IMG/VR virus record: IMGVR_UViG_3300006923_000013
Span: 21,788-85,787 of that record
Origin: a virus
Length of the DNA: 64,000 nt
Strand: one strand, 5' to 3'
The position numbers and the translations under genes were made by a program. The stretch's first letter is position 1. Each line of letters opens with the position of its first letter. Positions 1-64,000 of the stretch are shown here, piece by piece. The notes under the pieces are model-generated. The model worked only from the letters and a program-made list of their open reading frames with translations, was not told where the DNA came from and did not search any database.

Positions 1-1989
1 TTTTGGAAAAAAGCCCATCCATTTATGGACATCTTCAAGTCTTTCTGGTAAAGATTTACGAATTGAAGGCATTTTATACATAGTTCTAAAATTAGAAGGA
101 AGTCCTTCGTCATTTATTGTATTTTGATTCATATACCGTATATAATACTTCCAATATATATTATCTCCCCCTTCAAGTTTACTATAAGCTGCAAGTTTTT
201 TATATGCAGGATTTAAGTATTTAGCGTGATCCTCTGGCTTTTTAGGAATTTCAAATTGAGTATGACTTGCTCTATGAATCATTGCAATTTTATCCTCAAA
301 GAGTGATAACGGACCTCTATCTCCAGATCGTGTAATATTATTAGCAGCATCACGTTTAGGTACGGATGCAGCTAAAGCCGCTTCGTGCTCCTTTTTAAGG
401 GCTTCTACCTTAGCGTCCCTTTTGGCTGTTGCTTCTCTTATTATTTTGTCTTTTTCTTCCTTTTTAGCGCCTTTAGGAATAATGTAACGTAGTGGTAATG
501 TATAGTTATACTTTATATTTTCTTTTTTCCACTTGATCCACTGTCTGGTTTTAGCTGCCTCTGATACTCCTTCTTGGCTATAGATCTCATCTTGCTTCTT
601 TTTACGGTCTCTACTCCAGTTAGAATGGTATTTAGATACGAAATATCCAGTAGGTTTGCCTATTTCATCTTTTTCAAGCATAAACGAATAGAACTCCTCA
701 CGGGTCATATTCTTATCCTTTTTCATCTGATGTTCCTGGAGCTCTTTAAAAGTACCATGTAATGCACGGACTTCATCTATCCATTTGAGACGTATTTCAT
801 CCTCTACTTTGGAGATTTCCATTTGTAGGGCCCTCAGAACATCATCGTTTACATCTTGAGCATTTAAGAACCAACGTTGGACAAATGAAATGTCCTGATT
901 AGTTGCTTCTAACATATTACGAAATATAACAGCTCCACGTTTTTCAAGTGTAGTTTTGGCCTCATCTAGCCTCATTTGTATATATTCCTCCTTTGTTTTA
1001 TCCTTTATGCCCATCTGTTCGAGCATAACGTCATCTCCTTTATACTTCTTATTAAGCTGTGCGAACTCTTTACCATAAGAGGTTTCTGCCCACGCTTTCA
1101 TCATATCTCCACCTGTAGAAAACTTATTTACTACATAGTCTTTAGCATAGCGTTCATACTTAGCAGCAATTTCCTTATGAACATCACTTGCAGTTTGTAG
1201 ATGCATTCTTACTTTATCGGGTACTATTAATTTACCCTCTTGAATTTGTGCAAGAGTTGAGTCGATGTCACTAAATGCTGTGATATAATAATAAATATCC
1301 TGAGCTGCGGCTGCAGTAAGTTTTTTAGTTCCTTCATCTTCTGCTACACCCATGTTAAGAATTAGCATATCCATTTCTTCAAGAATAGCTGCAGTTTGTT
1401 CCATTGCATTTGCTGCATAGTTCAATAGCCTTTCATCTTGTACTGCCTCTCCTATTGAATCTAATTCCTTTTCTAAATCCTTTTTTTGAGCTTTTAGCTG
1501 CCCACTAAGCAGTTCCTTTGATTTTTGGCGAGAGAGTGTCTTTATTCTCTTTTCCAAAGCACTTGCTGCTTTACGTAGTATTGCAACTTTTATAGAAGAT
1601 GTAGCTTTAAATTGACTGGTATTCCAAGGTTTAGTAGCAAGTATTTTACCACTGGCAAAAGACCAAACATCTGCCATATACGGCTCTCCATATATGATCT
1701 GTCCGTTCTCATCGTCTCCAAGGTTATACAATCTAGGAGATTCTTGAGGTGTATCTAATTTATTTACAAGCCTGTATTCATTAGCGGGTAAGATTTTCCA
1801 ATTACCATACGTATTCGTAAACTCTTGACTGCGTGCTAATTCCCAGAGGCTGTCTTTAATAAGTTCCCCCTGGGTTCCATCAGGCTTATCGTATCGTTGA
1901 TCCCCAAACTGTTCCTCTAATTTTTCGTAGAGCTTGCTGGGAATTTCTTTACCTGCTTTGTCTACTTTAAAAACTTTACATGTGCTCAT
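1..1989 (-). CDS. Large virion cargo/ejected protein, N-terminal 663 codons only (runs off the window start)
   Basis: Not in the ORF track because it has no stop in the window. ATG at 1989-1987 overlaps the RNAP stop (ATGA); reads MSTCKVFKVDKAGKEIPSKLYEKLEEQFGDQ... and appears open to position 1. Position directly after the vRNAP matches crAss-like giant cargo genes. Confidence 0.8.
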   Translation of the reverse strand, partial: MSTCKVFKVDKAGKEIPSKLYEKLEEQFGDQRYDKPDGTQGELIKDSLWELARSQEFTNTYGNWKILPANEYRLVNKLDTPQESPRLYNLGDDENGQIIYGEPYMADVWSFASGKILATKPWNTSQFKATSSIKVAILRKAASALEKRIKTLSRQKSKELLSGQLKAQKKDLEKELDSIGEAVQDERLLNYAANAMEQTAAILEEMDMLILNMGVAEDEGTKKLTAAAAQDIYYYITAFSDIDSTLAQIQEGKLIVPDKVRMHLQTASDVHKEIAAKYERYAKDYVVNKFSTGGDMMKAWAETSYGKEFAQLNKKYKGDDVMLEQMGIKDKTKEEYIQMRLDEAKTTLEKRGAVIFRNMLEATNQDISFVQRWFLNAQDVNDDVLRALQMEISKVEDEIRLKWIDEVRALHGTFKELQEHQMKKDKNMTREEFYSFMLEKDEIGKPTGYFVSKYHSNWSRDRKKKQDEIYSQEGVSEAAKTRQWIKWKKENIKYNYTLPLRYIIPKGAKKEEKDKIIREATAKRDAKVEALKKEHEAALAASVPKRDAANNITRSGDRGPLSLFEDKIAMIHRASHTQFEIPKKPEDHAKYLNPAYKKLAAYSKLEGGDNIYWKYYIRYMNQNTINDEGLPSNFRTMYKMPSIRKSLPERLEDVHKWMGFFPK

Positions 1990-4900
1990 TTACAGTTATC
2001 TTTAGTATGCGGATCGTCATTAAGGTCGTCCTTACTTATATATTTTTCAGGTCTAATTTGGGCCCTCATTCCTCTTTCTGTTCTAACGAGTTTTAACACA
2101 GGGCTCTTATTAAATACTGTATTGTTTATATGTCCTATATAATTAGCACTTTTTGCATGGTCGTGTTTAAATCCATAAAAGTATTTACCTTTTTTTTGTA
2201 GCTTCTTATCTTTTCCTTTTCCTAATGTACCCTTGTTTAAATATTTGTTACCAATTGCAAAGATCTGAGGAACAGTGAAGTGCAAAAATACAAAATCGCT
2301 TTCTTGTGCAGGTGAAAACTCTCTGTTTTCATTATCATGAGGTATAAAGTTTCTATGGTCATAGTAATCTTTATCCCGCGATAGTGCATCTGAAAACTTT
2401 GCTTCAAATATAGATACCCAAGAAGCATGTCCTTGTTCTGTTACCACTTCATGTTCTGTATTTAAAAAGAAATCAATTAATAACATCTGCGACTGTTCCT
2501 CTTTAGTAAATTTATCTAAGCGTTTATTAAAGTTACCTTTTAGGCTCACAAACTTTTCTACAAGATGAGGATGAGTAGTAATAATTGCATTTACAACTAT
2601 TTTTTCATCCTTTTCAGGTCTAAATACATATATAGGTATAAAATTAGGAATTTCCTTTTTAACATCGGTCTCTAACCACTGTACAACTTCTTGAATGGTA
2701 TCAAAATGTCTCTTACTTTCAGGAATAACGAAATCCAGATCATGTAAGGTTTCAGCTTTATCCCTATATACATTTCCCTGACTTCTTAGAGCAAGGGATC
2801 CTACGAGTACGGCATTTAATTTACTAATTGCCGTTTCCATCACTTCAAATGCTTTTGGAAATTTAGTGGCTCCTTCTTCAAAAGTTTTAAGTGTAAAGTT
2901 TTTATCCTTAGCCCTTCCATATGTTTCCATGAATTTTTTATCCCCAGAAAGAACTTGCTGTGCAATCTCATCTGCCATAATTTCTACTGGGATACTTGCT
3001 ATGGATTTTGCTATTTTAAGTATAGCTTCATACGCCTCATAAGCTAATTTAAGAAATTTACCTTTTGGAACTCGTTTTTCATTAGCGTAAATAATCGCCT
3101 CACCTATTATCTGCCCAATAGCTTCTTTTTTTATTTTCTCCATATTAGGAGAACCATCTATATTTTGATATAGCCTGTTTTTTGCATAAGCACGCTTAAT
3201 GGCTCCAAATTTGCCCCAAGACGTTATATTCTGCATAAGAGGTTTAATCAGATCACTCTTAACGCCTACAAGGTCTACAAGCATATGACTGAACTCTTCA
3301 GGCATTACCATCTTAGTTCTATCTTCTTTAGCTATATCTATAACTTTACGAAGTGTGTGTGCTACACCTAAAACTCCTTCTCCATACCGCTCTTCCATAT
3401 CCTGCATAGAACGTTCTGTAACAATTACTCCATATTCTTCTAAAAAGTCTGCTAAATAATTATCTAATTTTTTATCTGCTTTCTCTCCTAAAGTCTGCAT
3501 TTTAGCAACTATATCCTTATGTCCTTCTAATAACGAACTGAATCTATATGCCATAAGTACATTAAAAGGTTTGCCTTTGTATATAAGAGCATTACGTTGC
3601 AGCCAACGCTCAATTATATCAATTTCATCTTGACTGAATCCATTTTCAGCTAAAAATTCCTTATCGCTGGGTTTTAATTCTTTACCATCAAATACCGATT
3701 GTAAGTCTGCAGCATTCTCCATAAGAGTTGCAGCTCGTTCTACTTCATTAAGAAATGAGTTTTCTTCTAAATGAAAAAGTGTATTCACATCTGTAGTCTC
3801 ATTTGGAGATGTAGATAACTCCACTTCTACTAATATGCCCGCTTCTTTAAGTTTTTTAGTAGCAAAGGTTGTACCTACAATAACATTTTTTTGTAGTGCT
3901 TTATCTAAAAGAATAATATTATTAGTATTTATATTAGATCCTTTTCCCTCTCTTAAGAAAGGCTCAAATAAGGTTTTACCTCTATCGTTTTTTCCTAACT
4001 TGTTTACTACAACATATACAGGGAGCTGCTTTGAATTCCATCCTGCATGTCTGTATAATCTTTCATTCACTGTTACATACTTGGTAACACGAGTAACCTC
4101 TTCTCTTCCATCTATCAATTCTGTTTTAACAAGAGACGTATCTCCTGTAGCAAATCCGTAGACCTCAAGTCCTAACTCACTAGTAACTTTTTCTGCAAAT
4201 TTATCGGATATTTCAGGTACTAAATCTGTATTATGTGAATTATTTCTAAAGAAGATATCTAATTCTGCTCTTGAAAATAACCCTGGGTCAGTAGTATCTG
4301 AAACTACAGCACTACCTCCTTTGCCGTCTGATACCTCAATTGTGTTTGCTTCTTCATTAAATCGGTCAAATAATTCATCCTCTAATGAAAGGGGCATTAG
4401 TTCATGAAAACTAAAGAGTTTATTTGTATACCCACTTACAATAAAGGAATATAGAGCTAAATCTTTAGCAAATGCTTGTACTTTTTTATCTTCATGTAAG
4501 TAGAGTTGTTCCCAAGCTTCTGTAAGAAGGTCTTTACTTACTCCGTCTTTTTCTTGTGTATTTGGAACAGTTATACTTCCTATTTCATCCTTAATATTAG
4601 AGATATTACCTTTAGATGCAAGTAAATATTTAATAAGTCTGTTTTCTTTTATAGGAGACTTACTAGAAGTCTGCCAGAATGCAAGCTGATTCACAATATT
4701 GTTATCACTTATTACAAGTTCCTGGAATTTCTCTTGTGTAAGACTTTTTGCCTTCTTAGCAAGATACATACTGTATAAATCTCTATAGGCCCTTCTTAGC
4801 TTTTCTGGATTTTTACTGAAATACTCATTATTGGACATTTCTTCTATCTGCCATAATGCTGATCCAAATCCAGCACTTCCAATATTAAAAGAGTCTTTAA

Positions 4901-7900
4901 ATAACGAGAGCATTAAAGATGTAGAGTTATCTCTATATTTAGCAAGCATTGTGTTTTCAAATCTAGCTGCTATACCCCGTAATCCTGTATCTTGTAATGC
5001 ATCACTAAGTTTACGTTCAGAGACCAATGAGTTTACCATTCCTCCACCTGCACCCTCCACATCTTGTTTAGATGCTCCAATTGCAGAACTAAGTACTGAT
5101 GCCCGTTGGCGTAAGTGAAAAAATGTTTCCACTACAGTAAGTTGATGTATAATATGCTCAATATCAGTAGCTTCTTTATTCTTGATCCCTTCTTCTAATG
5201 TAGATATATTTAAAAGGTTATCAAGTTTTAATGTGTTACTTCCAAATTTAGAATTTATATTCTTTATTTCATCTTTAAATGCTTTCTCTGCGTTTATATA
5301 CGACATACCCTCTCCCTCCATTGTCTCTATATACTTCTTCTTATAATCACGAAGTACTGCTTCCTTATCTGTTAAAGTCTTTTTAGTTTTTTCATCCCAT
5401 ATCCGTTTAGTATTACCCGCACGTGTGTATTGAGCATATTCTACCCATTCTTTAAGTATAGGCTGAGACATGAACATATCAGTCCATTCTGGGTTCGCCC
5501 CGAGGCGATCTAACAGAAATACAGTATTTGCTGTGAACTCATTATTGTTTAGATAAAAGATATAAGGATCTTTTGCTATATCCACATATGCATTAAGTCT
5601 ACCTGAAATGATATTAGTGATCGTACCTTTTGCAGTATTGTAAATTTGAGAAAGATCAGAGAATCCTGATTTGGTTTTATTACCAATTCCTAAATTTTCT
5701 GAAAAATACAATGGAGATTCTTCGCTCACGTTATCTGAAAGAGAGAACTGAGAAATCGCATGGTCAACCAATTGACGTGCAGTAAGTGCTACTCCTGTTT
5801 TACCTCCTACAAATTGCTGCTTTACATCTACTTGAAACGAAGCTGAAAACCACTCAAGATCTCCTTTGACAGACATGGCGTCTGTCACAAACTTTATAAA
5901 ATCTTCAAGTTTATCTGCAGCAATAAGCGCTTCACCCCTTGCACGCATTTTGTGATCAAAAACTGTAGTATAATTCTCAAAGAATCTAACTTTTGCAGCT
6001 CTGAATTTTACTCCAATGGAATCCAAAGGAGTAATTAGGTCTATATATGTTTTAGGATCACTTATAACAGCATCGTATATCTCAAGTTTTCTATTTTGAA
6101 GTGCTTTCTTACGAATTGCTCTTTTTTTCGAATAGTATATCTCTGTAGCCTTTTCTTTTGAAGTCGTTCCTTTTTTATTCTTTTCTTGTATCGCTTCTAT
6201 TTGCTTTTCTGTTGGAGGTAATATAGGACCTTTCATAGATTCCTTATATTCTATATAATAAGGTTTACCTGAATTTTTATCCACTCCAAAATTAGGAAGC
6301 ATAATGAACATCTTATCGATGTCGAAATCCGAACCTGTCTTAGCTGTGATATCATCGTATGCTACTACCGCATCTCCCATAGATTTCGGTAAAAACCCTA
6401 CAACTTCAAATGCATCGATAGAGCTCATACCTTGATTTGGTATTCTATATGCTATACCTCTAAGTAATCGCTTATCAGAGATATATTTCTGAATCTCTGC
6501 AGACGACATCTTTTCGTAATTAGGAATAAGATCTCTAAACCAAGAAGGAAGCATAATTTGGGCCCGAGAGAACTTAACAAATTCGCCGCCCTTATTAACT
6601 TCAGATATACCAGGTTTCAAATCGTTAGGATTAGTAACCATTTCTATCTCTGCCTTTTCTGCATCAGTAAGACTTGACCAGCGTTTAGTACGCTTAAATC
6701 CGAAGTTACTCAACTGAATATACGAGCCACCTGGCATTTTAAGCTTTACAGTACGTGCTGTAATGATAGATCCAATTAATTGGTCGATCTTATCTGCATA
6801 TGGATGAGAGTGAAGAGGGCGTAAGAATCCTCTCTTATCTGCTCTAAGTTCCAATGAATCTAACAGCTTTCTGGGAGTTGATTCTTTCTTACTGAACTCT
6901 TTATAGATTAACTCATGTAATTTAGTGTAATCTGTAATCTGTGGATCACCTTCATCATTAGTAGTTATACCAAATTCTTCATAAAGTTTATCCTTGCCCA
7001 TATTCGACAGTTCTCTGTCTATATCATGTGCCTGTTTAATTAGATTTTGACCCGTAACTTTTTTTCCATCTAAAGTATACTGTGCATTTATCCTAATATT
7101 AGCAAGTAGATTACGTTTAACCTGAGACCCCTCAAGAGACTCAGAAGCTGTGTGAGGACGCAAGTCCTGCTGAAGCTTCCAATACTCATTACGAAGAGTC
7201 ATTACATTAAGCTTCAGTTTTCCTTCACCTGTAAAATGCTTAGGAGATTGGGCGCCGACTTTAATACCTGATTCGAAGATCACCTCATCGATAGGATTAG
7301 TTTTATCTGTCATTGTAGCATACAGAGTTTCTAACTTATCTGTACCCTTTACAACTTGTGGAAATAATACTGCTTGGGAATACTTTATATACGTAGGAAC
7401 CATAAGTCCTTTATAAGGACGTAATTCATAATGCATACCTTTTAAAGGCATTGCAGCTATAAATTTCATATCCTTTGCTGTTCCTGCTCCTGCAAGTAAT
7501 CTTTTATAGATCTCATCTATTTTACTATTGTCCCAACGGCCTAACCTTTTCATAATGAATGCCCAACGCTCAAGTGATATATAGCCCTGCCCATCAGCTT
7601 GGTTTACCTTACTATAAGGTTTAAGAATGCGTTTAATATCTGCTTCTGAGAATCCCCATCCATGCTTTTTATTTGCGGCTTTATAGCTAGCTAAGTACTC
7701 TCCAAAATATGCACTTGGTTCTTCTATATCCCGTAAAACTGCCATTTTGAAGAACTCTTCTCCGACAGCTAAATTTAGATCCTGACCTGGTGCAATAAGA
7801 GATGGCATTCTCTTAGAGAGCTCATCCATATTAAAATAGAAAGCAGGATTACCTGCATATACTTGCATTGCCTCTAAATTAGAAATAATGCTATTAAGAC

Positions 7901-10900
7901 CAAATGCAGCTATTGCGCGTCTGGTTCTTACATCCGCAGAGTGCACTATTTCTCCTGCTTCGTTTACTGTTTGCCCATCGAGGGTACTGAATGCACTGAA
8001 TGTTTTTGTAGCTATAGCATGATTCTTAAGTCCGCCATTCGGATTAGTTTGTATTGTAGAATACCTTAATGCTGTTCCTACTTCTGCTCTGATTCTATCA
8101 TTTATGATATCTGTCATCTTAGACACGAATGCTGGCTTTTCAAGAAGATCCTTAATTACAGGATGAACTATGGTCTTTCCAACCTTAAACCCGATCTTTT
8201 GTAAAAACTCCTCATCATTAAAAGAAGGAAATGTTACGAATTTAGTGCCGTTTGCATTTTCACGTAAAAGCTTTCCTGTCTTCTTATCCTCTCCCTTATA
8301 GTGATAATTTTCTATAAGTTGCGAATCGGTAAGTGCGTGTTTTCCGAACAGTTGTAAATCAGCTTGATATATAGCTGCCATTTCGGTAACAGCATAGGTA
8401 CTAAATATCTTAAGTATATGAGGAGGTATAATATAAGTATCTGTTTTTTTATTATACTCTATCATATTAATATCCGAAGGAGTTAAATATTCTACTCCTT
8501 TATATAGCATCCAAACTCCTTTATCTGCCATAGTTGCAGGGCTGTAAGTATGCTTTAAAGTCATATTTACTCGAAGTGTGTATTCGTCTGCGGGGTTCAA
8601 ACCTTTATAGTCTGTTCCGTGATCGTTTCCTCCCTGTTTCTTGTAGGTATTGAAAGTTTTATATACTAACTTTTTACCTTTTTTCAACTGCTTCAGTAAT
8701 TGCGATTGACCATGATATGGACTTTTTAATAACTCATCTGCATAATAAGAAGACCTGTTCATTTGTAATGTACGCTTCTTGAAGAAATTATTCAGTGAGT
8801 ATATCCAGTAAGTTTTACCTTCTGGACCCAGGATAGTAGTTTGACCAAAATCTTCTGTTACAACTGCCTCTCCTGCAGCAAGTTTCATTACAAAACTCTC
8901 TTTAAGCATATGATTTTCTACGAAATCTACAGCTACATTTCCTTTATTTTTTCCCTTTCCTGCCAAAGTACCCATAGAATATGTAGAACCTGTTCCCATA
9001 AGTTTTGACATGCCACCTATAAATATCCTACGAGCAGTTTTAAATTCTGGAGAAATCAGGTTAAATGCCTGTTCTAATCCCTCTTCGCTCATTTCTATTC
9101 CTAAGTGCTCTAAAAATATACGTGTAGTATGAGAAGTAGACGCTGTAAGACCTTCATTACGTAAATCGAGCATAACTTGTAACCACATAGCACTGTTACG
9201 TGCGGCTACGTCTTTATTAGCTGTAATTACAAGATTCCCCTCTTTATCCTCTTTTTTGCTATATAAGGGCAACTCCTTATGATTCTCAAACCATCTATCT
9301 CGAATACGATATGCTTTACCTTGCTGTTGAGGGTCTATAAACTTATATAGTAAGCTCTTCTGTACCTGTCCTTTTACTTCGTAAACTAAATTCTGATACA
9401 GAACAGTTAAGAAATTGCTATTTGATTTACTCATAGCATTAAAGAACTGTGTCCTTTCATTTATAGGTAACGCTTTTACACGAGTATATAAACTCTCAAA
9501 TGTTCTATCTGAAACCGATAAAGTCTCTAATTTGACCATCATCTGATCGTAAGAAGATATAGTTTTACCTTGTTCATTGGTATATGTAACAGTATCAGCT
9601 AATAAAGCCTCAACTGTGTTCCACATATGCCCAGGATTAGCCATTACAGGCAATCCCGTGTCTACATTCGTAACTAGTTCACCGTTCTTATCAAATAGCG
9701 GTAAAAAGCTAAAGAATACCCTGGTAGTAGTAGTAGCATTTTGCTTACCACTGGTCTCAAACGGAGATTTAGATGCAGCCAAGACATCAGCGTTATCCTT
9801 TCTCGTTTCTTCGTTTTCTCTGATTCCTAATTGTTGTAATCTAAGTTCTGCATGTTCAACAAGGACATCTACTTCTCTTAGTAGTAGTTTTCTCGCATTC
9901 AAAAAGGGCTTTTCATTTTCTATAGTTTCTGCCCTTTTGACCTTAAATTCTAAATATGCTTTAAAGAAAGCATGTAATTTCTTACTCTCTTTCGCATTAG
10001 CTTCAAAACTCTCTATATCCTTGATATTATGAACTCCTCCTATTCCTCCTGCGTTATCTATATAGTGGTGTAAAGTAATATTAACTGTCTGCTCTACTGT
10101 ACGGGGGTCTAAGGGAAGCCTCTCCATTGCTAAAGCATGTAAACCTTTTCCACTGCGCCACGCTTCTACTTTAGCCGATATAGGCTTAGTATTAGCGTAA
10201 TACCCTGCAGACATACGGTAGAACAGTAAGTCTGTGTGCATACGGGTTTTAGGATTCATCATATATCCGACTAAAGCCTTGATATACTTAAACCATCGTA
10301 TTACCTTCTCTCCTACTCCTGCAGTTTCACCTGTAGTTTCCCAATATCTATACTCTTCAGCACGTATTTCAGAATAATAGATAGCCTCTGCTACTTCTTC
10401 GGTAATATCCTTATGTTTAGATTGAATCTCTTTGATCATGGCTTTGGTAGGAACACCAAATTGCTGCCTGGTCTGAATATCTAATCCTCTACGTTGCTCT
10501 GGTGCAAGCCATAATTCTTCAACAGCATGATAGGCTTCGTGGTACTCTGCGCCATGTACAGCCTGTTCAGATAAAGTAATCATACCCTTTCTAAATACAC
10601 CGTATGCATATGCACCTTTTCGTCCTAAGCTTATCAGGCTCTTTTGAATATTAACAGGAACAGTATCTCCAAGTACTCTCTTTAAGTATGCCCGAGCTTT
10701 AATCTCGTTGAATTTCTCTTTAGGAGCTTTTTCCGAAGTGTCGTCCCCTACCTCTACTTCCATAGAAAGGTTTTCCATGTCATCGCCAAACTGGAAGTTA
10801 TGACCCTCGTTTGTGGTTTCTTTTTTTGCTGCAGTTTTAGTATCTTCTTTCTTTTTTTCTTCCTTTTCTTCCCTACTCTTATTATGCACTTCAGTATTAA

Positions 10901-13900
10901 ATATAAACTTACTTGCTGAATGTACAAGGTGTTTTGGTCTAAGTTGATCGTCTAATTTAGTGTCTGTACGCATAACATGCATATCTACATCCTCAGAATT
11001 GTTTTCTGTTAGAAAATGCTCATTATACTTATCATACTCATCTTCAAGGTATGTAACCCCTTGAAATACAATAGAACCCCGTTTCTTAAGGGACATTGTT
11101 TCCGAAGTGAATATATCAAATATCGATTTATTTAATGCTGTTGAATGTACCTGACGTTTTTTGTTCGCTAAAGCCCACGCTATGAACTGCTCTTTGGTAC
11201 TTTCCGTAAGTTGTACAAAGTCTCCAGCCTCACCGTCATAAAAATATGCTTGATTTTCTTCTATCACGAGAGCAGTATTTATGAACGGAGAAAACCCTTT
11301 TCCTGCTCCAAGAGTATAGTGCTGTTTTGCATACTCTCTAGACTCGAAAGAATATGTAAGCATTTCAAGGTATTGCAGAATTGACAACCCTGTATCTATT
11401 TCATTTCGCCAGTACCTCGAAGACTTACTTCTTGCCTTTTTATAAAATTCAAGTATATCCAATAGATCAAAAACCTCATTCTCATTAAGCCCTCTTTGAT
11501 TAAGCTTAACACTTTGCGGCTCTTCTGTAGCAGGATCAACTACCATCGCATAGACTACACCATTATTAGCCTTTGTACCTGTATCAAATCCTACAGTCGT
11601 ACCTCCTCCAGTAATTTCAAAGTCATTCTTAACTCCTAATACTACTGGACCATCTGGGAATAAAGATTTAATAGAGAAGTGCTCCCCTATATTTTCCTTT
11701 ACTCCATCCCTACTACGAAGCTCGTTCCAAAATGCCCTTACTTCTTGATATTTGGATATAGTACCAAATGCAGGTTCTCCTGCAACATACTGCTTGTATA
11801 TTTTACGTCTAAGGAGCGCAGTAGCCTCTTTATTACTCTGATCTCCTGTGAGCCCGCTCTGCAAATTTACACTGTATTCAACTCCTGTTTTCGGATCCTT
11901 TATCCATACGTTTATATGAAGCTTTGCAAGATCTCCGACTGGAGCATCTTTAGGAGGTGTAATTTTATTTCTATACTTATCTTTTATTATAGAGCTTGCG
12001 TACCAATACTTTGAATCGAAATCTATTTCGTATCTAACCTCTTTATTTTCAAAAAATATAGAGGGAAGAGAATTTATATACTTAAGAAAGAGATCCGTTA
12101 TGTGTATTCCATTCCTTATAGATCCTATTAAGGATATAGGCTTTTTAGCATCTGTAAAACTTGGTTCGGGCTCAACTGCTTCTTCTTCAGTTGTATTTTC
12201 TTCTGTTTTAGGACCTGAATTTCCATCTTGGTTATCGTGTTCTACCTTTTCTGCATTTTCAAATGAAGTGTTTACAGTTGGAACTACTTCAGGTTCTACA
12301 ACTACTTCAGGCCCCACGTCTGCTTTTACTTCTCCTGTTTCTTCTGGCGCATGTTCCTCAGCAGTTTCTTCTGCGTTTTCGAATAGAGCATCATCTACTA
12401 CAGGTATTACAGGTACTACAGGTTCGTCAAATTTAGAAAATAGATCATCTACATCATCGGACCCTTCCTCCTCCTCCTCCTTAGCCTTTTTAGCCTTTTC
12501 CGCTTCTTGCTCTTTCTTCTCATTTTTAGCATTCTGTTGCTTTCCATGAGAAGTAGCATTTTCAGCTTTAACTTCCTCAATTGGTACTATAAGTGTAATA
12601 TTATCTCTTTCTACTGGTACCTCTATTTCACCATTCCATACTCCATATGTAGCATTCCCTTCTTGATCTGTGGTTATTCTAAGATTTCCATGTTGTGCTT
12701 GCCCATTGGAATCTTTATATTCTACCAAAGCATTTTCTTCTAAACCTTCTTGATTTTGCTTAGCAATAGTAGGTTCTTTTTCCTTTACCTCTGGTCTCTC
12801 TAAAGTTTTACCAAAATCCTGTATAAATGGATTTGCCATGAGCGTTTCTCCATTTGACGCACTTTGTATCAACTCTCTGGTTACATCATTTTCCCGTTTA
12901 GATGCTTTGGCTGCAAATGCGGTATTATTAAGATCCTGTAGATCTTTATTTAGAGGAATACTTTTGGTCGTTGTATGTCCATGCTGTTCCAGCATAGTTT
13001 TGTACTGCTTTTCAAGTCCTGGTACAGCTTCTTTGTGCTCTGTAGCTTTTGTTCCCTTTAATATTTTTGTATAGTAATCCTCCTGTATCTTATTAATAGC
13101 AGCAAGACGCATATCTGTAGTCCCAGGAAGAGCCTTAATACGCTTAAGCTTTGCTCTGGCTACATTCAATTCTGCCTTTAGAGCTATAAGTTCAGACATT
13201 CCCTGTTCCTTCTCCGTTGTAGGAGCTGGAAGACCTGCAATAACTTTTTGAATTTCTGACTCTGCATTGGAAATATCCTCTGCTAATCTTTCCCCTGTAG
13301 AGTAGTTACTGATAAGGGCCCTAAATGCTGTGCTTTTATCTTCTACGCTTAACGATTTGAACTTCTCTTGATTTACATTACTATGGATTGCGGATGCAAC
13401 GAGAACCATTTCTCTGGCTTTAGGCATATCCATCTTCTCTGCAATATCAGGAAAACTCTTCTCAATCTTATTGAGTAACTTATTAAGCTTTTTAGCTCCA
13501 CCTTTCTCTTGAAGTTTAGTGAAAAGCCATTCAGACATTGCCTTATTATGCTCTGCATCCATATACCTATCGTATACCTGCTCTACAAAATCTTCTGCAT
13601 CTGAACCATACATTTGATTATCTACTACCTTCTGTGCAGTTCTTATGCCTAATTCTCCTACTGTTCTGGTACCTCCCATGACACCACCAAGCATTACTCC
13701 TGCATCAACAGAGGCTTTAAACTCTTTGGATTCCGTGCGTCCTCCTGCAACTCTATAGTCTAAAATCCTATTAATAGAGTTATTGACCATCCCTCCAGTA
13801 GTTTCTGCAGCCAGTCCCATACTGTTTACAATAGATTCGAGTCTTTCTAAATCATCATAGTCTCCTCTTAGATAACCATTCTTAATTAAGAACTGGTCTC

Positions 13901-15164
13901 CTTCTTCTCTTCCTTCCCAATAAGCTCCTACACCTACACCACCAGCTCCTGCACCTGCATAAGCAGCTCTTCTTCCCCATTTACCTGTAGGTAAGAAGTT
14001 TTTAAACTTACTCCAAGGTAAGAACCCTATACCTGCTTCAATCACATCTGTGGCAAATAGATTTTGATTCAGGTCATACACAGCCCCTACAGTAGACATC
14101 GTTTGTTTTTCAAGAGCAGCTAACTCTTCTTCTGGCATTTCCTTGCCATTATTAAGCAGTCTGTATTTTCTTTTCTCTCCCTCAATCTTAGATTCAAATG
14201 CTTCGTGCATTTCTGCGTAAGATTCTCTATTTCTAGAGTAAAGCTGTGCAGCAAGTGCTCCGCCGAATCCTACAGCGAATCCAATAGTACCTCCAACTGT
14301 TACTCCACCTGCAGCTCCTGGTCCTGACCATATAGTCGCACCAAGTCCTACTGTAGCCCCTACAAGTGCTGTAGCCTTTCCTGCAATATAAGGAGCAGCC
14401 ATACTCGCCCCCATTGCTTGTATTTCAGACATAGTTCCACCTAAATGGTGTGCAAGCTCCATCCAACTGTCAGGCCAAGCTCCTGGATTTGCTACATCCT
14501 GATCAATCCTATGTTGACCATATTTTCCTAAATAGTCAGATGCAGCCTTATGTTCTATTTCGTTTTCTTTTATATCTTGCTCATAATCAGCAATATCATC
14601 ATCGATCTCTTGTAAAGCATCGAGCTGATCTTCAGTTGGTACTCCTCCTGAATTTTTAATATCTTCTTCGATTATGTTCTTTCTATTAGTAGCCTCAAGG
14701 ATCTCTCCTTTAGTAGCACTTATCTGAATAGCATCTATATTCTGCTGAAGAGCATTCCATACATTACGTATTCCACTCTTTTCTAAGATCTCTTCTTTAG
14801 TACTTACAACCAGTGCATCCTCAGGGTTAAAACGAGGATCACTGTTTAAAAGCTTTCTATCTTCTCCTCCTTTATTTATATACTTAAGTAACTCTGATTT
14901 ATAGCGTTGCTGAAGATACCCCGCTTTATCGGCTGTATAAGCATCCTGCTCTTCGAAAGAACGTGGGTCTTCTGGTCCATAAGGATTTATGGGATTCTCA
15001 AAAGGAAGCTCAGTATTTGGAGGGATTGGAGTTGTTGCTGTGCCTTGCTTATTTTGTAAAGGCTTATTCTGAAGTTCAGAGCGTAAGCTTTCGCTTTGCT
15101 CTACTTCCTTATTTTCAAACTGCTCTACATACTCTTCAATAGGCCTGTGTTGTTTAGCGCTCAT
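1986..15164 (-). CDS. Virion-associated RNA polymerase polyprotein (crAss-like double-psi-beta-barrel vRNAP) with zincin domain and C-terminal nucleotidyltransferase-like domain, 4392 aa
   Basis: Catalytic GSDFDIDKMF (~6310-6335) plus conserved blocks ADGQGYIS, YRIPNQGMSSI and AYVDIAKDPY; HEAYH zincin motif (~10527-10541); VGSLAL...HDLDF (~2730-2810); Gly/Ala-rich hydrophobic segments near the N-terminus. Confidence 0.93.
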   Translation of the reverse strand: MSAKQHRPIEEYVEQFENKEVEQSESLRSELQNKPLQNKQGTATTPIPPNTELPFENPINPYGPEDPRSFEEQDAYTADKAGYLQQRYKSELLKYINKGGEDRKLLNSDPRFNPEDALVVSTKEEILEKSGIRNVWNALQQNIDAIQISATKGEILEATNRKNIIEEDIKNSGGVPTEDQLDALQEIDDDIADYEQDIKENEIEHKAASDYLGKYGQHRIDQDVANPGAWPDSWMELAHHLGGTMSEIQAMGASMAAPYIAGKATALVGATVGLGATIWSGPGAAGGVTVGGTIGFAVGFGGALAAQLYSRNRESYAEMHEAFESKIEGEKRKYRLLNNGKEMPEEELAALEKQTMSTVGAVYDLNQNLFATDVIEAGIGFLPWSKFKNFLPTGKWGRRAAYAGAGAGGVGVGAYWEGREEGDQFLIKNGYLRGDYDDLERLESIVNSMGLAAETTGGMVNNSINRILDYRVAGGRTESKEFKASVDAGVMLGGVMGGTRTVGELGIRTAQKVVDNQMYGSDAEDFVEQVYDRYMDAEHNKAMSEWLFTKLQEKGGAKKLNKLLNKIEKSFPDIAEKMDMPKAREMVLVASAIHSNVNQEKFKSLSVEDKSTAFRALISNYSTGERLAEDISNAESEIQKVIAGLPAPTTEKEQGMSELIALKAELNVARAKLKRIKALPGTTDMRLAAINKIQEDYYTKILKGTKATEHKEAVPGLEKQYKTMLEQHGHTTTKSIPLNKDLQDLNNTAFAAKASKRENDVTRELIQSASNGETLMANPFIQDFGKTLERPEVKEKEPTIAKQNQEGLEENALVEYKDSNGQAQHGNLRITTDQEGNATYGVWNGEIEVPVERDNITLIVPIEEVKAENATSHGKQQNAKNEKKEQEAEKAKKAKEEEEEGSDDVDDLFSKFDEPVVPVIPVVDDALFENAEETAEEHAPEETGEVKADVGPEVVVEPEVVPTVNTSFENAEKVEHDNQDGNSGPKTEENTTEEEAVEPEPSFTDAKKPISLIGSIRNGIHITDLFLKYINSLPSIFFENKEVRYEIDFDSKYWYASSIIKDKYRNKITPPKDAPVGDLAKLHINVWIKDPKTGVEYSVNLQSGLTGDQSNKEATALLRRKIYKQYVAGEPAFGTISKYQEVRAFWNELRSRDGVKENIGEHFSIKSLFPDGPVVLGVKNDFEITGGGTTVGFDTGTKANNGVVYAMVVDPATEEPQSVKLNQRGLNENEVFDLLDILEFYKKARSKSSRYWRNEIDTGLSILQYLEMLTYSFESREYAKQHYTLGAGKGFSPFINTALVIEENQAYFYDGEAGDFVQLTESTKEQFIAWALANKKRQVHSTALNKSIFDIFTSETMSLKKRGSIVFQGVTYLEDEYDKYNEHFLTENNSEDVDMHVMRTDTKLDDQLRPKHLVHSASKFIFNTEVHNKSREEKEEKKKEDTKTAAKKETTNEGHNFQFGDDMENLSMEVEVGDDTSEKAPKEKFNEIKARAYLKRVLGDTVPVNIQKSLISLGRKGAYAYGVFRKGMITLSEQAVHGAEYHEAYHAVEELWLAPEQRRGLDIQTRQQFGVPTKAMIKEIQSKHKDITEEVAEAIYYSEIRAEEYRYWETTGETAGVGEKVIRWFKYIKALVGYMMNPKTRMHTDLLFYRMSAGYYANTKPISAKVEAWRSGKGLHALAMERLPLDPRTVEQTVNITLHHYIDNAGGIGGVHNIKDIESFEANAKESKKLHAFFKAYLEFKVKRAETIENEKPFLNARKLLLREVDVLVEHAELRLQQLGIRENEETRKDNADVLAASKSPFETSGKQNATTTTRVFFSFLPLFDKNGELVTNVDTGLPVMANPGHMWNTVEALLADTVTYTNEQGKTISSYDQMMVKLETLSVSDRTFESLYTRVKALPINERTQFFNAMSKSNSNFLTVLYQNLVYEVKGQVQKSLLYKFIDPQQQGKAYRIRDRWFENHKELPLYSKKEDKEGNLVITANKDVAARNSAMWLQVMLDLRNEGLTASTSHTTRIFLEHLGIEMSEEGLEQAFNLISPEFKTARRIFIGGMSKLMGTGSTYSMGTLAGKGKNKGNVAVDFVENHMLKESFVMKLAAGEAVVTEDFGQTTILGPEGKTYWIYSLNNFFKKRTLQMNRSSYYADELLKSPYHGQSQLLKQLKKGKKLVYKTFNTYKKQGGNDHGTDYKGLNPADEYTLRVNMTLKHTYSPATMADKGVWMLYKGVEYLTPSDINMIEYNKKTDTYIIPPHILKIFSTYAVTEMAAIYQADLQLFGKHALTDSQLIENYHYKGEDKKTGKLLRENANGTKFVTFPSFNDEEFLQKIGFKVGKTIVHPVIKDLLEKPAFVSKMTDIINDRIRAEVGTALRYSTIQTNPNGGLKNHAIATKTFSAFSTLDGQTVNEAGEIVHSADVRTRRAIAAFGLNSIISNLEAMQVYAGNPAFYFNMDELSKRMPSLIAPGQDLNLAVGEEFFKMAVLRDIEEPSAYFGEYLASYKAANKKHGWGFSEADIKRILKPYSKVNQADGQGYISLERWAFIMKRLGRWDNSKIDEIYKRLLAGAGTAKDMKFIAAMPLKGMHYELRPYKGLMVPTYIKYSQAVLFPQVVKGTDKLETLYATMTDKTNPIDEVIFESGIKVGAQSPKHFTGEGKLKLNVMTLRNEYWKLQQDLRPHTASESLEGSQVKRNLLANIRINAQYTLDGKKVTGQNLIKQAHDIDRELSNMGKDKLYEEFGITTNDEGDPQITDYTKLHELIYKEFSKKESTPRKLLDSLELRADKRGFLRPLHSHPYADKIDQLIGSIITARTVKLKMPGGSYIQLSNFGFKRTKRWSSLTDAEKAEIEMVTNPNDLKPGISEVNKGGEFVKFSRAQIMLPSWFRDLIPNYEKMSSAEIQKYISDKRLLRGIAYRIPNQGMSSIDAFEVVGFLPKSMGDAVVAYDDITAKTGSDFDIDKMFIMLPNFGVDKNSGKPYYIEYKESMKGPILPPTEKQIEAIQEKNKKGTTSKEKATEIYYSKKRAIRKKALQNRKLEIYDAVISDPKTYIDLITPLDSIGVKFRAAKVRFFENYTTVFDHKMRARGEALIAADKLEDFIKFVTDAMSVKGDLEWFSASFQVDVKQQFVGGKTGVALTARQLVDHAISQFSLSDNVSEESPLYFSENLGIGNKTKSGFSDLSQIYNTAKGTITNIISGRLNAYVDIAKDPYIFYLNNNEFTANTVFLLDRLGANPEWTDMFMSQPILKEWVEYAQYTRAGNTKRIWDEKTKKTLTDKEAVLRDYKKKYIETMEGEGMSYINAEKAFKDEIKNINSKFGSNTLKLDNLLNISTLEEGIKNKEATDIEHIIHQLTVVETFFHLRQRASVLSSAIGASKQDVEGAGGGMVNSLVSERKLSDALQDTGLRGIAARFENTMLAKYRDNSTSLMLSLFKDSFNIGSAGFGSALWQIEEMSNNEYFSKNPEKLRRAYRDLYSMYLAKKAKSLTQEKFQELVISDNNIVNQLAFWQTSSKSPIKENRLIKYLLASKGNISNIKDEIGSITVPNTQEKDGVSKDLLTEAWEQLYLHEDKKVQAFAKDLALYSFIVSGYTNKLFSFHELMPLSLEDELFDRFNEEANTIEVSDGKGGSAVVSDTTDPGLFSRAELDIFFRNNSHNTDLVPEISDKFAEKVTSELGLEVYGFATGDTSLVKTELIDGREEVTRVTKYVTVNERLYRHAGWNSKQLPVYVVVNKLGKNDRGKTLFEPFLREGKGSNINTNNIILLDKALQKNVIVGTTFATKKLKEAGILVEVELSTSPNETTDVNTLFHLEENSFLNEVERAATLMENAADLQSVFDGKELKPSDKEFLAENGFSQDEIDIIERWLQRNALIYKGKPFNVLMAYRFSSLLEGHKDIVAKMQTLGEKADKKLDNYLADFLEEYGVIVTERSMQDMEERYGEGVLGVAHTLRKVIDIAKEDRTKMVMPEEFSHMLVDLVGVKSDLIKPLMQNITSWGKFGAIKRAYAKNRLYQNIDGSPNMEKIKKEAIGQIIGEAIIYANEKRVPKGKFLKLAYEAYEAILKIAKSIASIPVEIMADEIAQQVLSGDKKFMETYGRAKDKNFTLKTFEEGATKFPKAFEVMETAISKLNAVLVGSLALRSQGNVYRDKAETLHDLDFVIPESKRHFDTIQEVVQWLETDVKKEIPNFIPIYVFRPEKDEKIVVNAIITTHPHLVEKFVSLKGNFNKRLDKFTKEEQSQMLLIDFFLNTEHEVVTEQGHASWVSIFEAKFSDALSRDKDYYDHRNFIPHDNENREFSPAQESDFVFLHFTVPQIFAIGNKYLNKGTLGKGKDKKLQKKGKYFYGFKHDHAKSANYIGHINNTVFNKSPVLKLVRTERGMRAQIRPEKYISKDDLNDDPHTKDNCK

Positions 15165-15169
15165 ACGTA

Positions 15170-15177
15170 CAAAGATA
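15170..15177 (-). promoter_or_regulatory. Bacteroidota housekeeping-sigma -7 element TATCTTTG (TAnnTTTG)
   Basis: Exact consensus match in the 24-bp gap, 5 nt upstream of the vRNAP ATG. Confidence 0.5.
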
Positions 15178-15188
15178 ATAAGTTAAAT

Positions 15189-17789
15189 TTAGGCAGGTTC
15201 AATATGCACATGTCCTCCATGAGATAGAACTTTATACCCTTTAGGCTCTAATTCTGCTTTAATAGATGCAATTAACGCTGGATCCTTTATATTAAAATCA
15301 ATTGCTGATCCTACTCTATGTTTGCTACTAACTGCGGCAGGACTTCCAGTATTTTTAAGAAACTTTTGAAGTGCTTCTGGCCTTCCCATAGAATTGACAT
15401 TTATACTGGGAACTCCATTTGCTTGCGCCCAACTGTCTACAGCAGTAAGTATAGCTTTTCCCTCATTTGATACATAAGGAGCACTTACCTTACCACTTTT
15501 AATATCTCCTTGAGTAGCTATGTTACTATCCCAATTAAGAGTTTTATAGGCAGAACTATCTACTTTAGTTAAATTATTAGCTTTACCCCACTTATCCATT
15601 TGTGCTGTATATGTGGCACCATCTATAGGAGTATTGTCTCCTTTACTGAGATCTAATCCAAAGTCATCGATTGCAAAAGCGTCACTTCCAAAGGAAGCAA
15701 GTCCTTGTTTTTCCATCGCCGCACTAAAATTATCATGTACTTGGGCCAAAGCTTGTTGTTTAACATCTGCAGGCCAGTCTGATTTTCTGATCTGATCGGC
15801 TCTACGTCCAAAATGCTCTATTGCAGTAGTTAATTCACTAAATGATTTAACAAGTTGAGGATTCTTAGTTCGTGCGCTGGATGCAGTAATATTTAACTTA
15901 TTTTTTATTACTTTTTCATTACCGTCTAACTCTAAATTTTTCAGTGCTAAAAGTGCAGAATTATGATAATTACTTACTGCCTCACCATTATCTCCTTTTG
16001 GCATCAGTCTATTAGCTTTCTTAAAGGCTGCATGCTCTATAGCAACACCCATTCTCTCCATTTTTGCATTGTATTCTGCCTGTTTTAAGAGCTCTGCCTG
16101 TCTTTTATCTACTGCATCTATATTACGTGCGTCTCTTTGTTTAGTGGTAGAATGTTTAAAGTCTCTGTCTTCTCTTGCTGTTCGATCACTTCCATTAGGA
16201 ACTAATATTTGCATAGAGTAAAGCTCTTCACCGTCACTTTTACCTTCAGATTTAACAAGTCCAAGAGTACTGGTAACTAGAGACCTTAGATTCCAGTCTC
16301 CTTCTAAAAATAAATCTTCCCAATCACTGTGCTTAAGCCATGAACTGCTTCCACCAAAGAAAGCCGTAGCTTCAGTATCTGTAAAAAGAACTTTCGCCCT
16401 TGTATACAGTTTCCCATTGATCATAGTTGTATTATTTACATCTGGAATTTGAGTTTTAATGCGATGTCCTCCTAAAGAGCTTGTAAAGTTATGAATAAGT
16501 TTTGCGTGTCCGTCTGTTAAATCAGTTTCTTTTATATATGTTTCATAGAAGTCTGCTTTTCGTCCTTCTTCTATGTTTTCAAAAGGATCTATGCCAGAAT
16601 CTAAATACTTTGCTTCTTCTTTTACACGAGCTATAAGTCGCTTCTCAGCAGCCGTTTTATTTCCCTTATCTGCAAGTAGTTCCATTACTGTACGAACATC
16701 TGCATCATCATAGAAATCTTCAAGCTCCATTCCAGCTAATCGTTGTGATTTTGCTTTATTAGCATCGTATCCTACATCTCCTTCATGGTAGGTTTCTCCA
16801 TTTAAGGTATAAGGAAGATTATTAGCCTCTAACAAAGGTTCTATATATACCTTTGATCCTTGACCTAAATTCATAGGAGTAATTAAGATATCAGCTCCAT
16901 TATGGTCTATTTTCTCAGGCTTTCCATGTACTAAAGCAAGGGACTCTGGACTCACTGTAACATGTGTTTCTCCCCCTGATATCAAAGGTTCATATATAGT
17001 TTCGTGTGTATAACTTCTTGACGCTGCTACTGCTGCCGCCTCTTTTTCTTGTTGTTCTTCTAATGTCTCTGCTTGTGTTCCGCGATTAAGGTTCCAAACC
17101 TCTACAGCTTTGTTTTGGAGTTTATCGTGTGCAAACTTCTCCAGTGCAACGGGATCGTTTATATCTCCATCTTGATCAAAGAATGCTTGTACAACTCTAG
17201 GATCTTGAGCGAAGTTAGCTGCACCTTGAGCTGCTACCATTTGTAAGAACTTCAAATCCGTTGCAGATTCATCTGGTACATCATCGAAATACGCTTCTGC
17301 TGGATCATTTAAAGTTACTGTACCTATATTTCCTATTGAAAGTCTTCCAGTACCACCTAGATTATTAACGTCCTCTGCAAAGTTTCTATTAGTTCTAGGA
17401 TCATTTTTACCAGCTAAGATATTAGCTTGTCTGGCCTTTTCTCCTGCTACTGCAAAATCAGCATTATATTGAATATCAGCAAGTCTTGGATCACTGGCTA
17501 TTCGTCCTATTTCTTTTGTAAGACGTCCTGTACTTCCACTAAGATCCTGTTCAGACGCAGTTTTCATGTATTCATCGAATTCCGCCTGTTTTTGCTTTAA
17601 ATATACTTCATCATCAGAATTTGGAACGTAATCTATATCGAATAATTCGTCCTTAGCAGTCTGCAACTGTTCAACAGCTTTATCTTGTCTCCCTTGCTTA
17701 TATTTCGCCGCACTAAGTAGCTCTGCAAATGGATACTTATATGTATAATCGACAGAAGGGACCGAAGTAGTCTTATAGAATCTTCCCAT
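15189..17789 (-). CDS. Virion cargo protein with C-terminal M15-type (LAS family) peptidoglycan peptidase domain, 866 aa
   Basis: C-terminal S-x-x-R...SSKHRVGSAIDF...HVH matches the H-x6-D...HxH zinc ligand pattern; lies between the cargo gene and vRNAP. Confidence 0.75.
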   Translation of the reverse strand: MGRFYKTTSVPSVDYTYKYPFAELLSAAKYKQGRQDKAVEQLQTAKDELFDIDYVPNSDDEVYLKQKQAEFDEYMKTASEQDLSGSTGRLTKEIGRIASDPRLADIQYNADFAVAGEKARQANILAGKNDPRTNRNFAEDVNNLGGTGRLSIGNIGTVTLNDPAEAYFDDVPDESATDLKFLQMVAAQGAANFAQDPRVVQAFFDQDGDINDPVALEKFAHDKLQNKAVEVWNLNRGTQAETLEEQQEKEAAAVAASRSYTHETIYEPLISGGETHVTVSPESLALVHGKPEKIDHNGADILITPMNLGQGSKVYIEPLLEANNLPYTLNGETYHEGDVGYDANKAKSQRLAGMELEDFYDDADVRTVMELLADKGNKTAAEKRLIARVKEEAKYLDSGIDPFENIEEGRKADFYETYIKETDLTDGHAKLIHNFTSSLGGHRIKTQIPDVNNTTMINGKLYTRAKVLFTDTEATAFFGGSSSWLKHSDWEDLFLEGDWNLRSLVTSTLGLVKSEGKSDGEELYSMQILVPNGSDRTAREDRDFKHSTTKQRDARNIDAVDKRQAELLKQAEYNAKMERMGVAIEHAAFKKANRLMPKGDNGEAVSNYHNSALLALKNLELDGNEKVIKNKLNITASSARTKNPQLVKSFSELTTAIEHFGRRADQIRKSDWPADVKQQALAQVHDNFSAAMEKQGLASFGSDAFAIDDFGLDLSKGDNTPIDGATYTAQMDKWGKANNLTKVDSSAYKTLNWDSNIATQGDIKSGKVSAPYVSNEGKAILTAVDSWAQANGVPSINVNSMGRPEALQKFLKNTGSPAAVSSKHRVGSAIDFNIKDPALIASIKAELEPKGYKVLSHGGHVHIEPA

Positions 17790-17791
17790 AA

Positions 17792-20700
17792 TTATTGTCC
17801 TAGTAGTTTTTGAATCATACCTCCTAAGAAGTATTCTTGTACTTGAGGATTAGGATTTTGTTGCATATTCCTCAATATCATTTGTATGTCGTTCTGTTGT
17901 CCTATTGGTTGATTGAACCCTTGAGGCATTTGTCTTCTTTTAGCAAGTAAAGTAGCTAACGATTCTGGTTCTTGGCCACCAACTTCTCCACCGTCTTCCA
18001 TAAGTCCACCTAATAGTCCACTAAGCATACCACCTATTCCACCACCTCCACCATCTTCTTCTTTTTTATCTCCACCCCCAAGTAACCCACCAAGTAGTCC
18101 ACCACCTTCTCCGCCACTAAGAGCTCCGAGTACAATAGGGGCCGCTTTAGCTAAAAGTGGCCAAAAGTACTCCTGCAATCCTGTATCGGGATTCGTAGTT
18201 CCAGAACCTCCCATAGACTTTAGCATGTTCTTCTCTGCTTGATTAACATGAACAAGTTCAGTATCTCCAAATCTTCCTTTCTTCTTAAGATTTTCAACTG
18301 ATGCTCCTCTTCTATATCCTCGGATTGGTCCCCCATATCTTGATTTTTCCACTTCGTCTTTATTCTTAAATAGATTCATTAATGTACTTACCATATCTCC
18401 TTGTTCGCCTTTCTTAGTAAAGGTGCCGTTGGTCTCTTCGAATCCAGTTGCACTATTGGCTGCATTGGATAATTGAGTATTGGTAAAGGCTTGGTTCATA
18501 GCTTTAGCTTGGTCCAATCCTAATTTACCTGTTGTAACTGCATTTTGTCCTAAGGCAGTATAATAGTTATCGAGGTTCTGTAGTGTTCGTACAGCTTTTG
18601 TGTCCTCTCCTTGCATTTGTCTGGCTTCACTTTGATTCTGAAACTGTGCAAGTTTATTCTTTTGAGCTATACTCATTTGATCATAGCCTAACTGGGTCTT
18701 CAAGTCTGCTTTTTGTTTTTGAGTATACGCATTTTGTAATTGTGCATTACGTGTTCCTGCAGATGCACTTTGATTACCTAATATCTGTGCTTTAAGGTCA
18801 GAACCTATTGCAGATAATGCTTGTTGCTTTTTAGCCTCTATAGTATCTAATCCTTGGTCTACAGTTCCTTCGGCTCTTTTCCCGAAGTTCCTAAAATGAT
18901 TCAGTTCTGCTGGAGTAGCGGCTCTATTAGCTTCAGTTATAGCCGCAAGTTCAGGGCCTAACTTCTGTAATATATCCATACCAAATTGATCTCCTGGAGG
19001 CTGTTTACTTTGCCCTTTGCCCATCTGACCACCTATGTCTTTAAACATATCAAGTATATCCTCCTGTCTACTTCTTGTTGGAGGTTCAGATATAGTAAGC
19101 TCAGGTGGAAGTGTTTTTGGGCCTGGAGCTGATTTTGGTATACTTTTAGAGGGCACACCAGACATTCCTTTCGGAGTCATTGGTACCATATCTCGTATTT
19201 TACTTCCTTCTAATGCAGCCGCATCTTTAAGTGTTCCTGGAATAAAACTAGGTAATGGAGCATATGGCATCTTCTCTATAGCTGGAGTGTCTACACTGGA
19301 AGTACTTCGAGGGTCTATAGGAGTAAAAGATGTTCTAGATCCTATATCCCTACCGTGTACAGCTTGCCCCGTACTCCAAGTCATTTGTTGTTCTTCCGAC
19401 ATAGATGCCCATAGTGCATTAGGATCTTTACCTATGGCTTCAGCATAAGAAATAAATTCTTCTGATGGATCTGTAATTACACTTGCTCCATCAGCATAGT
19501 TCATAATGCTATTTTTATGTCCTTGAGACAATGGTACTACCTTACCACCACGTTTGAATCCATTCTTAGTGATAGGCTTACCTTGCTGAAGCATCTCATC
19601 CATTTGAATCTGATCTACTTGTTCTTGCTGCTCTTTAGCTTTCTTCTCCTCTACTATTTGATTCTTATGTGCATTTTCTTCTGTTTCCAGATCTCCAAGC
19701 CTCTTCCTAATAGTATTCATAGCAAAGAGGTCTCTCTTTACATCTGGATCTAACATCTTCTCTTCGAGCTTTGCAGCTTCTTTCTCTCGCCTTTCTTTCT
19801 GTTTAGTGTGTTTTCCTTTAGGATATATAAATGTCTCTCCTCCTTCTACCTCTATACCTTCACCACCTTCTGCTTCTATTTCCTGTTGTCCTTGTCCTTC
19901 TGCAGGTGTTACTACAGCCATTCCACCATTATCATGTGATGGTCCCTGTAGTTTGGCATATCCTTCAAAGTTTTCGGGTATGATTAATCCACCATCAGGC
20001 CCTTGTTGCATACCTCCTGCTGGTGCATTTGGTGCAATTTGTCGGTCTCGCATCTGAAGTGCTTCCAGATGATTGGTATTTTGGAAATCTGTTACTGGTC
20101 CCCCGTCTTCCATGATTCCTCCTAAGAGTTCGCTTATCATGTCCATGCCAGGTATTTGCATGCCTCCACCTTTTCCGCCTTTGTCGCCTCCCATCATTCC
20201 TCCCATTCCTCCAGACAGCATTTGAGGAATCTGGGAAAGCATACCCATCATACCATTTCCTCTTCTTTCTTTTTGTTCATTATTACCTACAGATTTGAAC
20301 ATAGGATTAATATCCTGACGTACAACCTGATTACTCTGAGGCCCAGAGCGTACTCCCATCTGCTGATTATTTTTTACTCCTTTTTCTATATAATGTTGAG
20401 TAAGATCTTTCTGTCGAGCTAACTCATTGGCTTTATTGTTTCTTCCTCCAAGACCTTGCATCAACTGCGGCAATTGTCCTATCATAGAATGTGGTCCTGG
20501 AACCTTATCCATCATTCCACTACCCATACTGCCTCCTTGTCCCCCTCCCATACCAGGAAGACCCATTCCACCACTTTGTCCACCGCCTTGTCCAAGTCCA
20601 CCGAGTATAGGACCTAATATATCCATAATACCTCCCATACCACCATCTTGACCACTTACATCTGGGGGATTGTCTCCTGGAGTACCTCCTGGAGAAGTTG

Positions 20701-21076
20701 GAGGAAAACAACCTCCATACACACAGTCCACTTCTTCTCCCAGCCCATACTTAGGAATATTACCACCTTGCTCAAATGGTAGCTTAAAGTTACCAAGTCC
20801 GCCTCCACCTATTCCGCCAGGTAATTGCATACCTCCTCCTCCCATTCCTGGGAGATTCAATCCATTCATTTGTGGCATAGCACCCGCTATTCCGTTGCCA
20901 CCGCCTCCTAGCATACCCATAAGCTGCTCTAGTATTCCTCCCTTATTATCTGTATCGTCACGTACAAACTGATCAAAGCGCCCAGTTACCTGACCACCTT
21001 CATCATACTTATTTTCTTTTTTAAAGGTCTTAGCTAAGTAACTGTACTGCTTTTGACGTTTTTTTGAATGCTTCAT
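17792..21076 (-). CDS. Gly/Met-rich low-complexity virion cargo (ejection) protein, 1094 aa
   Basis: Directly after the muzzle gene; GPSHDNGG...EAEGGE block, coiled coils, repeated xxxGG motifs and amphipathic Gly-rich helices. Confidence 0.72.
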   Translation of the reverse strand: MKHSKKRQKQYSYLAKTFKKENKYDEGGQVTGRFDQFVRDDTDNKGGILEQLMGMLGGGGNGIAGAMPQMNGLNLPGMGGGGMQLPGGIGGGGLGNFKLPFEQGGNIPKYGLGEEVDCVYGGCFPPTSPGGTPGDNPPDVSGQDGGMGGIMDILGPILGGLGQGGGQSGGMGLPGMGGGQGGSMGSGMMDKVPGPHSMIGQLPQLMQGLGGRNNKANELARQKDLTQHYIEKGVKNNQQMGVRSGPQSNQVVRQDINPMFKSVGNNEQKERRGNGMMGMLSQIPQMLSGGMGGMMGGDKGGKGGGMQIPGMDMISELLGGIMEDGGPVTDFQNTNHLEALQMRDRQIAPNAPAGGMQQGPDGGLIIPENFEGYAKLQGPSHDNGGMAVVTPAEGQGQQEIEAEGGEGIEVEGGETFIYPKGKHTKQKERREKEAAKLEEKMLDPDVKRDLFAMNTIRKRLGDLETEENAHKNQIVEEKKAKEQQEQVDQIQMDEMLQQGKPITKNGFKRGGKVVPLSQGHKNSIMNYADGASVITDPSEEFISYAEAIGKDPNALWASMSEEQQMTWSTGQAVHGRDIGSRTSFTPIDPRSTSSVDTPAIEKMPYAPLPSFIPGTLKDAAALEGSKIRDMVPMTPKGMSGVPSKSIPKSAPGPKTLPPELTISEPPTRSRQEDILDMFKDIGGQMGKGQSKQPPGDQFGMDILQKLGPELAAITEANRAATPAELNHFRNFGKRAEGTVDQGLDTIEAKKQQALSAIGSDLKAQILGNQSASAGTRNAQLQNAYTQKQKADLKTQLGYDQMSIAQKNKLAQFQNQSEARQMQGEDTKAVRTLQNLDNYYTALGQNAVTTGKLGLDQAKAMNQAFTNTQLSNAANSATGFEETNGTFTKKGEQGDMVSTLMNLFKNKDEVEKSRYGGPIRGYRRGASVENLKKKGRFGDTELVHVNQAEKNMLKSMGGSGTTNPDTGLQEYFWPLLAKAAPIVLGALSGGEGGGLLGGLLGGGDKKEEDGGGGGIGGMLSGLLGGLMEDGGEVGGQEPESLATLLAKRRQMPQGFNQPIGQQNDIQMILRNMQQNPNPQVQEYFLGGMIQKLLGQ

Positions 21077-21077
21077 C

Positions 21078-24000
21078 TTATCTAGGACTTATCTGATTAA
21101 TGCCGTATAGGAAATTAGTTACAAGACGGTGCTTTCCAGGGGATGCTAAATTACTAAAAAACAACCTAATACCCAAATACTTATCCCTCATGCGTGCTTG
21201 CTCAAACCAGTCTTTAGTTTGAGACACTGCATTAGGGTTTATTACTTTATCTGTATAGTAACTTCCAGAGATATCTGACCATGCAGAGGTAAATAAAGAA
21301 GGAGGAGAAGCTATATGTCTATCTATGGCAAGGTCTCTGAACCCATTCATCTTCCATGTTCTTTCCTTTCTATCTAATATGCATGAATTATAGTTCTCTG
21401 TAATAGAGGTCACAGCCATATTTTGAATATCTGTATCTTTTACTACAAAATTCAAATAGTCTGTTATCTGATAACTGTTATATAGATACCCACTATCATG
21501 TGTGATGTATCTTGAGTCTACATATTGCTCTGTATCTACGTTGTACATAGATGCATCTGTCATAAACTGTAGATTCTCTGCTATTGTTACAGCAGAGGGC
21601 CCAAGTCCTGTTGCCATATCAATTGCGTGCGGATGAATGCATCCGTAAAATGATTGGTAATTATCATGCTTAGGAGCTATTGCGTGTTTCCAAGTAGTAA
21701 GCTGTGCACGCTCTGGTAGTACCTGATTCATTCCACTCAGGAAGAAATCCTTAGATGATACATAGTAATTAGGCATATAAGAGTGCCATGCTACCCAAGA
21801 ACCTGCCATCATAGAATAACTCACTGTCCAACTCTTACACTCAAATATATCTGACATCTTCCCTGTCCATGTTGGGATAGGAGTATCATCATGGTGTAAG
21901 CGTCTAAGTTGAAGAGGTATAGTAACTTCTACATCTTCATCTATACATGATATACATGTTTGACTGTTTCCTAAGAGATTGTATTTACACTTAGTAATTA
22001 CTTTATAGTCGGTACTCATTAATTTATTACCCAGTGTACTAATGAATTCCTGAATTTCATTTAAAAATGCCCCAGTAGTAAAATCTGTAGAACTTCTTTT
22101 ATCATATACTGCACTAACTCCATAGGATCTCAACCCTGCGTCTGTATATCCTGTAGATACTGTAGCTGCAGTAAGGTCTATTATTTCTCCTGCTGGTACT
22201 CCAACTTGTGCTGAATTTCCAGCCTCATCGGGTTGGAGCGTCACAGGATGAATAGCAGAAGATAACGTTTCTGGACCATTAACTGCTGCAAATAAATGTT
22301 GAATGAATTGTTTATTGGCTTGGGTAAGACCTGTTGTAGTCTCTGGTACAGGGTATATCAAAGCTTCAAATCTTCTGTTTGCCGAAGTATAAAAAGCATG
22401 TTTAAGCACAAATGAATCAAAATCTGCTGTATACTCTGCAGTAGGTACTGTATTGGGGACCGATGTCCCATCATGATATCTAACACTTGCATCATTCTGC
22501 AGTACCACTGCTAAAGCTCCTGGCGATACGTAAGTTCCCCATACTTCTCCGTAATATGCTGGATCCTTCATTATAAATGAACTACCGCCTGGGACAGCTA
22601 CAATATCTGCAAGTGATGTAGTAGTTCCCATAGCCAGTTTCATATATTCAAGCCATGCCTTCTCTGTAGTTATTCCTAAAGGAACGTGAAAATCTTTACC
22701 TTCCCAAAGTTCTAATACGCCTCCTACGGCTCTTTGCTCTTCTATCCATGTAAGTGCCTGTGCATTTATAGACTCTGCGGTTTCCCAGGTCATTCCCTGC
22801 ATTCCATAGAAGAAGTATATGTCATCGTCTACACCAATAGGTCTCCCTTCTGTTATTGTATAGGTATGTGCACATACAGTATTACCCTCATCGTCTGTCT
22901 CCGCAGTTACTACATATGTAGAAGGAGATGCTGCTTTCAATTCTGCATCTTCTATACATTGACAGTCTTCACCTGCTCCGTGTAGTTCCCAACTTCCAGA
23001 GTCCTCTCCTATCTTGAGTGCCTGGTAGTACGCACTTGACGTATCTGTTGTATCAAAAGGCGCACGCAACAAATAATCACGTTTAGTGAATACCATCCTA
23101 TTATGACGCCCATCGTATGCAGCTATATATCCTGCACCTGCTGGATTTGCTGGATTATCTATTAAAGGAAAAGGAGCATCGTAAATCTCTTGATACTGGT
23201 TATATATTCCCAGTTCCATATTCTTTTGAGACCAATTCTTAATTCCCATAGCAGAGAGGTCTTTTGGAGACTTCTCTAGATTGAATATCTTCTTATGTCT
23301 AACATCAGGCCAACTGACACCCATCGCATTGATCAATACTGCCCATTGAGATTGGGATCCTAAAAATCCCGTATCTCCTTCTACCAGCTCTTGGATCTCT
23401 TCACTAAAGAAATCTCCCGTGCCTATATATACAGTAGAGGTATCGGTATTGAGAAGGTTACGTGCAGGTTCAACTCTCCATAATGATTCCTCTGTATTTA
23501 CAAATAGACTATTTCTATATTGGAACATATTCCACACAACTCCACGGTGTGCAGGAATATCTCTATAGTTATTTGTAAGAAAATATTTATAATTATCTTT
23601 TTGCTCTTCTTGAAAAGACTGTTCCGAGTATGCTATCCTATATGGATGGGTTTCCTTACACTCGCTACAGAAGTCATACTGTATTGGAATGGCTGAGTAT
23701 ATATTAGAGTTATTATACGCATTATAATCAGGATTCATTTTGAATGTCTGTGCGTCCTCTCCTTCTGATTCCGTGTCTTCGTTTAAAAAGGTAGGCCCTT
23801 CTTGTGAGCCTGATCTAAAATAACCTGGTTCATCTACAAAACTTAGAGCTCCGTATGATGCTCCTCCTTCAAAGTGATAAGGATAGAACCATTTTCCTGG
23901 TTCTTGTGTTCCCAAGCGTAACTCTGTATTTATATAAGATTCTGTCCAGTACCAAGAGATATGATTAAATATACCGTGTCTCTTTTGGTGCCTTCCCTGT

Positions 24001-27000
24001 ACATCTTCATAAACTGTCTTATTAGGATGTGGGGGTAAATAAAGAGGAGCACTTGCGTACAGAACATTAGGATTTCCATATGAATCTCCCATTTGTGACC
24101 AGAATCGTTTCCTTTCTGTACAGTCGCTTTTTGCACCGCCGCTCTCTGCATCTTCTGCTTTTACTACTCTTCTAGCACATCTAGCATTAAATTGTGTATG
24201 CTTAAAAGCAAATCTAGATACAAAAGAATTTCCACCAAATAAAGGACCTGTATTTATAGACTTATACGGATTATTCTGTTGTACCTTAATAACACATGTA
24301 TGTGTAGGTAAATATACCAAACTGGATACATTACCATAGGCATTATATGCATTCTTTTTAAGTGATACATAATATGCAGTGATACGCCCTCGTTTATTTG
24401 TACCGTCATCCGATTCGCAAAATTCCCCTGAAACGTTATCTTCCAATCTATCACATGTAGATAAAGAAAAAGAAGAGTCAAGTGGACATTGAAATTGATT
24501 AGTAGCTCCCCATTCATTGTTTACAGTATTGCCTGCAACTGTAAAATGATTATTGAATCCTGGATTATTACCAGGATAAGGAACTCTGAACCATTCTTGT
24601 TCCCTATCAGAATACTCCTTAGACTTAAAGCTAATAGGCATACATTCCATAGCTGTATTGTTATCGAATGGAGCATCACCAAAAGTTTCTAAGAATACCT
24701 TCTCGAATGCCTCCACTTTAACAAAATCATCTACTCTTATATTAGATAATGGATATCCGTATATAGGATATGTTGTACTGTTCCATGCATCTCTAGGTTT
24801 AGGGCCATTACCTTCAGCAGTAGACACGATGCCTGCTGGATCGGGAGTAGCCCCCATATCGTACATAGTACGGACTCCATCATTGATATTACTGTATGGA
24901 ACTACAGAATGCTGATACGATGCTCTGGAATATATATAAGTAGTTCCGTTATCGTCTCTTCCATTAATGGGATTACCGATCCCAGATCCTCCTGTATTAT
25001 CATTGTGCAGATCATAGTTACTTGGAATATCACTTGAGTCATATTCGTTTGTTTGTCCTGTAAGTCCTAATCCTACATAAGTGTCCGTAGATTGTCTATG
25101 TGCTCCCTCTATACCATCATTATGACAGCAAGCAGTATTACATACTATATTCCAAGTGTATCCTATTAGGACACGTTCTACTTTAATATAGTCAACTCCT
25201 TCTATGGTTCCAAATTTAGAAAGTGGACCATGATAGGACATACTTGCATTAGGATATACAATAATATCTGTATCATATCCTATATTGATTCCCTCTGGAG
25301 ATTGGTCTCCGTCTGGACAACTATCGTTAGGATGAGCAGGTCTTCCCCACCCCCATGCGGCAGAAGGATATCCGTTGCCAAATTCAAACCAGTCAGAAGC
25401 AACTCTTGGTCGAGAAAGAGCATACAATGCAGAAGGAAGTGTGCCAAGTCCTAAACCAACTGTTATAAGGGGATCACGACCTTTAAACCACTTGTCCCAT
25501 TGATTATTCTGAACAAGCATATGGGTCAATGCAGATTTTTTCTTACTTTCATTTGTACAATTCAAGCAGCTTTCTGCTTCTCCTACCGTATTTCCTACTC
25601 CTCCTCCTATACCATAAGACGCTACGAATCCTGATGAAATAGGATTACCAGATCCAAATAGACTACCAGATCCGAAAGTTATATCATATACAGAATGACC
25701 TGCAATAGAAGTTTGCCCGTCATCTCCGCCTCCAAAAAGAGATACTTCTGGAGTATCTCCAAAGCCTGCTATATTAACATCTCTATGCCCTCCATGCGCA
25801 CAAGCAAAAGAAGATATGTGTTTATTGAAATAATTACCCTGTTGCATCCAGGTACACGCACCAAAGAAAGGTCCTGAAGGTAAATTCTTACCGTGGAACA
25901 TCTTAAATGCAAAATGATTGTAATAAGCAATTCCCTTATCTATTACAGTTTTATCCTTAATCTCTTGTTTGGCCTGTACAATTTTGAATCCTTGCACAAG
26001 ATGTGCGTATTCTTCTGGTGGCTTTACGTTTGTAGCTTCAAAACCCATAGATACTGTCTTGGGCCCGCTTGCTTCATAGACATATGAAGGAATATTATAA
26101 AATTCATCTATCTTTCCATTGGTTATATTCCTATCTCCGTACTGGTGGGGTTCAAGTGTGGTATCTGGAAATTTATGATGTCTGACCTTATCCATAGTAA
26201 AGGCAGCCAGTTTTAAATTTGTAACAGGCTGGAAATAAAACCCATTCCCTGTTCCATTATGCATCTGTTCCCAAGCATTGTCAATAGAGTCTTGCTCTAC
26301 TGCTGTAATAGGATCAAGTATACTGGTAGCTGGATTTCTTTTTGAGTAAGGATATACAGGAAGACCTTTACAATCTCTAGAGTCTGGGTATCTATCAGAC
26401 CTACATTCGTAATATGCCATCTCACCTTTAGTGACATAGCTACCAGCAGCAGTGTCCGTGTACTGTTGTGTTCTAATAGCAGTATTGTATACTTCCCATC
26501 TTTCTATATCTCCAGTACCATCTATAGTATTATTAAGGTAATGGTGAGTATTTATATCTTTAGTATCTGCATAATTTGTACTTGATACTATTATACTTGT
26601 GTCCCATCCGTTCAAGGCTGGTGCTCTATTATGCTCTGCTTTAACTGCAGATACATAATTATTCGCAATAGGATTATTATAGTCTCCTTCTTGTATAAGA
26701 GCTCCGCCGTCTGCTCCTTCGTTTTTCTTTCTACCTGGTATGTGATAACCAAATGTCTCAGATCCGTCTTTAAATACCCAAACCACAGCAAGTGCTGCAA
26801 TTTCATCTCGCATATGTGTACGATATGTAAAATAATATTCTCCAGACTGTACAGAATCTTTATTTGCATCTTCTGCTGATACCGTAGTAGTAGCGTAAGT
26901 TATTTGAATATCCTGGGCTGCCTTTTGAAATAGATCATGTTTTATCTCATTTTCAGATACGTTACCAAGTACAAGTCTGTTCTTGATCTGTGCTATTGTC

Positions 27001-28004
27001 TTAGCCTTTTGATATATCTTTCTAGGAATTACTATTTCATCTATAGGAACTACAACTTCGTCTTCTGTACGTATAGTAGTAACTTCTATGAACTTATCCT
27101 CGTTACTGAATAAAGGTAAAGGATCTAGCAAATAAGCACTTCCACTATTAGTTCCTGTTCCATCTATATTAGCTACAACAGCCATACGTATATAAGAGAA
27201 CGAATCGTCAATATCTGTCACACGGAATCGGATAGACTTTGCAGTTTTCTCTCCAGGGGAATTACCTTTAATACGTAATTCAGAGTTGGTCACACGGTCA
27301 TCGTATACAGGTACAGGGTGCGTAAGCGTTGTCCAATTTGTAGAGTTAAGATCCCCATCTAAGTACTGCACAGCAACTTGATAACTTCCAGGAGGTAGAT
27401 CGCCTCCTTCTTGCAGACTCTCGAATTTTATACAAGGTATATTATAATCGGGCCAGAGTTTCATATTCTCACAATCCCAAACAGATGGATCCGTCCCATC
27501 ACCCCTCTTCTCTCCTGGTTTTAGGTAATCTTCCAGTGAAGCTGTATTCAGATGTCGTATATCATTATAATTATCTGTAAAATATATATTTACTTCGCAG
27601 CCATTACGTGTACGTTGAATAGCTTGTATCTGCTTATGAATTCTAAAATCAAGACAGTTTGAATATACTAATACTTCTGTTTTACAATCTGTTACTCGAA
27701 GGATCTTACCTTGTCCTTCTAATGTAGGGTCAGTAGGTGCTAAGAATAATACAAAATCATTGTCTTTTATATACACACTACCTATAACTGCAAATCTAGG
27801 ATCTCCCAGATCCGCGCACGCATAGTTACCCACTTCATTGACAATAGTACCCATGTCTCCATCTTCACTCTCATTTATGGCATTCAATGCCCAACGATAA
27901 GTTCCTTCTGGCTGGTTGCTAGGTACTCCATCTAAAAAAAGCCCCTTGCTGAATGAAGCAGGAGCCTTAGGGGTAGATTTTTTATTTTTACCTTCCTCTG
28001 CCAT
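21078..28004 (-). CDS. Tail stabilisation/muzzle protein (P22 gp10-like) with large insertions, 2308 aa
   Basis: N-terminus F-x-KGL-x-x-D...QPEGTYRWALNA, IYFTDNYN, NRLVLGN; C-terminus SWTVSYS...WVAWHSYMP...RMRDKYLGIRL, typical of this crAss family; follows a ring/tubular gene. Confidence 0.85.
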   Translation of the reverse strand: MAEEGKNKKSTPKAPASFSKGLFLDGVPSNQPEGTYRWALNAINESEDGDMGTIVNEVGNYACADLGDPRFAVIGSVYIKDNDFVLFLAPTDPTLEGQGKILRVTDCKTEVLVYSNCLDFRIHKQIQAIQRTRNGCEVNIYFTDNYNDIRHLNTASLEDYLKPGEKRGDGTDPSVWDCENMKLWPDYNIPCIKFESLQEGGDLPPGSYQVAVQYLDGDLNSTNWTTLTHPVPVYDDRVTNSELRIKGNSPGEKTAKSIRFRVTDIDDSFSYIRMAVVANIDGTGTNSGSAYLLDPLPLFSNEDKFIEVTTIRTEDEVVVPIDEIVIPRKIYQKAKTIAQIKNRLVLGNVSENEIKHDLFQKAAQDIQITYATTTVSAEDANKDSVQSGEYYFTYRTHMRDEIAALAVVWVFKDGSETFGYHIPGRKKNEGADGGALIQEGDYNNPIANNYVSAVKAEHNRAPALNGWDTSIIVSSTNYADTKDINTHHYLNNTIDGTGDIERWEVYNTAIRTQQYTDTAAGSYVTKGEMAYYECRSDRYPDSRDCKGLPVYPYSKRNPATSILDPITAVEQDSIDNAWEQMHNGTGNGFYFQPVTNLKLAAFTMDKVRHHKFPDTTLEPHQYGDRNITNGKIDEFYNIPSYVYEASGPKTVSMGFEATNVKPPEEYAHLVQGFKIVQAKQEIKDKTVIDKGIAYYNHFAFKMFHGKNLPSGPFFGACTWMQQGNYFNKHISSFACAHGGHRDVNIAGFGDTPEVSLFGGGDDGQTSIAGHSVYDITFGSGSLFGSGNPISSGFVASYGIGGGVGNTVGEAESCLNCTNESKKKSALTHMLVQNNQWDKWFKGRDPLITVGLGLGTLPSALYALSRPRVASDWFEFGNGYPSAAWGWGRPAHPNDSCPDGDQSPEGINIGYDTDIIVYPNASMSYHGPLSKFGTIEGVDYIKVERVLIGYTWNIVCNTACCHNDGIEGAHRQSTDTYVGLGLTGQTNEYDSSDIPSNYDLHNDNTGGSGIGNPINGRDDNGTTYIYSRASYQHSVVPYSNINDGVRTMYDMGATPDPAGIVSTAEGNGPKPRDAWNSTTYPIYGYPLSNIRVDDFVKVEAFEKVFLETFGDAPFDNNTAMECMPISFKSKEYSDREQEWFRVPYPGNNPGFNNHFTVAGNTVNNEWGATNQFQCPLDSSFSLSTCDRLEDNVSGEFCESDDGTNKRGRITAYYVSLKKNAYNAYGNVSSLVYLPTHTCVIKVQQNNPYKSINTGPLFGGNSFVSRFAFKHTQFNARCARRVVKAEDAESGGAKSDCTERKRFWSQMGDSYGNPNVLYASAPLYLPPHPNKTVYEDVQGRHQKRHGIFNHISWYWTESYINTELRLGTQEPGKWFYPYHFEGGASYGALSFVDEPGYFRSGSQEGPTFLNEDTESEGEDAQTFKMNPDYNAYNNSNIYSAIPIQYDFCSECKETHPYRIAYSEQSFQEEQKDNYKYFLTNNYRDIPAHRGVVWNMFQYRNSLFVNTEESLWRVEPARNLLNTDTSTVYIGTGDFFSEEIQELVEGDTGFLGSQSQWAVLINAMGVSWPDVRHKKIFNLEKSPKDLSAMGIKNWSQKNMELGIYNQYQEIYDAPFPLIDNPANPAGAGYIAAYDGRHNRMVFTKRDYLLRAPFDTTDTSSAYYQALKIGEDSGSWELHGAGEDCQCIEDAELKAASPSTYVVTAETDDEGNTVCAHTYTITEGRPIGVDDDIYFFYGMQGMTWETAESINAQALTWIEEQRAVGGVLELWEGKDFHVPLGITTEKAWLEYMKLAMGTTTSLADIVAVPGGSSFIMKDPAYYGEVWGTYVSPGALAVVLQNDASVRYHDGTSVPNTVPTAEYTADFDSFVLKHAFYTSANRRFEALIYPVPETTTGLTQANKQFIQHLFAAVNGPETLSSAIHPVTLQPDEAGNSAQVGVPAGEIIDLTAATVSTGYTDAGLRSYGVSAVYDKRSSTDFTTGAFLNEIQEFISTLGNKLMSTDYKVITKCKYNLLGNSQTCISCIDEDVEVTIPLQLRRLHHDDTPIPTWTGKMSDIFECKSWTVSYSMMAGSWVAWHSYMPNYYVSSKDFFLSGMNQVLPERAQLTTWKHAIAPKHDNYQSFYGCIHPHAIDMATGLGPSAVTIAENLQFMTDASMYNVDTEQYVDSRYITHDSGYLYNSYQITDYLNFVVKDTDIQNMAVTSITENYNSCILDRKERTWKMNGFRDLAIDRHIASPPSLFTSAWSDISGSYYTDKVINPNAVSQTKDWFEQARMRDKYLGIRLFFSNLASPGKHRLVTNFLYGINQISPR

Positions 28005-28936
28005 TATATAATGGAATTACTAAAGTTAAGATGTTCACTGGAACTCATGTTCCCGAAGAAACCGTAGTAGCTATTCTGCTGAGGTATCAGCCTAACTCTT
28101 TGCTGTTTAAGGTTCTCAAGTTCATCTATAGTTTTAGGCATATTAGCTTTACCTCTTGCCTGTTGACAGTACCAATGCCAGTCATCTTCTAGCTTGGCAA
28201 ATATAGTAGGATTAAGTAATCCTTGAAGAAATTCTGCATATTTTACCTTATAGATTATATACTTCTTAATAGCTTCAATATAACTGACCTCATCAGGTAT
28301 CATAGGATACCCGCGCTCATCTAGAGCCTGCCCTACAAAAGCAAGACATATATACCCACTTTTAAAGTCTGTACGTAAATATGGATGATCTACTGAATAT
28401 TCGTGCTCACATGTAGAAGATAAATTAACACAATTTTCACAGTGCATCCCTTTAGCTTGGGAAAAGTGACTTCCTGCTAGGCGTAAAGGTCTAAAATTAT
28501 TATAGTAGTACGGAGTCTGAGAAAATGCACCTGGTTTGTAGTATTCTAAAAACAATGAAGCATTAGATATAAGTTGCGAAGTATGCGTACATAGATCAGT
28601 ACATGTTTCAGTATCACAGCTTACGCATGCACCTGTAGTACAGGTAGTAGCAGTCGAATCGCAGGTAGTAAGAGCAGAAGTAGTAGAAGGGGCGCCTTCT
28701 GTAAATTTATATGCTATTTGTACTATTCTATGCAATCCACAAGGAATAAGAGCTCTATAATCGTCTACACGTATGTATTCGACCTTCTCGTCCATTTGTG
28801 TGTATGCGCCTATAAACTCTAGAGCTTCCCCAGCCCATTCAACCATGTCAGACTCATTGAGTTCAATAGAAGGACTAAGATCTCTATAAAGACCTGCTAA
28901 AACTCTTTCTATACTTGTAAGCTTTACCTGACTCAT
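28004..28936 (-). CDS. Tail ring/tubular protein (P22 gp4-like), 310 aa
   Basis: EWAGEAL...DERGYPMIPD...EAIKKYI motifs, with a Cys-rich insert; position immediately before the muzzle gene. Confidence 0.75.
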   Translation of the reverse strand: MSQVKLTSIERVLAGLYRDLSPSIELNESDMVEWAGEALEFIGAYTQMDEKVEYIRVDDYRALIPCGLHRIVQIAYKFTEGAPSTTSALTTCDSTATTCTTGACVSCDTETCTDLCTHTSQLISNASLFLEYYKPGAFSQTPYYYNNFRPLRLAGSHFSQAKGMHCENCVNLSSTCEHEYSVDHPYLRTDFKSGYICLAFVGQALDERGYPMIPDEVSYIEAIKKYIIYKVKYAEFLQGLLNPTIFAKLEDDWHWYCQQARGKANMPKTIDELENLKQQRVRLIPQQNSYYGFFGNMSSSEHLNFSNSII

Positions 28937-28938
28937 TT

Positions 28939-29343
28939 TTATTCATGTATTAGTGCCCACTCAATGATAACATCAACATTATTTACCGCTACATTAATAT
29001 CTTCCGTTCCATTCCAAGGAATAAATGCCCACTCTCCATCATATACTCGTGCAAGTACAATAGAGCTGCCTGCTATAGTTCCTATTGTAATCTCTACATA
29101 GCGTGTAGCGGTTGTAGATGTATTATGAAAGAAAAGCCAATTAGACGTATCGGAAGTATAATCCGCTCCATCTATAAGGAGAGTCTCTGCAGTACTTGCC
29201 ATTGTTTGCCGTCTCAGTCCTGTAGTGTGTGTTACTCCTGTAGTTGATGCTGCAGCGTTAAGTTCGAATGTCTTTGATATAGACATTACATCAGAGACAA
29301 GATCTGAACTTGATAGTGTGATTCGTGCGTTAGTAGTTGCCAT
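28939..29343 (-). CDS. Small beta-rich protein, paralogue family A (copy 4)
   Basis: 134 aa; motifs ITLSSSD, WLFFHNT, DGEWAFIPW shared with 31580, 32009 and 36620 ORFs. Confidence 0.75.
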   Translation of the reverse strand: MATTNARITLSSSDLVSDVMSISKTFELNAAASTTGVTHTTGLRRQTMASTAETLLIDGADYTSDTSNWLFFHNTSTTATRYVEITIGTIAGSSIVLARVYDGEWAFIPWNGTEDINVAVNNVDVIIEWALIHE

Positions 29344-29349
29344 AATGTT

Positions 29350-29784
29350 TTATCTAAAATATTCTACTGCATTGTCTTTCAACAATTTAGCCAGCGTTCT
29401 TTTATTTTTTCGTATCGGTGTGAATGAGTAGGCGCTCTTGTTTTTAAATCTAGCTTTATGTTTATGCCAAAACCATTTGTAATAAAACTCGTCTGTGTGG
29501 AAGTTTAGATGGTAGACCTTTACATTACTTTTCTTAGTAGTAGCCCAGTCAACCCTTCGTTGCTTACTCGCAGGTATTTTCTTTATGCGTATCGAACCTA
29601 GCCCACCGAATAAGTTAAATTCATAGGTGGTATTAAGTATTTTATCAGATATATATTCATTGAATCCTAAACATATCTGTCTGTATAGTTTATAGTCTAT
29701 ACTAAAATCTATATCCTTCTTATTCTCTTTAGCATACTCTTTGTATGCATCCTTAATAGTCTTACTGTTCTTTTTTACAGCCAT
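29350..29784 (-). CDS. IHF/HU-like DNA-binding protein (conserved crAss tail-region IHF homologue)
   Basis: 144 aa, basic; helical N-half then FNLFGGLGSIRIKK (IHF beta-arm pattern); conserved location in the crAss tail block. Confidence 0.7.
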   Translation of the reverse strand: MAVKKNSKTIKDAYKEYAKENKKDIDFSIDYKLYRQICLGFNEYISDKILNTTYEFNLFGGLGSIRIKKIPASKQRRVDWATTKKSNVKVYHLNFHTDEFYYKWFWHKHKARFKNKSAYSFTPIRKNKRTLAKLLKDNAVEYFR

Positions 29785-30485
29785 TATTGTTTTCTTTGTG
29801 CTGGTGCTCGTTGCTTATCTTCCCTAGCGTCATTTTCATCATCGCCAGGCATTACTTTAAAAATCTGTATTAATTCTTGAGAGGCCATCTGAACCATAGC
29901 ATCTACTAAGTGTTGATCTATTTTGAACTCTACTTCGTAAGGCTCTATACAATCTCCAGAACCACATCCTTCTATTAGTTTAACTGCGAGCGGGTCTTCA
30001 AAGACACCACCTACAGTTACGAATTTAAGAAGTGTTCCTGCTTGCACAAGATACAAGTATTCGTTCTTAATTAAGTAATCAGGTACATCTGCAGTATACT
30101 TATTACCAGATTTATATCGCCTTTTAACGACATTGGTTTTAGAATACACTGTATCACCGTCTAAATTTGTCACAAACTCCAATTCAGGGCCTATGAACGA
30201 TTGTATTGGTTTTGGTAGCTTTTCCTTTGATCGAAGTGCCCTACATCCAGGAGGAACAGGACAAGGGCATTCTCGTGAACCTATTGGTATAAGTTCTAAA
30301 CATCCTATAGTCTGAACTATCCAATCAGATACCTGACGTTTCTTATCTATCTCACGCTTTGCAAGCAGTGTACGTACAGATACCATTTTAGCATAAATAT
30401 GACGATCAGAGAGATCACTGTCATCTGAGGCTACACCTTTGTTGTACAAAGCTCGTATACGTGCTATACCTTCTCCTATCAGCAT
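29784..30485 (-). CDS. Tail/neck ring protein, 233 aa
   Basis: SDDSDLSDRHI, CLELIP, YLIKNEYLY, GVFEDP and C-terminal DDENDA pattern of crAss ring proteins. Confidence 0.7.
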   Translation of the reverse strand: MLIGEGIARIRALYNKGVASDDSDLSDRHIYAKMVSVRTLLAKREIDKKRQVSDWIVQTIGCLELIPIGSRECPCPVPPGCRALRSKEKLPKPIQSFIGPELEFVTNLDGDTVYSKTNVVKRRYKSGNKYTADVPDYLIKNEYLYLVQAGTLLKFVTVGGVFEDPLAVKLIEGCGSGDCIEPYEVEFKIDQHLVDAMVQMASQELIQIFKVMPGDDENDAREDKQRAPAQRKQ

Positions 30486-31321
30486 TATCCTTTCTTTTTA
30501 TAATTATGGAGCTGTCCTCTACCTTCTAACCTTTTTTCTCCTGCTTCGCTTTCTTTATCTGTCTCTCTTTTTCGCCTCGGTCTATACTCGTAGTTATAGT
30601 TTTCATAAATTTCTGTAGTACTGGCTACAAGTTTCGGATCTTCGTAATCGAACAGTATCCTATCGGTCTCTATTACTGTATGCGGTTGAAGTATAAAATT
30701 CAAATAATCAAAACAGTTATGTACAACTAATGTAGTAGCCGTAGTGTTTCCTGAATTTAGAAGCAAGTCCATATTCTGAGCGCACTCAGAATTAATTTGG
30801 AAGTACTTAATATCATCTATATTAACTACATAATCACTAGTAATAGAATTTACTAAAGCTTTCTTGTATACAGTAGTAAAACTTACAGAAGTATATACAT
30901 CTTCTGTCTTTTCTACTCCTGATACATAACTTTCTGCTATACGATCCACTATTGCATCAAATGCCTCGTCATAAGGAGTATACGGTTTAACAGTCATAGA
31001 AGTATCAGAAGCTCGATCTATTACCTCCAATTCTTCAAGAACTACCTCGTATTGAGCACTATGCTTCATTGGCGCAGGTGGATCTACTTTTATACTCGAA
31101 TATACATCATATAGAGTAGAATCTGTACACAATTGAATAACATCTCCGTTAGCAAGTTCTGTAGTAAAAGAAGTATCTATTCCCGTTATAGTAACTACGC
31201 CATATGTAGTTGAAGTAATTCCTGTTTCTGGAGCTATTTCCCTATCATCAATAGAAGTTATTGAAAACGAACTACCTGACAATTTAGTCTTTGAAGCTTC
31301 AAAACGTACGAATCTAGACAT
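30485..31321 (-). CDS. Hypothetical virion protein with tail-fibre-like segment
   Basis: 278 aa; VTITGIDTSFTTELANGDVI resembles a common fibre beta-motif; overlaps both neighbours. Confidence 0.55.
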   Translation of the reverse strand: MSRFVRFEASKTKLSGSSFSITSIDDREIAPETGITSTTYGVVTITGIDTSFTTELANGDVIQLCTDSTLYDVYSSIKVDPPAPMKHSAQYEVVLEELEVIDRASDTSMTVKPYTPYDEAFDAIVDRIAESYVSGVEKTEDVYTSVSFTTVYKKALVNSITSDYVVNIDDIKYFQINSECAQNMDLLLNSGNTTATTLVVHNCFDYLNFILQPHTVIETDRILFDYEDPKLVASTTEIYENYNYEYRPRRKRETDKESEAGEKRLEGRGQLHNYKKKG

Positions 31322-31580
31322 CTTTTTTCTTTACTGTTTTTGCTATGTCGTCTTTAAGCTCCTTGTAGCTTGCGTCTACATACTTTCTTACTTTCTCCTC
31401 CCCCTTAGCAGCAAGTTCCAATTTTTCATCTGCGTCCATATTAATATGAACGCGCTTAACACCTTTCATAGTCACTGCTACCTCTCCGCTATATGTTTTA
31501 CCAAATTGCGCATCAGTACGTGCTTTCTCACATAACATACATCTATGCGAAGGTTCAAACCCGTGTTCGCAGCTCGCCAT
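31314..31580 (-). CDS. Hypothetical protein (N-terminal C-x-H...C-x-x-C)
   Basis: 88 aa; overlaps with both neighbouring genes. Confidence 0.6.
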   Translation of the reverse strand: MASCEHGFEPSHRCMLCEKARTDAQFGKTYSGEVAVTMKGVKRVHINMDADEKLELAAKGEEKVRKYVDASYKELKDDIAKTVKKKDV

Positions 31581-31984
31581 TATGTTAACTCTGCTATGAA
31601 GAAGTTACAATAGCCTGTTCCCGATGCAGTAGATACTGTCAACGTGGAATTGGCGCCTCCATTGTAGGGCATAAAACAGAACTCACCAGGAGCAATATCA
31701 AGTATCGCTGTACCTTCATCGCTTACGATTATGTTCGCATCTGCAGCAGCCGCTCCCGCGATAGCTCCAGTGTTTTTTACGTATACAAGGGCTCTATCGT
31801 CTATACCTCCATCGATCTCTGTATTGATTGTAATCGCAGTAGTACTAACAGCAAGTTGACCAGACTGAGCTACGTTAGCGTTTGCATCGCTAGCTGTGCT
31901 TATATCCTTGGTTTCACTTATTTTTAGTATATACGGTAGTACATCAGTACTATCGACAGTAAGCTTTACTTTTATAGTTGCCAT
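31580..31984 (-). CDS. Small beta-rich protein, paralogue family A (copy 3)
   Basis: 134 aa; LTVDSTD, LVYVKNT, PGEFCFMPY. Confidence 0.75.
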   Translation of the reverse strand: MATIKVKLTVDSTDVLPYILKISETKDISTASDANANVAQSGQLAVSTTAITINTEIDGGIDDRALVYVKNTGAIAGAAAADANIIVSDEGTAILDIAPGEFCFMPYNGGANSTLTVSTASGTGYCNFFIAELT

Positions 31985-32008
31985 CTCTATCTATTTATAT
32001 TATTAGTA

Positions 32009-32485
32009 TTATGCGTCCATCAACCAGAAGAAGACCGAAGCAGTTGTTGTTTGTGCTGCTGTTGCGCAGCTTAATTCTAATCTCAAGTGATCCCGAGTAG
32101 CATCTGAATCCATAACTCCATCATCGAAGTTATAGAGAGCAAATTCTCCTGGTTTCAGTGTTCCCAACGGTTCTGGAGTTAATCCGCCGCCTGTAGCAGT
32201 AAAATCATCCAAATGTCGTACAGTAAGATCATACGTAGCTCCAGTGTTCTGCACAAAGTAGAATACTCTACCTACGAGATCATTAGGCTCCAGATTGGGT
32301 GGTACAAAAACACCACTGCCTGCTGCAGCTTGAGGAACTGTGTAATTCTGTAACTGCGCTACGTCTCCTGCAGTAGTACCAGGCACACTAAGTGTCATGG
32401 TCTTACTCATAGAGAGATTCGAAGGAAGCACGTCAGTACTTGAAAAAGAAATCGTACATTTTAATGTATTATCACCTTTTGCCAT
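32009..32485 (-). CDS. Small beta-rich protein, paralogue family A (copy 2)
   Basis: 158 aa; ISFSSTD, FYFVQNT, PGEFALYNF. Confidence 0.75.
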   Translation of the reverse strand: MAKGDNTLKCTISFSSTDVLPSNLSMSKTMTLSVPGTTAGDVAQLQNYTVPQAAAGSGVFVPPNLEPNDLVGRVFYFVQNTGATYDLTVRHLDDFTATGGGLTPEPLGTLKPGEFALYNFDDGVMDSDATRDHLRLELSCATAAQTTTASVFFWLMDA

Positions 32486-32486
32486 T

Positions 32487-33761
32487 TTATTTTTCTTTTA
32501 TTATTTCGTTTAAATTTACTTGAAAGTGTCCTTTATAACCACTTTCTTTTCCCCAAAAATATCCCTGTCCTGCACGTATGTTTCCTACATACCCTTTTGA
32601 GTGGTGCCAAGAATCTGTTCCGCATAGAGAAGGAAGTACCCTTACTACTGTTCCGAAATTTTCATCTATATCCACCCAAGACATTGATTTACGTTTGTGG
32701 AAGTGTCCAACATGCCATTCTGTAAACTTAGCTTCCGCCCAGTCCTCAGATCGTTCTCTTGCCATAATTAATGGAAGATCAGCATGTTTTTCTTGATTGC
32801 CATGAGTGAATCCTAATAGATTCGTACCATAGCGGTAATACTTACGTGGAGACATTGAGTTGTCTACTGTAACTTCTTTGCAGTTGTTATACCAACATTG
32901 AAGAGCGTCTCCTAAGTAGAACGTGCGTTCATAATCATGATTTCCTGGTATTACCAGAACATCAACTGGTGCTACAAGTCTTAGCCTATCTATTACCTTA
33001 ACAAGCATTTCTCTGCACTTTATAAACGATTGTTGCCATACTACATCATCCTGCTGGGGTGTCCCTTTGGTTGTTGTCATGGCAAGTCCATCTGTATTCA
33101 GCATATCGTTTCCTATCGGTACTAATATCCTATCTATTGCAAATAATTGCGAATAGATCAATAATTTCTCAATAGCCTTTTCAAATAACATAACTGCTAC
33201 ATCTGTACTGTAAGGTTCTCCAACCTCTTGTTTCATTGCTAGTTTCCCTATATGAAGATCAGGTAAACATAATTCATATACTACTGGTTCTGTATCCTTA
33301 CTTTGCTTTGGATACTTTACAGGTTTATATTCAGGCGAATGTTTAAGTGCCTCTTCAATGAACTCCTCCCGTATTTTCTGTCGAACTTCTGCAGATTGAT
33401 CAAAAACAGCTCTTACAGCATATTTCGTATCATCCTTGAAATCCTGCCAAGAAGAAACCCTGAATGATTTTACGTCCCAATAATCAATATTGATTCCTGC
33501 TACATCAATCAGGTCTTCTATACTTGTAATCGAAGCAGCCGAGTAATCAATGACACTATTGCCATTTTCATCCTTGGTTACTTTCGGTAACGTAGAAGGG
33601 ATTCTGGCGACTTTTAACTTCCGCCAGATCCTTCTAACTTTTTCTGGGCACGTTTGCCCGTTTATATCTACTATGCCAAACTGGTTGGCCAGATCTTTAT
33701 AAGAAAGGTCTTTACCATTCTTAATCAAGTAATCTTTTAGTGATCTTATATTTACTTCCAT
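32487..33761 (-). CDS. Calcineurin-like metallophosphoesterase with N-terminal HTH-like region
   Basis: All five metal-binding motifs present in order: DLH, GND, GNHD, THG, GHFH; N-terminal SYKDLANQFG...EKVRRIWRKL is HTH-like. Confidence 0.88.
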   Translation of the reverse strand: MEVNIRSLKDYLIKNGKDLSYKDLANQFGIVDINGQTCPEKVRRIWRKLKVARIPSTLPKVTKDENGNSVIDYSAASITSIEDLIDVAGINIDYWDVKSFRVSSWQDFKDDTKYAVRAVFDQSAEVRQKIREEFIEEALKHSPEYKPVKYPKQSKDTEPVVYELCLPDLHIGKLAMKQEVGEPYSTDVAVMLFEKAIEKLLIYSQLFAIDRILVPIGNDMLNTDGLAMTTTKGTPQQDDVVWQQSFIKCREMLVKVIDRLRLVAPVDVLVIPGNHDYERTFYLGDALQCWYNNCKEVTVDNSMSPRKYYRYGTNLLGFTHGNQEKHADLPLIMARERSEDWAEAKFTEWHVGHFHKRKSMSWVDIDENFGTVVRVLPSLCGTDSWHHSKGYVGNIRAGQGYFWGKESGYKGHFQVNLNEIIKEK

Positions 33762-33813
33762 ACTTTATAAATTAATTAAACTTCTGCGTTATGCGATTGG
33801 TTTAATTAATCCA

Positions 33814-34365
33814 TTATGCGAATGGTGTAGCTAATACTCCGTCTCCTTGAAGCGTTCCTGAAATATGTATCCTATTTGCTGCAGTTATCTTAATATCTAA
33901 GAATCCCCCAACAAGTCGCCCTTTAGTATCAGCATCTGCGACCAATTGATCATCATCTGAAATATCAGGTGCAAACCACTCTACCACGTCCGCAGTATCA
34001 GTATCAAGAATTGTAACTCCGCCCTCAAAGAGATCGGCAGTACGTCCTGCTGCAAGTGTGAATGTGCCTGTAAAGGTTGTCTTAATAGCAATACGACAAT
34101 TGAAACCTACATTAGCTGCAGTTGCTTCTGGTAATGTTACCGTCATACCTGCTGCCAGGTTCAAATTGAAGAATGCCCCGTCTTTATTGGAATCGATAAT
34201 ATACGTAGCTGCAGTTACCTCGATAACTTCATCTGTATCGTCTCCGCAACAAAATACCTGGTGCTCTAACTTATCTAATCTGTTTAGAAGAACATTTATT
34301 CCTGAGCTGTAAAAGCCGCCCTTCTTCTTACTTGGGTTTCCATTATATGGTGATCTCTGTGACAT
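33814..34365 (-). CDS. Putative head fibre/decoration protein
   Basis: 183 aa; short coil ending in CCG, then a beta-domain with TVTLPEATAANVG (TLP motif common in fibre heads). Confidence 0.55.
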   Translation of the reverse strand: MSQRSPYNGNPSKKKGGFYSSGINVLLNRLDKLEHQVFCCGDDTDEVIEVTAATYIIDSNKDGAFFNLNLAAGMTVTLPEATAANVGFNCRIAIKTTFTGTFTLAAGRTADLFEGGVTILDTDTADVVEWFAPDISDDDQLVADADTKGRLVGGFLDIKITAANRIHISGTLQGDGVLATPFA

Positions 34366-34435
34366 AATTTTATTATTTTTAGTTATTAATTATTTTTATA
34401 AAGCTACTAATTATTTAGTTACTTTTTATATTCTT

Positions 34436-35062
34436 TTATTTAAACCTCTCAAATCCGTACGCTATCATATTAAACGAGTCTGCATTGGTTGCATCATCGC
34501 GTACTCTGAGAATCACTTTCTGGTCTGTTCCTTCATCTACTTTTACTCCATATGGAAGACCTAATTTGGTCATGTCCATTGACATAATATACCCATAATC
34601 GTTATTTGCATTCACATGGCGTACTTCCCAAGCTGTAGGAATTATCTGAAAAGATAATCTGAACATATCTTGATTGGTCTTTATTGCATCATGTATATCA
34701 ACTTCTCCTTTTATAGACTCGTAAAATAGTCTACACCCATTCGCCAGTGCTGCTCCATCTGCAAACAAGTATGGTTTGGCTGTTCCTCCGTACCCTACAA
34801 GTATGTTTATCGTAGTTATATACCTATCGTAATTCTCAACTGCTGGGATATAAAAGTCTACATTCGTAGAACTCCCATCAACTCCCATATCATTAGAACC
34901 CGAAGCTGTACCATCAGTAGTAAGATACTGTCTGAAGGGTCTTACCTTTTGAGGTTTGAATGGAGGCCAAGGAGAAGCAATTACAGTGTCTTCACCGTCT
35001 TTGGTGATTTCTGACTTGTAGTCTCCTCCTTTACCATTCTTTATTGTAACCTCTAAACCCAT
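34436..35062 (-). CDS. Hypothetical beta-rich virion protein
   Basis: 208 aa; N-terminal IKNGKG similar to the adjacent gene; TAATG overlap. Confidence 0.6.
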   Translation of the reverse strand: MGLEVTIKNGKGGDYKSEITKDGEDTVIASPWPPFKPQKVRPFRQYLTTDGTASGSNDMGVDGSSTNVDFYIPAVENYDRYITTINILVGYGGTAKPYLFADGAALANGCRLFYESIKGEVDIHDAIKTNQDMFRLSFQIIPTAWEVRHVNANNDYGYIMSMDMTKLGLPYGVKVDEGTDQKVILRVRDDATNADSFNMIAYGFERFK

Positions 35063-35619
35063 TAGCTAAAGCCTACTTCCTCATAATGAAACACCATATC
35101 GATCTCGCATAATCCAGTTGTACCTGTATCGTATTCAAGCATAATGGCTTTATTCGGCGGGATAATTAAACCTCCCCCAAAATCCATCATCGCTGCACCT
35201 AAGGCCTGAGTTCTATGACTCCCAAGTTGTTCGTGAACTGTAAGCCCTGTAATGGTAGCTCCACCACCCATGCAAGTTGCTTCTGCTTGCCTCCCTGAGC
35301 CAAGATTTAGATTTGAAGGAGTGATAACTGTTCCTCCTGCCGCAGTTCCTTCAACTCTCCACGCCTTCCAATGTACAGCTTCAACTGAATGAAATTCTAC
35401 ATGGTTGACCATTAAATTCTTATCTGCTGATGTATTCTTGAGGTACAGCACATATTCTCCTGCTGCTGCACTAAATGATGGCATAATAGCATTGAAGGCC
35501 AATCCGTTATCTCTACTTACGTAGAATAATCTGTTTTTCGTTTTAGAAGATACATTGCCTCGTTGTGCAGCAGAGACTGACATATCACCATTTTTACCTT
35601 TACCGTCTTCTATTTTCAT
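35062..35619 (-). CDS. Hypothetical beta-rich virion protein
   Basis: 185 aa; N-terminal IEDGKG; LYLKNT and LIIPPN jelly-roll-like strands. Confidence 0.6.
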   Translation of the reverse strand: MKIEDGKGKNGDMSVSAAQRGNVSSKTKNRLFYVSRDNGLAFNAIMPSFSAAAGEYVLYLKNTSADKNLMVNHVEFHSVEAVHWKAWRVEGTAAGGTVITPSNLNLGSGRQAEATCMGGGATITGLTVHEQLGSHRTQALGAAMMDFGGGLIIPPNKAIMLEYDTGTTGLCEIDMVFHYEEVGFS

Positions 35620-35631
35620 TGTATTTTGTAT

Positions 35632-36057
35632 TTACTGTTCAATGTCAGATTCTATTATTTCATCTCCTAATATGTTACGTAGATATTTATTGTTTATTCT
35701 AAGTAACATGTTTTGTTCTTTTGCCAAACCTACAAGGGTTAACGTTGCAAGTAATGTTGGATCTAAAGCGTTACTTACTGTTGGTACATAAGGTTCTGCT
35801 GGATTATTACCATTATAAATGTATGTATAGATCTGATCTACAAGATCTTTAGCATCTGTATAGGTAGGAACAGTTACACATGTATAATCTGTACATAATA
35901 TCTGTTGTCCCTCACTTTCAATATAAAGAATGCCATCTTTAGCGTATACCTTCATAGTGTCATTATAAGAATAGGTATTCACTATATTATCCGTTGCATT
36001 ATTTATAAGCAAGTAGGATACACCGTCCTCTATTCTATAATCTTTACAAGTAGCCAT
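35632..36057 (-). CDS. Hypothetical protein, paralogue of 36044-36277 with a C-terminal extension
   Basis: 141 aa; VTVPTYTDAKDLVDQIYTYI. Confidence 0.65.
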   Translation of the reverse strand: MATCKDYRIEDGVSYLLINNATDNIVNTYSYNDTMKVYAKDGILYIESEGQQILCTDYTCVTVPTYTDAKDLVDQIYTYIYNGNNPAEPYVPTVSNALDPTLLATLTLVGLAKEQNMLLRINNKYLRNILGDEIIESDIEQ

Positions 36058-36277
36058 GTATAGTTTCTACTAGTTCTTTTAAATCTGCTGAACCTGCTGG
36101 AACAGTTACTTCAGTATTCCATACCGCATCTACCACTGTTGCGCCTTTATATTGTAATATCACTCTTCCCTCGAAGCCTTTTACTTTAGTATTGACTTTA
36201 GGGTAATAGCAAACATCATTGTTTACATTATCGTAAGCAAGAATATCATCAGGCTTATTGTATATTTCCCATGCCAT
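36044..36277 (-). CDS. Hypothetical protein, paralogue of the N-domain of 35632-36057
   Basis: 77 aa; VTVPAGSADLKELVETIHGYL. Confidence 0.65.
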   Translation of the reverse strand: MAWEIYNKPDDILAYDNVNNDVCYYPKVNTKVKGFEGRVILQYKGATVVDAVWNTEVTVPAGSADLKELVETIHGYL

Positions 36278-36283
36278 ACTGTT

Positions 36284-36607
36284 TTATCCCGCTTTATACG
36301 CTAAAACTGCCCCACTTACCAATGCTATGTTTATAAACTTTCCGTATATAATACTTCCTTTAGGAATTGTTATATCTACATCGAAATCTTCGTATACTAC
36401 ATCTCCATTTGTAGGAGACATAGCAGATACATCTAAAACTGCATCCGCAGTTCCAATAACTTGAACTGCAGTATATGGACCAGCATGTACGCTGGTATCA
36501 TCTATATATATAGCACCACAACATCCGAGTGTTCCAGAATGAAGTTTTTTAATAGCTTTCTCTACTCTATTATCTTTTCCTGCAGAACTTGTTTTAGTAT
36601 CGCTCAT
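36284..36607 (-). CDS. Putative head fibre/decoration protein
   Basis: 107 aa; coil ending in CCG, then small beta-domain (TIPKGSIIYGKF...SGAVLAY). Confidence 0.55.
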   Translation of the reverse strand: MSDTKTSSAGKDNRVEKAIKKLHSGTLGCCGAIYIDDTSVHAGPYTAVQVIGTADAVLDVSAMSPTNGDVVYEDFDVDITIPKGSIIYGKFINIALVSGAVLAYKAG

Positions 36608-36619
36608 TTTTCTTTATTT

Positions 36620-36982
36620 TTAAGATCGTGTCCAGTAACCATATTCGACTATACATGTAGCTGTGTCTGCTTGTATTTCTAATCCTGTACTGGCAGATAA
36701 TGGAAAATATGCAAACTCTCCTGGATATAAAGCTGCAAAATCTACTCCCGCATCTGTTTTAATTTCTATAAAATTAGTAGCATCTACATTACGTAAATAC
36801 ACAAAATTCACATCCGCTATGGTAGAAGCTATAAGTGTAGTTACAGTCGTATGCAATACAGCCACTTTAGCTGTAGATATCAGAGGATTTCCTATTGTAA
36901 GGTTATCTGTGTGATTTATAAGCATATTTTCAGATGTAGCATCTGTGCTTACAAGATTTAAAGTTACAGTTAAAGTTGACAT
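36620..36982 (-). CDS. Small beta-rich protein, paralogue family A (copy 1)
   Basis: 120 aa; LNLVSTD, FVYLRNV, PGEFAYFPL. Confidence 0.75.
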   Translation of the reverse strand: MSTLTVTLNLVSTDATSENMLINHTDNLTIGNPLISTAKVAVLHTTVTTLIASTIADVNFVYLRNVDATNFIEIKTDAGVDFAALYPGEFAYFPLSASTGLEIQADTATCIVEYGYWTRS

Positions 36983-37003
36983 TGTTCTTCTATAGTTAGA
37001 TTA

Positions 37004-37011
37004 CAAATTTA
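37004..37011 (-). promoter_or_regulatory. Bacteroidota -7 element TAAATTTG
   Basis: Consensus match in an AT-rich intergenic gap, 21 nt upstream of the 36982 ATG. Confidence 0.5.
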
Positions 37012-37073
37012 CTAAATAGTTTTATATCGCTTTTATAGCTATAAACATATAAAGCTATACAGTCTTTTAATTT

Positions 37074-37250
37074 TCATTGTTTGAACTTCCTGGATAGTCT
37101 ATCATTTACGTATTCAATTCTCTTTTCTAATTGATCTATCTGATATGTCACACCTGTAACAAATACTGTAGATGTTACAGCAAGAGATATCATTGCCACA
37201 ACTAACCAGTTTGGAAATGTTCTCTGTTTAGATATATCCGCCTCGGTCAT
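37074..37250 (-). CDS. Small single-TM membrane protein (58 aa; not in the ORF track)
   Basis: Translated by hand: MTEADISKQRTFPNWLVVAMISLAVTSTVFVTGVTYQIDQLEKRIEYVNDRLSRKFKQ; ATG overlaps the upstream TAA (TAATG). Confidence 0.7.
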   Translation of the reverse strand: MTEADISKQRTFPNWLVVAMISLAVTSTVFVTGVTYQIDQLEKRIEYVNDRLSRKFKQ

Positions 37251-37495
37251 TATGATTTAATCTTTAAAAAAGCTAAAAGTGCTCCTACTGCAATTTGAAT
37301 CCCTGCAATGATACCTATCGCTTTCTGCTTGAATTGCTTATCATCTGCGATATATTTCGCATGATGCTCCACTCTCTGAACAAGCCCCCGATGTCCTAAC
37401 TCTTCATTCCCTGTTAGAGCATTCATTATCTCTTTTTGTCCTTCGCGTATTTCACGGACATCTACCTTTAAATCATTCAGTTGTTCTTCCATCAC
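37250..37495 (-). CDS. Holin-like protein (coiled coil + C-terminal TM helix)
   Basis: 81 aa; ALTGNEELGHRGLVQRV then hydrophobic AIGIIAGIQIAVGALLAFL. Confidence 0.55.
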   Translation of the reverse strand: MMEEQLNDLKVDVREIREGQKEIMNALTGNEELGHRGLVQRVEHHAKYIADDKQFKQKAIGIIAGIQIAVGALLAFLKIKS

Positions 37496-37496
37496 A

Positions 37497-37700
37497 TTAT
37501 TCCTGTTTATCTGTTTTTATATGTTTCCACGTGTCAAGCCCTAAAAGAGTAGCACTATATCCAAATACCACAAAAATAATAGTCGGTTCTACATTATAAA
37601 AGTCAAGACCTGAGATAACTGCCATAATTAATCCTATTGTAAAACTTATAAAACCAAGTATTCTTTTACTTATTTGCTCCTTTGACATTACTTTATTCAT
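37497..37700 (-). CDS. Two-TM holin-like protein
   Basis: 67 aa; SKRILG start of TM1, second hydrophobic helix, charged C-tail. Confidence 0.6.
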   Translation of the reverse strand: MNKVMSKEQISKRILGFISFTIGLIMAVISGLDFYNVEPTIIFVVFGYSATLLGLDTWKHIKTDKQE

Positions 37701-37710
37701 TAGTAGTCTT

Positions 37711-38100
37711 TTAAACTAAAAGTGCCATTGCAATCTCTCTTGGAGTGTAACCATCAGGCTGCACGTTATCCAACCATGCTTGAGGAGATGTTTCAAAAGA
37801 AGTCCTTAGTTCCGAACTCTCTATGTTTATATAATCCGCCACCTCATCACTCCTTGTTCTTAGGAAAGCGGGCATTGCGGGGTTCTCCTCCAATGTAAGC
37901 TCTTGAAGAGTGGACACATTATCCAACCTATCGTTCCACCCTACATTTATCCCTGAGATACCGTGAATGTCTATGTTCTGATGTTTGGTCTCATGGAGTT
38001 GCCCGATGTTCACAATAGACAATTGATATATCTCGTTCTGTTGGTCTGCTATCCAAAAACCATCTACTCCTGCTCTATTATCAAATTCTTTATTTGTCAT
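37711..38100 (-). CDS. Hypothetical protein following the BspA-like gene
   Basis: Start moved to ATG at 38100 (MTNKEFDN...), which forms a TAATG overlap with the upstream stop. Confidence 0.6.
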   Translation of the reverse strand: MTNKEFDNRAGVDGFWIADQQNEIYQLSIVNIGQLHETKHQNIDIHGISGINVGWNDRLDNVSTLQELTLEENPAMPAFLRTRSDEVADYINIESSELRTSFETSPQAWLDNVQPDGYTPREIAMALLV

Positions 38101-39263
38101 TATGCTGCTCCTCCATCGGTTATCCCACCCCACTTCGAGATGAGACTTGTTCTTGCTGCTTCCGCAGCTCCTCCGCTTGTGTATTTACTTCCTCCAAAGT
38201 TAACTGTTCCTGAATATGCCATTGCTCCCTGAGCATCATAAGCTATCAGTAGTGCATCGTAATTCGCTGTTGACAGTCCTGTGGCATTTTGCATGAACCC
38301 TAAAAAGGCAGAAACCTGATTAACATCCCAAGCACTGATGTCCTGATCGAAAGCATCCGCATCGAAGAACATATACACCATTCCATTGACAACAAGACTC
38401 GTATCCCAAGATCCTATAGGCTGATTGAAGGCTTTCGCAAGTTGGAACATTCTTGTCATTGTAGTTGCCGCTCCTGTTCCCCATCCACTTATATTCTGAT
38501 TGAAGAGTGTTGCGCCTCTGAACATCTCCTGAAAATTTGAAACACTTGTGACCACCCAAGATGATATGTCCTGATTGAACGTGGATGCCGATATGAACAT
38601 CTGCTTCATACTCGTTGCTGATGATGTATCCCAAGTGGACAGATCCCCATCGAAGACAGTGCAACTTGTGAACATCGCTTCAAACTTCAGGACAGACCCT
38701 ACATCCCAAGTGTCTATGCTTCCATTGAAACTTGTACAGTTTCCAAACATGTTAAGCATGCTTGTAACGCTACTGACATCCCAAGTAGAAAAGTCAGGGG
38801 TTGTCAGTGATGTGCAATTAAGGAAGGTGTAGTCCAGATTTGTAGCAGATATTGTAGGCGCATCCGTAGCGGAGATATCTAAAGCTGAACAACCGTTGAA
38901 TGCACGGTTAGTTGAAATATCCAGAGTTCCAAAATTTGAAATGTCAGTTATCTTATCGTCATCTCCTCCATTGTTGAAGTAGACACCTTGCACATCACCT
39001 GTTATAGTAATGGTATATGTTCCTTCTCCGCTACCAAAGGTTATAAGGAGATCTGAATCCGTATTATGCGAACCTGACCCTCCATCTGAATCTTCCCAAG
39101 TAAAGTTGTTCGTAGACCCTGTATCGAAAGGAAGGGCAAACTGGTCGCTATTGGACGTTCCTGCGTTATTGGATTTGACCTGAAATACAAAATCAGTATT
39201 TACAGGCGCTCCTTCCCCAGTTGAGTAGTTTGTTGATATCCCTATTCCTAATCCTAATCTCAT
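38100..39263 (-). CDS. BspA-family / DUF285 leucine-rich-repeat surface protein (putative adhesin)
   Basis: About seven 25-aa repeats of type F(N)QDISxWDxSxVTxMxxMF; PKD-like N-domain (GTYTITITG); C-terminal W.ITDGG. Confidence 0.88.
   Translation of the reverse strand: MRLGLGIGISTNYSTGEGAPVNTDFVFQVKSNNAGTSNSDQFALPFDTGSTNNFTWEDSDGGSGSHNTDSDLLITFGSGEGTYTITITGDVQGVYFNNGGDDDKITDISNFGTLDISTNRAFNGCSALDISATDAPTISATNLDYTFLNCTSLTTPDFSTWDVSSVTSMLNMFGNCTSFNGSIDTWDVGSVLKFEAMFTSCTVFDGDLSTWDTSSATSMKQMFISASTFNQDISSWVVTSVSNFQEMFRGATLFNQNISGWGTGAATTMTRMFQLAKAFNQPIGSWDTSLVVNGMVYMFFDADAFDQDISAWDVNQVSAFLGFMQNATGLSTANYDALLIAYDAQGAMAYSGTVNFGGSKYTSGGAAEAARTSLISKWGGITDGGAA
38310..38800 (-). repeat. Coding tandem repeat (DUF285 25-aa units)
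   Basis: WDVSSVTSMLNMF, WDVGSVLKFEAMF, WDTSSATSMKQMF, WVVTSVSNFQEMF, WGTGAATTMTRMF, WDTSLVVNGMVYMF, WDVNQVSAFLGFM; boundaries approximate. Confidence 0.85.
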
Positions 39264-39272
39264 TTTATTTAT

Positions 39273-40139
39273 TTAGCTACCACCTTCTACTTCTGGGTCT
39301 GGCCCAGCACTGGGTGCAGATGTCTCGCCCTCGTCTACTCCGCTTGAGGTTTTACCTCCTCCTGTAATAGAAGAAGACGAAGAAGTATTACTTGAAGTAG
39401 ATACTTCTGAAGTTCCACTTTTAGGAGAACCTGTCATATCTATACACGGTTCCCATCCACTAATTCTAGGATTGTTTGTAGGAGGCATTACATTGTTTGC
39501 CATTGTATTACTCCAATACAACTCTCCGTAAGAAACTATATCTCCTATATTATATCCAAGTCCATTATTATAGGATATACTCCACGCTCCAGTGCTGGAT
39601 AATTGACAATAACCAAAAGTTTCACCCTGCTGCAGCTCGCAACAAGATCCTATCATATCATCAAATTTCTGTATAAGCTCACATGTAACCTCTGTACATA
39701 ATGTATGTGCAAACGTATCGTTCAATGTAGTTGTACAGGTCTCAGAATTATACTTATTAAGTGTATATTCTGGTGCATTATTAGTTTGAAACAGCCAAAA
39801 CATAGCATTCCAAGTATGCAGTTTATCTATTGTGTCCTCTAAGCACTTTTCCCCATAATAAGAATTAGTTAGGAATGTTTGAGCCACTTTAAGGTATTTA
39901 CAATCCCACATATGTGTGAGTAATATCTCATCCACCCCGCATCCACAACAATCGTTACATGCTACATGATTGAAATAATCTCCAACAACAGTTGTATACT
40001 CAGTAAAATCTGCACAAGGCATATAATAAGTAACACCCTCTATAACTTGTGTATGATAAAATTCCTCACAGCCAAACTCAGCCGATATTGCTCTCGCTTC
40101 CCAGGGTGTTGTATATATATGATGAGCTACTTCTGACAT
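39273..40139 (-). CDS. Cys-rich tail hub/fibre protein with CBM5/12-like carbohydrate-binding module
   Basis: 288 aa; YNIGDIVSYGELYW...P...GW fits the CBM5/12 pattern; Ser/Thr-rich tail. Confidence 0.55.
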   Translation of the reverse strand: MSEVAHHIYTTPWEARAISAEFGCEEFYHTQVIEGVTYYMPCADFTEYTTVVGDYFNHVACNDCCGCGVDEILLTHMWDCKYLKVAQTFLTNSYYGEKCLEDTIDKLHTWNAMFWLFQTNNAPEYTLNKYNSETCTTTLNDTFAHTLCTEVTCELIQKFDDMIGSCCELQQGETFGYCQLSSTGAWSISYNNGLGYNIGDIVSYGELYWSNTMANNVMPPTNNPRISGWEPCIDMTGSPKSGTSEVSTSSNTSSSSSITGGGKTSSGVDEGETSAPSAGPDPEVEGGS

Positions 40140-40140
40140 C

Positions 40141-41826
40141 TTAACAGTTATTACATATTTTATTATCCATTATAGAACAAAGCTCTTCTAATCTTTTTAT
40201 TGATTTTTCTATATGTCCTTTAGTTACACAAGTTTCAGCAATTTTAAGTGCTCTATAAATTGAGAAGGCTTTCATATATGTTTCTTTTAAAGCATCACAA
40301 TCGCAGCACTTGTTGGATAGCATTATATTTTTCATATGTTTTTGCAAGCATTGTTCTATATTACATAAAACTATCTTACATATAGATATCCTTTTCTTAG
40401 TTAATAACTCAACTCCTTCTAAAGTAATTGTTACGCTGTATAAAGTATATGTGTATATACCATCTACTAGATTACTGCCAGCCGTTCCCATAACTGCGCT
40501 ACCATACCTATAATAGTTACCATTTGAATTTATACCATTTCCAGTATAGGGTAACTCACTAGCTATTAACTCTGTTACATCTGGTGCTATTGTTGTAGCA
40601 ACAGAATTAAACACAAATTCTTCACCAGACCCGATAGTTATTGTACCTATAACATCTGTAGATGTAGATTCTACATCTTCTGAAGTATATGTGGTTATCT
40701 CTCCACCTTCAGGCATAAACAGATATCCCGTTATAGAAGGAACAGTTGTAGCTGTATCGCAAGTGCAATCTGCTTTAAAATCAAATTTTATACAGCACTC
40801 TTCACATCCTAATACTCCATCAGGATCGTAATTAAGCGCACAAGGATCGAGGCATGCTGCACATCCTGTATTCCACAGGTCTCCATCAGGCTCATTACAA
40901 TCTCCACAAGCATCTATAAATTTTGTACCATTTGCAATACCACTGCAATCTTCGCACCCTTCGTTGAAAGTTGGATCTAAAGGTTCCTTACATTCATCAC
41001 ATTTGTCGAGCATAGCTAAACCTCCCCACACACCTGCACAATCCTGTTCACATGGAACAGTCACACACTCTCCAGTTAAAGGGTAGCCTTCCTCACATAT
41101 TCCACCTACAGGGACCACACAGTCTCCGCAATTATCAAGCACTGCGGTACCACCACATATTCCAGCACAATCTGTATACAAACAAGAACCGTCATCTTGT
41201 GTTGCCTTAGGATCGTAATATGCACAAGAGTTTGGATCGGTACATCCGAATACTGGTTCCTCTCCCTCTAGAGCTACCTCTACTACAGCTTGTATAGACA
41301 CAGAGCAATCATTTAAAGATATTACTGCTCCATTGAAGTCATACGTAATTGAAGTAGCGGGCCCTATACTGTACTCGCCGCTTGCTAGCCCCGAGAATGT
41401 AAATACTTCTGGAGGACTTACAAGTATTGTCTGTATAATGTTTCCTCCTGAATCGTATAGATTTATAGGAACATTTTGTATCTGTGATTGCCCTTGAGTG
41501 TATATCCAAGACATGGACACTGTTAAAGAGCCTGAAGATGTATTATTTAAGTCTGGTACAGATTCAAGTACTGTAAGAGTCATATAATCACATGGATGCT
41601 GCGAACACTGAGACTGACATTGCAGTAGGGTTGCGTATCCAAAACCACTTACTACGTTAGAATACCAAAAATCATTAACTTCCTGCCAAGTCCCTGTAAA
41701 TACAGTGCCAGAGCATGAATTATTCAGACAGAAATATACTGTAGTTGTGTATATATCTGGATTCGGGTCATCCGAAATCGGTGGTGGAAGTGATCCTGGT
41801 GTGTATTCTATAGTTGGCATTAGCAA
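40141..41826 (-). CDS. Cys-rich tail hub/fibre protein with GCTD-type repeats
   Basis: 561 aa; Ig-like FSGLASGEYS, GCTDPNSCAYYDPKATQDDGSC, DCAGxxGGxAxLDxC repeats; helical Cys-rich C-terminus. Confidence 0.65.
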   Translation of the reverse strand: MLMPTIEYTPGSLPPPISDDPNPDIYTTTVYFCLNNSCSGTVFTGTWQEVNDFWYSNVVSGFGYATLLQCQSQCSQHPCDYMTLTVLESVPDLNNTSSGSLTVSMSWIYTQGQSQIQNVPINLYDSGGNIIQTILVSPPEVFTFSGLASGEYSIGPATSITYDFNGAVISLNDCSVSIQAVVEVALEGEEPVFGCTDPNSCAYYDPKATQDDGSCLYTDCAGICGGTAVLDNCGDCVVPVGGICEEGYPLTGECVTVPCEQDCAGVWGGLAMLDKCDECKEPLDPTFNEGCEDCSGIANGTKFIDACGDCNEPDGDLWNTGCAACLDPCALNYDPDGVLGCEECCIKFDFKADCTCDTATTVPSITGYLFMPEGGEITTYTSEDVESTSTDVIGTITIGSGEEFVFNSVATTIAPDVTELIASELPYTGNGINSNGNYYRYGSAVMGTAGSNLVDGIYTYTLYSVTITLEGVELLTKKRISICKIVLCNIEQCLQKHMKNIMLSNKCCDCDALKETYMKAFSIYRALKIAETCVTKGHIEKSIKRLEELCSIMDNKICNNC

Positions 41827-44435
41827 TCTTTACATGTTGAACATTCCCATCCTTCTACCAATAATGGTAAGGCATCTAAAATTTCTCTAATTGTATCTTC
41901 AGAACCTTCGGCGCAATTGGTTGCGTTATAAGCTTTTAAAGCTGTAAGCAAACTATCCAATGTTCTGAAATTCTTATACAGTACATCTGTAGGGTTATCA
42001 CAATTGACTCCATAGCATTCATCTGTACAATCTAATACTATACGTTTAGCCATTTCCTTTAATATGCACTCGTAGTATTGTACTGTACATTCACACGATC
42101 CATTGTCCACAGTAGCGGTTGGATCATAATTAGATGCTGTAGGATCTGTACATCCAGAACAACCAGTGGCGTCTCCGTAGCAGTCTCCACATATATCCTT
42201 AGATAGATTATTCCCACCGCATTCTTCACAGTCGTCTAATGTACTACCCTCTTCTACTCCAGTGTTCCCTCCTACACATACTCCACAACTATCTAAGAAA
42301 GCATCGCCGTCACAGTCATCGTTACAGTCAGTGTATACACAAGAACCGTCATCTATACCTGCAGCCGCATCATAGTTACATGCTGTTTCATCTGTACATC
42401 CAGGTAAACAATTCGTAGATATTGTATAATCAGTAGAAGATACTAATATTTTTATACTCCATTCCTCACATTTACCATCCATGTTTACTTCAAAACACCG
42501 CATGATATCGTATGCGCCTTCAGACATGCCATCTACCCATACTTCTCCTAAAGAATTTGTTATTATCTCTGTATTTGGAAGTTGTGGAACCTCCAGTTGA
42601 AAATCAGGTATCGGTAGTCCAGTAGATTCATCTACTACTAATATTCTAAGGCAGTCTGTACCATTACAAGAAGAAGCAGTATCTAAAAGAATTGAAAGAT
42701 CATCTGTGAACTTATTCTCCCACATTACCTGGTCCAGTGGAGATACGTTCTGATCGATATTATATCCCCAGCCATAACTGCTCAGTCTTCCCAATCCGTT
42801 ATCAAAATACGGATTACTTCCATTCAACGCACTTCCTGCTGCTACATAAGATAGTGGTAGCAATGTAGTTATGACCCCATTACTGAACTCATCCCAAAGG
42901 CCACTATGTGGTAAGTTATAACTCTCTATAAGACCGTCAGTAGTTGTTACAGATAAACCTCCAGAATCTATATATGTTGCATTGTCTGTTATAGCACCTA
43001 CTACGTGTAGTGGAAATGCTACATGTTCAGGTGCAGGAACACTGGGTCTTGCAGCATATACTACAAATTTAACTAGATTTCCCTCTGCGACATCTTGGGC
43101 ATATGAAGAACCTGTTGGCCCTTGACGATAATCCTCATGGATCATCCTGAATCTTTTATAGTCTCTTTCCCAAGAAGCTGTTCCATTCGTATGCCCATTG
43201 AACTGGAGTTCATCTTTCATCATTGTAGGCCTGACTTCTCCATCATATGGGTCAGATCCTGTATAAAATGATGCTTGTTTCCATGCCTCAAAGTACTTAA
43301 GCTTATTGGAATAGATCGGGATACTGGCTGATGTATAACTGGTAGAACCAGCCGTATATGTTATAGCAGCATTACTTACACTGCCAAATATAGTATTCAG
43401 ATTATCTGAACCTGGTACAAGAACTGCATTAGGGTACCCAGAAGCTTCTCCGTCCTTCCCCCAGTTTGCAGCAGTTGTAATACCTACCGAAGCAGTTGTA
43501 ATACTATTTCCTGCTCCTTTACCATGATAATCTGCCCATCCGTTCTGCGGAGTTGAAGCCTTTCGTCTTAAATTACCGTGAGCTTCGTCTATTACTCCTA
43601 CTACAAGTACATCTTTACTATCTGATTGTAGATCAGGATATATAGTTCCTGGAAAGATCTCTTCTGTTGGGGACATACCATTTACTATTTCCTGGTCTGT
43701 CCATATGTATCCTTTCTCATTTGAAGGATAATTAATAGCACTTTGCTCTAAGTCGAAGTTAAAAGGGTTAGGAACAGATCCATCTCCCGAGTACGATACT
43801 ATATTACCTATTTGAAATATAGTGCCGCCTATATTAGCAGATGCTACCTGTCTGTTTCCAAATAGACCACCGAACATTCCCGTTTTAGGAAGTTCTGCCC
43901 ATTGAACCCATCGTTCTCCTTGTATCTGTATATGATGTACTTGACCTGTAAAATTAGGTAAAGATTCTACCCATACTTTAGCTGCTCTAGCGGCTGTAAG
44001 TAATATTCCAGAAGGCATTGATGTTATGTCGTAGAAAAAGTATATAGAGGTATCGGCTGGAACATGCTCTCCTCCACATGTACCTCTTTCCCACGCTTGT
44101 GTTCCATCTCCCCTGTTTATAGTAGGATCTTGGATAACACCTGTAACTGTAACTGTTTCTCCTATCGGGAGAGCAGGCATTTCTATAAGTTCTATCGGAT
44201 CGCACTGAGACCAGAGTTCATAACCTCTGGATGCAGATTCTGTGGTTACAAATTTGTACCCACTATCTATTTCTATGGATAGCTCTACACTTCCATGAAC
44301 GCACCTTTCCGAAAATTCAATATTAGTAGCTGGATTATCGCCTGCATATGACTTTAAAAACTCTGATATTTGAGACTGCTTAGATACCCTACCACTGTAG
44401 GACCCTGAACTCAAATCAAAAGGAATATTAGCCAT
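41820..44435 (-). CDS. Tail hub/fibre protein with vWA-like domain and GCTD-type Cys repeats
   Basis: 871 aa; IYFFYDITSM...VLVVGVIDEA; two GCTDxxAxNYDxxAxxDxGSC units; Cys-rich helical C-terminus. Confidence 0.65.
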   Translation of the reverse strand: MANIPFDLSSGSYSGRVSKQSQISEFLKSYAGDNPATNIEFSERCVHGSVELSIEIDSGYKFVTTESASRGYELWSQCDPIELIEMPALPIGETVTVTGVIQDPTINRGDGTQAWERGTCGGEHVPADTSIYFFYDITSMPSGILLTAARAAKVWVESLPNFTGQVHHIQIQGERWVQWAELPKTGMFGGLFGNRQVASANIGGTIFQIGNIVSYSGDGSVPNPFNFDLEQSAINYPSNEKGYIWTDQEIVNGMSPTEEIFPGTIYPDLQSDSKDVLVVGVIDEAHGNLRRKASTPQNGWADYHGKGAGNSITTASVGITTAANWGKDGEASGYPNAVLVPGSDNLNTIFGSVSNAAITYTAGSTSYTSASIPIYSNKLKYFEAWKQASFYTGSDPYDGEVRPTMMKDELQFNGHTNGTASWERDYKRFRMIHEDYRQGPTGSSYAQDVAEGNLVKFVVYAARPSVPAPEHVAFPLHVVGAITDNATYIDSGGLSVTTTDGLIESYNLPHSGLWDEFSNGVITTLLPLSYVAAGSALNGSNPYFDNGLGRLSSYGWGYNIDQNVSPLDQVMWENKFTDDLSILLDTASSCNGTDCLRILVVDESTGLPIPDFQLEVPQLPNTEIITNSLGEVWVDGMSEGAYDIMRCFEVNMDGKCEEWSIKILVSSTDYTISTNCLPGCTDETACNYDAAAGIDDGSCVYTDCNDDCDGDAFLDSCGVCVGGNTGVEEGSTLDDCEECGGNNLSKDICGDCYGDATGCSGCTDPTASNYDPTATVDNGSCECTVQYYECILKEMAKRIVLDCTDECYGVNCDNPTDVLYKNFRTLDSLLTALKAYNATNCAEGSEDTIREILDALPLLVEGWECSTCKDC
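42090..42405 (-). repeat. Coding Cys/Asp-rich repeats (GCTD...NY...GSC and LDxCGxCxG)
   Basis: GCTDETACNYDAAAGIDDGSC, FLDSCGVCVGGN, LDDCEECGGNN, KDICGDCYGD, GCTDPTASNYDPTATVDNGSC; boundaries approximate. Confidence 0.8.
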
Positions 44436-44450
44436 GTGACATTAATATTA

Positions 44451-44482
44451 TCAAGGAAGGAGAAATGAATCCCCTTCCTTGA
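44451..44482 (-). terminator. Intergenic hairpin after the capsid gene block (terminator/attenuator or stabilising stem)
   Basis: Perfect 10-bp inverted repeat TCAAGGAAGG / CCTTCCTTGA; no clear U-tract, so termination may be partial. Confidence 0.55.
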
Positions 44483-44502
44483 ATTATATATTTTAGTATT
44501 AA

Positions 44503-45885
44503 TTACTGAACTGGAACTACTCCGTCAGCGTTGATAGCGATACCATTCCATCCTGTGGCGAAAGCAGCAGCAACATCGGTATACGTAGTAGCGGCACCAT
44601 CGTCAATTACCAGTTGTACTACCATCGGAGATCGAACAGCACTTGCAGTATCTGCAGAAAGATGTTGATCACGATAAATAACTGATATTACATAGTATCC
44701 TTGTCCCGAAACAACCGAAGACTCACCAGTACCCAAATTAGTCAATGGGAATGGAGTTCGGTAAGGGCTTGGTCGATTACCTGAACCAATTGCATTCTTG
44801 CTATTCGCAAGTTCCAACTGAGATACTTGCCAATCCTGTCCTTGTGGAAGAGTAGCGGCAGTAGTTGTAGCTACAGTTCCGTTACAATCAAATGCCCCAA
44901 TTAGGCCAATACTTGCAGAGATTAAGTTATTGTTCTGAATACCTGCAAAAGTAGCGAATGATCCTACAGCAGGAGTTGCATGCAAACCGCCTGCAATCTC
45001 TATAGTCCATGCACTATCATCGTACCCTTCACCTACTGCTTTAGGCAATACTTGAAGGTCACTTCCTCCACCAGCAGCTACAAAGCTGTCATAAGGCCAA
45101 GGTCTATCGAGTGTAATATTCAAACCAGAAACAGATTCTACCCTAAAGTAATCACCTGCGGCTGAAGTAAACGTTCCTAATCCAGCAGGAAGAGCGCCAA
45201 CAAAGTCTCCAGCTACCGTTGGAGTAGAAGCCCCATAATTCACATTTGTAGTACAAACGATCACATTGGATCCTTTTGTAAATGTCCAGTTCTGCGTATT
45301 ATCATAATCCGTTACGGTAAGTTCAGTATTAGACTGAAATACTCGGGCAAACCCTAACATATATTCAGTTGCATTCTGTGCTCTGTTCTCATTATCTAGG
45401 TTTACAGCTTCCGCTATTCCCATTGCAACATCCCATGATGCTCCATCAGGACAACCACAAGCATTACCACAACACCTCGAAACATACGAATATGTTTTAA
45501 TAAGGTCTTGGTATCCATAAGTTTGAAAAATCTTTTCAGACTCCAATCTTACTTTTATAATATACTCAGTTTCACAGTCTCCTGAGAAATTTGAGATTTG
45601 ATTTATCTCTGCTACTCCTGCAGCACTTGCTCCTGAGATCATATACGAAGGACAAGAGTTAAAAGTCGGAGACTTTCTCAATTCGGTTGCACTTGTCTTT
45701 ACCGCATAATAATGACGGGAAGGTAGCGCTACAGTTGCACCTTGTACAGTTACGTGAGTATCAGCGTTAAAAATCGCTAGTTCTCCTACATTACCTGCCG
45801 AAAGGAAGGTTGCAAGAGCGGTAGCGTTTGTAGTAATTCCACTAGTGTCGGTGGCTACTAATACAGTTTCTACATTAGATTCCAT
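44503..45885 (-). CDS. Conserved crAss structural protein, probable auxiliary capsid protein (gene 73-like position)
   Basis: 460 aa, Thr/Ala-rich beta protein; CETEYIIKV...CCGNACGCP; third gene after the MCP. Confidence 0.6.
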   Translation of the reverse strand: MESNVETVLVATDTSGITTNATALATFLSAGNVGELAIFNADTHVTVQGATVALPSRHYYAVKTSATELRKSPTFNSCPSYMISGASAAGVAEINQISNFSGDCETEYIIKVRLESEKIFQTYGYQDLIKTYSYVSRCCGNACGCPDGASWDVAMGIAEAVNLDNENRAQNATEYMLGFARVFQSNTELTVTDYDNTQNWTFTKGSNVIVCTTNVNYGASTPTVAGDFVGALPAGLGTFTSAAGDYFRVESVSGLNITLDRPWPYDSFVAAGGGSDLQVLPKAVGEGYDDSAWTIEIAGGLHATPAVGSFATFAGIQNNNLISASIGLIGAFDCNGTVATTTAATLPQGQDWQVSQLELANSKNAIGSGNRPSPYRTPFPLTNLGTGESSVVSGQGYYVISVIYRDQHLSADTASAVRSPMVVQLVIDDGAATTYTDVAAAFATGWNGIAINADGVVPVQ

Positions 45886-45913
45886 TTTATTTATTTTTTA
45901 AAGTTTAAAGTTA

Positions 45914-46657
45914 TTATTCATTCTGCATCACTTTACCAACCTTGAACTGATAACCTGGAGATTCTAAATTACCTGCCGCTATTTGTACTGCTAGATCCAC
46001 AATTTCATTGTGAGTATGCTCAGGAAGTTCACAATCCTGGTCAACTGTTACTGCAGTACCATCTGGGTAATTATACGTCTGTCCTGGCGTGCCCGAAGGA
46101 AATGCTATCCTTTTAGGCATCCTTAAGTAGTCAAGCACAAACTCTGAAATAGAGAACGTACCATCTGTATATCCAAATACCTTATTAGAGTCGGCTATTG
46201 TATCGCCTGTTGTACCGTAAACTACTGGCACTTCTCCCCATTCAAAACTGGGCTCATAATACGGATTCTTCAATGCATCGCTTAAGTCATCATGTTGTGT
46301 AGGTGCACAGACGCAATTTTTGCGTCCGCATGGTTCTTTTGAAGAAGTTGCCTGAAGACGTACGGCTAACATGTAGTCTTCAGGCAATTTTGCTTCAAAT
46401 GAATTATCTACAGGAAGAGCTGAAGCAGTTAAAGGTTTATTCTTAACTACCAGATTCCTTAGATCGTCTATTCTTTTTTGGGTAGACTCAAATCCTTCCC
46501 CTTTACTATTATTTATTCCATAACGTTGCTTCATATATACACTAAGACCTTCATTCAACAACCAATCGATCTCTGGGATCTTTATGTTGCTGTGATCGGA
46601 ACTGTCCACTTTGTTCAGTTTCAATTTAAAGTCATATTGCATTTGTTGCACGTTCAT
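45914..46657 (-). CDS. Conserved crAss neck ring protein (gene 74-like)
   Basis: EIDWLLNE, GFESTQKRIDDLRNL, YLRMP, CELPEHTHNEIVDLAV; second gene after the MCP. Confidence 0.75.
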   Translation of the reverse strand: MNVQQMQYDFKLKLNKVDSSDHSNIKIPEIDWLLNEGLSVYMKQRYGINNSKGEGFESTQKRIDDLRNLVVKNKPLTASALPVDNSFEAKLPEDYMLAVRLQATSSKEPCGRKNCVCAPTQHDDLSDALKNPYYEPSFEWGEVPVVYGTTGDTIADSNKVFGYTDGTFSISEFVLDYLRMPKRIAFPSGTPGQTYNYPDGTAVTVDQDCELPEHTHNEIVDLAVQIAAGNLESPGYQFKVGKVMQNE

Positions 46658-46660
46658 AGC

Positions 46661-47458
46661 TTAAACTCTAGCTTCGAGGTCATCTTTAAGTTTTACCAGC
46701 ATTTCTTGACTCTTAGCAGACATTAGGTTATACACCGTGTCCTCAAAATCAAAACCTACTTGCTGATCATTATATAAGTAAGCGGCGCCCTTTCGTCTAA
46801 AGATACCTTTGTGTTCCAGGTCGAATACCAAAGCTTTCACTTTGATTCGTTCTGGTTTCTCACTGGCTACCTTGATAAACTTAACGGGATCCTCCTGGCT
46901 TATCTTGTATATTGCTGTATACGAGAATTTCTCGGAGGCGCCATCTGCTGACTTACCAAATACTTTAAGGAGATCACATCGTTTTTGATGAGTAAGTTTA
47001 CCGAAGATCTCCATAGCTTTTTCCTTCACTTCGATTTCTCTAGCTTCGGTTTCTACTTCGTCCTGCTCATCGTAAATAACATATTTAGCTTCTGGCCATT
47101 TACCTTCAACATATTCCTTTTGGGAATTTGCTACGATATTACTGGCTTTCAATAAATGAATCTGCAGCTCGTCATTAGGTTTAACTGGATTGAACGTCAT
47201 CGTTTTATCCTCCAGCTTAATCTTAAAGTCTTGCCAAAATTCATTATTTGATGTAGAAGTTAAATCTACTCCTAATGCTTTTCCTAGTCTTGACTCATCA
47301 TCCAGCTCTAAACCAGTTGCGAGTTTTCCTAGAGTGGGATCGTACAATGCTACAAGAGTATCGTGCGTACCCTGAAATTTGGCACGACCCAATGATTTAA
47401 GGTCGTGCCATTTTTCTTTTATGATTGGTTTTACGTAAACTACTGATGTCTGTTTCAT
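46661..47458 (-). CDS. Conserved crAss structural-module protein (gene 75-like)
   Basis: 265 aa directly after the MCP; ATGL...FWQDF.I.L pattern. Confidence 0.65.
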   Translation of the reverse strand: MKQTSVVYVKPIIKEKWHDLKSLGRAKFQGTHDTLVALYDPTLGKLATGLELDDESRLGKALGVDLTSTSNNEFWQDFKIKLEDKTMTFNPVKPNDELQIHLLKASNIVANSQKEYVEGKWPEAKYVIYDEQDEVETEAREIEVKEKAMEIFGKLTHQKRCDLLKVFGKSADGASEKFSYTAIYKISQEDPVKFIKVASEKPERIKVKALVFDLEHKGIFRRKGAAYLYNDQQVGFDFEDTVYNLMSAKSQEMLVKLKDDLEARV

Positions 47459-47478
47459 ATTATTACGTAAAGATTAAT

Positions 47479-48903
47479 TTAGTTTTGCTTCAAAATCAGT
47501 TCTCCACAACGGGTAACGTCATCGATCTGAACACCACACTGATCATGAACGATCATTGTATAAGCATCCTTAGCGTTTGACATCAATCCACCTTTGTTTG
47601 CTCCGTAAGGAGTTTGGAGTCCTGATACATAACCTAACTTGTAGCCTCCTTTCTTGGAAACATACTTGATATTAGCGTCTCCACCTTTAGAACCAAAGTC
47701 CATGAATGTGAATCTCATTGATTCCAAAGGAACCTGAAGTTCATCATGGTAGATATGGTTGATCTCACGATCATCATATACTGGGTTGTGTCTAAGAGTA
47801 AGTGTAATACCATTAGGTCCTCGATATTTTACAAACTGACCACCGAACTCAAGATTTTGTCCTGAACCTCCGATGAATTTCGAATCTACAGTCAAGAAAG
47901 GCGCTGATGCATTCATCATTGCTTGGTGAAATGCAAGCATTCCATATTCCCCTGTGTAGGCTACGATATTTCGGTTTGACATATCAACACGTCCGAAGAA
48001 GATGTCCAAGAGATACTCTCGAATCAATTTCTCAGTAAGTGTATTATAAAAGTGTACGTGAGAATCCTCAAGCAACTCCTGTACTCCTGGGCCCGTACGT
48101 GCGATACGTCCGTTTGCTCCAGCAATAGAAGACTGTGCTCGGTTGTACCACAACCCACGTTCTTTTTCCTTGTGCCATTGGATCCAATATTCGGCTTCAG
48201 CATACTTAAGCCATTTGTAATCCTTATATACTTTGCCATTTGCATCCATTAATGCTACAACCAATGCTTGGTTAGCAGCATCTCCTGTTACAGAGTACTC
48301 TTTTCTATACGTAGATAGATTAGAGCGGAGTTTTAAGGGCATTGCGTAGGTAGTAGATCCACTTTGATCACCACCTTCTTCGTACACGGAGAACATTTTG
48401 CTCCATTGTACTCCTACAGCTTGAGCTGCAGCGCTTAGTGATGCAGTTTGATCATCTGCCATTAATCGAACAACGTATTCGAATCCAATTCCAGGACCTG
48501 CAGCCGAAACTGGGCCAGACTGGATACGTACTAATTGTCTTGTGGTTCCTGCGCTTGGAGAAATTACGTCTCCTGGCTTAAACCAGTCTTCATCTAATGT
48601 GAAGGTCATTTCAGAAAGTGTAATACCGCTTCCAGATGCAGCAACTGTTGCTACTAGTGGACGTGATGACGCTCCCATCATTTCCCATTCCCAGTCAAAG
48701 GATGCGATTTCTGATGTTCTGCCCATACCTTTCGTTGCTGCCATTAGAGGATTATCCGCAACGCGAGATGCTGTAAACACTCTTGTGAGAACCTTATCAA
48801 ATTTATGCGGTTCAGCCATGAATGCAGCACCTAGGTGGTTTACCTCTGTAAAATTAGCATGAAACGGCCTTGTAAGGACGGCTAACTTTGATTGTGCTCT
48901 CAT
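47479..48903 (-). CDS. Major capsid protein (crAss-like, HK97 fold)
   Basis: 474 aa; FTEVNHL, WEWEM, TGPGVQELL, YTGEYG...F, HNPVYDD motifs; canonical terminase-portal-scaffold-MCP order. Confidence 0.9.
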   Translation of the reverse strand: MRAQSKLAVLTRPFHANFTEVNHLGAAFMAEPHKFDKVLTRVFTASRVADNPLMAATKGMGRTSEIASFDWEWEMMGASSRPLVATVAASGSGITLSEMTFTLDEDWFKPGDVISPSAGTTRQLVRIQSGPVSAAGPGIGFEYVVRLMADDQTASLSAAAQAVGVQWSKMFSVYEEGGDQSGSTTYAMPLKLRSNLSTYRKEYSVTGDAANQALVVALMDANGKVYKDYKWLKYAEAEYWIQWHKEKERGLWYNRAQSSIAGANGRIARTGPGVQELLEDSHVHFYNTLTEKLIREYLLDIFFGRVDMSNRNIVAYTGEYGMLAFHQAMMNASAPFLTVDSKFIGGSGQNLEFGGQFVKYRGPNGITLTLRHNPVYDDREINHIYHDELQVPLESMRFTFMDFGSKGGDANIKYVSKKGGYKLGYVSGLQTPYGANKGGLMSNAKDAYTMIVHDQCGVQIDDVTRCGELILKQN

Positions 48904-48928
48904 TTTGTTTTAGTTTTAAATTGTTTTG

Positions 48929-50194
48929 TTAAAAATCCCAGGCTTCACTTTTTTCCGCTTGTCCTGTCTTCTTTCCTCCTCCGAACTTAGCGTGCGCACC
49001 CGTGCGCTGCTTGCTGTTCTGCAAAGTGGCTTTCAGCTTAGAAGAGTAGTCTGTTTTAGTTTTCTTTTCTACTCCTTTAAGATCGAAATTTGTCATCCTT
49101 AAATATGCTCGTAGAATAAAATCTTCTACGTTATTCCCAGCTTCTAACTCGTCTGCTTGGAACTTTGTAACATATTGCGGGCCTTGAGGGCTATCAATCT
49201 TTACCGAGGTTTCTGTCATATAAGCCATAAGATCTTTCTTTATCTTCTTACTCATTGGAAATCCATGAATCTCTTTTGACTCTGTGACAGTTTCCTCTAT
49301 TGTTTTGAGCACTTCAGCTCGTTTTTGCTCTTTTACTTGAGCATCCTGGGTAGCCTTTTGCTCTAATTGAGCTTTTTGACTTTTGTTATACTGTACGAGG
49401 CGTTCCTGCGCTCGTTCAGCTTGTCTTTCCAGTTTTCCAAGATCTTCATAATCTTGTAATGTTTCCTGAGCTTCTTCCGCACTATCTCCCCTAAGTCTTA
49501 GGAATTCTTTTAGTACTGCTCGTTGATTATTAATATTCTTTTCTCCTTTAATGTCCAATGCAGATACATCAGGCATGGAGTAAACATTCGAAAATTCCGA
49601 AACTTTTCCTCCTTTTATAATGTGTCGCAAGAGATCTTTTCCCTCTTCAGGGAGATTTCTTTGGAATAATTCTATCTCTTCCTTTACTCGGGATTCGACA
49701 GTTGTTGAAAACGCATCTACAATACCATCAAGAGTAGGTTCAAATTCCTCCTCGTTAAAATCAAGTAGTTCGTTTTCTTTTAAAAGATTAGCAAATACAG
49801 AGAATTCATTTTCTTCTGTTTCCTCGTTATCTACTTCTACCTTTTTATCTTTAGGTTTCTCTTCTTCCTCTTCCTCATCTTCTGAATCCTCGGCGTCTTC
49901 TTTACTTTCGTCTCCTACTTTATCTGGATCAAAATCTTCGAAAACTTCTACCTCATCATCCTCTAGTTTTAGATCTAGTTCACTTTCATCTTCGTCCTTA
50001 TCTTCAACTTTAGTTTCAGTTTTAGATTCTGTATCTAGATTAAGACTTCCCAGTACAGGATCATCTTCTCCATCACTAACTGATTTATCTAAAAGTGAAT
50101 CTACAAGACTGGAATCATCAATGTCCCAAATTTCTAAGTCGCTTTTACTTTCTGTGATTGGTTTTTTGTCCAAAGTTTGAGCTTCTTTTGTCAT
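48929..50194 (-). CDS. Acidic scaffold-like protein (crAss gene 77-like)
   Basis: 421 aa; very D/E-rich N-half and coiled-coil C-half; immediately upstream of the MCP. Confidence 0.7.
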   Translation of the reverse strand: MTKEAQTLDKKPITESKSDLEIWDIDDSSLVDSLLDKSVSDGEDDPVLGSLNLDTESKTETKVEDKDEDESELDLKLEDDEVEVFEDFDPDKVGDESKEDAEDSEDEEEEEEKPKDKKVEVDNEETEENEFSVFANLLKENELLDFNEEEFEPTLDGIVDAFSTTVESRVKEEIELFQRNLPEEGKDLLRHIIKGGKVSEFSNVYSMPDVSALDIKGEKNINNQRAVLKEFLRLRGDSAEEAQETLQDYEDLGKLERQAERAQERLVQYNKSQKAQLEQKATQDAQVKEQKRAEVLKTIEETVTESKEIHGFPMSKKIKKDLMAYMTETSVKIDSPQGPQYVTKFQADELEAGNNVEDFILRAYLRMTNFDLKGVEKKTKTDYSSKLKATLQNSKQRTGAHAKFGGGKKTGQAEKSEAWDF

Positions 50195-50210
50195 AATAAT
50201 TTATCGTTTA

Positions 50211-50218
50211 CAAATATA
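50211..50218 (-). promoter_or_regulatory. Bacteroidota -7 element TATATTTG for the scaffold/MCP operon (second copy at 50286-50293)
   Basis: Two consensus matches in a 185-bp AT-rich gap; the proximal one is 16 nt upstream of the ATG. Confidence 0.55.
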
Positions 50219-50379
50219 ATTGATTTTGTAGTGTAACCATAACAAGTTTTGTTATGTAGTTTCACTTCTATTTTGTTTCTATAGCCAAATATACTATTTT
50301 AGGTTAATATTTTTATCTAGATATATACTTTTATATATATATTCTCCGTTTTTAAAAAAATATATATCCCATCTCCAGA

Positions 50380-53379
50380 TTATTGATTTGTTCGTACTGC
50401 ATACTTCTTAGCTGAGGTATCTCCTTCCTGACTACCAAAATATTGAGCCATGTTCCGAACAATTCCATAAGGACTCAAGGCTTTCCCTGTAGCTTCTTTT
50501 AGGTTGTCGATTGGGGTTCCTCCTCTGTTTAAATGCGAATATGCATCATTATTAAAATTATAAGTGTCTAGTACTAAAGTGTCGGGTTCTGCAGTAAATG
50601 TTTCTGGGGTAGTAACTATTGAAGCTCTCCCTAAAACAGATTGTGTCTGGAACCCAGGGTCTCCAAGTAAAGAACCAAAGGTTCTTATCCCTGAATCGGC
50701 ACGATATGCCTGGCTGGGTCTAACGGCATCGTAATCTTTATAGTCTATATATGATTTTCCAGCCGCTAAGTTCTTTCTAGTGATATCTCTTAAGACATTA
50801 ACTTGGTCATCTGTGAAATCTCCTTCTGTTCTTACTGGCGGCCTATCGTTAGGGCCATAATTCATGACCTGCTTTCTGAAAATATCATCCGCAAGAGCGG
50901 ATATTGTAGTCATTGCTCCAGGAAAAGTCGCCTCTAGAAATCCTGTTACAGGGGCACCTTCTCTTATATTTCTTCTTGTTTTCCCTTTGCTTTTCGGATA
51001 ATCAGTCTTGAACTTCTGATAAAGAGTGTATGTCTTTTCCCCCCAGATTCCGTCCTCAATCAGTCCTTCTCCAAGTTTCCCTAATTCTGGATATATCTCA
51101 TTTAAAAACCTCTGTAGTACACGTATATTAGTTCCGTTTTCAATTACAGGAGAATGAATTTTAGAAGTTTCATTTTCTACTTCTTCTCCTCCGCCATCCT
51201 TAGTAACTTCTCCTCCTTTATCAAACTGTTGTACTTTTTGTTGCGTTCCTATGTCTTTAGGACTCACTTCTACTACAGGTGTACCTGTATATAAATATTC
51301 AGGTCTATTTTTCTCTCTGGAAAACTCCCAACGTAGTCTATCATTTGTGTACATATTATCAGGTCCCGCTAGGAATCCACCGTCTTCTCTCCATCTTCCT
51401 CCTATAAATTCACTGCCACCTTTTTGTGCAGAATATTGAGATTCGTCAGAGAATGTAGGATGGGATGGCTTTTTATATGTATCAGATCCGTGATTATCAG
51501 GATCTGTATTATCTTTCCAAGCATTGGATTTCCAATATCCTTGTATGTCATATACTCCTATATCTTTAGGATTTGCCCAACCCGCATCCATCCATAATGC
51601 ATAATGTTGCATTTCCAGATCAGATAGTTCTGTATTATACCTCTCCGTCATAAAGTCTTCTATTATATACTCTCTATCTCTATCTGGAGTATCCATGAAT
51701 ACTTTCTCTAACTCTTCGGGTATCTTAGGTTTTCTATTCTGTAGTGCTGCGCCGTATATACTGTCGGCATCATTTATATCCAGTTCGTATTCTTCAGGTT
51801 CTGGCGGTCCGACCTGTCCTTCTACTTCTCCCCCTTCTGCATACTTTGCTTTCTCGCACTCTGTACATCCAACTTCTCCTCCGTGTTTAAACTCTTCCTC
51901 TCCAGCTTGTGCTCTTATCTGTTGTCCTCCAAAAAGAGCCGCTCCTGTTATTCCGAACATTTTTAAAGCTTTCAATTTATCGCTCAAAGAGGTTTCCTTT
52001 TTAAAAAAAGAATTACGTTTTCCTACTGTTCTATGTTGAGCCTGCTCTAATTCTTGTAGTATATGTCTATCATATATATCCGAAGAACGTACAGCTTGTA
52101 TATATCTTTCTTGTAGATCTTTTTTAAAGTTCTTAAATAACTCGGTCCCTTTTACAAGTTTTTTTCCGCTCTTGACTTCAAAACTCTCTTTTGACATTCT
52201 AAATACTTCATTGAATATAACTTTTGCTGCGGCTATTTTTTCAGAATGTAATTCATCTGGACTTGAGTGCCAGTTTAGATCTGCAATACGTTCTGCTTCT
52301 TCCTTACTTGCCCCTTTCGGAATAGGTACAGGATCTTTCAAAATTTTTCTAAAAAACCTTCCTGATTCGGTGTCCTCTCTGGCTACGTAATAGCCGTATT
52401 TCTCATCGTATATTGTAGTACTATCAAAAAATGAATTAGAAGCTACATCAGGTCGAATTCTAGATGCTCTATGTCCTCCTTCATGTGCTGCTATCTCACC
52501 ACTTCGAGCGAGCGTACTGTTTTTATTTACATACGTGAATGTAGCTCCAGTACTCGGATCATAAAATCCAGCTCCAGGTTCAGCCCCCCTTCCTTTTAGA
52601 AAGGCTTTCTGGGAAGAATTTAATAATTGTGGTTCTCCACTTGGCCCTCCAAATCCTACATCTTTATACAAGGGATTATCACTAATTGCAAGGCTTGTAC
52701 CGTCTCTAAAAGGATTAATTTGAGTATACTCAGGGTTATCCCGTATAAAGCCAAGATATTCTTCTATTTCTAATTGTGTAATTGCTGGGTTTTCAGCCTT
52801 TAGCATCTTTTCTACAACCTCTGGTCTTAAGTTTTTAGTAGAAGGATCATAAAACATAGCTTCTGTAAATCGATTTCCATCATTTACTGACTCCCCGTGC
52901 TTTTTTAATCTTTTTAGAGTATCCTCTGCAACTTCCTCAGTAGCATCTATACCTTTTTTTATATAACTTTTTGCATTACTTATATAAGGTTTTACAGTAT
53001 CAACATAAGGTTTGATATAAGGCTTTACTGCATTTTTTATTTTTCCACCTGGTACGAAAGGAATCATTAGTCCTGTTCCGTACAATGCGGCATCTGTATA
53101 CTCACCTTTACGAAGAGCCTCTATCGTACTAGCAGCATCGGCTGCTTCTCCCGCTACAGGTAACCATCCCAGATTATCTCTTCCAGATTGCTCATCAAAA
53201 CTAAGTCCTCCACTGGGAAGAAAATGCTGAACTTCTTTTCGCAATCCTTTTGCATCTACAAACTTACCAACAGAAGAGTCCTCAAGCCCTGCCCACAATT
53301 TCTCAAAAAGAGACTGCTCCTTCTCAATCGGCGCTATTGCGTACTTCTTCTTAGGTGGATCTTTTTTCTTTTTTGCCAT
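50380..53379 (-). CDS. Modular ~999-aa protein: pre-toxin-TG-like helices, zincin metallopeptidase, unknown HPTFS domain, peptidoglycan-binding domain, unknown C-domain
   Basis: Likely start ATG 53379 (MAKKKK); WLPVAGEAAD...IPFVPG; AAHEGGH; KKPSHPTFSDESQYS; VLQRFL...DGIWGEKT; LGRASI...DTYNFN. Confidence 0.75.
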   Translation of the reverse strand: MAKKKKDPPKKKYAIAPIEKEQSLFEKLWAGLEDSSVGKFVDAKGLRKEVQHFLPSGGLSFDEQSGRDNLGWLPVAGEAADAASTIEALRKGEYTDAALYGTGLMIPFVPGGKIKNAVKPYIKPYVDTVKPYISNAKSYIKKGIDATEEVAEDTLKRLKKHGESVNDGNRFTEAMFYDPSTKNLRPEVVEKMLKAENPAITQLEIEEYLGFIRDNPEYTQINPFRDGTSLAISDNPLYKDVGFGGPSGEPQLLNSSQKAFLKGRGAEPGAGFYDPSTGATFTYVNKNSTLARSGEIAAHEGGHRASRIRPDVASNSFFDSTTIYDEKYGYYVAREDTESGRFFRKILKDPVPIPKGASKEEAERIADLNWHSSPDELHSEKIAAAKVIFNEVFRMSKESFEVKSGKKLVKGTELFKNFKKDLQERYIQAVRSSDIYDRHILQELEQAQHRTVGKRNSFFKKETSLSDKLKALKMFGITGAALFGGQQIRAQAGEEEFKHGGEVGCTECEKAKYAEGGEVEGQVGPPEPEEYELDINDADSIYGAALQNRKPKIPEELEKVFMDTPDRDREYIIEDFMTERYNTELSDLEMQHYALWMDAGWANPKDIGVYDIQGYWKSNAWKDNTDPDNHGSDTYKKPSHPTFSDESQYSAQKGGSEFIGGRWREDGGFLAGPDNMYTNDRLRWEFSREKNRPEYLYTGTPVVEVSPKDIGTQQKVQQFDKGGEVTKDGGGEEVENETSKIHSPVIENGTNIRVLQRFLNEIYPELGKLGEGLIEDGIWGEKTYTLYQKFKTDYPKSKGKTRRNIREGAPVTGFLEATFPGAMTTISALADDIFRKQVMNYGPNDRPPVRTEGDFTDDQVNVLRDITRKNLAAGKSYIDYKDYDAVRPSQAYRADSGIRTFGSLLGDPGFQTQSVLGRASIVTTPETFTAEPDTLVLDTYNFNNDAYSHLNRGGTPIDNLKEATGKALSPYGIVRNMAQYFGSQEGDTSAKKYAVRTNQ

Positions 53380-53546
53380 CAGATTTATAGACACATATAC
53401 CCTTAGGGCAGTTACATTGAATAGGTGCGACTTCACACCATTTTGTTACTTCAATCTTTTTTCTTTGCTTTCTTTTTGTCGCCAGGTTTCCTTCGCTTTT
53501 TCTGCACCCACTTAAGTATTAACAAAAACAGGGCAATTTCTAACAT
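53351..53546 (-). pseudogene. Small membrane-anchored ORF interrupted by an apparent 1-nt frameshift
   Basis: ATG overlaps the portal stop (TAATG): MLEIALFLLILKWVQKKRRKPGDKKKAKKKD*. The +1 frame continues IEVTKWCEVAPIQCNCPKGICVYKSDGKKEKRST* with no ATG of its own. Confidence 0.4.
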
Positions 53547-56026
53547 TATTTCTCTGATTTCTTACTTCTTTGGCTCGCACGATCCTTAGCTTTTTCTGCT
53601 CTTTCGTGTGCTCGTGCCTTTGTAGCTTCGTCTTTCTTAGCCTTTATCTCATCTTTTTTAAGATCTATCTTCTTGTCTTCCTGGTCAAGCTTTCGTTTAG
53701 CTTGCTCCTCTTGTACTCGTAGTTTGTCTATTTCAAGTTGATCTGGGACATTATTATCGTTTATGTCCTGGTCCATTTGATTCTTGAACGAATTGATCTC
53801 TGCTACTTCTATCTTAGTGGCATTGTCTTCATCGATCTTGTACTTTTCAAGCTCCATCTTATCTTTCGCCAACTTATTATCAGCTTCGATCTTAGCCATT
53901 TGTGCCTGTTGTCCCTGTTGCGCCATTTCTGACTCTCTTGCTTTACGGGTATCTTCTGCTTTTTCGAGTAGCGTTCTGATCTCTCCACTTGATTCGCTTG
54001 TAAGCATTTTAACAATGTCGGACAATTCTGCTGTTTGGTTCTGTAGTGCTGCATGTGCGAGTTGTTTCATTGTCATGAATAACTCTTGATCTTTAGCTGA
54101 ATCTGAAGTAAATAGACCAAAAGAAGACTCAGTTAACATTACAGGATCCACTTTAAGGACCTGGAGTGTCATATCATCTAATATATACTGAAGTTTCTTA
54201 GGTTCTGATTCTCCCCAGGCTACTTTAGCTGTATCAATAAGAGATTCAAGGACATTTCCTTTAAGTTGATTATGTGCATAGAACCAATCTTCTGTAATAT
54301 GTGAAGATTGTACCACTGCTTGTTGTGTGTTACCAACCAATTCATTAGGTCCTACTTGGCCTTCACGTTGCTTGGTAACTCCAGACACTTCTGAGCACTG
54401 TTGCTCTAAGTATTCCAACAGTCCTATTTTCTGCTGAATAGCTTGTGCCTGAGACAGATCGATAGCCTGCCATTGATTGAAATTACTTGGTTTGTTTCTT
54501 GCCCCCTCTTCGTTAGGGTTAATAAACGCTATTCCCATTGCGTCCATATAATACATCCATGTCTTCATATCAACTCCCATAGATGTAGGGATCTGATTAA
54601 TATCTACTAGGAATTTCTTACCCTTATCGTTGGCAAGATCGAGTTCCAGTCTATACATTATGATATTATATAGATATTGATACGGCTTCATCCTATCTAT
54701 CATAGATACTGGAGCCGAGTTCAGGTTATTATACGCTATACCCGTGTACCCGAGTTTACAGGAATACAGATCATCTAGATCTTTAAACTGATTAGGTTTT
54801 GCACGTATGTTCAGGTACACATCATCTGCTACCTTAGTACCTTCCCATATCTCTGGAATCCATTCCCATCGTACTTCAAGATCTCCACTTTCCTTATCTA
54901 ATTTATACGTCTCATCTACTATAAGTTCCTGTTCTTGCATTTCCTCATCCAAGAATTTCAAGAATCCTATCTTACGTAGAGACCGCCACTCACAATGGGT
55001 CACAGTTATGTACCGCGACCCATCGGTGGAAGAGTCATCATCGTCCCAGTCTAATGGAGTGCTGGAATTGAATAGATCATCTCCGTCCGTGTAGGAGAAT
55101 TCGGGAGAACCTAGAGGATGAGACTTTCCGATCACGGACGAATCGGAATAGAGATCCTTTATTTCTGTTTCAGTCATATACTCTCCAAACGTATCCACCA
55201 CTGACCCTGGTGTCATTCGCATAGAGTACTTGGCCCATTGGCCTTTTTGTATATAATCTAAATCTGGATCCTTATCGTAATCAAAGTAAAGAGGATTTAC
55301 TACCCTTATATCAGGTTCCCCATTTACAATTCCATTCCAATATATCTCTTCTCCTGCTATAAGTGCATGTTTCCACCCCTTATTGAATTTTTCACGAAGG
55401 TGTTTAGACTTTTTCAGATATGCTAGTATCTGGTTACCCATTATTTCTCTAGAGGTCTGGTATGTACGCTTCATGTATTCCTCTATCTGAGGCGGCGTCA
55501 TTGCTTGTTCTATTTCCTGGGCTTTCTGTTGTTCAGCCTGGGCCTGCTCGGGATCCATAGATTCTGGTGGTGTAGAACCTATTCCCTGCTTTTGAAATTC
55601 TTCCTGTACTTTTCTCTGAATGCCTTCCTTTAAAAAACTTTGCAGAAGACTTTTCTTTTCTTCTTCTCTTTCTGTAATAGCATCAGGATTCGTAGCAATT
55701 ACTCGAAAATTAAAAGGACGTTTTATCTCTTCGCCGAATAATACACGCAGTTTAGGAGACATTATATCATAGTGCCTCATCTCTGCTGGCATTTCTCCAG
55801 CTAAATCTTTCCCATACGGTTTACAGACATACTCGAAGTCATCTCTGTCCAGTTGTCCGTTAAATAAATTGTAGTTTGCTTTCTTCCTCGATAGATCTGT
55901 TCTACCATCAAAGCTGGTAGATCCGTATCCTTGAATATCGTCCAACATGGATTTTCCCCACTTGTTCTTATTCTTTCTTTTTGCTGCCAGTGTCAGGCGT
56001 TGTTGCGGAAAGGAATACTGTCCCAT
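53546..56026 (-). CDS. Portal protein
   Basis: 826 aa directly after TerL; NYNLFNG, L.GEEIKRPF, WIPEIWEG, SMIDRMKPYQYLYN, SGVTKQREG motifs of crAss portals. Confidence 0.92.
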   Translation of the reverse strand: MGQYSFPQQRLTLAAKRKNKNKWGKSMLDDIQGYGSTSFDGRTDLSRKKANYNLFNGQLDRDDFEYVCKPYGKDLAGEMPAEMRHYDIMSPKLRVLFGEEIKRPFNFRVIATNPDAITEREEEKKSLLQSFLKEGIQRKVQEEFQKQGIGSTPPESMDPEQAQAEQQKAQEIEQAMTPPQIEEYMKRTYQTSREIMGNQILAYLKKSKHLREKFNKGWKHALIAGEEIYWNGIVNGEPDIRVVNPLYFDYDKDPDLDYIQKGQWAKYSMRMTPGSVVDTFGEYMTETEIKDLYSDSSVIGKSHPLGSPEFSYTDGDDLFNSSTPLDWDDDDSSTDGSRYITVTHCEWRSLRKIGFLKFLDEEMQEQELIVDETYKLDKESGDLEVRWEWIPEIWEGTKVADDVYLNIRAKPNQFKDLDDLYSCKLGYTGIAYNNLNSAPVSMIDRMKPYQYLYNIIMYRLELDLANDKGKKFLVDINQIPTSMGVDMKTWMYYMDAMGIAFINPNEEGARNKPSNFNQWQAIDLSQAQAIQQKIGLLEYLEQQCSEVSGVTKQREGQVGPNELVGNTQQAVVQSSHITEDWFYAHNQLKGNVLESLIDTAKVAWGESEPKKLQYILDDMTLQVLKVDPVMLTESSFGLFTSDSAKDQELFMTMKQLAHAALQNQTAELSDIVKMLTSESSGEIRTLLEKAEDTRKARESEMAQQGQQAQMAKIEADNKLAKDKMELEKYKIDEDNATKIEVAEINSFKNQMDQDINDNNVPDQLEIDKLRVQEEQAKRKLDQEDKKIDLKKDEIKAKKDEATKARAHERAEKAKDRASQRSKKSEK

Positions 56027-56072
56027 GTCGATTATATATTATTTACCTAAATTACGAATGTTACGAAAGTAC

Positions 56073-58124
56073 TTATTTTCGCGCAAACATATTGTTCATG
56101 TTGTTTACTAGAAACTCAGAAGCAGCATTTCTATATGGCTCTTTCTTTATTTCTCGTCCATATTCTTCTTCTACGCAAAACATAAGTTGCATAAAAGACA
56201 TCACCCTGTCAAAGTTACCTTCTCGATGATATAGTATGAGCTCTTCTAATAACGCTGGGGATGGTATCAGGTCCATATTATATATAGGTGTACCGTCTAC
56301 ATTCTCTCCTCTTTTGGTCCACAGCCATCTAAGTATGAACTTCTCCCCTGCATCTTTAAGCTTATCATTCATATGACATCCCTTTATACGTGATACTGTA
56401 GAATTGGTTATAACCTTAGATATAACGTTATCTGGTTGATCTGCCAATAGATGGAGTTTACCTACCCGTTTAAAGTAACTTAATACTTCTCCACGATCAT
56501 TCTCGTACATTATCTCACAACCTCCATAATATTCAGATAATAATTCAAGGTTCCTGTTATAGATCTCAATACTATCTGGTCTTCCTACATACTCTGCTAC
56601 GATCTCATCGTATCCGTAGTCGAATTTCTGATATGTTTTATATACATACGCAGAGTTAAGTGATTTACTTCCTGATTTATCAAATGCCACGGGATCCAGT
56701 CCTATTTTGAAGAGACCATGTGGAATCTCTTCAGGTGGATGTTGGTACACAACTACACATCCATCCTGAGGGTCATTGGCTCTGTGTGGAAATTTATCCA
56801 TCGGATATAACTTCTTTTCAAGATCTGGACGGAAACGAACCTCTCCTTCTTTTTCAAAAAGGGTCCCAGGTGTTGCTAATTTCTTATATCTGTTATCAGA
56901 TTTTAACTTCGCCAGTACGTTGTATAACTCTATTGCAGGAAATACAGCTCCTTCATTTCTAAGGAAAGCTTCCTTAGGAGTATGAGGGTGCTGGGTCACC
57001 ATCATATTATAGGCTTTCGGATCTGCTTTTTTCTTTGATTCCCGTTCCAGATCTATATCCGATATGGCCTCGGCACGCATAGCATTACCCGCTTTATCTA
57101 TAAAAGGTTCCCTGAACCAGGCGTCATCTACAAACCATCCCGCCTCTCCAACAGCAGACTCATCGTATATATTCTCATAACTACGGAGTCCGTAGGAACT
57201 CGGGTTATAGAACATAGCCTCGAAGTCAGCATTTGTTCCATTCTTACTATTACCTCCTGTTCCATATAGTATAGGAATACCGATCATGATATTACCATCC
57301 TTAAAGAGTGGGTAGGATCTCTGATATGCCTGCATAAGTCCAGGCCAATCTCCTGCTTCCTCAAAAAGCATGCGTTCTGCTGTACGTCCTACAGATTTCT
57401 GTGGTGCATCTTTAAATGACAAGGCAAGAATCTCGGATTTGTACCCTTTATCTATATTTACACCAGAATAAGGATCCTTCTCTACATATCCAGCTTTGAT
57501 GTGATCCTGGCGATCTGTAAGTGTTCCTTTTACCCAATCAGTATTCTCATTAATGAAATTTATCATATTCTTGGCCATTTCCATTGTATTGGCCCAGAAT
57601 GTTTTTTCATATGCGGCGAGTATTGATACAGAGAACGGAAAGTAATGATACTTCCACGCCATACCGAATGCATTCTTATAAGAAAATCCTTTACGTCTTG
57701 CTTTTACAACTATCATTCCCTCGCCAGCAAGCTCCGCAGCTTCCAGCTCATGGTACCAATAGTAGTCCATATCCAAGAACTTAGGGAATGTATCGATCTT
57801 ACGATCTCTTTTCCCATCGTTAATAGTAGCAAGTATCCTACCGAAATTAAGATAAGCATAATGCTCACCAGTAATTCGGACACCACCAATAGTATGCCCA
57901 TTCCTACACCTAGTTTCTTGCTCATCCCAATATTCTATATATTCACTGGTCCCATCAGGGGCACCTGTGTAATAGCCATGACGCAAAAAATGTTTCGCAT
58001 CAAGGCTGAATAACTCTGTATTTATAAATTTTAGGTACTCCTGACCCGTGTGTCTTACAGGACTTTCCAGTTTAGGGTCAAGTAGACTCCATTTCTCCGC
58101 ACATATTATCTTCTTATCACTCAT
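56073..58124 (-). CDS. terL: Terminase large subunit
   Basis: ITGEHYAYLNF, Walker A KARRKGFSY, Walker B LFEEAG, coupling motif GTGG, nuclease IGLDP and GNFDRV. Confidence 0.95.
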   Translation of the reverse strand: MSDKKIICAEKWSLLDPKLESPVRHTGQEYLKFINTELFSLDAKHFLRHGYYTGAPDGTSEYIEYWDEQETRCRNGHTIGGVRITGEHYAYLNFGRILATINDGKRDRKIDTFPKFLDMDYYWYHELEAAELAGEGMIVVKARRKGFSYKNAFGMAWKYHYFPFSVSILAAYEKTFWANTMEMAKNMINFINENTDWVKGTLTDRQDHIKAGYVEKDPYSGVNIDKGYKSEILALSFKDAPQKSVGRTAERMLFEEAGDWPGLMQAYQRSYPLFKDGNIMIGIPILYGTGGNSKNGTNADFEAMFYNPSSYGLRSYENIYDESAVGEAGWFVDDAWFREPFIDKAGNAMRAEAISDIDLERESKKKADPKAYNMMVTQHPHTPKEAFLRNEGAVFPAIELYNVLAKLKSDNRYKKLATPGTLFEKEGEVRFRPDLEKKLYPMDKFPHRANDPQDGCVVVYQHPPEEIPHGLFKIGLDPVAFDKSGSKSLNSAYVYKTYQKFDYGYDEIVAEYVGRPDSIEIYNRNLELLSEYYGGCEIMYENDRGEVLSYFKRVGKLHLLADQPDNVISKVITNSTVSRIKGCHMNDKLKDAGEKFILRWLWTKRGENVDGTPIYNMDLIPSPALLEELILYHREGNFDRVMSFMQLMFCVEEEYGREIKKEPYRNAASEFLVNNMNNMFARK

Positions 58125-58414
58125 TCAGAGTTCCTAAGCATAAATTCCAATACGCTTGATATTCTAAGATCTTCCTGGGCTATTTTTAGTTGCCCACATT
58201 TCTCAAACTCCTCTAAACCAGCGTAGTAATCTATAACTTTCTGTATAGGTTCCTTAGTATCATGCATATCTGGTAACCAGAATCCATCTTCGTTATCTTC
58301 CAGTTCCTCTACAGTAAGTCTTCCAGTAAGCAGCCGATATGCGTTATCCATCGCTTCGTGCATACTTCTATTATCAGCTTCTATCTTATATAGTTCACTA
58401 TTTTCCTTGTCCAT
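58121..58414 (-). CDS. Hypothetical protein with UvrB/UvrC-like helical motif
   Basis: 97 aa; YYAGLEEFEKCGQLK; ATGA overlap with terL. Confidence 0.6.
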   Translation of the reverse strand: MDKENSELYKIEADNRSMHEAMDNAYRLLTGRLTVEELEDNEDGFWLPDMHDTKEPIQKVIDYYAGLEEFEKCGQLKIAQEDLRISSVLEFMLRNSE

Positions 58415-58529
58415 TGTATGGTTTTTTATAGTTTTTAGACTTTACACTTATAGACGTACGAGTCTTAGAGTGTATGCCCTTTCTTTTCTTCTTTGCCTTA
58501 ATATAGCCATCTTCTTCTCTACTGTTCAT
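58398..58529 (-). CDS. Small very basic protein (43 aa; not in the ORF track)
   Basis: Translated by hand: MNSREEDGYIKAKKKRKGIHSKTRTSISVKSKNYKKPYNGQGK; ATGA overlap with the upstream stop and fills the gap exactly. Confidence 0.65.
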   Translation of the reverse strand: MNSREEDGYIKAKKKRKGIHSKTRTSISVKSKNYKKPYNGQGK

Positions 58530-59125
58530 ATGTCCTTACTTTCTATAAGTGTATATGTAAATTTATTACCCCATATACCTGAGCTTCTATTAACTAACTC
58601 CATGAAGTGTTTAAAATCTTCGTTGTTTGCCAATACCTGGCAGCCTGCGGACCACCTATCTATCTGAGAGCTGGTTCCCCATTTATTTGCTCTGTGAATA
58701 TTTATACCGAATGTGCTTTTATCCTGTATACTATCCGTATTTAGATCATATTCATCATCTAGATCCTTATCTCTATATACCTTCAGTTTTCCTACTTGTC
58801 TTAAAGCAGTATATTTACCTTGATGTTGCCCTATAGCATGGGAACCTCTATACTGTCCTGGGACGAGAATCGCTACGCCGTCAGGGTTTAATAGATTTTC
58901 TGCCCAATGGAGTCCAGGGTCTGTTGTTGCAGGATATTCGTAATAATGCCATTGTTCTTCGGTCTTGAAACTCAATGTCACCAGATCATCAAACTTATTT
59001 GTAATGGAATCCCCAGTTTCTGAGTTTCGTATTCCTACAATATTCATATTGTAATCTCCATTTTCGAACCATTTATACCCGAGGTTCTTAACTGCTTTTT
59101 CTATTAAATATTTAGTGTATTTCAT
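58526..59125 (-). CDS. Putative endolysin, L,D-transpeptidase (YkuD)-like Cys enzyme
   Basis: GINIH-x-...-WSAGCQV matches the H...SxGC catalytic motif; NIVGIR, FDD and TTDPG blocks. Confidence 0.7.
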   Translation of the reverse strand: MKYTKYLIEKAVKNLGYKWFENGDYNMNIVGIRNSETGDSITNKFDDLVTLSFKTEEQWHYYEYPATTDPGLHWAENLLNPDGVAILVPGQYRGSHAIGQHQGKYTALRQVGKLKVYRDKDLDDEYDLNTDSIQDKSTFGINIHRANKWGTSSQIDRWSAGCQVLANNEDFKHFMELVNRSSGIWGNKFTYTLIESKDI

Positions 59126-59126
59126 A

Positions 59127-59684
59127 TCAGTTCTTAAGTCTTGGATCCTCGCGGTTCCCTTTTCGTCTTTGGCCCCTTATGCTGGTAGCCTTTGTTATTT
59201 CCTTTTCTATACTATCTCTTACCATGTTAAGAGAGTCCACTATCCCACCTATAGACTTTAATGCGTTTGTTACATCAGATGGTTTATATATAGGCTTGTC
59301 ATTCTTATCTCTCTCATTAAGATCTACAGCTTCTAAGTAGTCTGTAAGCTTATGTACAGTTGTAACTGCTGAAGCGAGTAGTCCCATTGTAGGAGTACGT
59401 TGTAGAAGTTGATATTTCTTTAAAGCTTCTCCCATTAAAGGATCGGGCTTAAATTTAGGATCCTTCATAAAGTCACTGGCTACAGTACTTTCCAAACTGT
59501 TAGGCGTCAGTGAAGTTCTATAAGGGGATCTGTAATCTGCGATAAAATATATATAAGAAAGCTCTCGTGTTGCACGGAGCTTTTCTTTTGTTTTATCTCG
59601 TTTCCATAAAGCCTGAAACTCTGGTACTAGCAGAGCTTCAGGTTTTATAATTACGTTACGATCTTTAAAATCGAATAGTGTCAT
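59127..59684 (-). CDS. Conserved crAss-like hypothetical protein upstream of terminase
   Basis: 185 aa; RDKTKEK...ELSYIYF..DYRSPY; helical. Confidence 0.65.
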   Translation of the reverse strand: MTLFDFKDRNVIIKPEALLVPEFQALWKRDKTKEKLRATRELSYIYFIADYRSPYRTSLTPNSLESTVASDFMKDPKFKPDPLMGEALKKYQLLQRTPTMGLLASAVTTVHKLTDYLEAVDLNERDKNDKPIYKPSDVTNALKSIGGIVDSLNMVRDSIEKEITKATSIRGQRRKGNREDPRLKN

Positions 59685-59977
59685 TACTTAAACTTTCCAA
59701 AAAGACTGGTCTCTCTGAATACATGATATACTTTCTTACCTATAGCTACAGGAGTTCCCCCATGAGGAGGGATCATAATTTCATCTCCTATATTAAAATC
59801 CTCTACTAAAGGTCCTTTATGCAATACAGTAGCATATACCACTGCATTCATCTCCAGCGCGTCCTTTTCGGAAATTTCAATTCCAGAGTCTGTTGTCGTA
59901 CTGGGCAAGACGATATCTACTAAAAGATTATTAGCTACCATCTCTATATCCTTTACACTTTTTTTCTTCATGTTCAT
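59684..59977 (-). CDS. groES: GroES/Cpn10-like co-chaperonin
   Basis: 97 aa; NNLLV, TTTDSGIEI (mobile-loop-like), ATVLHKGP, IGDEIM, YHVFRETSLFG follow the Cpn10 pattern. Confidence 0.75.
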   Translation of the reverse strand: MNMKKKSVKDIEMVANNLLVDIVLPSTTTDSGIEISEKDALEMNAVVYATVLHKGPLVEDFNIGDEIMIPPHGGTPVAIGKKVYHVFRETSLFGKFK

Positions 59978-59986
59978 GTTTTATTA

Positions 59987-60337
59987 TTACCACTTACCCT
60001 TAGGGCATTCTTTATCTGGAGCGAAAGTATTTGCAGGGAATGCACATCCGCATTCTCCACATTTATATCCTTCGTATAATTCTTCAGCGCTTTTAGCAGT
60101 TTCTTCTGAAACCTTAAATCGTGTTCTCACAACTTTATCTGGATCTCCAGGTTTAGCGCCAGGTATTAATCTATTAACGAATTTAAACAGTCCCGACTTT
60201 TCTAAAAGAGGACATGTTTTACATACTTCTGCTCTAGCTTCTGCTAGTTCTAAAAGTTCTTTAGGTACCTGGGCGGCAGATCTACATGCTTTGATGTAGT
60301 TACTCCAACCGTCTTTCATGTTTTTTAGATCTCCCAT
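59987..60337 (-). CDS. Zn-ribbon protein
   Basis: R.EVCKTCP...CGECGC...CPKGKW. Confidence 0.7.
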   Translation of the reverse strand: MGDLKNMKDGWSNYIKACRSAAQVPKELLELAEARAEVCKTCPLLEKSGLFKFVNRLIPGAKPGDPDKVVRTRFKVSEETAKSAEELYEGYKCGECGCAFPANTFAPDKECPKGKW

Positions 60338-60702
60338 TATGGTATAAGTGTACTAACGCTTGTACCATCCCACTGTACAAGTGACTGATCATAAGTAGAC
60401 ATATCTATCATCTCCATTCTATGTGGATACAGAGGTTCCGCAGGATCTATTACCTCTCGGTCTGCAAGCATTAATGCCTCTTCGGAAGAAATATGGCCAA
60501 GCTTAAGAAGTCTGAACAGTGTAGCTGTTATTTGCTTCTCTCGATCCTTGATCTCAGCTATTCTCTTTTCTGCCTCGGCGGATGGATTTATCCATTGGGT
60601 GCCTACTTCTTTCAGCGCTTTATCCCATTCTTCCATACTTCTTCTATTTGTGATCATTTTAATATCTTTATTCATATTAGATGTATTCATCGAATTTTCC
60701 AT
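60337..60702 (-). CDS. Hypothetical protein
   Basis: 121 aa; TAATG overlap with the downstream gene; start uncertain. Confidence 0.6.
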   Translation of the reverse strand: MENSMNTSNMNKDIKMITNRRSMEEWDKALKEVGTQWINPSAEAEKRIAEIKDREKQITATLFRLLKLGHISSEEALMLADREVIDPAEPLYPHRMEMIDMSTYDQSLVQWDGTSVSTLIP

Positions 60703-60880
60703 TTTTAATATCTTCTACCATATCTTTGAAGTGTCCCTTCTTCCAGACAGTGAAACCTTCTTCTTTTCCACCCAGAACTACCTCATCGAGGTCTTTATGG
60801 ATAGAAATAGAGGGACAGGTCTTACATGTTTTACAGAATGTGATCTTTAGTGATCTAGCGGCGGAGTTATCATCATCCAT
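60677..60880 (-). CDS. Small Cys-containing hypothetical protein
   Basis: 67 aa; CKTCKTCP; overlaps neighbours. Confidence 0.6.
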   Translation of the reverse strand: MDDDNSAARSLKITFCKTCKTCPSISIHKDLDEVVLGGKEEGFTVWKKGHFKDMVEDIKNGKFDEYI

Positions 60881-61121
60881 TAGCTGTTGCTTTCAGTGCG
60901 GTCATTAAAAGATCTTCTACCTCTTTACGCTGCTTGGCAGTAAATAAAGGAGTTACATTATCTCCTCCGATAGCAAGTGCTCCCATTAGAGTATGTGCCT
61001 TCTTTACTTCGAGCTCTATGAGAGCTGCTCGTTTATTAAATTCATGAGCCTCGATCTGTTCGGCTGTCATCATCGGAACCCCACTTGGTTGTCCGTTACT
61101 CTGAGCTTGGTATTCGTCCAT
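60873..61121 (-). CDS. Hypothetical protein
   Basis: 82 aa; TAATG coupling. Confidence 0.6.
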   Translation of the reverse strand: MDEYQAQSNGQPSGVPMMTAEQIEAHEFNKRAALIELEVKKAHTLMGALAIGGDNVTPLFTAKQRKEVEDLLMTALKATANG

Positions 61122-61339
61122 TATTTTAATTTAGTTAATTGTTCAATAATTCTTTCTCTGTTACCTAGTTTTCTAGATACAGCTAGCATTTCTATTGCTA
61201 GATGGTTGTGTGAGAGAGGTGTTCGATACTTCTCTTCCACCAGATTAGTTGCAAGTCCTTCCAGTTCCCCTTGAAGTATAGCTTTCTCTTTACTGTAGTG
61301 TTCGAGGGCCTTATCTATTTTCTCTGCCTTGCTTTCCAT
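61121..61339 (-). CDS. Hypothetical coiled-coil protein
   Basis: 72 aa; overlaps neighbours. Confidence 0.55.
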   Translation of the reverse strand: MESKAEKIDKALEHYSKEKAILQGELEGLATNLVEEKYRTPLSHNHLAIEMLAVSRKLGNRERIIEQLTKLK

Positions 61340-61617
61340 AATCTTGTTATTTCAATTGTTCCTTTTTCTCTGTCCAGTTTGCCACTTCTTATATTTTTTA
61401 TCAGTGATCGTATAAGACTATCCAGTCTTGCTTTCTTTGCTCTGAACGTGCCAAAGTTATGTAATAAAACATTATCCAGCAAACCATCGGTCATAATGCT
61501 GCTTACATAATTAAACTGGTGCCGCACAACATATTCTACAAGAGGTCTAGGTATTCCCAGGTCCTTGGCTATTTTATCATAGCCCTCTTCCATAGTCTTG
61601 TCCTTCTTACCCGCCAT
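61315..61617 (-). CDS. IHF/HU-like DNA-binding protein
   Basis: IAKDLGIP...VEYVV...NVLLHNFGTF matches the HU/IHF helix-helix + V.L..FG.F pattern. Confidence 0.75.
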   Translation of the reverse strand: MAGKKDKTMEEGYDKIAKDLGIPRPLVEYVVRHQFNYVSSIMTDGLLDNVLLHNFGTFRAKKARLDSLIRSLIKNIRSGKLDREKGTIEITRLWKARQRK

Positions 61618-61982
61618 TATCCCGTTATATTGAATTGAAATACGAGTTCGACCTGACCTTTTCCTTCTGGTACGTTTATCTTAGGGTTCAGTTTCAACTG
61701 ACCAGTCTTCGGATCATTGAGAAGAACTCCTTTACGCTTGAAGTATTTTATATAATTATCCAGATTGGAATAACTCTTGAATCCGAATTTCTTACGCACA
61801 AAGCTTCTCGCCTGGGTCCCAAATCTATCATCTCGTGCCAGATCTCCCTCCAATTCCATAAAGGCCGCTAGGATGTCCATTTCACGCTGTGTGAGAGGAT
61901 CAGGGAGAATCACATTCACAAGTTTCAGGTACTTCGGTAGGAAGTCCTTCTTCTTAAGTGTTTCTTTCTTTAATCTTTTCAT
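61617..61982 (-). CDS. Winged-helix DNA-binding protein
   Basis: LTQREMDIL...NLDNYIKYFKRKGVL...LNP wHTH pattern. Confidence 0.65.
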   Translation of the reverse strand: MKRLKKETLKKKDFLPKYLKLVNVILPDPLTQREMDILAAFMELEGDLARDDRFGTQARSFVRKKFGFKSYSNLDNYIKYFKRKGVLLNDPKTGQLKLNPKINVPEGKGQVELVFQFNITG

Positions 61983-62148
61983 TTTCTAAAATTTCTCCTG
62001 CGCCTTTAAATACTTGATACATAGACACAGCTTGTTCTTTTCTTCCCTCATCCAACATCATCTGTATAAAGCGATGTTGATTCTCTACGGTATTATTATT
62101 CCACTTCTGCATCACCGCCAGTAGTACCGTCAATAGTAATTCTCCCAT
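61954..62148 (-). CDS. Hypothetical protein
   Basis: 64 aa; fills the gap in the operon. Confidence 0.5.
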   Translation of the reverse strand: MGELLLTVLLAVMQKWNNNTVENQHRFIQMMLDEGRKEQAVSMYQVFKGAGEILENEKIKERNT

Positions 62149-62159
62149 TGAACAATTCT

Positions 62160-62480
62160 TTACTTAACATTGTATAAACTGTAATTAAGAGTTAATTCTT
62201 CACCTACTTTAATGTGACGAATAGTTTTAATATATCTAAAATCTGTAGTTAAATATGCTTTAAGATTAGGAGTATCAGAATGGTTTATAAATCCTCCAAG
62301 AGGAGTTCTAATAAACTTATTTTTAAATCTTTCATCATATACATGACTTATTCCTAGATTTTCTCCTACAGGAAGTTCTTCCTCGGTAAATAATCCTAAG
62401 CCTTCTATTTTAGATGGTTTTATTGTAAGCCTTTCATCTAAAGGCGTGTAATATTTAACATTATTTAATTTCGGTTTCAT
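62160..62480 (-). CDS. Minimal SET-domain protein (putative lysine methyltransferase)
   Basis: SKIEGLGLF, FINHSDTPN and GEELTLNY are the three SET signature motifs; ATG at 62480 preferred over TTG at 62495. Confidence 0.9.
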   Translation of the reverse strand: MKPKLNNVKYYTPLDERLTIKPSKIEGLGLFTEEELPVGENLGISHVYDERFKNKFIRTPLGGFINHSDTPNLKAYLTTDFRYIKTIRHIKVGEELTLNYSLYNVK

Positions 62481-62538
62481 TTGAGACGATTGCAAGTGAT
62501 AATATTAATAAGCATTCCATTTTCTGTATGTTATAGCA

Positions 62539-62546
62539 CAAATATA
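62539..62546 (-). promoter_or_regulatory. Bacteroidota -7 element TATATTTG heading the late module (another, TAGATTTG, at 62952-62959)
   Basis: Consensus match upstream of the first minus-strand gene. Confidence 0.5.
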
Positions 62547-63129
62547 TACAATTATTATGAAACCGTAATATTTGTCCAGTATTTTAAGTAATAAACTGGA
62601 CATTCGTGTACACGATCAAGCACGGGCACCTATAGTAATGTAAACCAGTAGGTGGACTTATTCCAGTGAATGTAAACCATTCCGTTTACTTCCTCCTCCC
62701 CCTTGCCCTAAGTTCAGGGAGTTTATTTTCTTTCGCACAGCACCAAATCCCCCTCCCCGAAATTTTTTTGTGCTGTTGCAAGGTCCCATACACCTGAGAG
62801 ATATATCTCAGGTAGCGCATACGCTTTTGTATCGTAAATGTTGATAGTTGTCTATCGTTGCTGTATCTAATATTATACAGCCTAAGACGTAGTGGCGCTG
62901 AGTCATATCCTTGATTCTCGTGTCAGCGTATCCCGTTTTATCGGTGGATTACAAATCTACGGAAAATAATTATTATAAAATTTTTTTATCAAAAAAAAAT
63001 CTTTGTGTGGTCGATTCGTTGATCCTACATAAATCAAACTCCCCTACTAAACTTTGGTGGGAAACGTCCCCCGCCAGGTGCACTTAGCATCGAAAAGCAA
63101 CTGTGCTTGGGACATTGCAACAGTACTGT

Positions 63130-63480
63130 ATGGAACAGTCGTCTGTAGCAGCTATCAGTCTTGCGTTTCTTAGCAACGATTGGGAACAGGTTAGTGCACC
63201 TGAACTCTTCGAGCTAAGCAACGGCAGAGTGTACATTCGTGTGCTCTTTGTAGATGTTGATACATACAAAGCCTCTAAGGCATCTGAGAAGATGGCTAAG
63301 GAGTTGGGTATGGAGTTCAACACTGACTCATTAGCTGAAGTAGGTCGATGTGTACCACAGTTCTTTGACTCGAAAGAGCAGGCATTGGGCTATAAGCTCA
63401 ACACGGTGTGCATGTTACGATCTTCGGATTGGAACAGCAAGCCTAAGCCTTCTTCAAGCGAGTCTGGGGACAGTGTGTAA
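63130..63480 (+). CDS. Hypothetical protein, first gene of the opposite-strand module
   Basis: Open frame of 116-125 aa (ATG 63130 or GTG 63103); followed by hairpins and a T-tract. Confidence 0.5.
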   Translation: MEQSSVAAISLAFLSNDWEQVSAPELFELSNGRVYIRVLFVDVDTYKASKASEKMAKELGMEFNTDSLAEVGRCVPQFFDSKEQALGYKLNTVCMLRSSDWNSKPKPSSSESGDSV

Positions 63481-63577
63481 GCATTGAGAAGTCGTTGCGT
63501 GTGTTGAGCCTTAGGGAGTTCCACACGCACGGCTCATCCTATGGTGCCCAGGAAGTAGTTTAGCCTGGGCTGTTGGG

Positions 63578-63644
63578 GTACAAGCGTGTCGGGTAAGGGA
63601 GGTGATAGCCTCTTACCTGGCACGTTGTGCTACTCTTTTTTTTT
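63578..63644 (+). terminator. Long hairpin followed by T9 (intrinsic terminator-like)
   Basis: GTACAAGCGTGTCGGGTAAG...CTTACCTGGCACGTTGTGC pairs with G-U wobbles and a bulge; T-run at 63636-63644. Confidence 0.6.
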
Positions 63645-63758
63645 ATTCACTTGTACATCTACGGAAACGTAGGTGTACTTAAACAAAACCCTACGGAACA
63701 GAAATGCAATTATCAAACATCCTTGTTATTCTTTGCTACTAATTAAAGCACAACTATC

Positions 63759-63962
63759 ATGGACAAGAGAACAGCCATTACAACATGGGTAGAGATCATG
63801 GGTAACACCATCGCTACCTTAGACGACAACGAGTCACTTACTACATTCTTTATTAAAGACACTGTAGTTGTAGGATTTCACAAGAAACGCTACGGAAAGG
63901 GACAACACTCCAATTTGCCTCAAGAACTGATTGATTGGAAAGAAGAACAGGAAGCTATGTAG
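63759..63962 (+). CDS. Hypothetical protein
   Basis: 67 aa; ATG preceded by an A-rich leader typical of Bacteroidota translation starts. Confidence 0.6.
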   Translation: MDKRTAITTWVEIMGNTIATLDDNESLTTFFIKDTVVVGFHKKRYGKGQHSNLPQELIDWKEEQEAM

Positions 63963-64000
63963 CTTCTTGTTCTTTTTAACACTAACGTAACCAAATGAAA

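Follow-up and report, generated by a model that had tools for sequence, protein, structure and literature searches.

The 999-aa protein encoded beside the portal gene of a divergent, uncultured crAss-like podovirus (hereafter the target) is probably a phage 'polyvalent protein'. Its gene lies in a slot prone to recombination, with the portal gene on one side and the gene77/MCP genes on the other, and the protein is likely packaged into the particle and delivered by injection, so as to assist in breaching the host cell wall. New here are the portal-adjacent slot, a common and conserved phage domain that is described in no database (module iii), and a junction between two alleles that is exact to the base. 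The window, which means the whole stretch of DNA analysed, comprises 64,000 nucleotides of IMG/VR virus record IMGVR_UViG_3300006923_000013 (positions 21,788 to 85,787), and its features are listed in Table 1.

Results

The target is read from a single open frame on the minus strand running from 53436 to 50380, and the ATG at 53379 is the likely start of the 999-aa ORF. An identical protein (P0002) is encoded by a 90.6-kb contig, and the C-terminal half is repeated at 99.8% nucleotide identity in an independent contig (L046). The order of genes on one strand, TerL, portal, target, gene77-like and MCP, gives a late/packaging context. The gene77-like protein showed 26% identity to gp70 of the gut crassvirus cr113_1 over 361 aa (E = 4e-16), and the Crassvirus MCP downstream of the target was identified with PF23898 (E = 1e-112). 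The preliminary description had put the ORF between portal and scaffold genes, with five modules and GG motifs. The modules and motifs were found in the positions claimed, and the downstream gene77-like protein is a putative scaffold. Scans of the spacers flanking the target for sigma-70 promoters and terminators stayed at chance level. When the whole protein was searched against Pfam, PHROGs and NCBIfam, only a chance ApoLp-III match and a C-terminal match to phrog_7348 were returned, while PDB sequences gave no match.

Table 1. Features of the target and its surroundings, in window coordinates
Feature	Position	Strand	Basis or remark
Whole ORF, probable mosaic polyvalent protein, 999 aa + stop	50380..53379	-	
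Portal gene, upstream flank of the slot	53546..56026	-	phrog_6547, E=4e-175
Gene77-like 421-aa protein, downstream flank of the slot	48929..50194	-	similarity to cr113_1 gp70
Module i, aa 21-150, conserved ~120-aa domain	52930..53319	-	recurrence in relatives
Module ii, aa ~160-480, zincin-like metallopeptidase region (putative)	51940..52902	-	conserved motifs
Linker with two joint motifs, FKHGGEV (aa 497-503) and YAEGGEV (aa 513-519)	51823..51891	-	
Module iii, aa 545-712 (core 575-700), uncharacterised 'HPTFS' domain	51244..51747	-	alignments A3, A6
Joint motif FDKGGEV, aa 719-725	51205..51225	-	homology with sister allele L002 stops here
Module iv, aa ~741-797, PG_binding_1-like, three-helix peptidoglycan-binding domain	50989..51159	-	
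Module v, aa ~810-999, C-terminal domain without assignment	50383..50952	-	recurrence in relatives
Motifs PFVPG; HEGGH; ELHSE	53047..53061; 52471..52485; 52240..52254	-	quoted earlier, confirmed
Module-iii motifs YNTEL; HPTFS; GGRW	51625..51639; 51448..51462; 51391..51402	-	quoted earlier, confirmed
Module-iv motifs LQRFL; DGIWG	51103..51117; 51040..51054	-	quoted earlier, confirmed
Module-v motifs IDYKD; YNFN	50734..50748; 50551..50562	-	quoted earlier, confirmed
1094-aa ORF straight after the muzzle gene, position of cargo C1	17792..21076	-	

In sister phages, whose MCPs are 70-92% identical, the slot is hypervariable and holds alleles of 448-1917 aa, among them combinations of SLT with module iii (L003), a hairpin with ART-PolyVal (L009) and module iii with a lysozyme (L053). 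Module iii is the sole constant element of all sister alleles. No gene was present in the slot of phages with portals about 32-40% identical. The contig L046 and the window are 99.8% identical over 47893-51882 and unrelated past that point, and the point of divergence coincides exactly with the codons of the target's first GGEV (51871-51882). The modules of the target recur independently, at varied positions, in proteins of 130-5084 aa, which agrees with the beads-on-a-string arrangement proposed earlier. A fixed end-to-end architecture among the relatives was looked for, and the slot alleles of very different length were found instead, so the view of a variable cassette also held.

GGEV occurs three times in the target (aa 500, 516 and 722), and the wider pattern [FYWM]xxGGx[VILM] is present four times, where shuffles predict 0.17. 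The only other motif-rich ORF in the window is the 1094-aa one in the C1 position, with six copies against 0.62 expected. Across 150-odd relatives, 147 copies were counted against 16 expected, and module iii has a copy at most 60 aa away in 43 of 141 cases upstream and 44 of 141 downstream. Of 98 internal ends of homology blocks, 27 are no more than 10 aa from a motif, compared with 6% for random positions; the 98 HSP ends are non-independent and partly mirror the motif flanking the one module common to all alleles. In the predicted models, the joint motifs are situated in low-confidence linkers at module borders. GG motifs do divide modules ii/iii and iii/iv, as had been described, and homology blocks break there. 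The [FY]xxGGx[VIL] peptides are module joints at which relatives exchange modules.

The same peptides might in addition be processing sites, at which a zincin acting in cis, or one of the vRNAP polyprotein, cuts [FY]xxGGx[VIL] after the second glycine and frees modules i-v in the capsid or after ejection. Such processing is possible but rather doubtful. It would fit the 9-fold enrichment of the motif in low-confidence linkers at module borders, its confinement within the window to the target and the C1-position ORF, and the motif-based zincin in cis. Iyer et al. have also proposed that zincins process polyvalent proteins, and they cite P1 DdrB as one that is processed (PMC5512222). However, many motif-bearing relatives are without an HExxH of their own (e.g. 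P0005 and P0006), the motif also flanks stand-alone module-iii proteins in which there is nothing to release, and the role as exchange joint already accounts for the position of the motif.

Module i is a larger domain of its own, of about 120 aa, with the pattern W..FE.S.VGKF.DA.GLR followed by G.Y.DAALY...LPF..GP, and the first joint-motif copy, FVPGGKI (aa 108-114), forms its end. Relatives hold one or two copies, and gp71 of cr113_1, encoded at the same locus, contains a hairpin resembling that of module i. The likeness of module i to pre-toxin TG domains suggested in the preliminary description exists at the level of pattern only: membership in Pfam PT-TG (PF14449) was rejected, as the model matched nothing at E ≤ 10 across the phage genome, while control genomes do match, and 0 of 25 relatives matched at E ≤ 0.001.

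The motifs of module ii support a zincin-like metallopeptidase, as proposed earlier. The HExxH and the downstream Glu-bearing ELHSE helix are kept in P0055, P0032 and P0007, and a gluzincin-type ligand pattern, HEGGH, HEGGH, HETGH or HEYGH with W.S..ELHSE about 75 residues on, was present in four relatives. Pfam and PDB sequence searches returned no match for this module, a weak viral or LPD23 lead (0.86-0.91) was all that came from the ESM atlas, and aa 1-500 used alone as homologue query yielded nothing within the 275-875 aa range.

Module iii is a sharply conserved domain of about 125 aa with the invariants YD..G; H-x2-D-x2-KKP-x-HPTFS-x2-S-x-Y; GG-x-W; and E-P, and it was found in at least 438 viral contigs. 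Its AF2 model is confident (pLDDT 82.8, core >90) and had no structural neighbour in the PDB; searches of Pfam, PHROGs, NCBIfam and the ESM atlas, and of PDB sequences with the profile, gave no match either. In the literature, the HPTFS motif led to nothing but unrelated papers on Helicobacter ICEHptfs. The domain is almost absent from cultured phages. It occurs as stand-alone proteins of 130-160 aa or at any position within giant proteins, and its companions in such proteins include lysozymes, transglycosylases and LysM. In the Azobacteroides phage ProJPt-Bp1, module iii stands at the head of a giant protein, and this protein shows weak collinearity with the vRNAP ORF of the target phage, which extends to the catalytic Asp motif.

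At 36 independent viral loci, all named upstream neighbours of module-iii genes belong to virion morphogenesis/structural PHROGs, with none from lysis or replication, and 'internal virion protein' PHROGs are among the neighbours. In bacterial genomes, module-iii genes come after an SU10-type portal, a T7-type portal, TerL or an 'internal virion protein'. General adjacency to the portal was considered and rejected, as the portal is directly upstream at only about 5 of the 36 loci.

The last count also bears on the improbable reading of the target as a head-assembly or portal-associated structural protein of the MuF/SPP1 gp7 kind, in which module iii docks, the other modules are passengers and the GG peptides are uncut joints or handles. 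It is in line with such a role that the portal gene is the neighbour of the module-iii gene in this phage and also in two unrelated portal lineages, that module iii is constant across all sister alleles, and that MuF-type proteins share the position and carry variable effector fusions (PMC5512222). Besides the rarity of portals directly upstream, the stand-alone occurrence of module iii and its free placement in giant proteins speak against it. Module iii moreover accompanies three unrelated portal families, yet its His/Asp/Lys/His/Ser/Glu residues are invariant, for which a catalytic or metal site is a better fit than docking.

Because these residues are invariant, an enzymatic module iii is plausible. 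Modules iii and v had been noted as unassigned, which the analysis bears out, and that both are enzymes is a conjecture. A more specific proposal, which we consider unlikely, is that module iii is a new-fold, metal-dependent envelope or peptidoglycan enzyme serving as a standard podovirus ejection warhead, while the GG peptide is a punctuation signal peculiar to crassvirus cargo polyproteins, both a recombination joint and a site where the cargo zincins, after ejection, cut the chain into separate effectors.

For module iv, the profile and the predicted fold agree with the PG-binding-like domain named in the preliminary description. The three-helix peptidoglycan-binding fold of PG_binding_1 (PF01471) was found; the target reaches 9 bits against a cut-off of 23 bits, as the sole candidate in the genome and at the exact place of module iv. 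The family profile A4 matched 9h68 (E = 0.0016), and the relative P0125 scored 27 bits against PF01471. Module v has the invariants TP(E)...PDT...D.Y(D/N)FN and in relatives always comes after a PG-binding-like segment. It matches the C-terminus of PHROG 7348, which is labelled 'endolysin', and was found within the 1893-aa gp40 of Pelagibacter phage HTVC115P. A fold search with the model of aa 726-999 (pLDDT 66.5, moderate) identified module iv only and left module v without match, and aa 731-999 alone as homologue query recovered P0022 only.

These two modules bear on the reading of the target as an endolysin or part of a lysis system, made late and attacking the wall from within when infection ends, in place of a role as injected cargo. 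The PG-binding domain is of a type common at endolysin N-termini, and module v has the 'endolysin'-labelled match. Amidase_2, Phage_lysozyme, SLT and YkuD were not found elsewhere in the 85.8-kb genome, and the portal-to-gene77 interval of crAss001 carries holin-like and L,D-carboxypeptidase genes. With no conventional endolysin of five families in this 92%-complete genome, room is left for a lysis role. Nevertheless, we regard this as quite improbable. At 999 aa, and with three non-lysin modules besides a zincin, the target is unlike known endolysins. One sister allele carries ART-PolyVal, an effector that modifies host proteins; the neighbours of module-iii genes are structural and never lysis genes at the 36 loci; no holin adjoins the target; and modules are shared with the verified cargo gp45 and a vRNAP-type protein. 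Five lysin families were searched, and another lysin may exist, for which a weak M15-like match at 15252-15329 is a candidate. In the target itself, Pfam, PHROG (the phrog_7348 label apart), PDB and fold searches detected no recognised catalytic endolysin domain; modules iii and v could be catalytic domains of an undescribed kind.

Discussion

As injected cargo, the target would be made late, alongside the head genes, loaded into the capsid and extruded via the tail during infection. In the periplasm, the PG-binding module iv would anchor it to the cell wall, while modules iii and/or v (in sister phages SLT, lysozyme or ADP-ribosyltransferase) would target the envelope or host proteins, and this action would open the way for the DNA and the virion RNA polymerase. 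The putative zincin module ii could trim the chain into pieces or itself be an effector, and the GG joint peptides would be exchange points and maybe also cut sites or docking handles. Packaging and injection, as well as any cleavage of the [FY]xxGGx[VIL] joints, are steps that we infer, and the terms 'injected' and 'released as separate pieces' used for the target earlier draw on genomic context and analogy.

Crassviruses, which rank with the most abundant of known phages, have to cross the Bacteroidota envelope, and their cargo includes the RNA polymerase. The present slot would be a second, portal-adjacent cargo-type slot whose evolution proceeds by swapping entire modules at a defined peptide joint, and in two genomes 99.8% identical the exchange was captured at single-codon resolution. 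Characterisation of module iii together with a test of joint cleavage would make crassvirus entry directly testable, and the study of module iii could yield new cell-wall-active enzymes.

Among known systems, the cargo protein C1 (gp45) of crAss001 is a virion component according to MS and cryo-EM (Bayfield et al. 2023, PMC10172136). Three module-iii proteins have segments in common with gp45 (E = 2e-26, 1.5e-14 and 2e-10), and the one joint-motif copy of gp45 lies at the start of one such segment. The gp45 gene follows the muzzle gene, whereas the target gene follows the portal, and gp45 has no reported zincin or PG-binding domain, unlike the target. No similarity between the target and gp45 was detected by phmmer, nor a crAss_CARG1 (PF25725) match by Pfam. 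The 1094-aa ORF of the window likewise showed no detectable similarity to gp45 and is a candidate cargo by position.

Podoviruses eject internal virion proteins and peptidoglycan hydrolases, of which T7 gp16 carries an N-terminal SLT. Like these wall-acting proteins, the target is large and has a wall-directed module, with SLT or lysozyme in sister alleles. It differs from the T7 gp16 type in that its own allele is without a known hydrolase and has only PG-binding and unassigned modules, and the genes of podovirus internal virion proteins come after tail genes, whereas the target adjoins the portal. Head proteins of the MuF type, encoded at the equivalent place in the genome, are fused to variable effector or toxin domains (PMC5512222). 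The target is without a MuF domain by Pfam, its constant part being module iii; in common with the MuF/SPP1 gp7 type it has a portal-adjacent late gene and a constant part with swappable effectors.

Polyvalent proteins are multi-domain chains of phages and conjugative elements with disparate activities (Iyer, Burroughs, Anand, de Souza, Aravind 2017, PMC5512222). Modules i, v and iii, the last being the commonest of the target's modules, are not among the domains described for them, and PMC5512222 names neither crassviruses nor the Gly-Gly joint motif. No polyvalent-associated family was matched by the target itself in Pfam, and the links run via homologous modules of other proteins. Proteins with module i or iii carry LPD38, LPD3, LPD23, ART-PolyVal, DdrB-ParB and InPase, the shared polyvalent syntax, while relatives of the target modules also carry ADPrib_exo_Tox and the cell-wall domains LysM, Phage_lysozyme, SLT and YkuD. 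At least two unrelated domain types are the mark of a polyvalent protein, and the target combines a zincin-motif region, a PG-binding fold and three further independently recurring modules. Like polyvalent proteins, it has disparate domains on one chain, is encoded among portal/terminase late genes, and joins an HExxH zincin-like hub to peptidoglycan-directed modules.

Genomic context of the mosaic ORF

The 85.8-kb record, which CheckV rates as 92% complete, belongs to a divergent crAss-like podovirus; the window holds its late-gene arm, with all large ORFs on the minus strand. The 999-aa mosaic ORF sits among the head genes, and every motif quoted for it in the preliminary description was found where it had been placed. 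The DUF285 match is unusual for a crass-like tail-gene region. The 185-nt spacer separating the stop of the mosaic ORF from the start of the gene77-like gene contains two Bacteroidota -7-like TATATTTG motifs, and the 166-nt spacer between the portal gene and the mosaic ORF contains none. This suggests that the mosaic ORF may be co-transcribed with the portal gene and gene77/MCP expressed from their own promoter, the window-wide TATATTTG count being at chance level.

Features of the late-gene arm
Feature	Coordinates	Strand	Remarks
TerL	56073-58124	(-)	
Portal	53546-56026	(-)	phrog_6547, E=4e-175
Mosaic ORF	50380-53379	(-)	999 aa from ATG at 53379
TATATTTG motifs	50211-50218, 50286-50293	(-)	
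Gene77-like protein	48929-50194	(-)	421 aa
Crassvirus MCP	47479-48903	(-)	PF23898, E=1e-112
Ring 3/4 protein			after MCP in gene order
Ring 1			farther along than ring 3/4 protein
387-aa ORF	38100-39263	(-)	strong DUF285 match (PF03382, E=2e-71, three repeats)
Muzzle protein	21078-28004		PF25731
1094-aa ORF	17792-21076	(-)	position of crAss001 cargo protein C1, directly after muzzle gene
866-aa ORF	15189-17789	(-)	position of crAss001 cargo protein C2
Peptidase_M15_4 match	15252-15329	(-)	near C-terminus of 866-aa ORF; 15.3 bits, E=0.0025, below cut-off
4392-aa ORF			farther along than ring 3/4 protein; vRNAP-type

Mosaic composition and the portal-gene77 slot

Five modules were distinguished: i (aa 21-150), ii (zincin-like, aa ~160-480), iii (aa 545-712), iv (PG_binding_1-like, aa ~741-797) and v (aa ~810-999). 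An exhaustive HMMER search (E<=0.001) returned 951 representative proteins, none matching the whole ORF collinearly. Most of the 150 matches listed came from aa 575-700 (module iii), which made up whole stand-alone proteins of 130-160 aa and was not tied to any one place in longer ones, the largest having 5084 aa. A 588-aa protein carried aa 730-999 N-terminally and a 1548-aa protein carried them centrally; aa 296-505 formed the C-terminal part of a 1553-aa protein, and module i was present in one or two copies inside proteins of 739-2256 aa. The large module-sharing proteins carried LysM, Phage_lysozyme, SLT and YkuD as well as SET, ADPrib_exo_Tox, ART-PolyVal, LPD3, LPD23, LPD38, DdrB-ParB, InPase and crAss_CARG1, the same domain vocabulary as that of polyvalent proteins (Iyer et al. 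2017). Those are argued to be packaged, to enter the host along with the DNA and, in many cases, to be processed by zincin domains of their own (PMC5512222).

The modules were mapped on 26 related loci retrieved via the portal, to which L046 and L053 were later added. All phages with 70-92% MCP and 61-73% portal identity held a gene between portal and gene77, with lengths of 448, 534, 752, 860, 990, 1043, 1383 or 1917 aa and at least four unrelated N-termini; only module iii was constant. The alleles comprised SLT plus module iii (L003), a hairpin plus ART-PolyVal (L009), two copies of module i (L007) and module iii plus phage lysozyme (L053), and modules iv and v were confined to the mosaic ORF and L046. 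One fixed architecture, named earlier as grounds for refuting the beads-on-a-string proposal, is therefore clearly not what the slot shows. Gene77 directly followed the portal in relatives with portals about 32-40% identical. The interval is filled by fibre, tailspike and lysis genes in crAss001; in the gut crassvirus cr113_1 (NC_055896) it comprises a small "zincin" gene plus one for a 385-aa protein, which has a HEMGH motif and a hairpin similar to that of the mosaic ORF. TAG codons occur in frame in the structural genes of cr113_1, which need TAG=Q for a clean translation and have a tRNA annotated as Gln nearby.

Gly-Gly joints between modules

The motif [FYWM]xxGGx[VILM] was located at aa 108, 497, 513 and 719 (4 versus 0.17 expected), once after the module-i hairpin, twice between modules ii and iii and once between iii and iv. 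The only other concentration in the window was in the 1094-aa ORF, with six [FYM]xxGGx[VI] copies versus 0.62 expected. Relatives of the mosaic ORF contained 147 versus 16 expected, with the consensus P-x-x-[YF]-[QKAE]-[DEN]-G-G-x-[VIL]; a joint lay within 60 aa of module iii upstream in 43 and downstream in 44 of 141 copies, the median downstream distance being 17 aa.

The clearest single case was contig L046, 99.8% identical to the window over 47893-51882 and unrelated beyond 51882; DNA alignment placed the switch at the first GGEV, on its GGAGGAGAAGT codons. Upstream of it L046 carried other modules, with relatives in L002 and L004, that end at another joint motif. An assembly chimera is unlikely, because the shared microhomology was only about 11 nt. 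Homology between L002 and the mosaic ORF stopped at the aa 719-725 joint, and 27 of 98 internal homology-block ends, which are non-independent, fell within 10 aa of a joint, versus 6% for random positions. The joints are thus genuine module borders and exchange points.

Individual modules

Module i is a domain of about 120 aa with two conserved blocks. Its earlier likening to pre-toxin TG domains was not upheld, since the Pfam PT-TG model was unmatched at E<=10 but did match control genomes. The HExxH of module ii is kept in four relatives, followed some 75 residues later by a W-x-S-x-x-E-L-H-S-E helix. This motif layout is the gluzincin one and supports a putative zincin. Module v, for which no match was found, has the invariant residues TP..PDT..D.Y.FN and is also embedded in a 1893-aa protein, gp40 of Pelagibacter phage HTVC115P.

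Alignments of 38 and 23 sequences of module iii gave the invariants Y-D, G, H, D, K-K-P, H-P-T-F-S, S, Y, G and W, with E-P near-invariant. It had 0 matches in Pfam, PHROGs, NCBIfam, PDB profiles and the ESM atlas, and its AlphaFold2 model reached a pLDDT of 82.8 (core >90). One exact pattern retrieved it from at least 438 IMG/VR contigs. It was also present in 14 bacterial genomes, mostly Proteobacteria, and among 50,697 GenBank phage records only in Azobacteroides phage ProJPt-Bp1; BFVD added three gut crassviruses, one annotated with a glucosaminidase-like domain. Module iii is an undescribed, widespread domain with a confident predicted model lacking a solved structural relative. A prophage-borne 1607-aa polyvalent protein in the Duodenibacillus massiliensis genome (L035:5893-10713) begins with module iii and continues with LPD3 and DdrB-ParB domains, and module iii therefore reaches well beyond Bacteroidota phages.

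Cargo or endolysin

At 36 independent viral loci, the named upstream neighbours of module-iii genes were all structural or morphogenesis PHROGs (virion structural protein, head-tail adaptor, portal, TerL, tail protein, major head protein, internal virion protein). Neighbours in bacterial genomes included an SU10-type portal (E=2e-215), a T7-type portal (E=8e-148), TerL and "internal virion protein". The C1 protein of crAss001, gp45, is present in virions and was resolved in capsid and tail alike (PMC10172136). Three module-iii proteins have segments in common with gp45, and its one joint motif (aa 260-266) lies at the start of the segment that it shares with P0150. The 1094-aa ORF at the C1 position had no Pfam or NCBIfam match and no similarity to gp45. 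In ProJPt-Bp1, the 3481-aa 'putative structural protein' PJPA_041 (L124:6836-14360) carries module iii at its N-terminus and is weakly collinear with the 4392-aa ORF, catalytic Asp motif included.

The main alternative, that the mosaic ORF acts as an endolysin, draws on the lack of Amidase_2, Phage_lysozyme, SLT and YkuD in six frames of the whole 85.8-kb genome, where the weak M15-like match is the sole other lysin lead; we consider it improbable, as the ART-PolyVal allele of L009, the structural neighbourhoods and the module sharing with cargo proteins all argue against it. The M15-like match may mark the lysin that is otherwise lacking or a second cargo module that acts on the wall, and a dual role of the mosaic ORF in cargo and lysis is possible. 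Judged from gene context and shared modules, the mosaic ORF is most likely a polyvalent cargo-type protein. The preliminary description was accurate in its observations, and its interpretation is partly supported, on the exchangeable modules but not on the pre-toxin domain.

The new elements are a slot adjoining the portal, a junction placed to the base between the near-identical genomes of the window and L046, and the characterisation of module iii. The family itself, the polyvalent proteins, is known; what is undescribed in the mosaic ORF is the joint motif and module iii.
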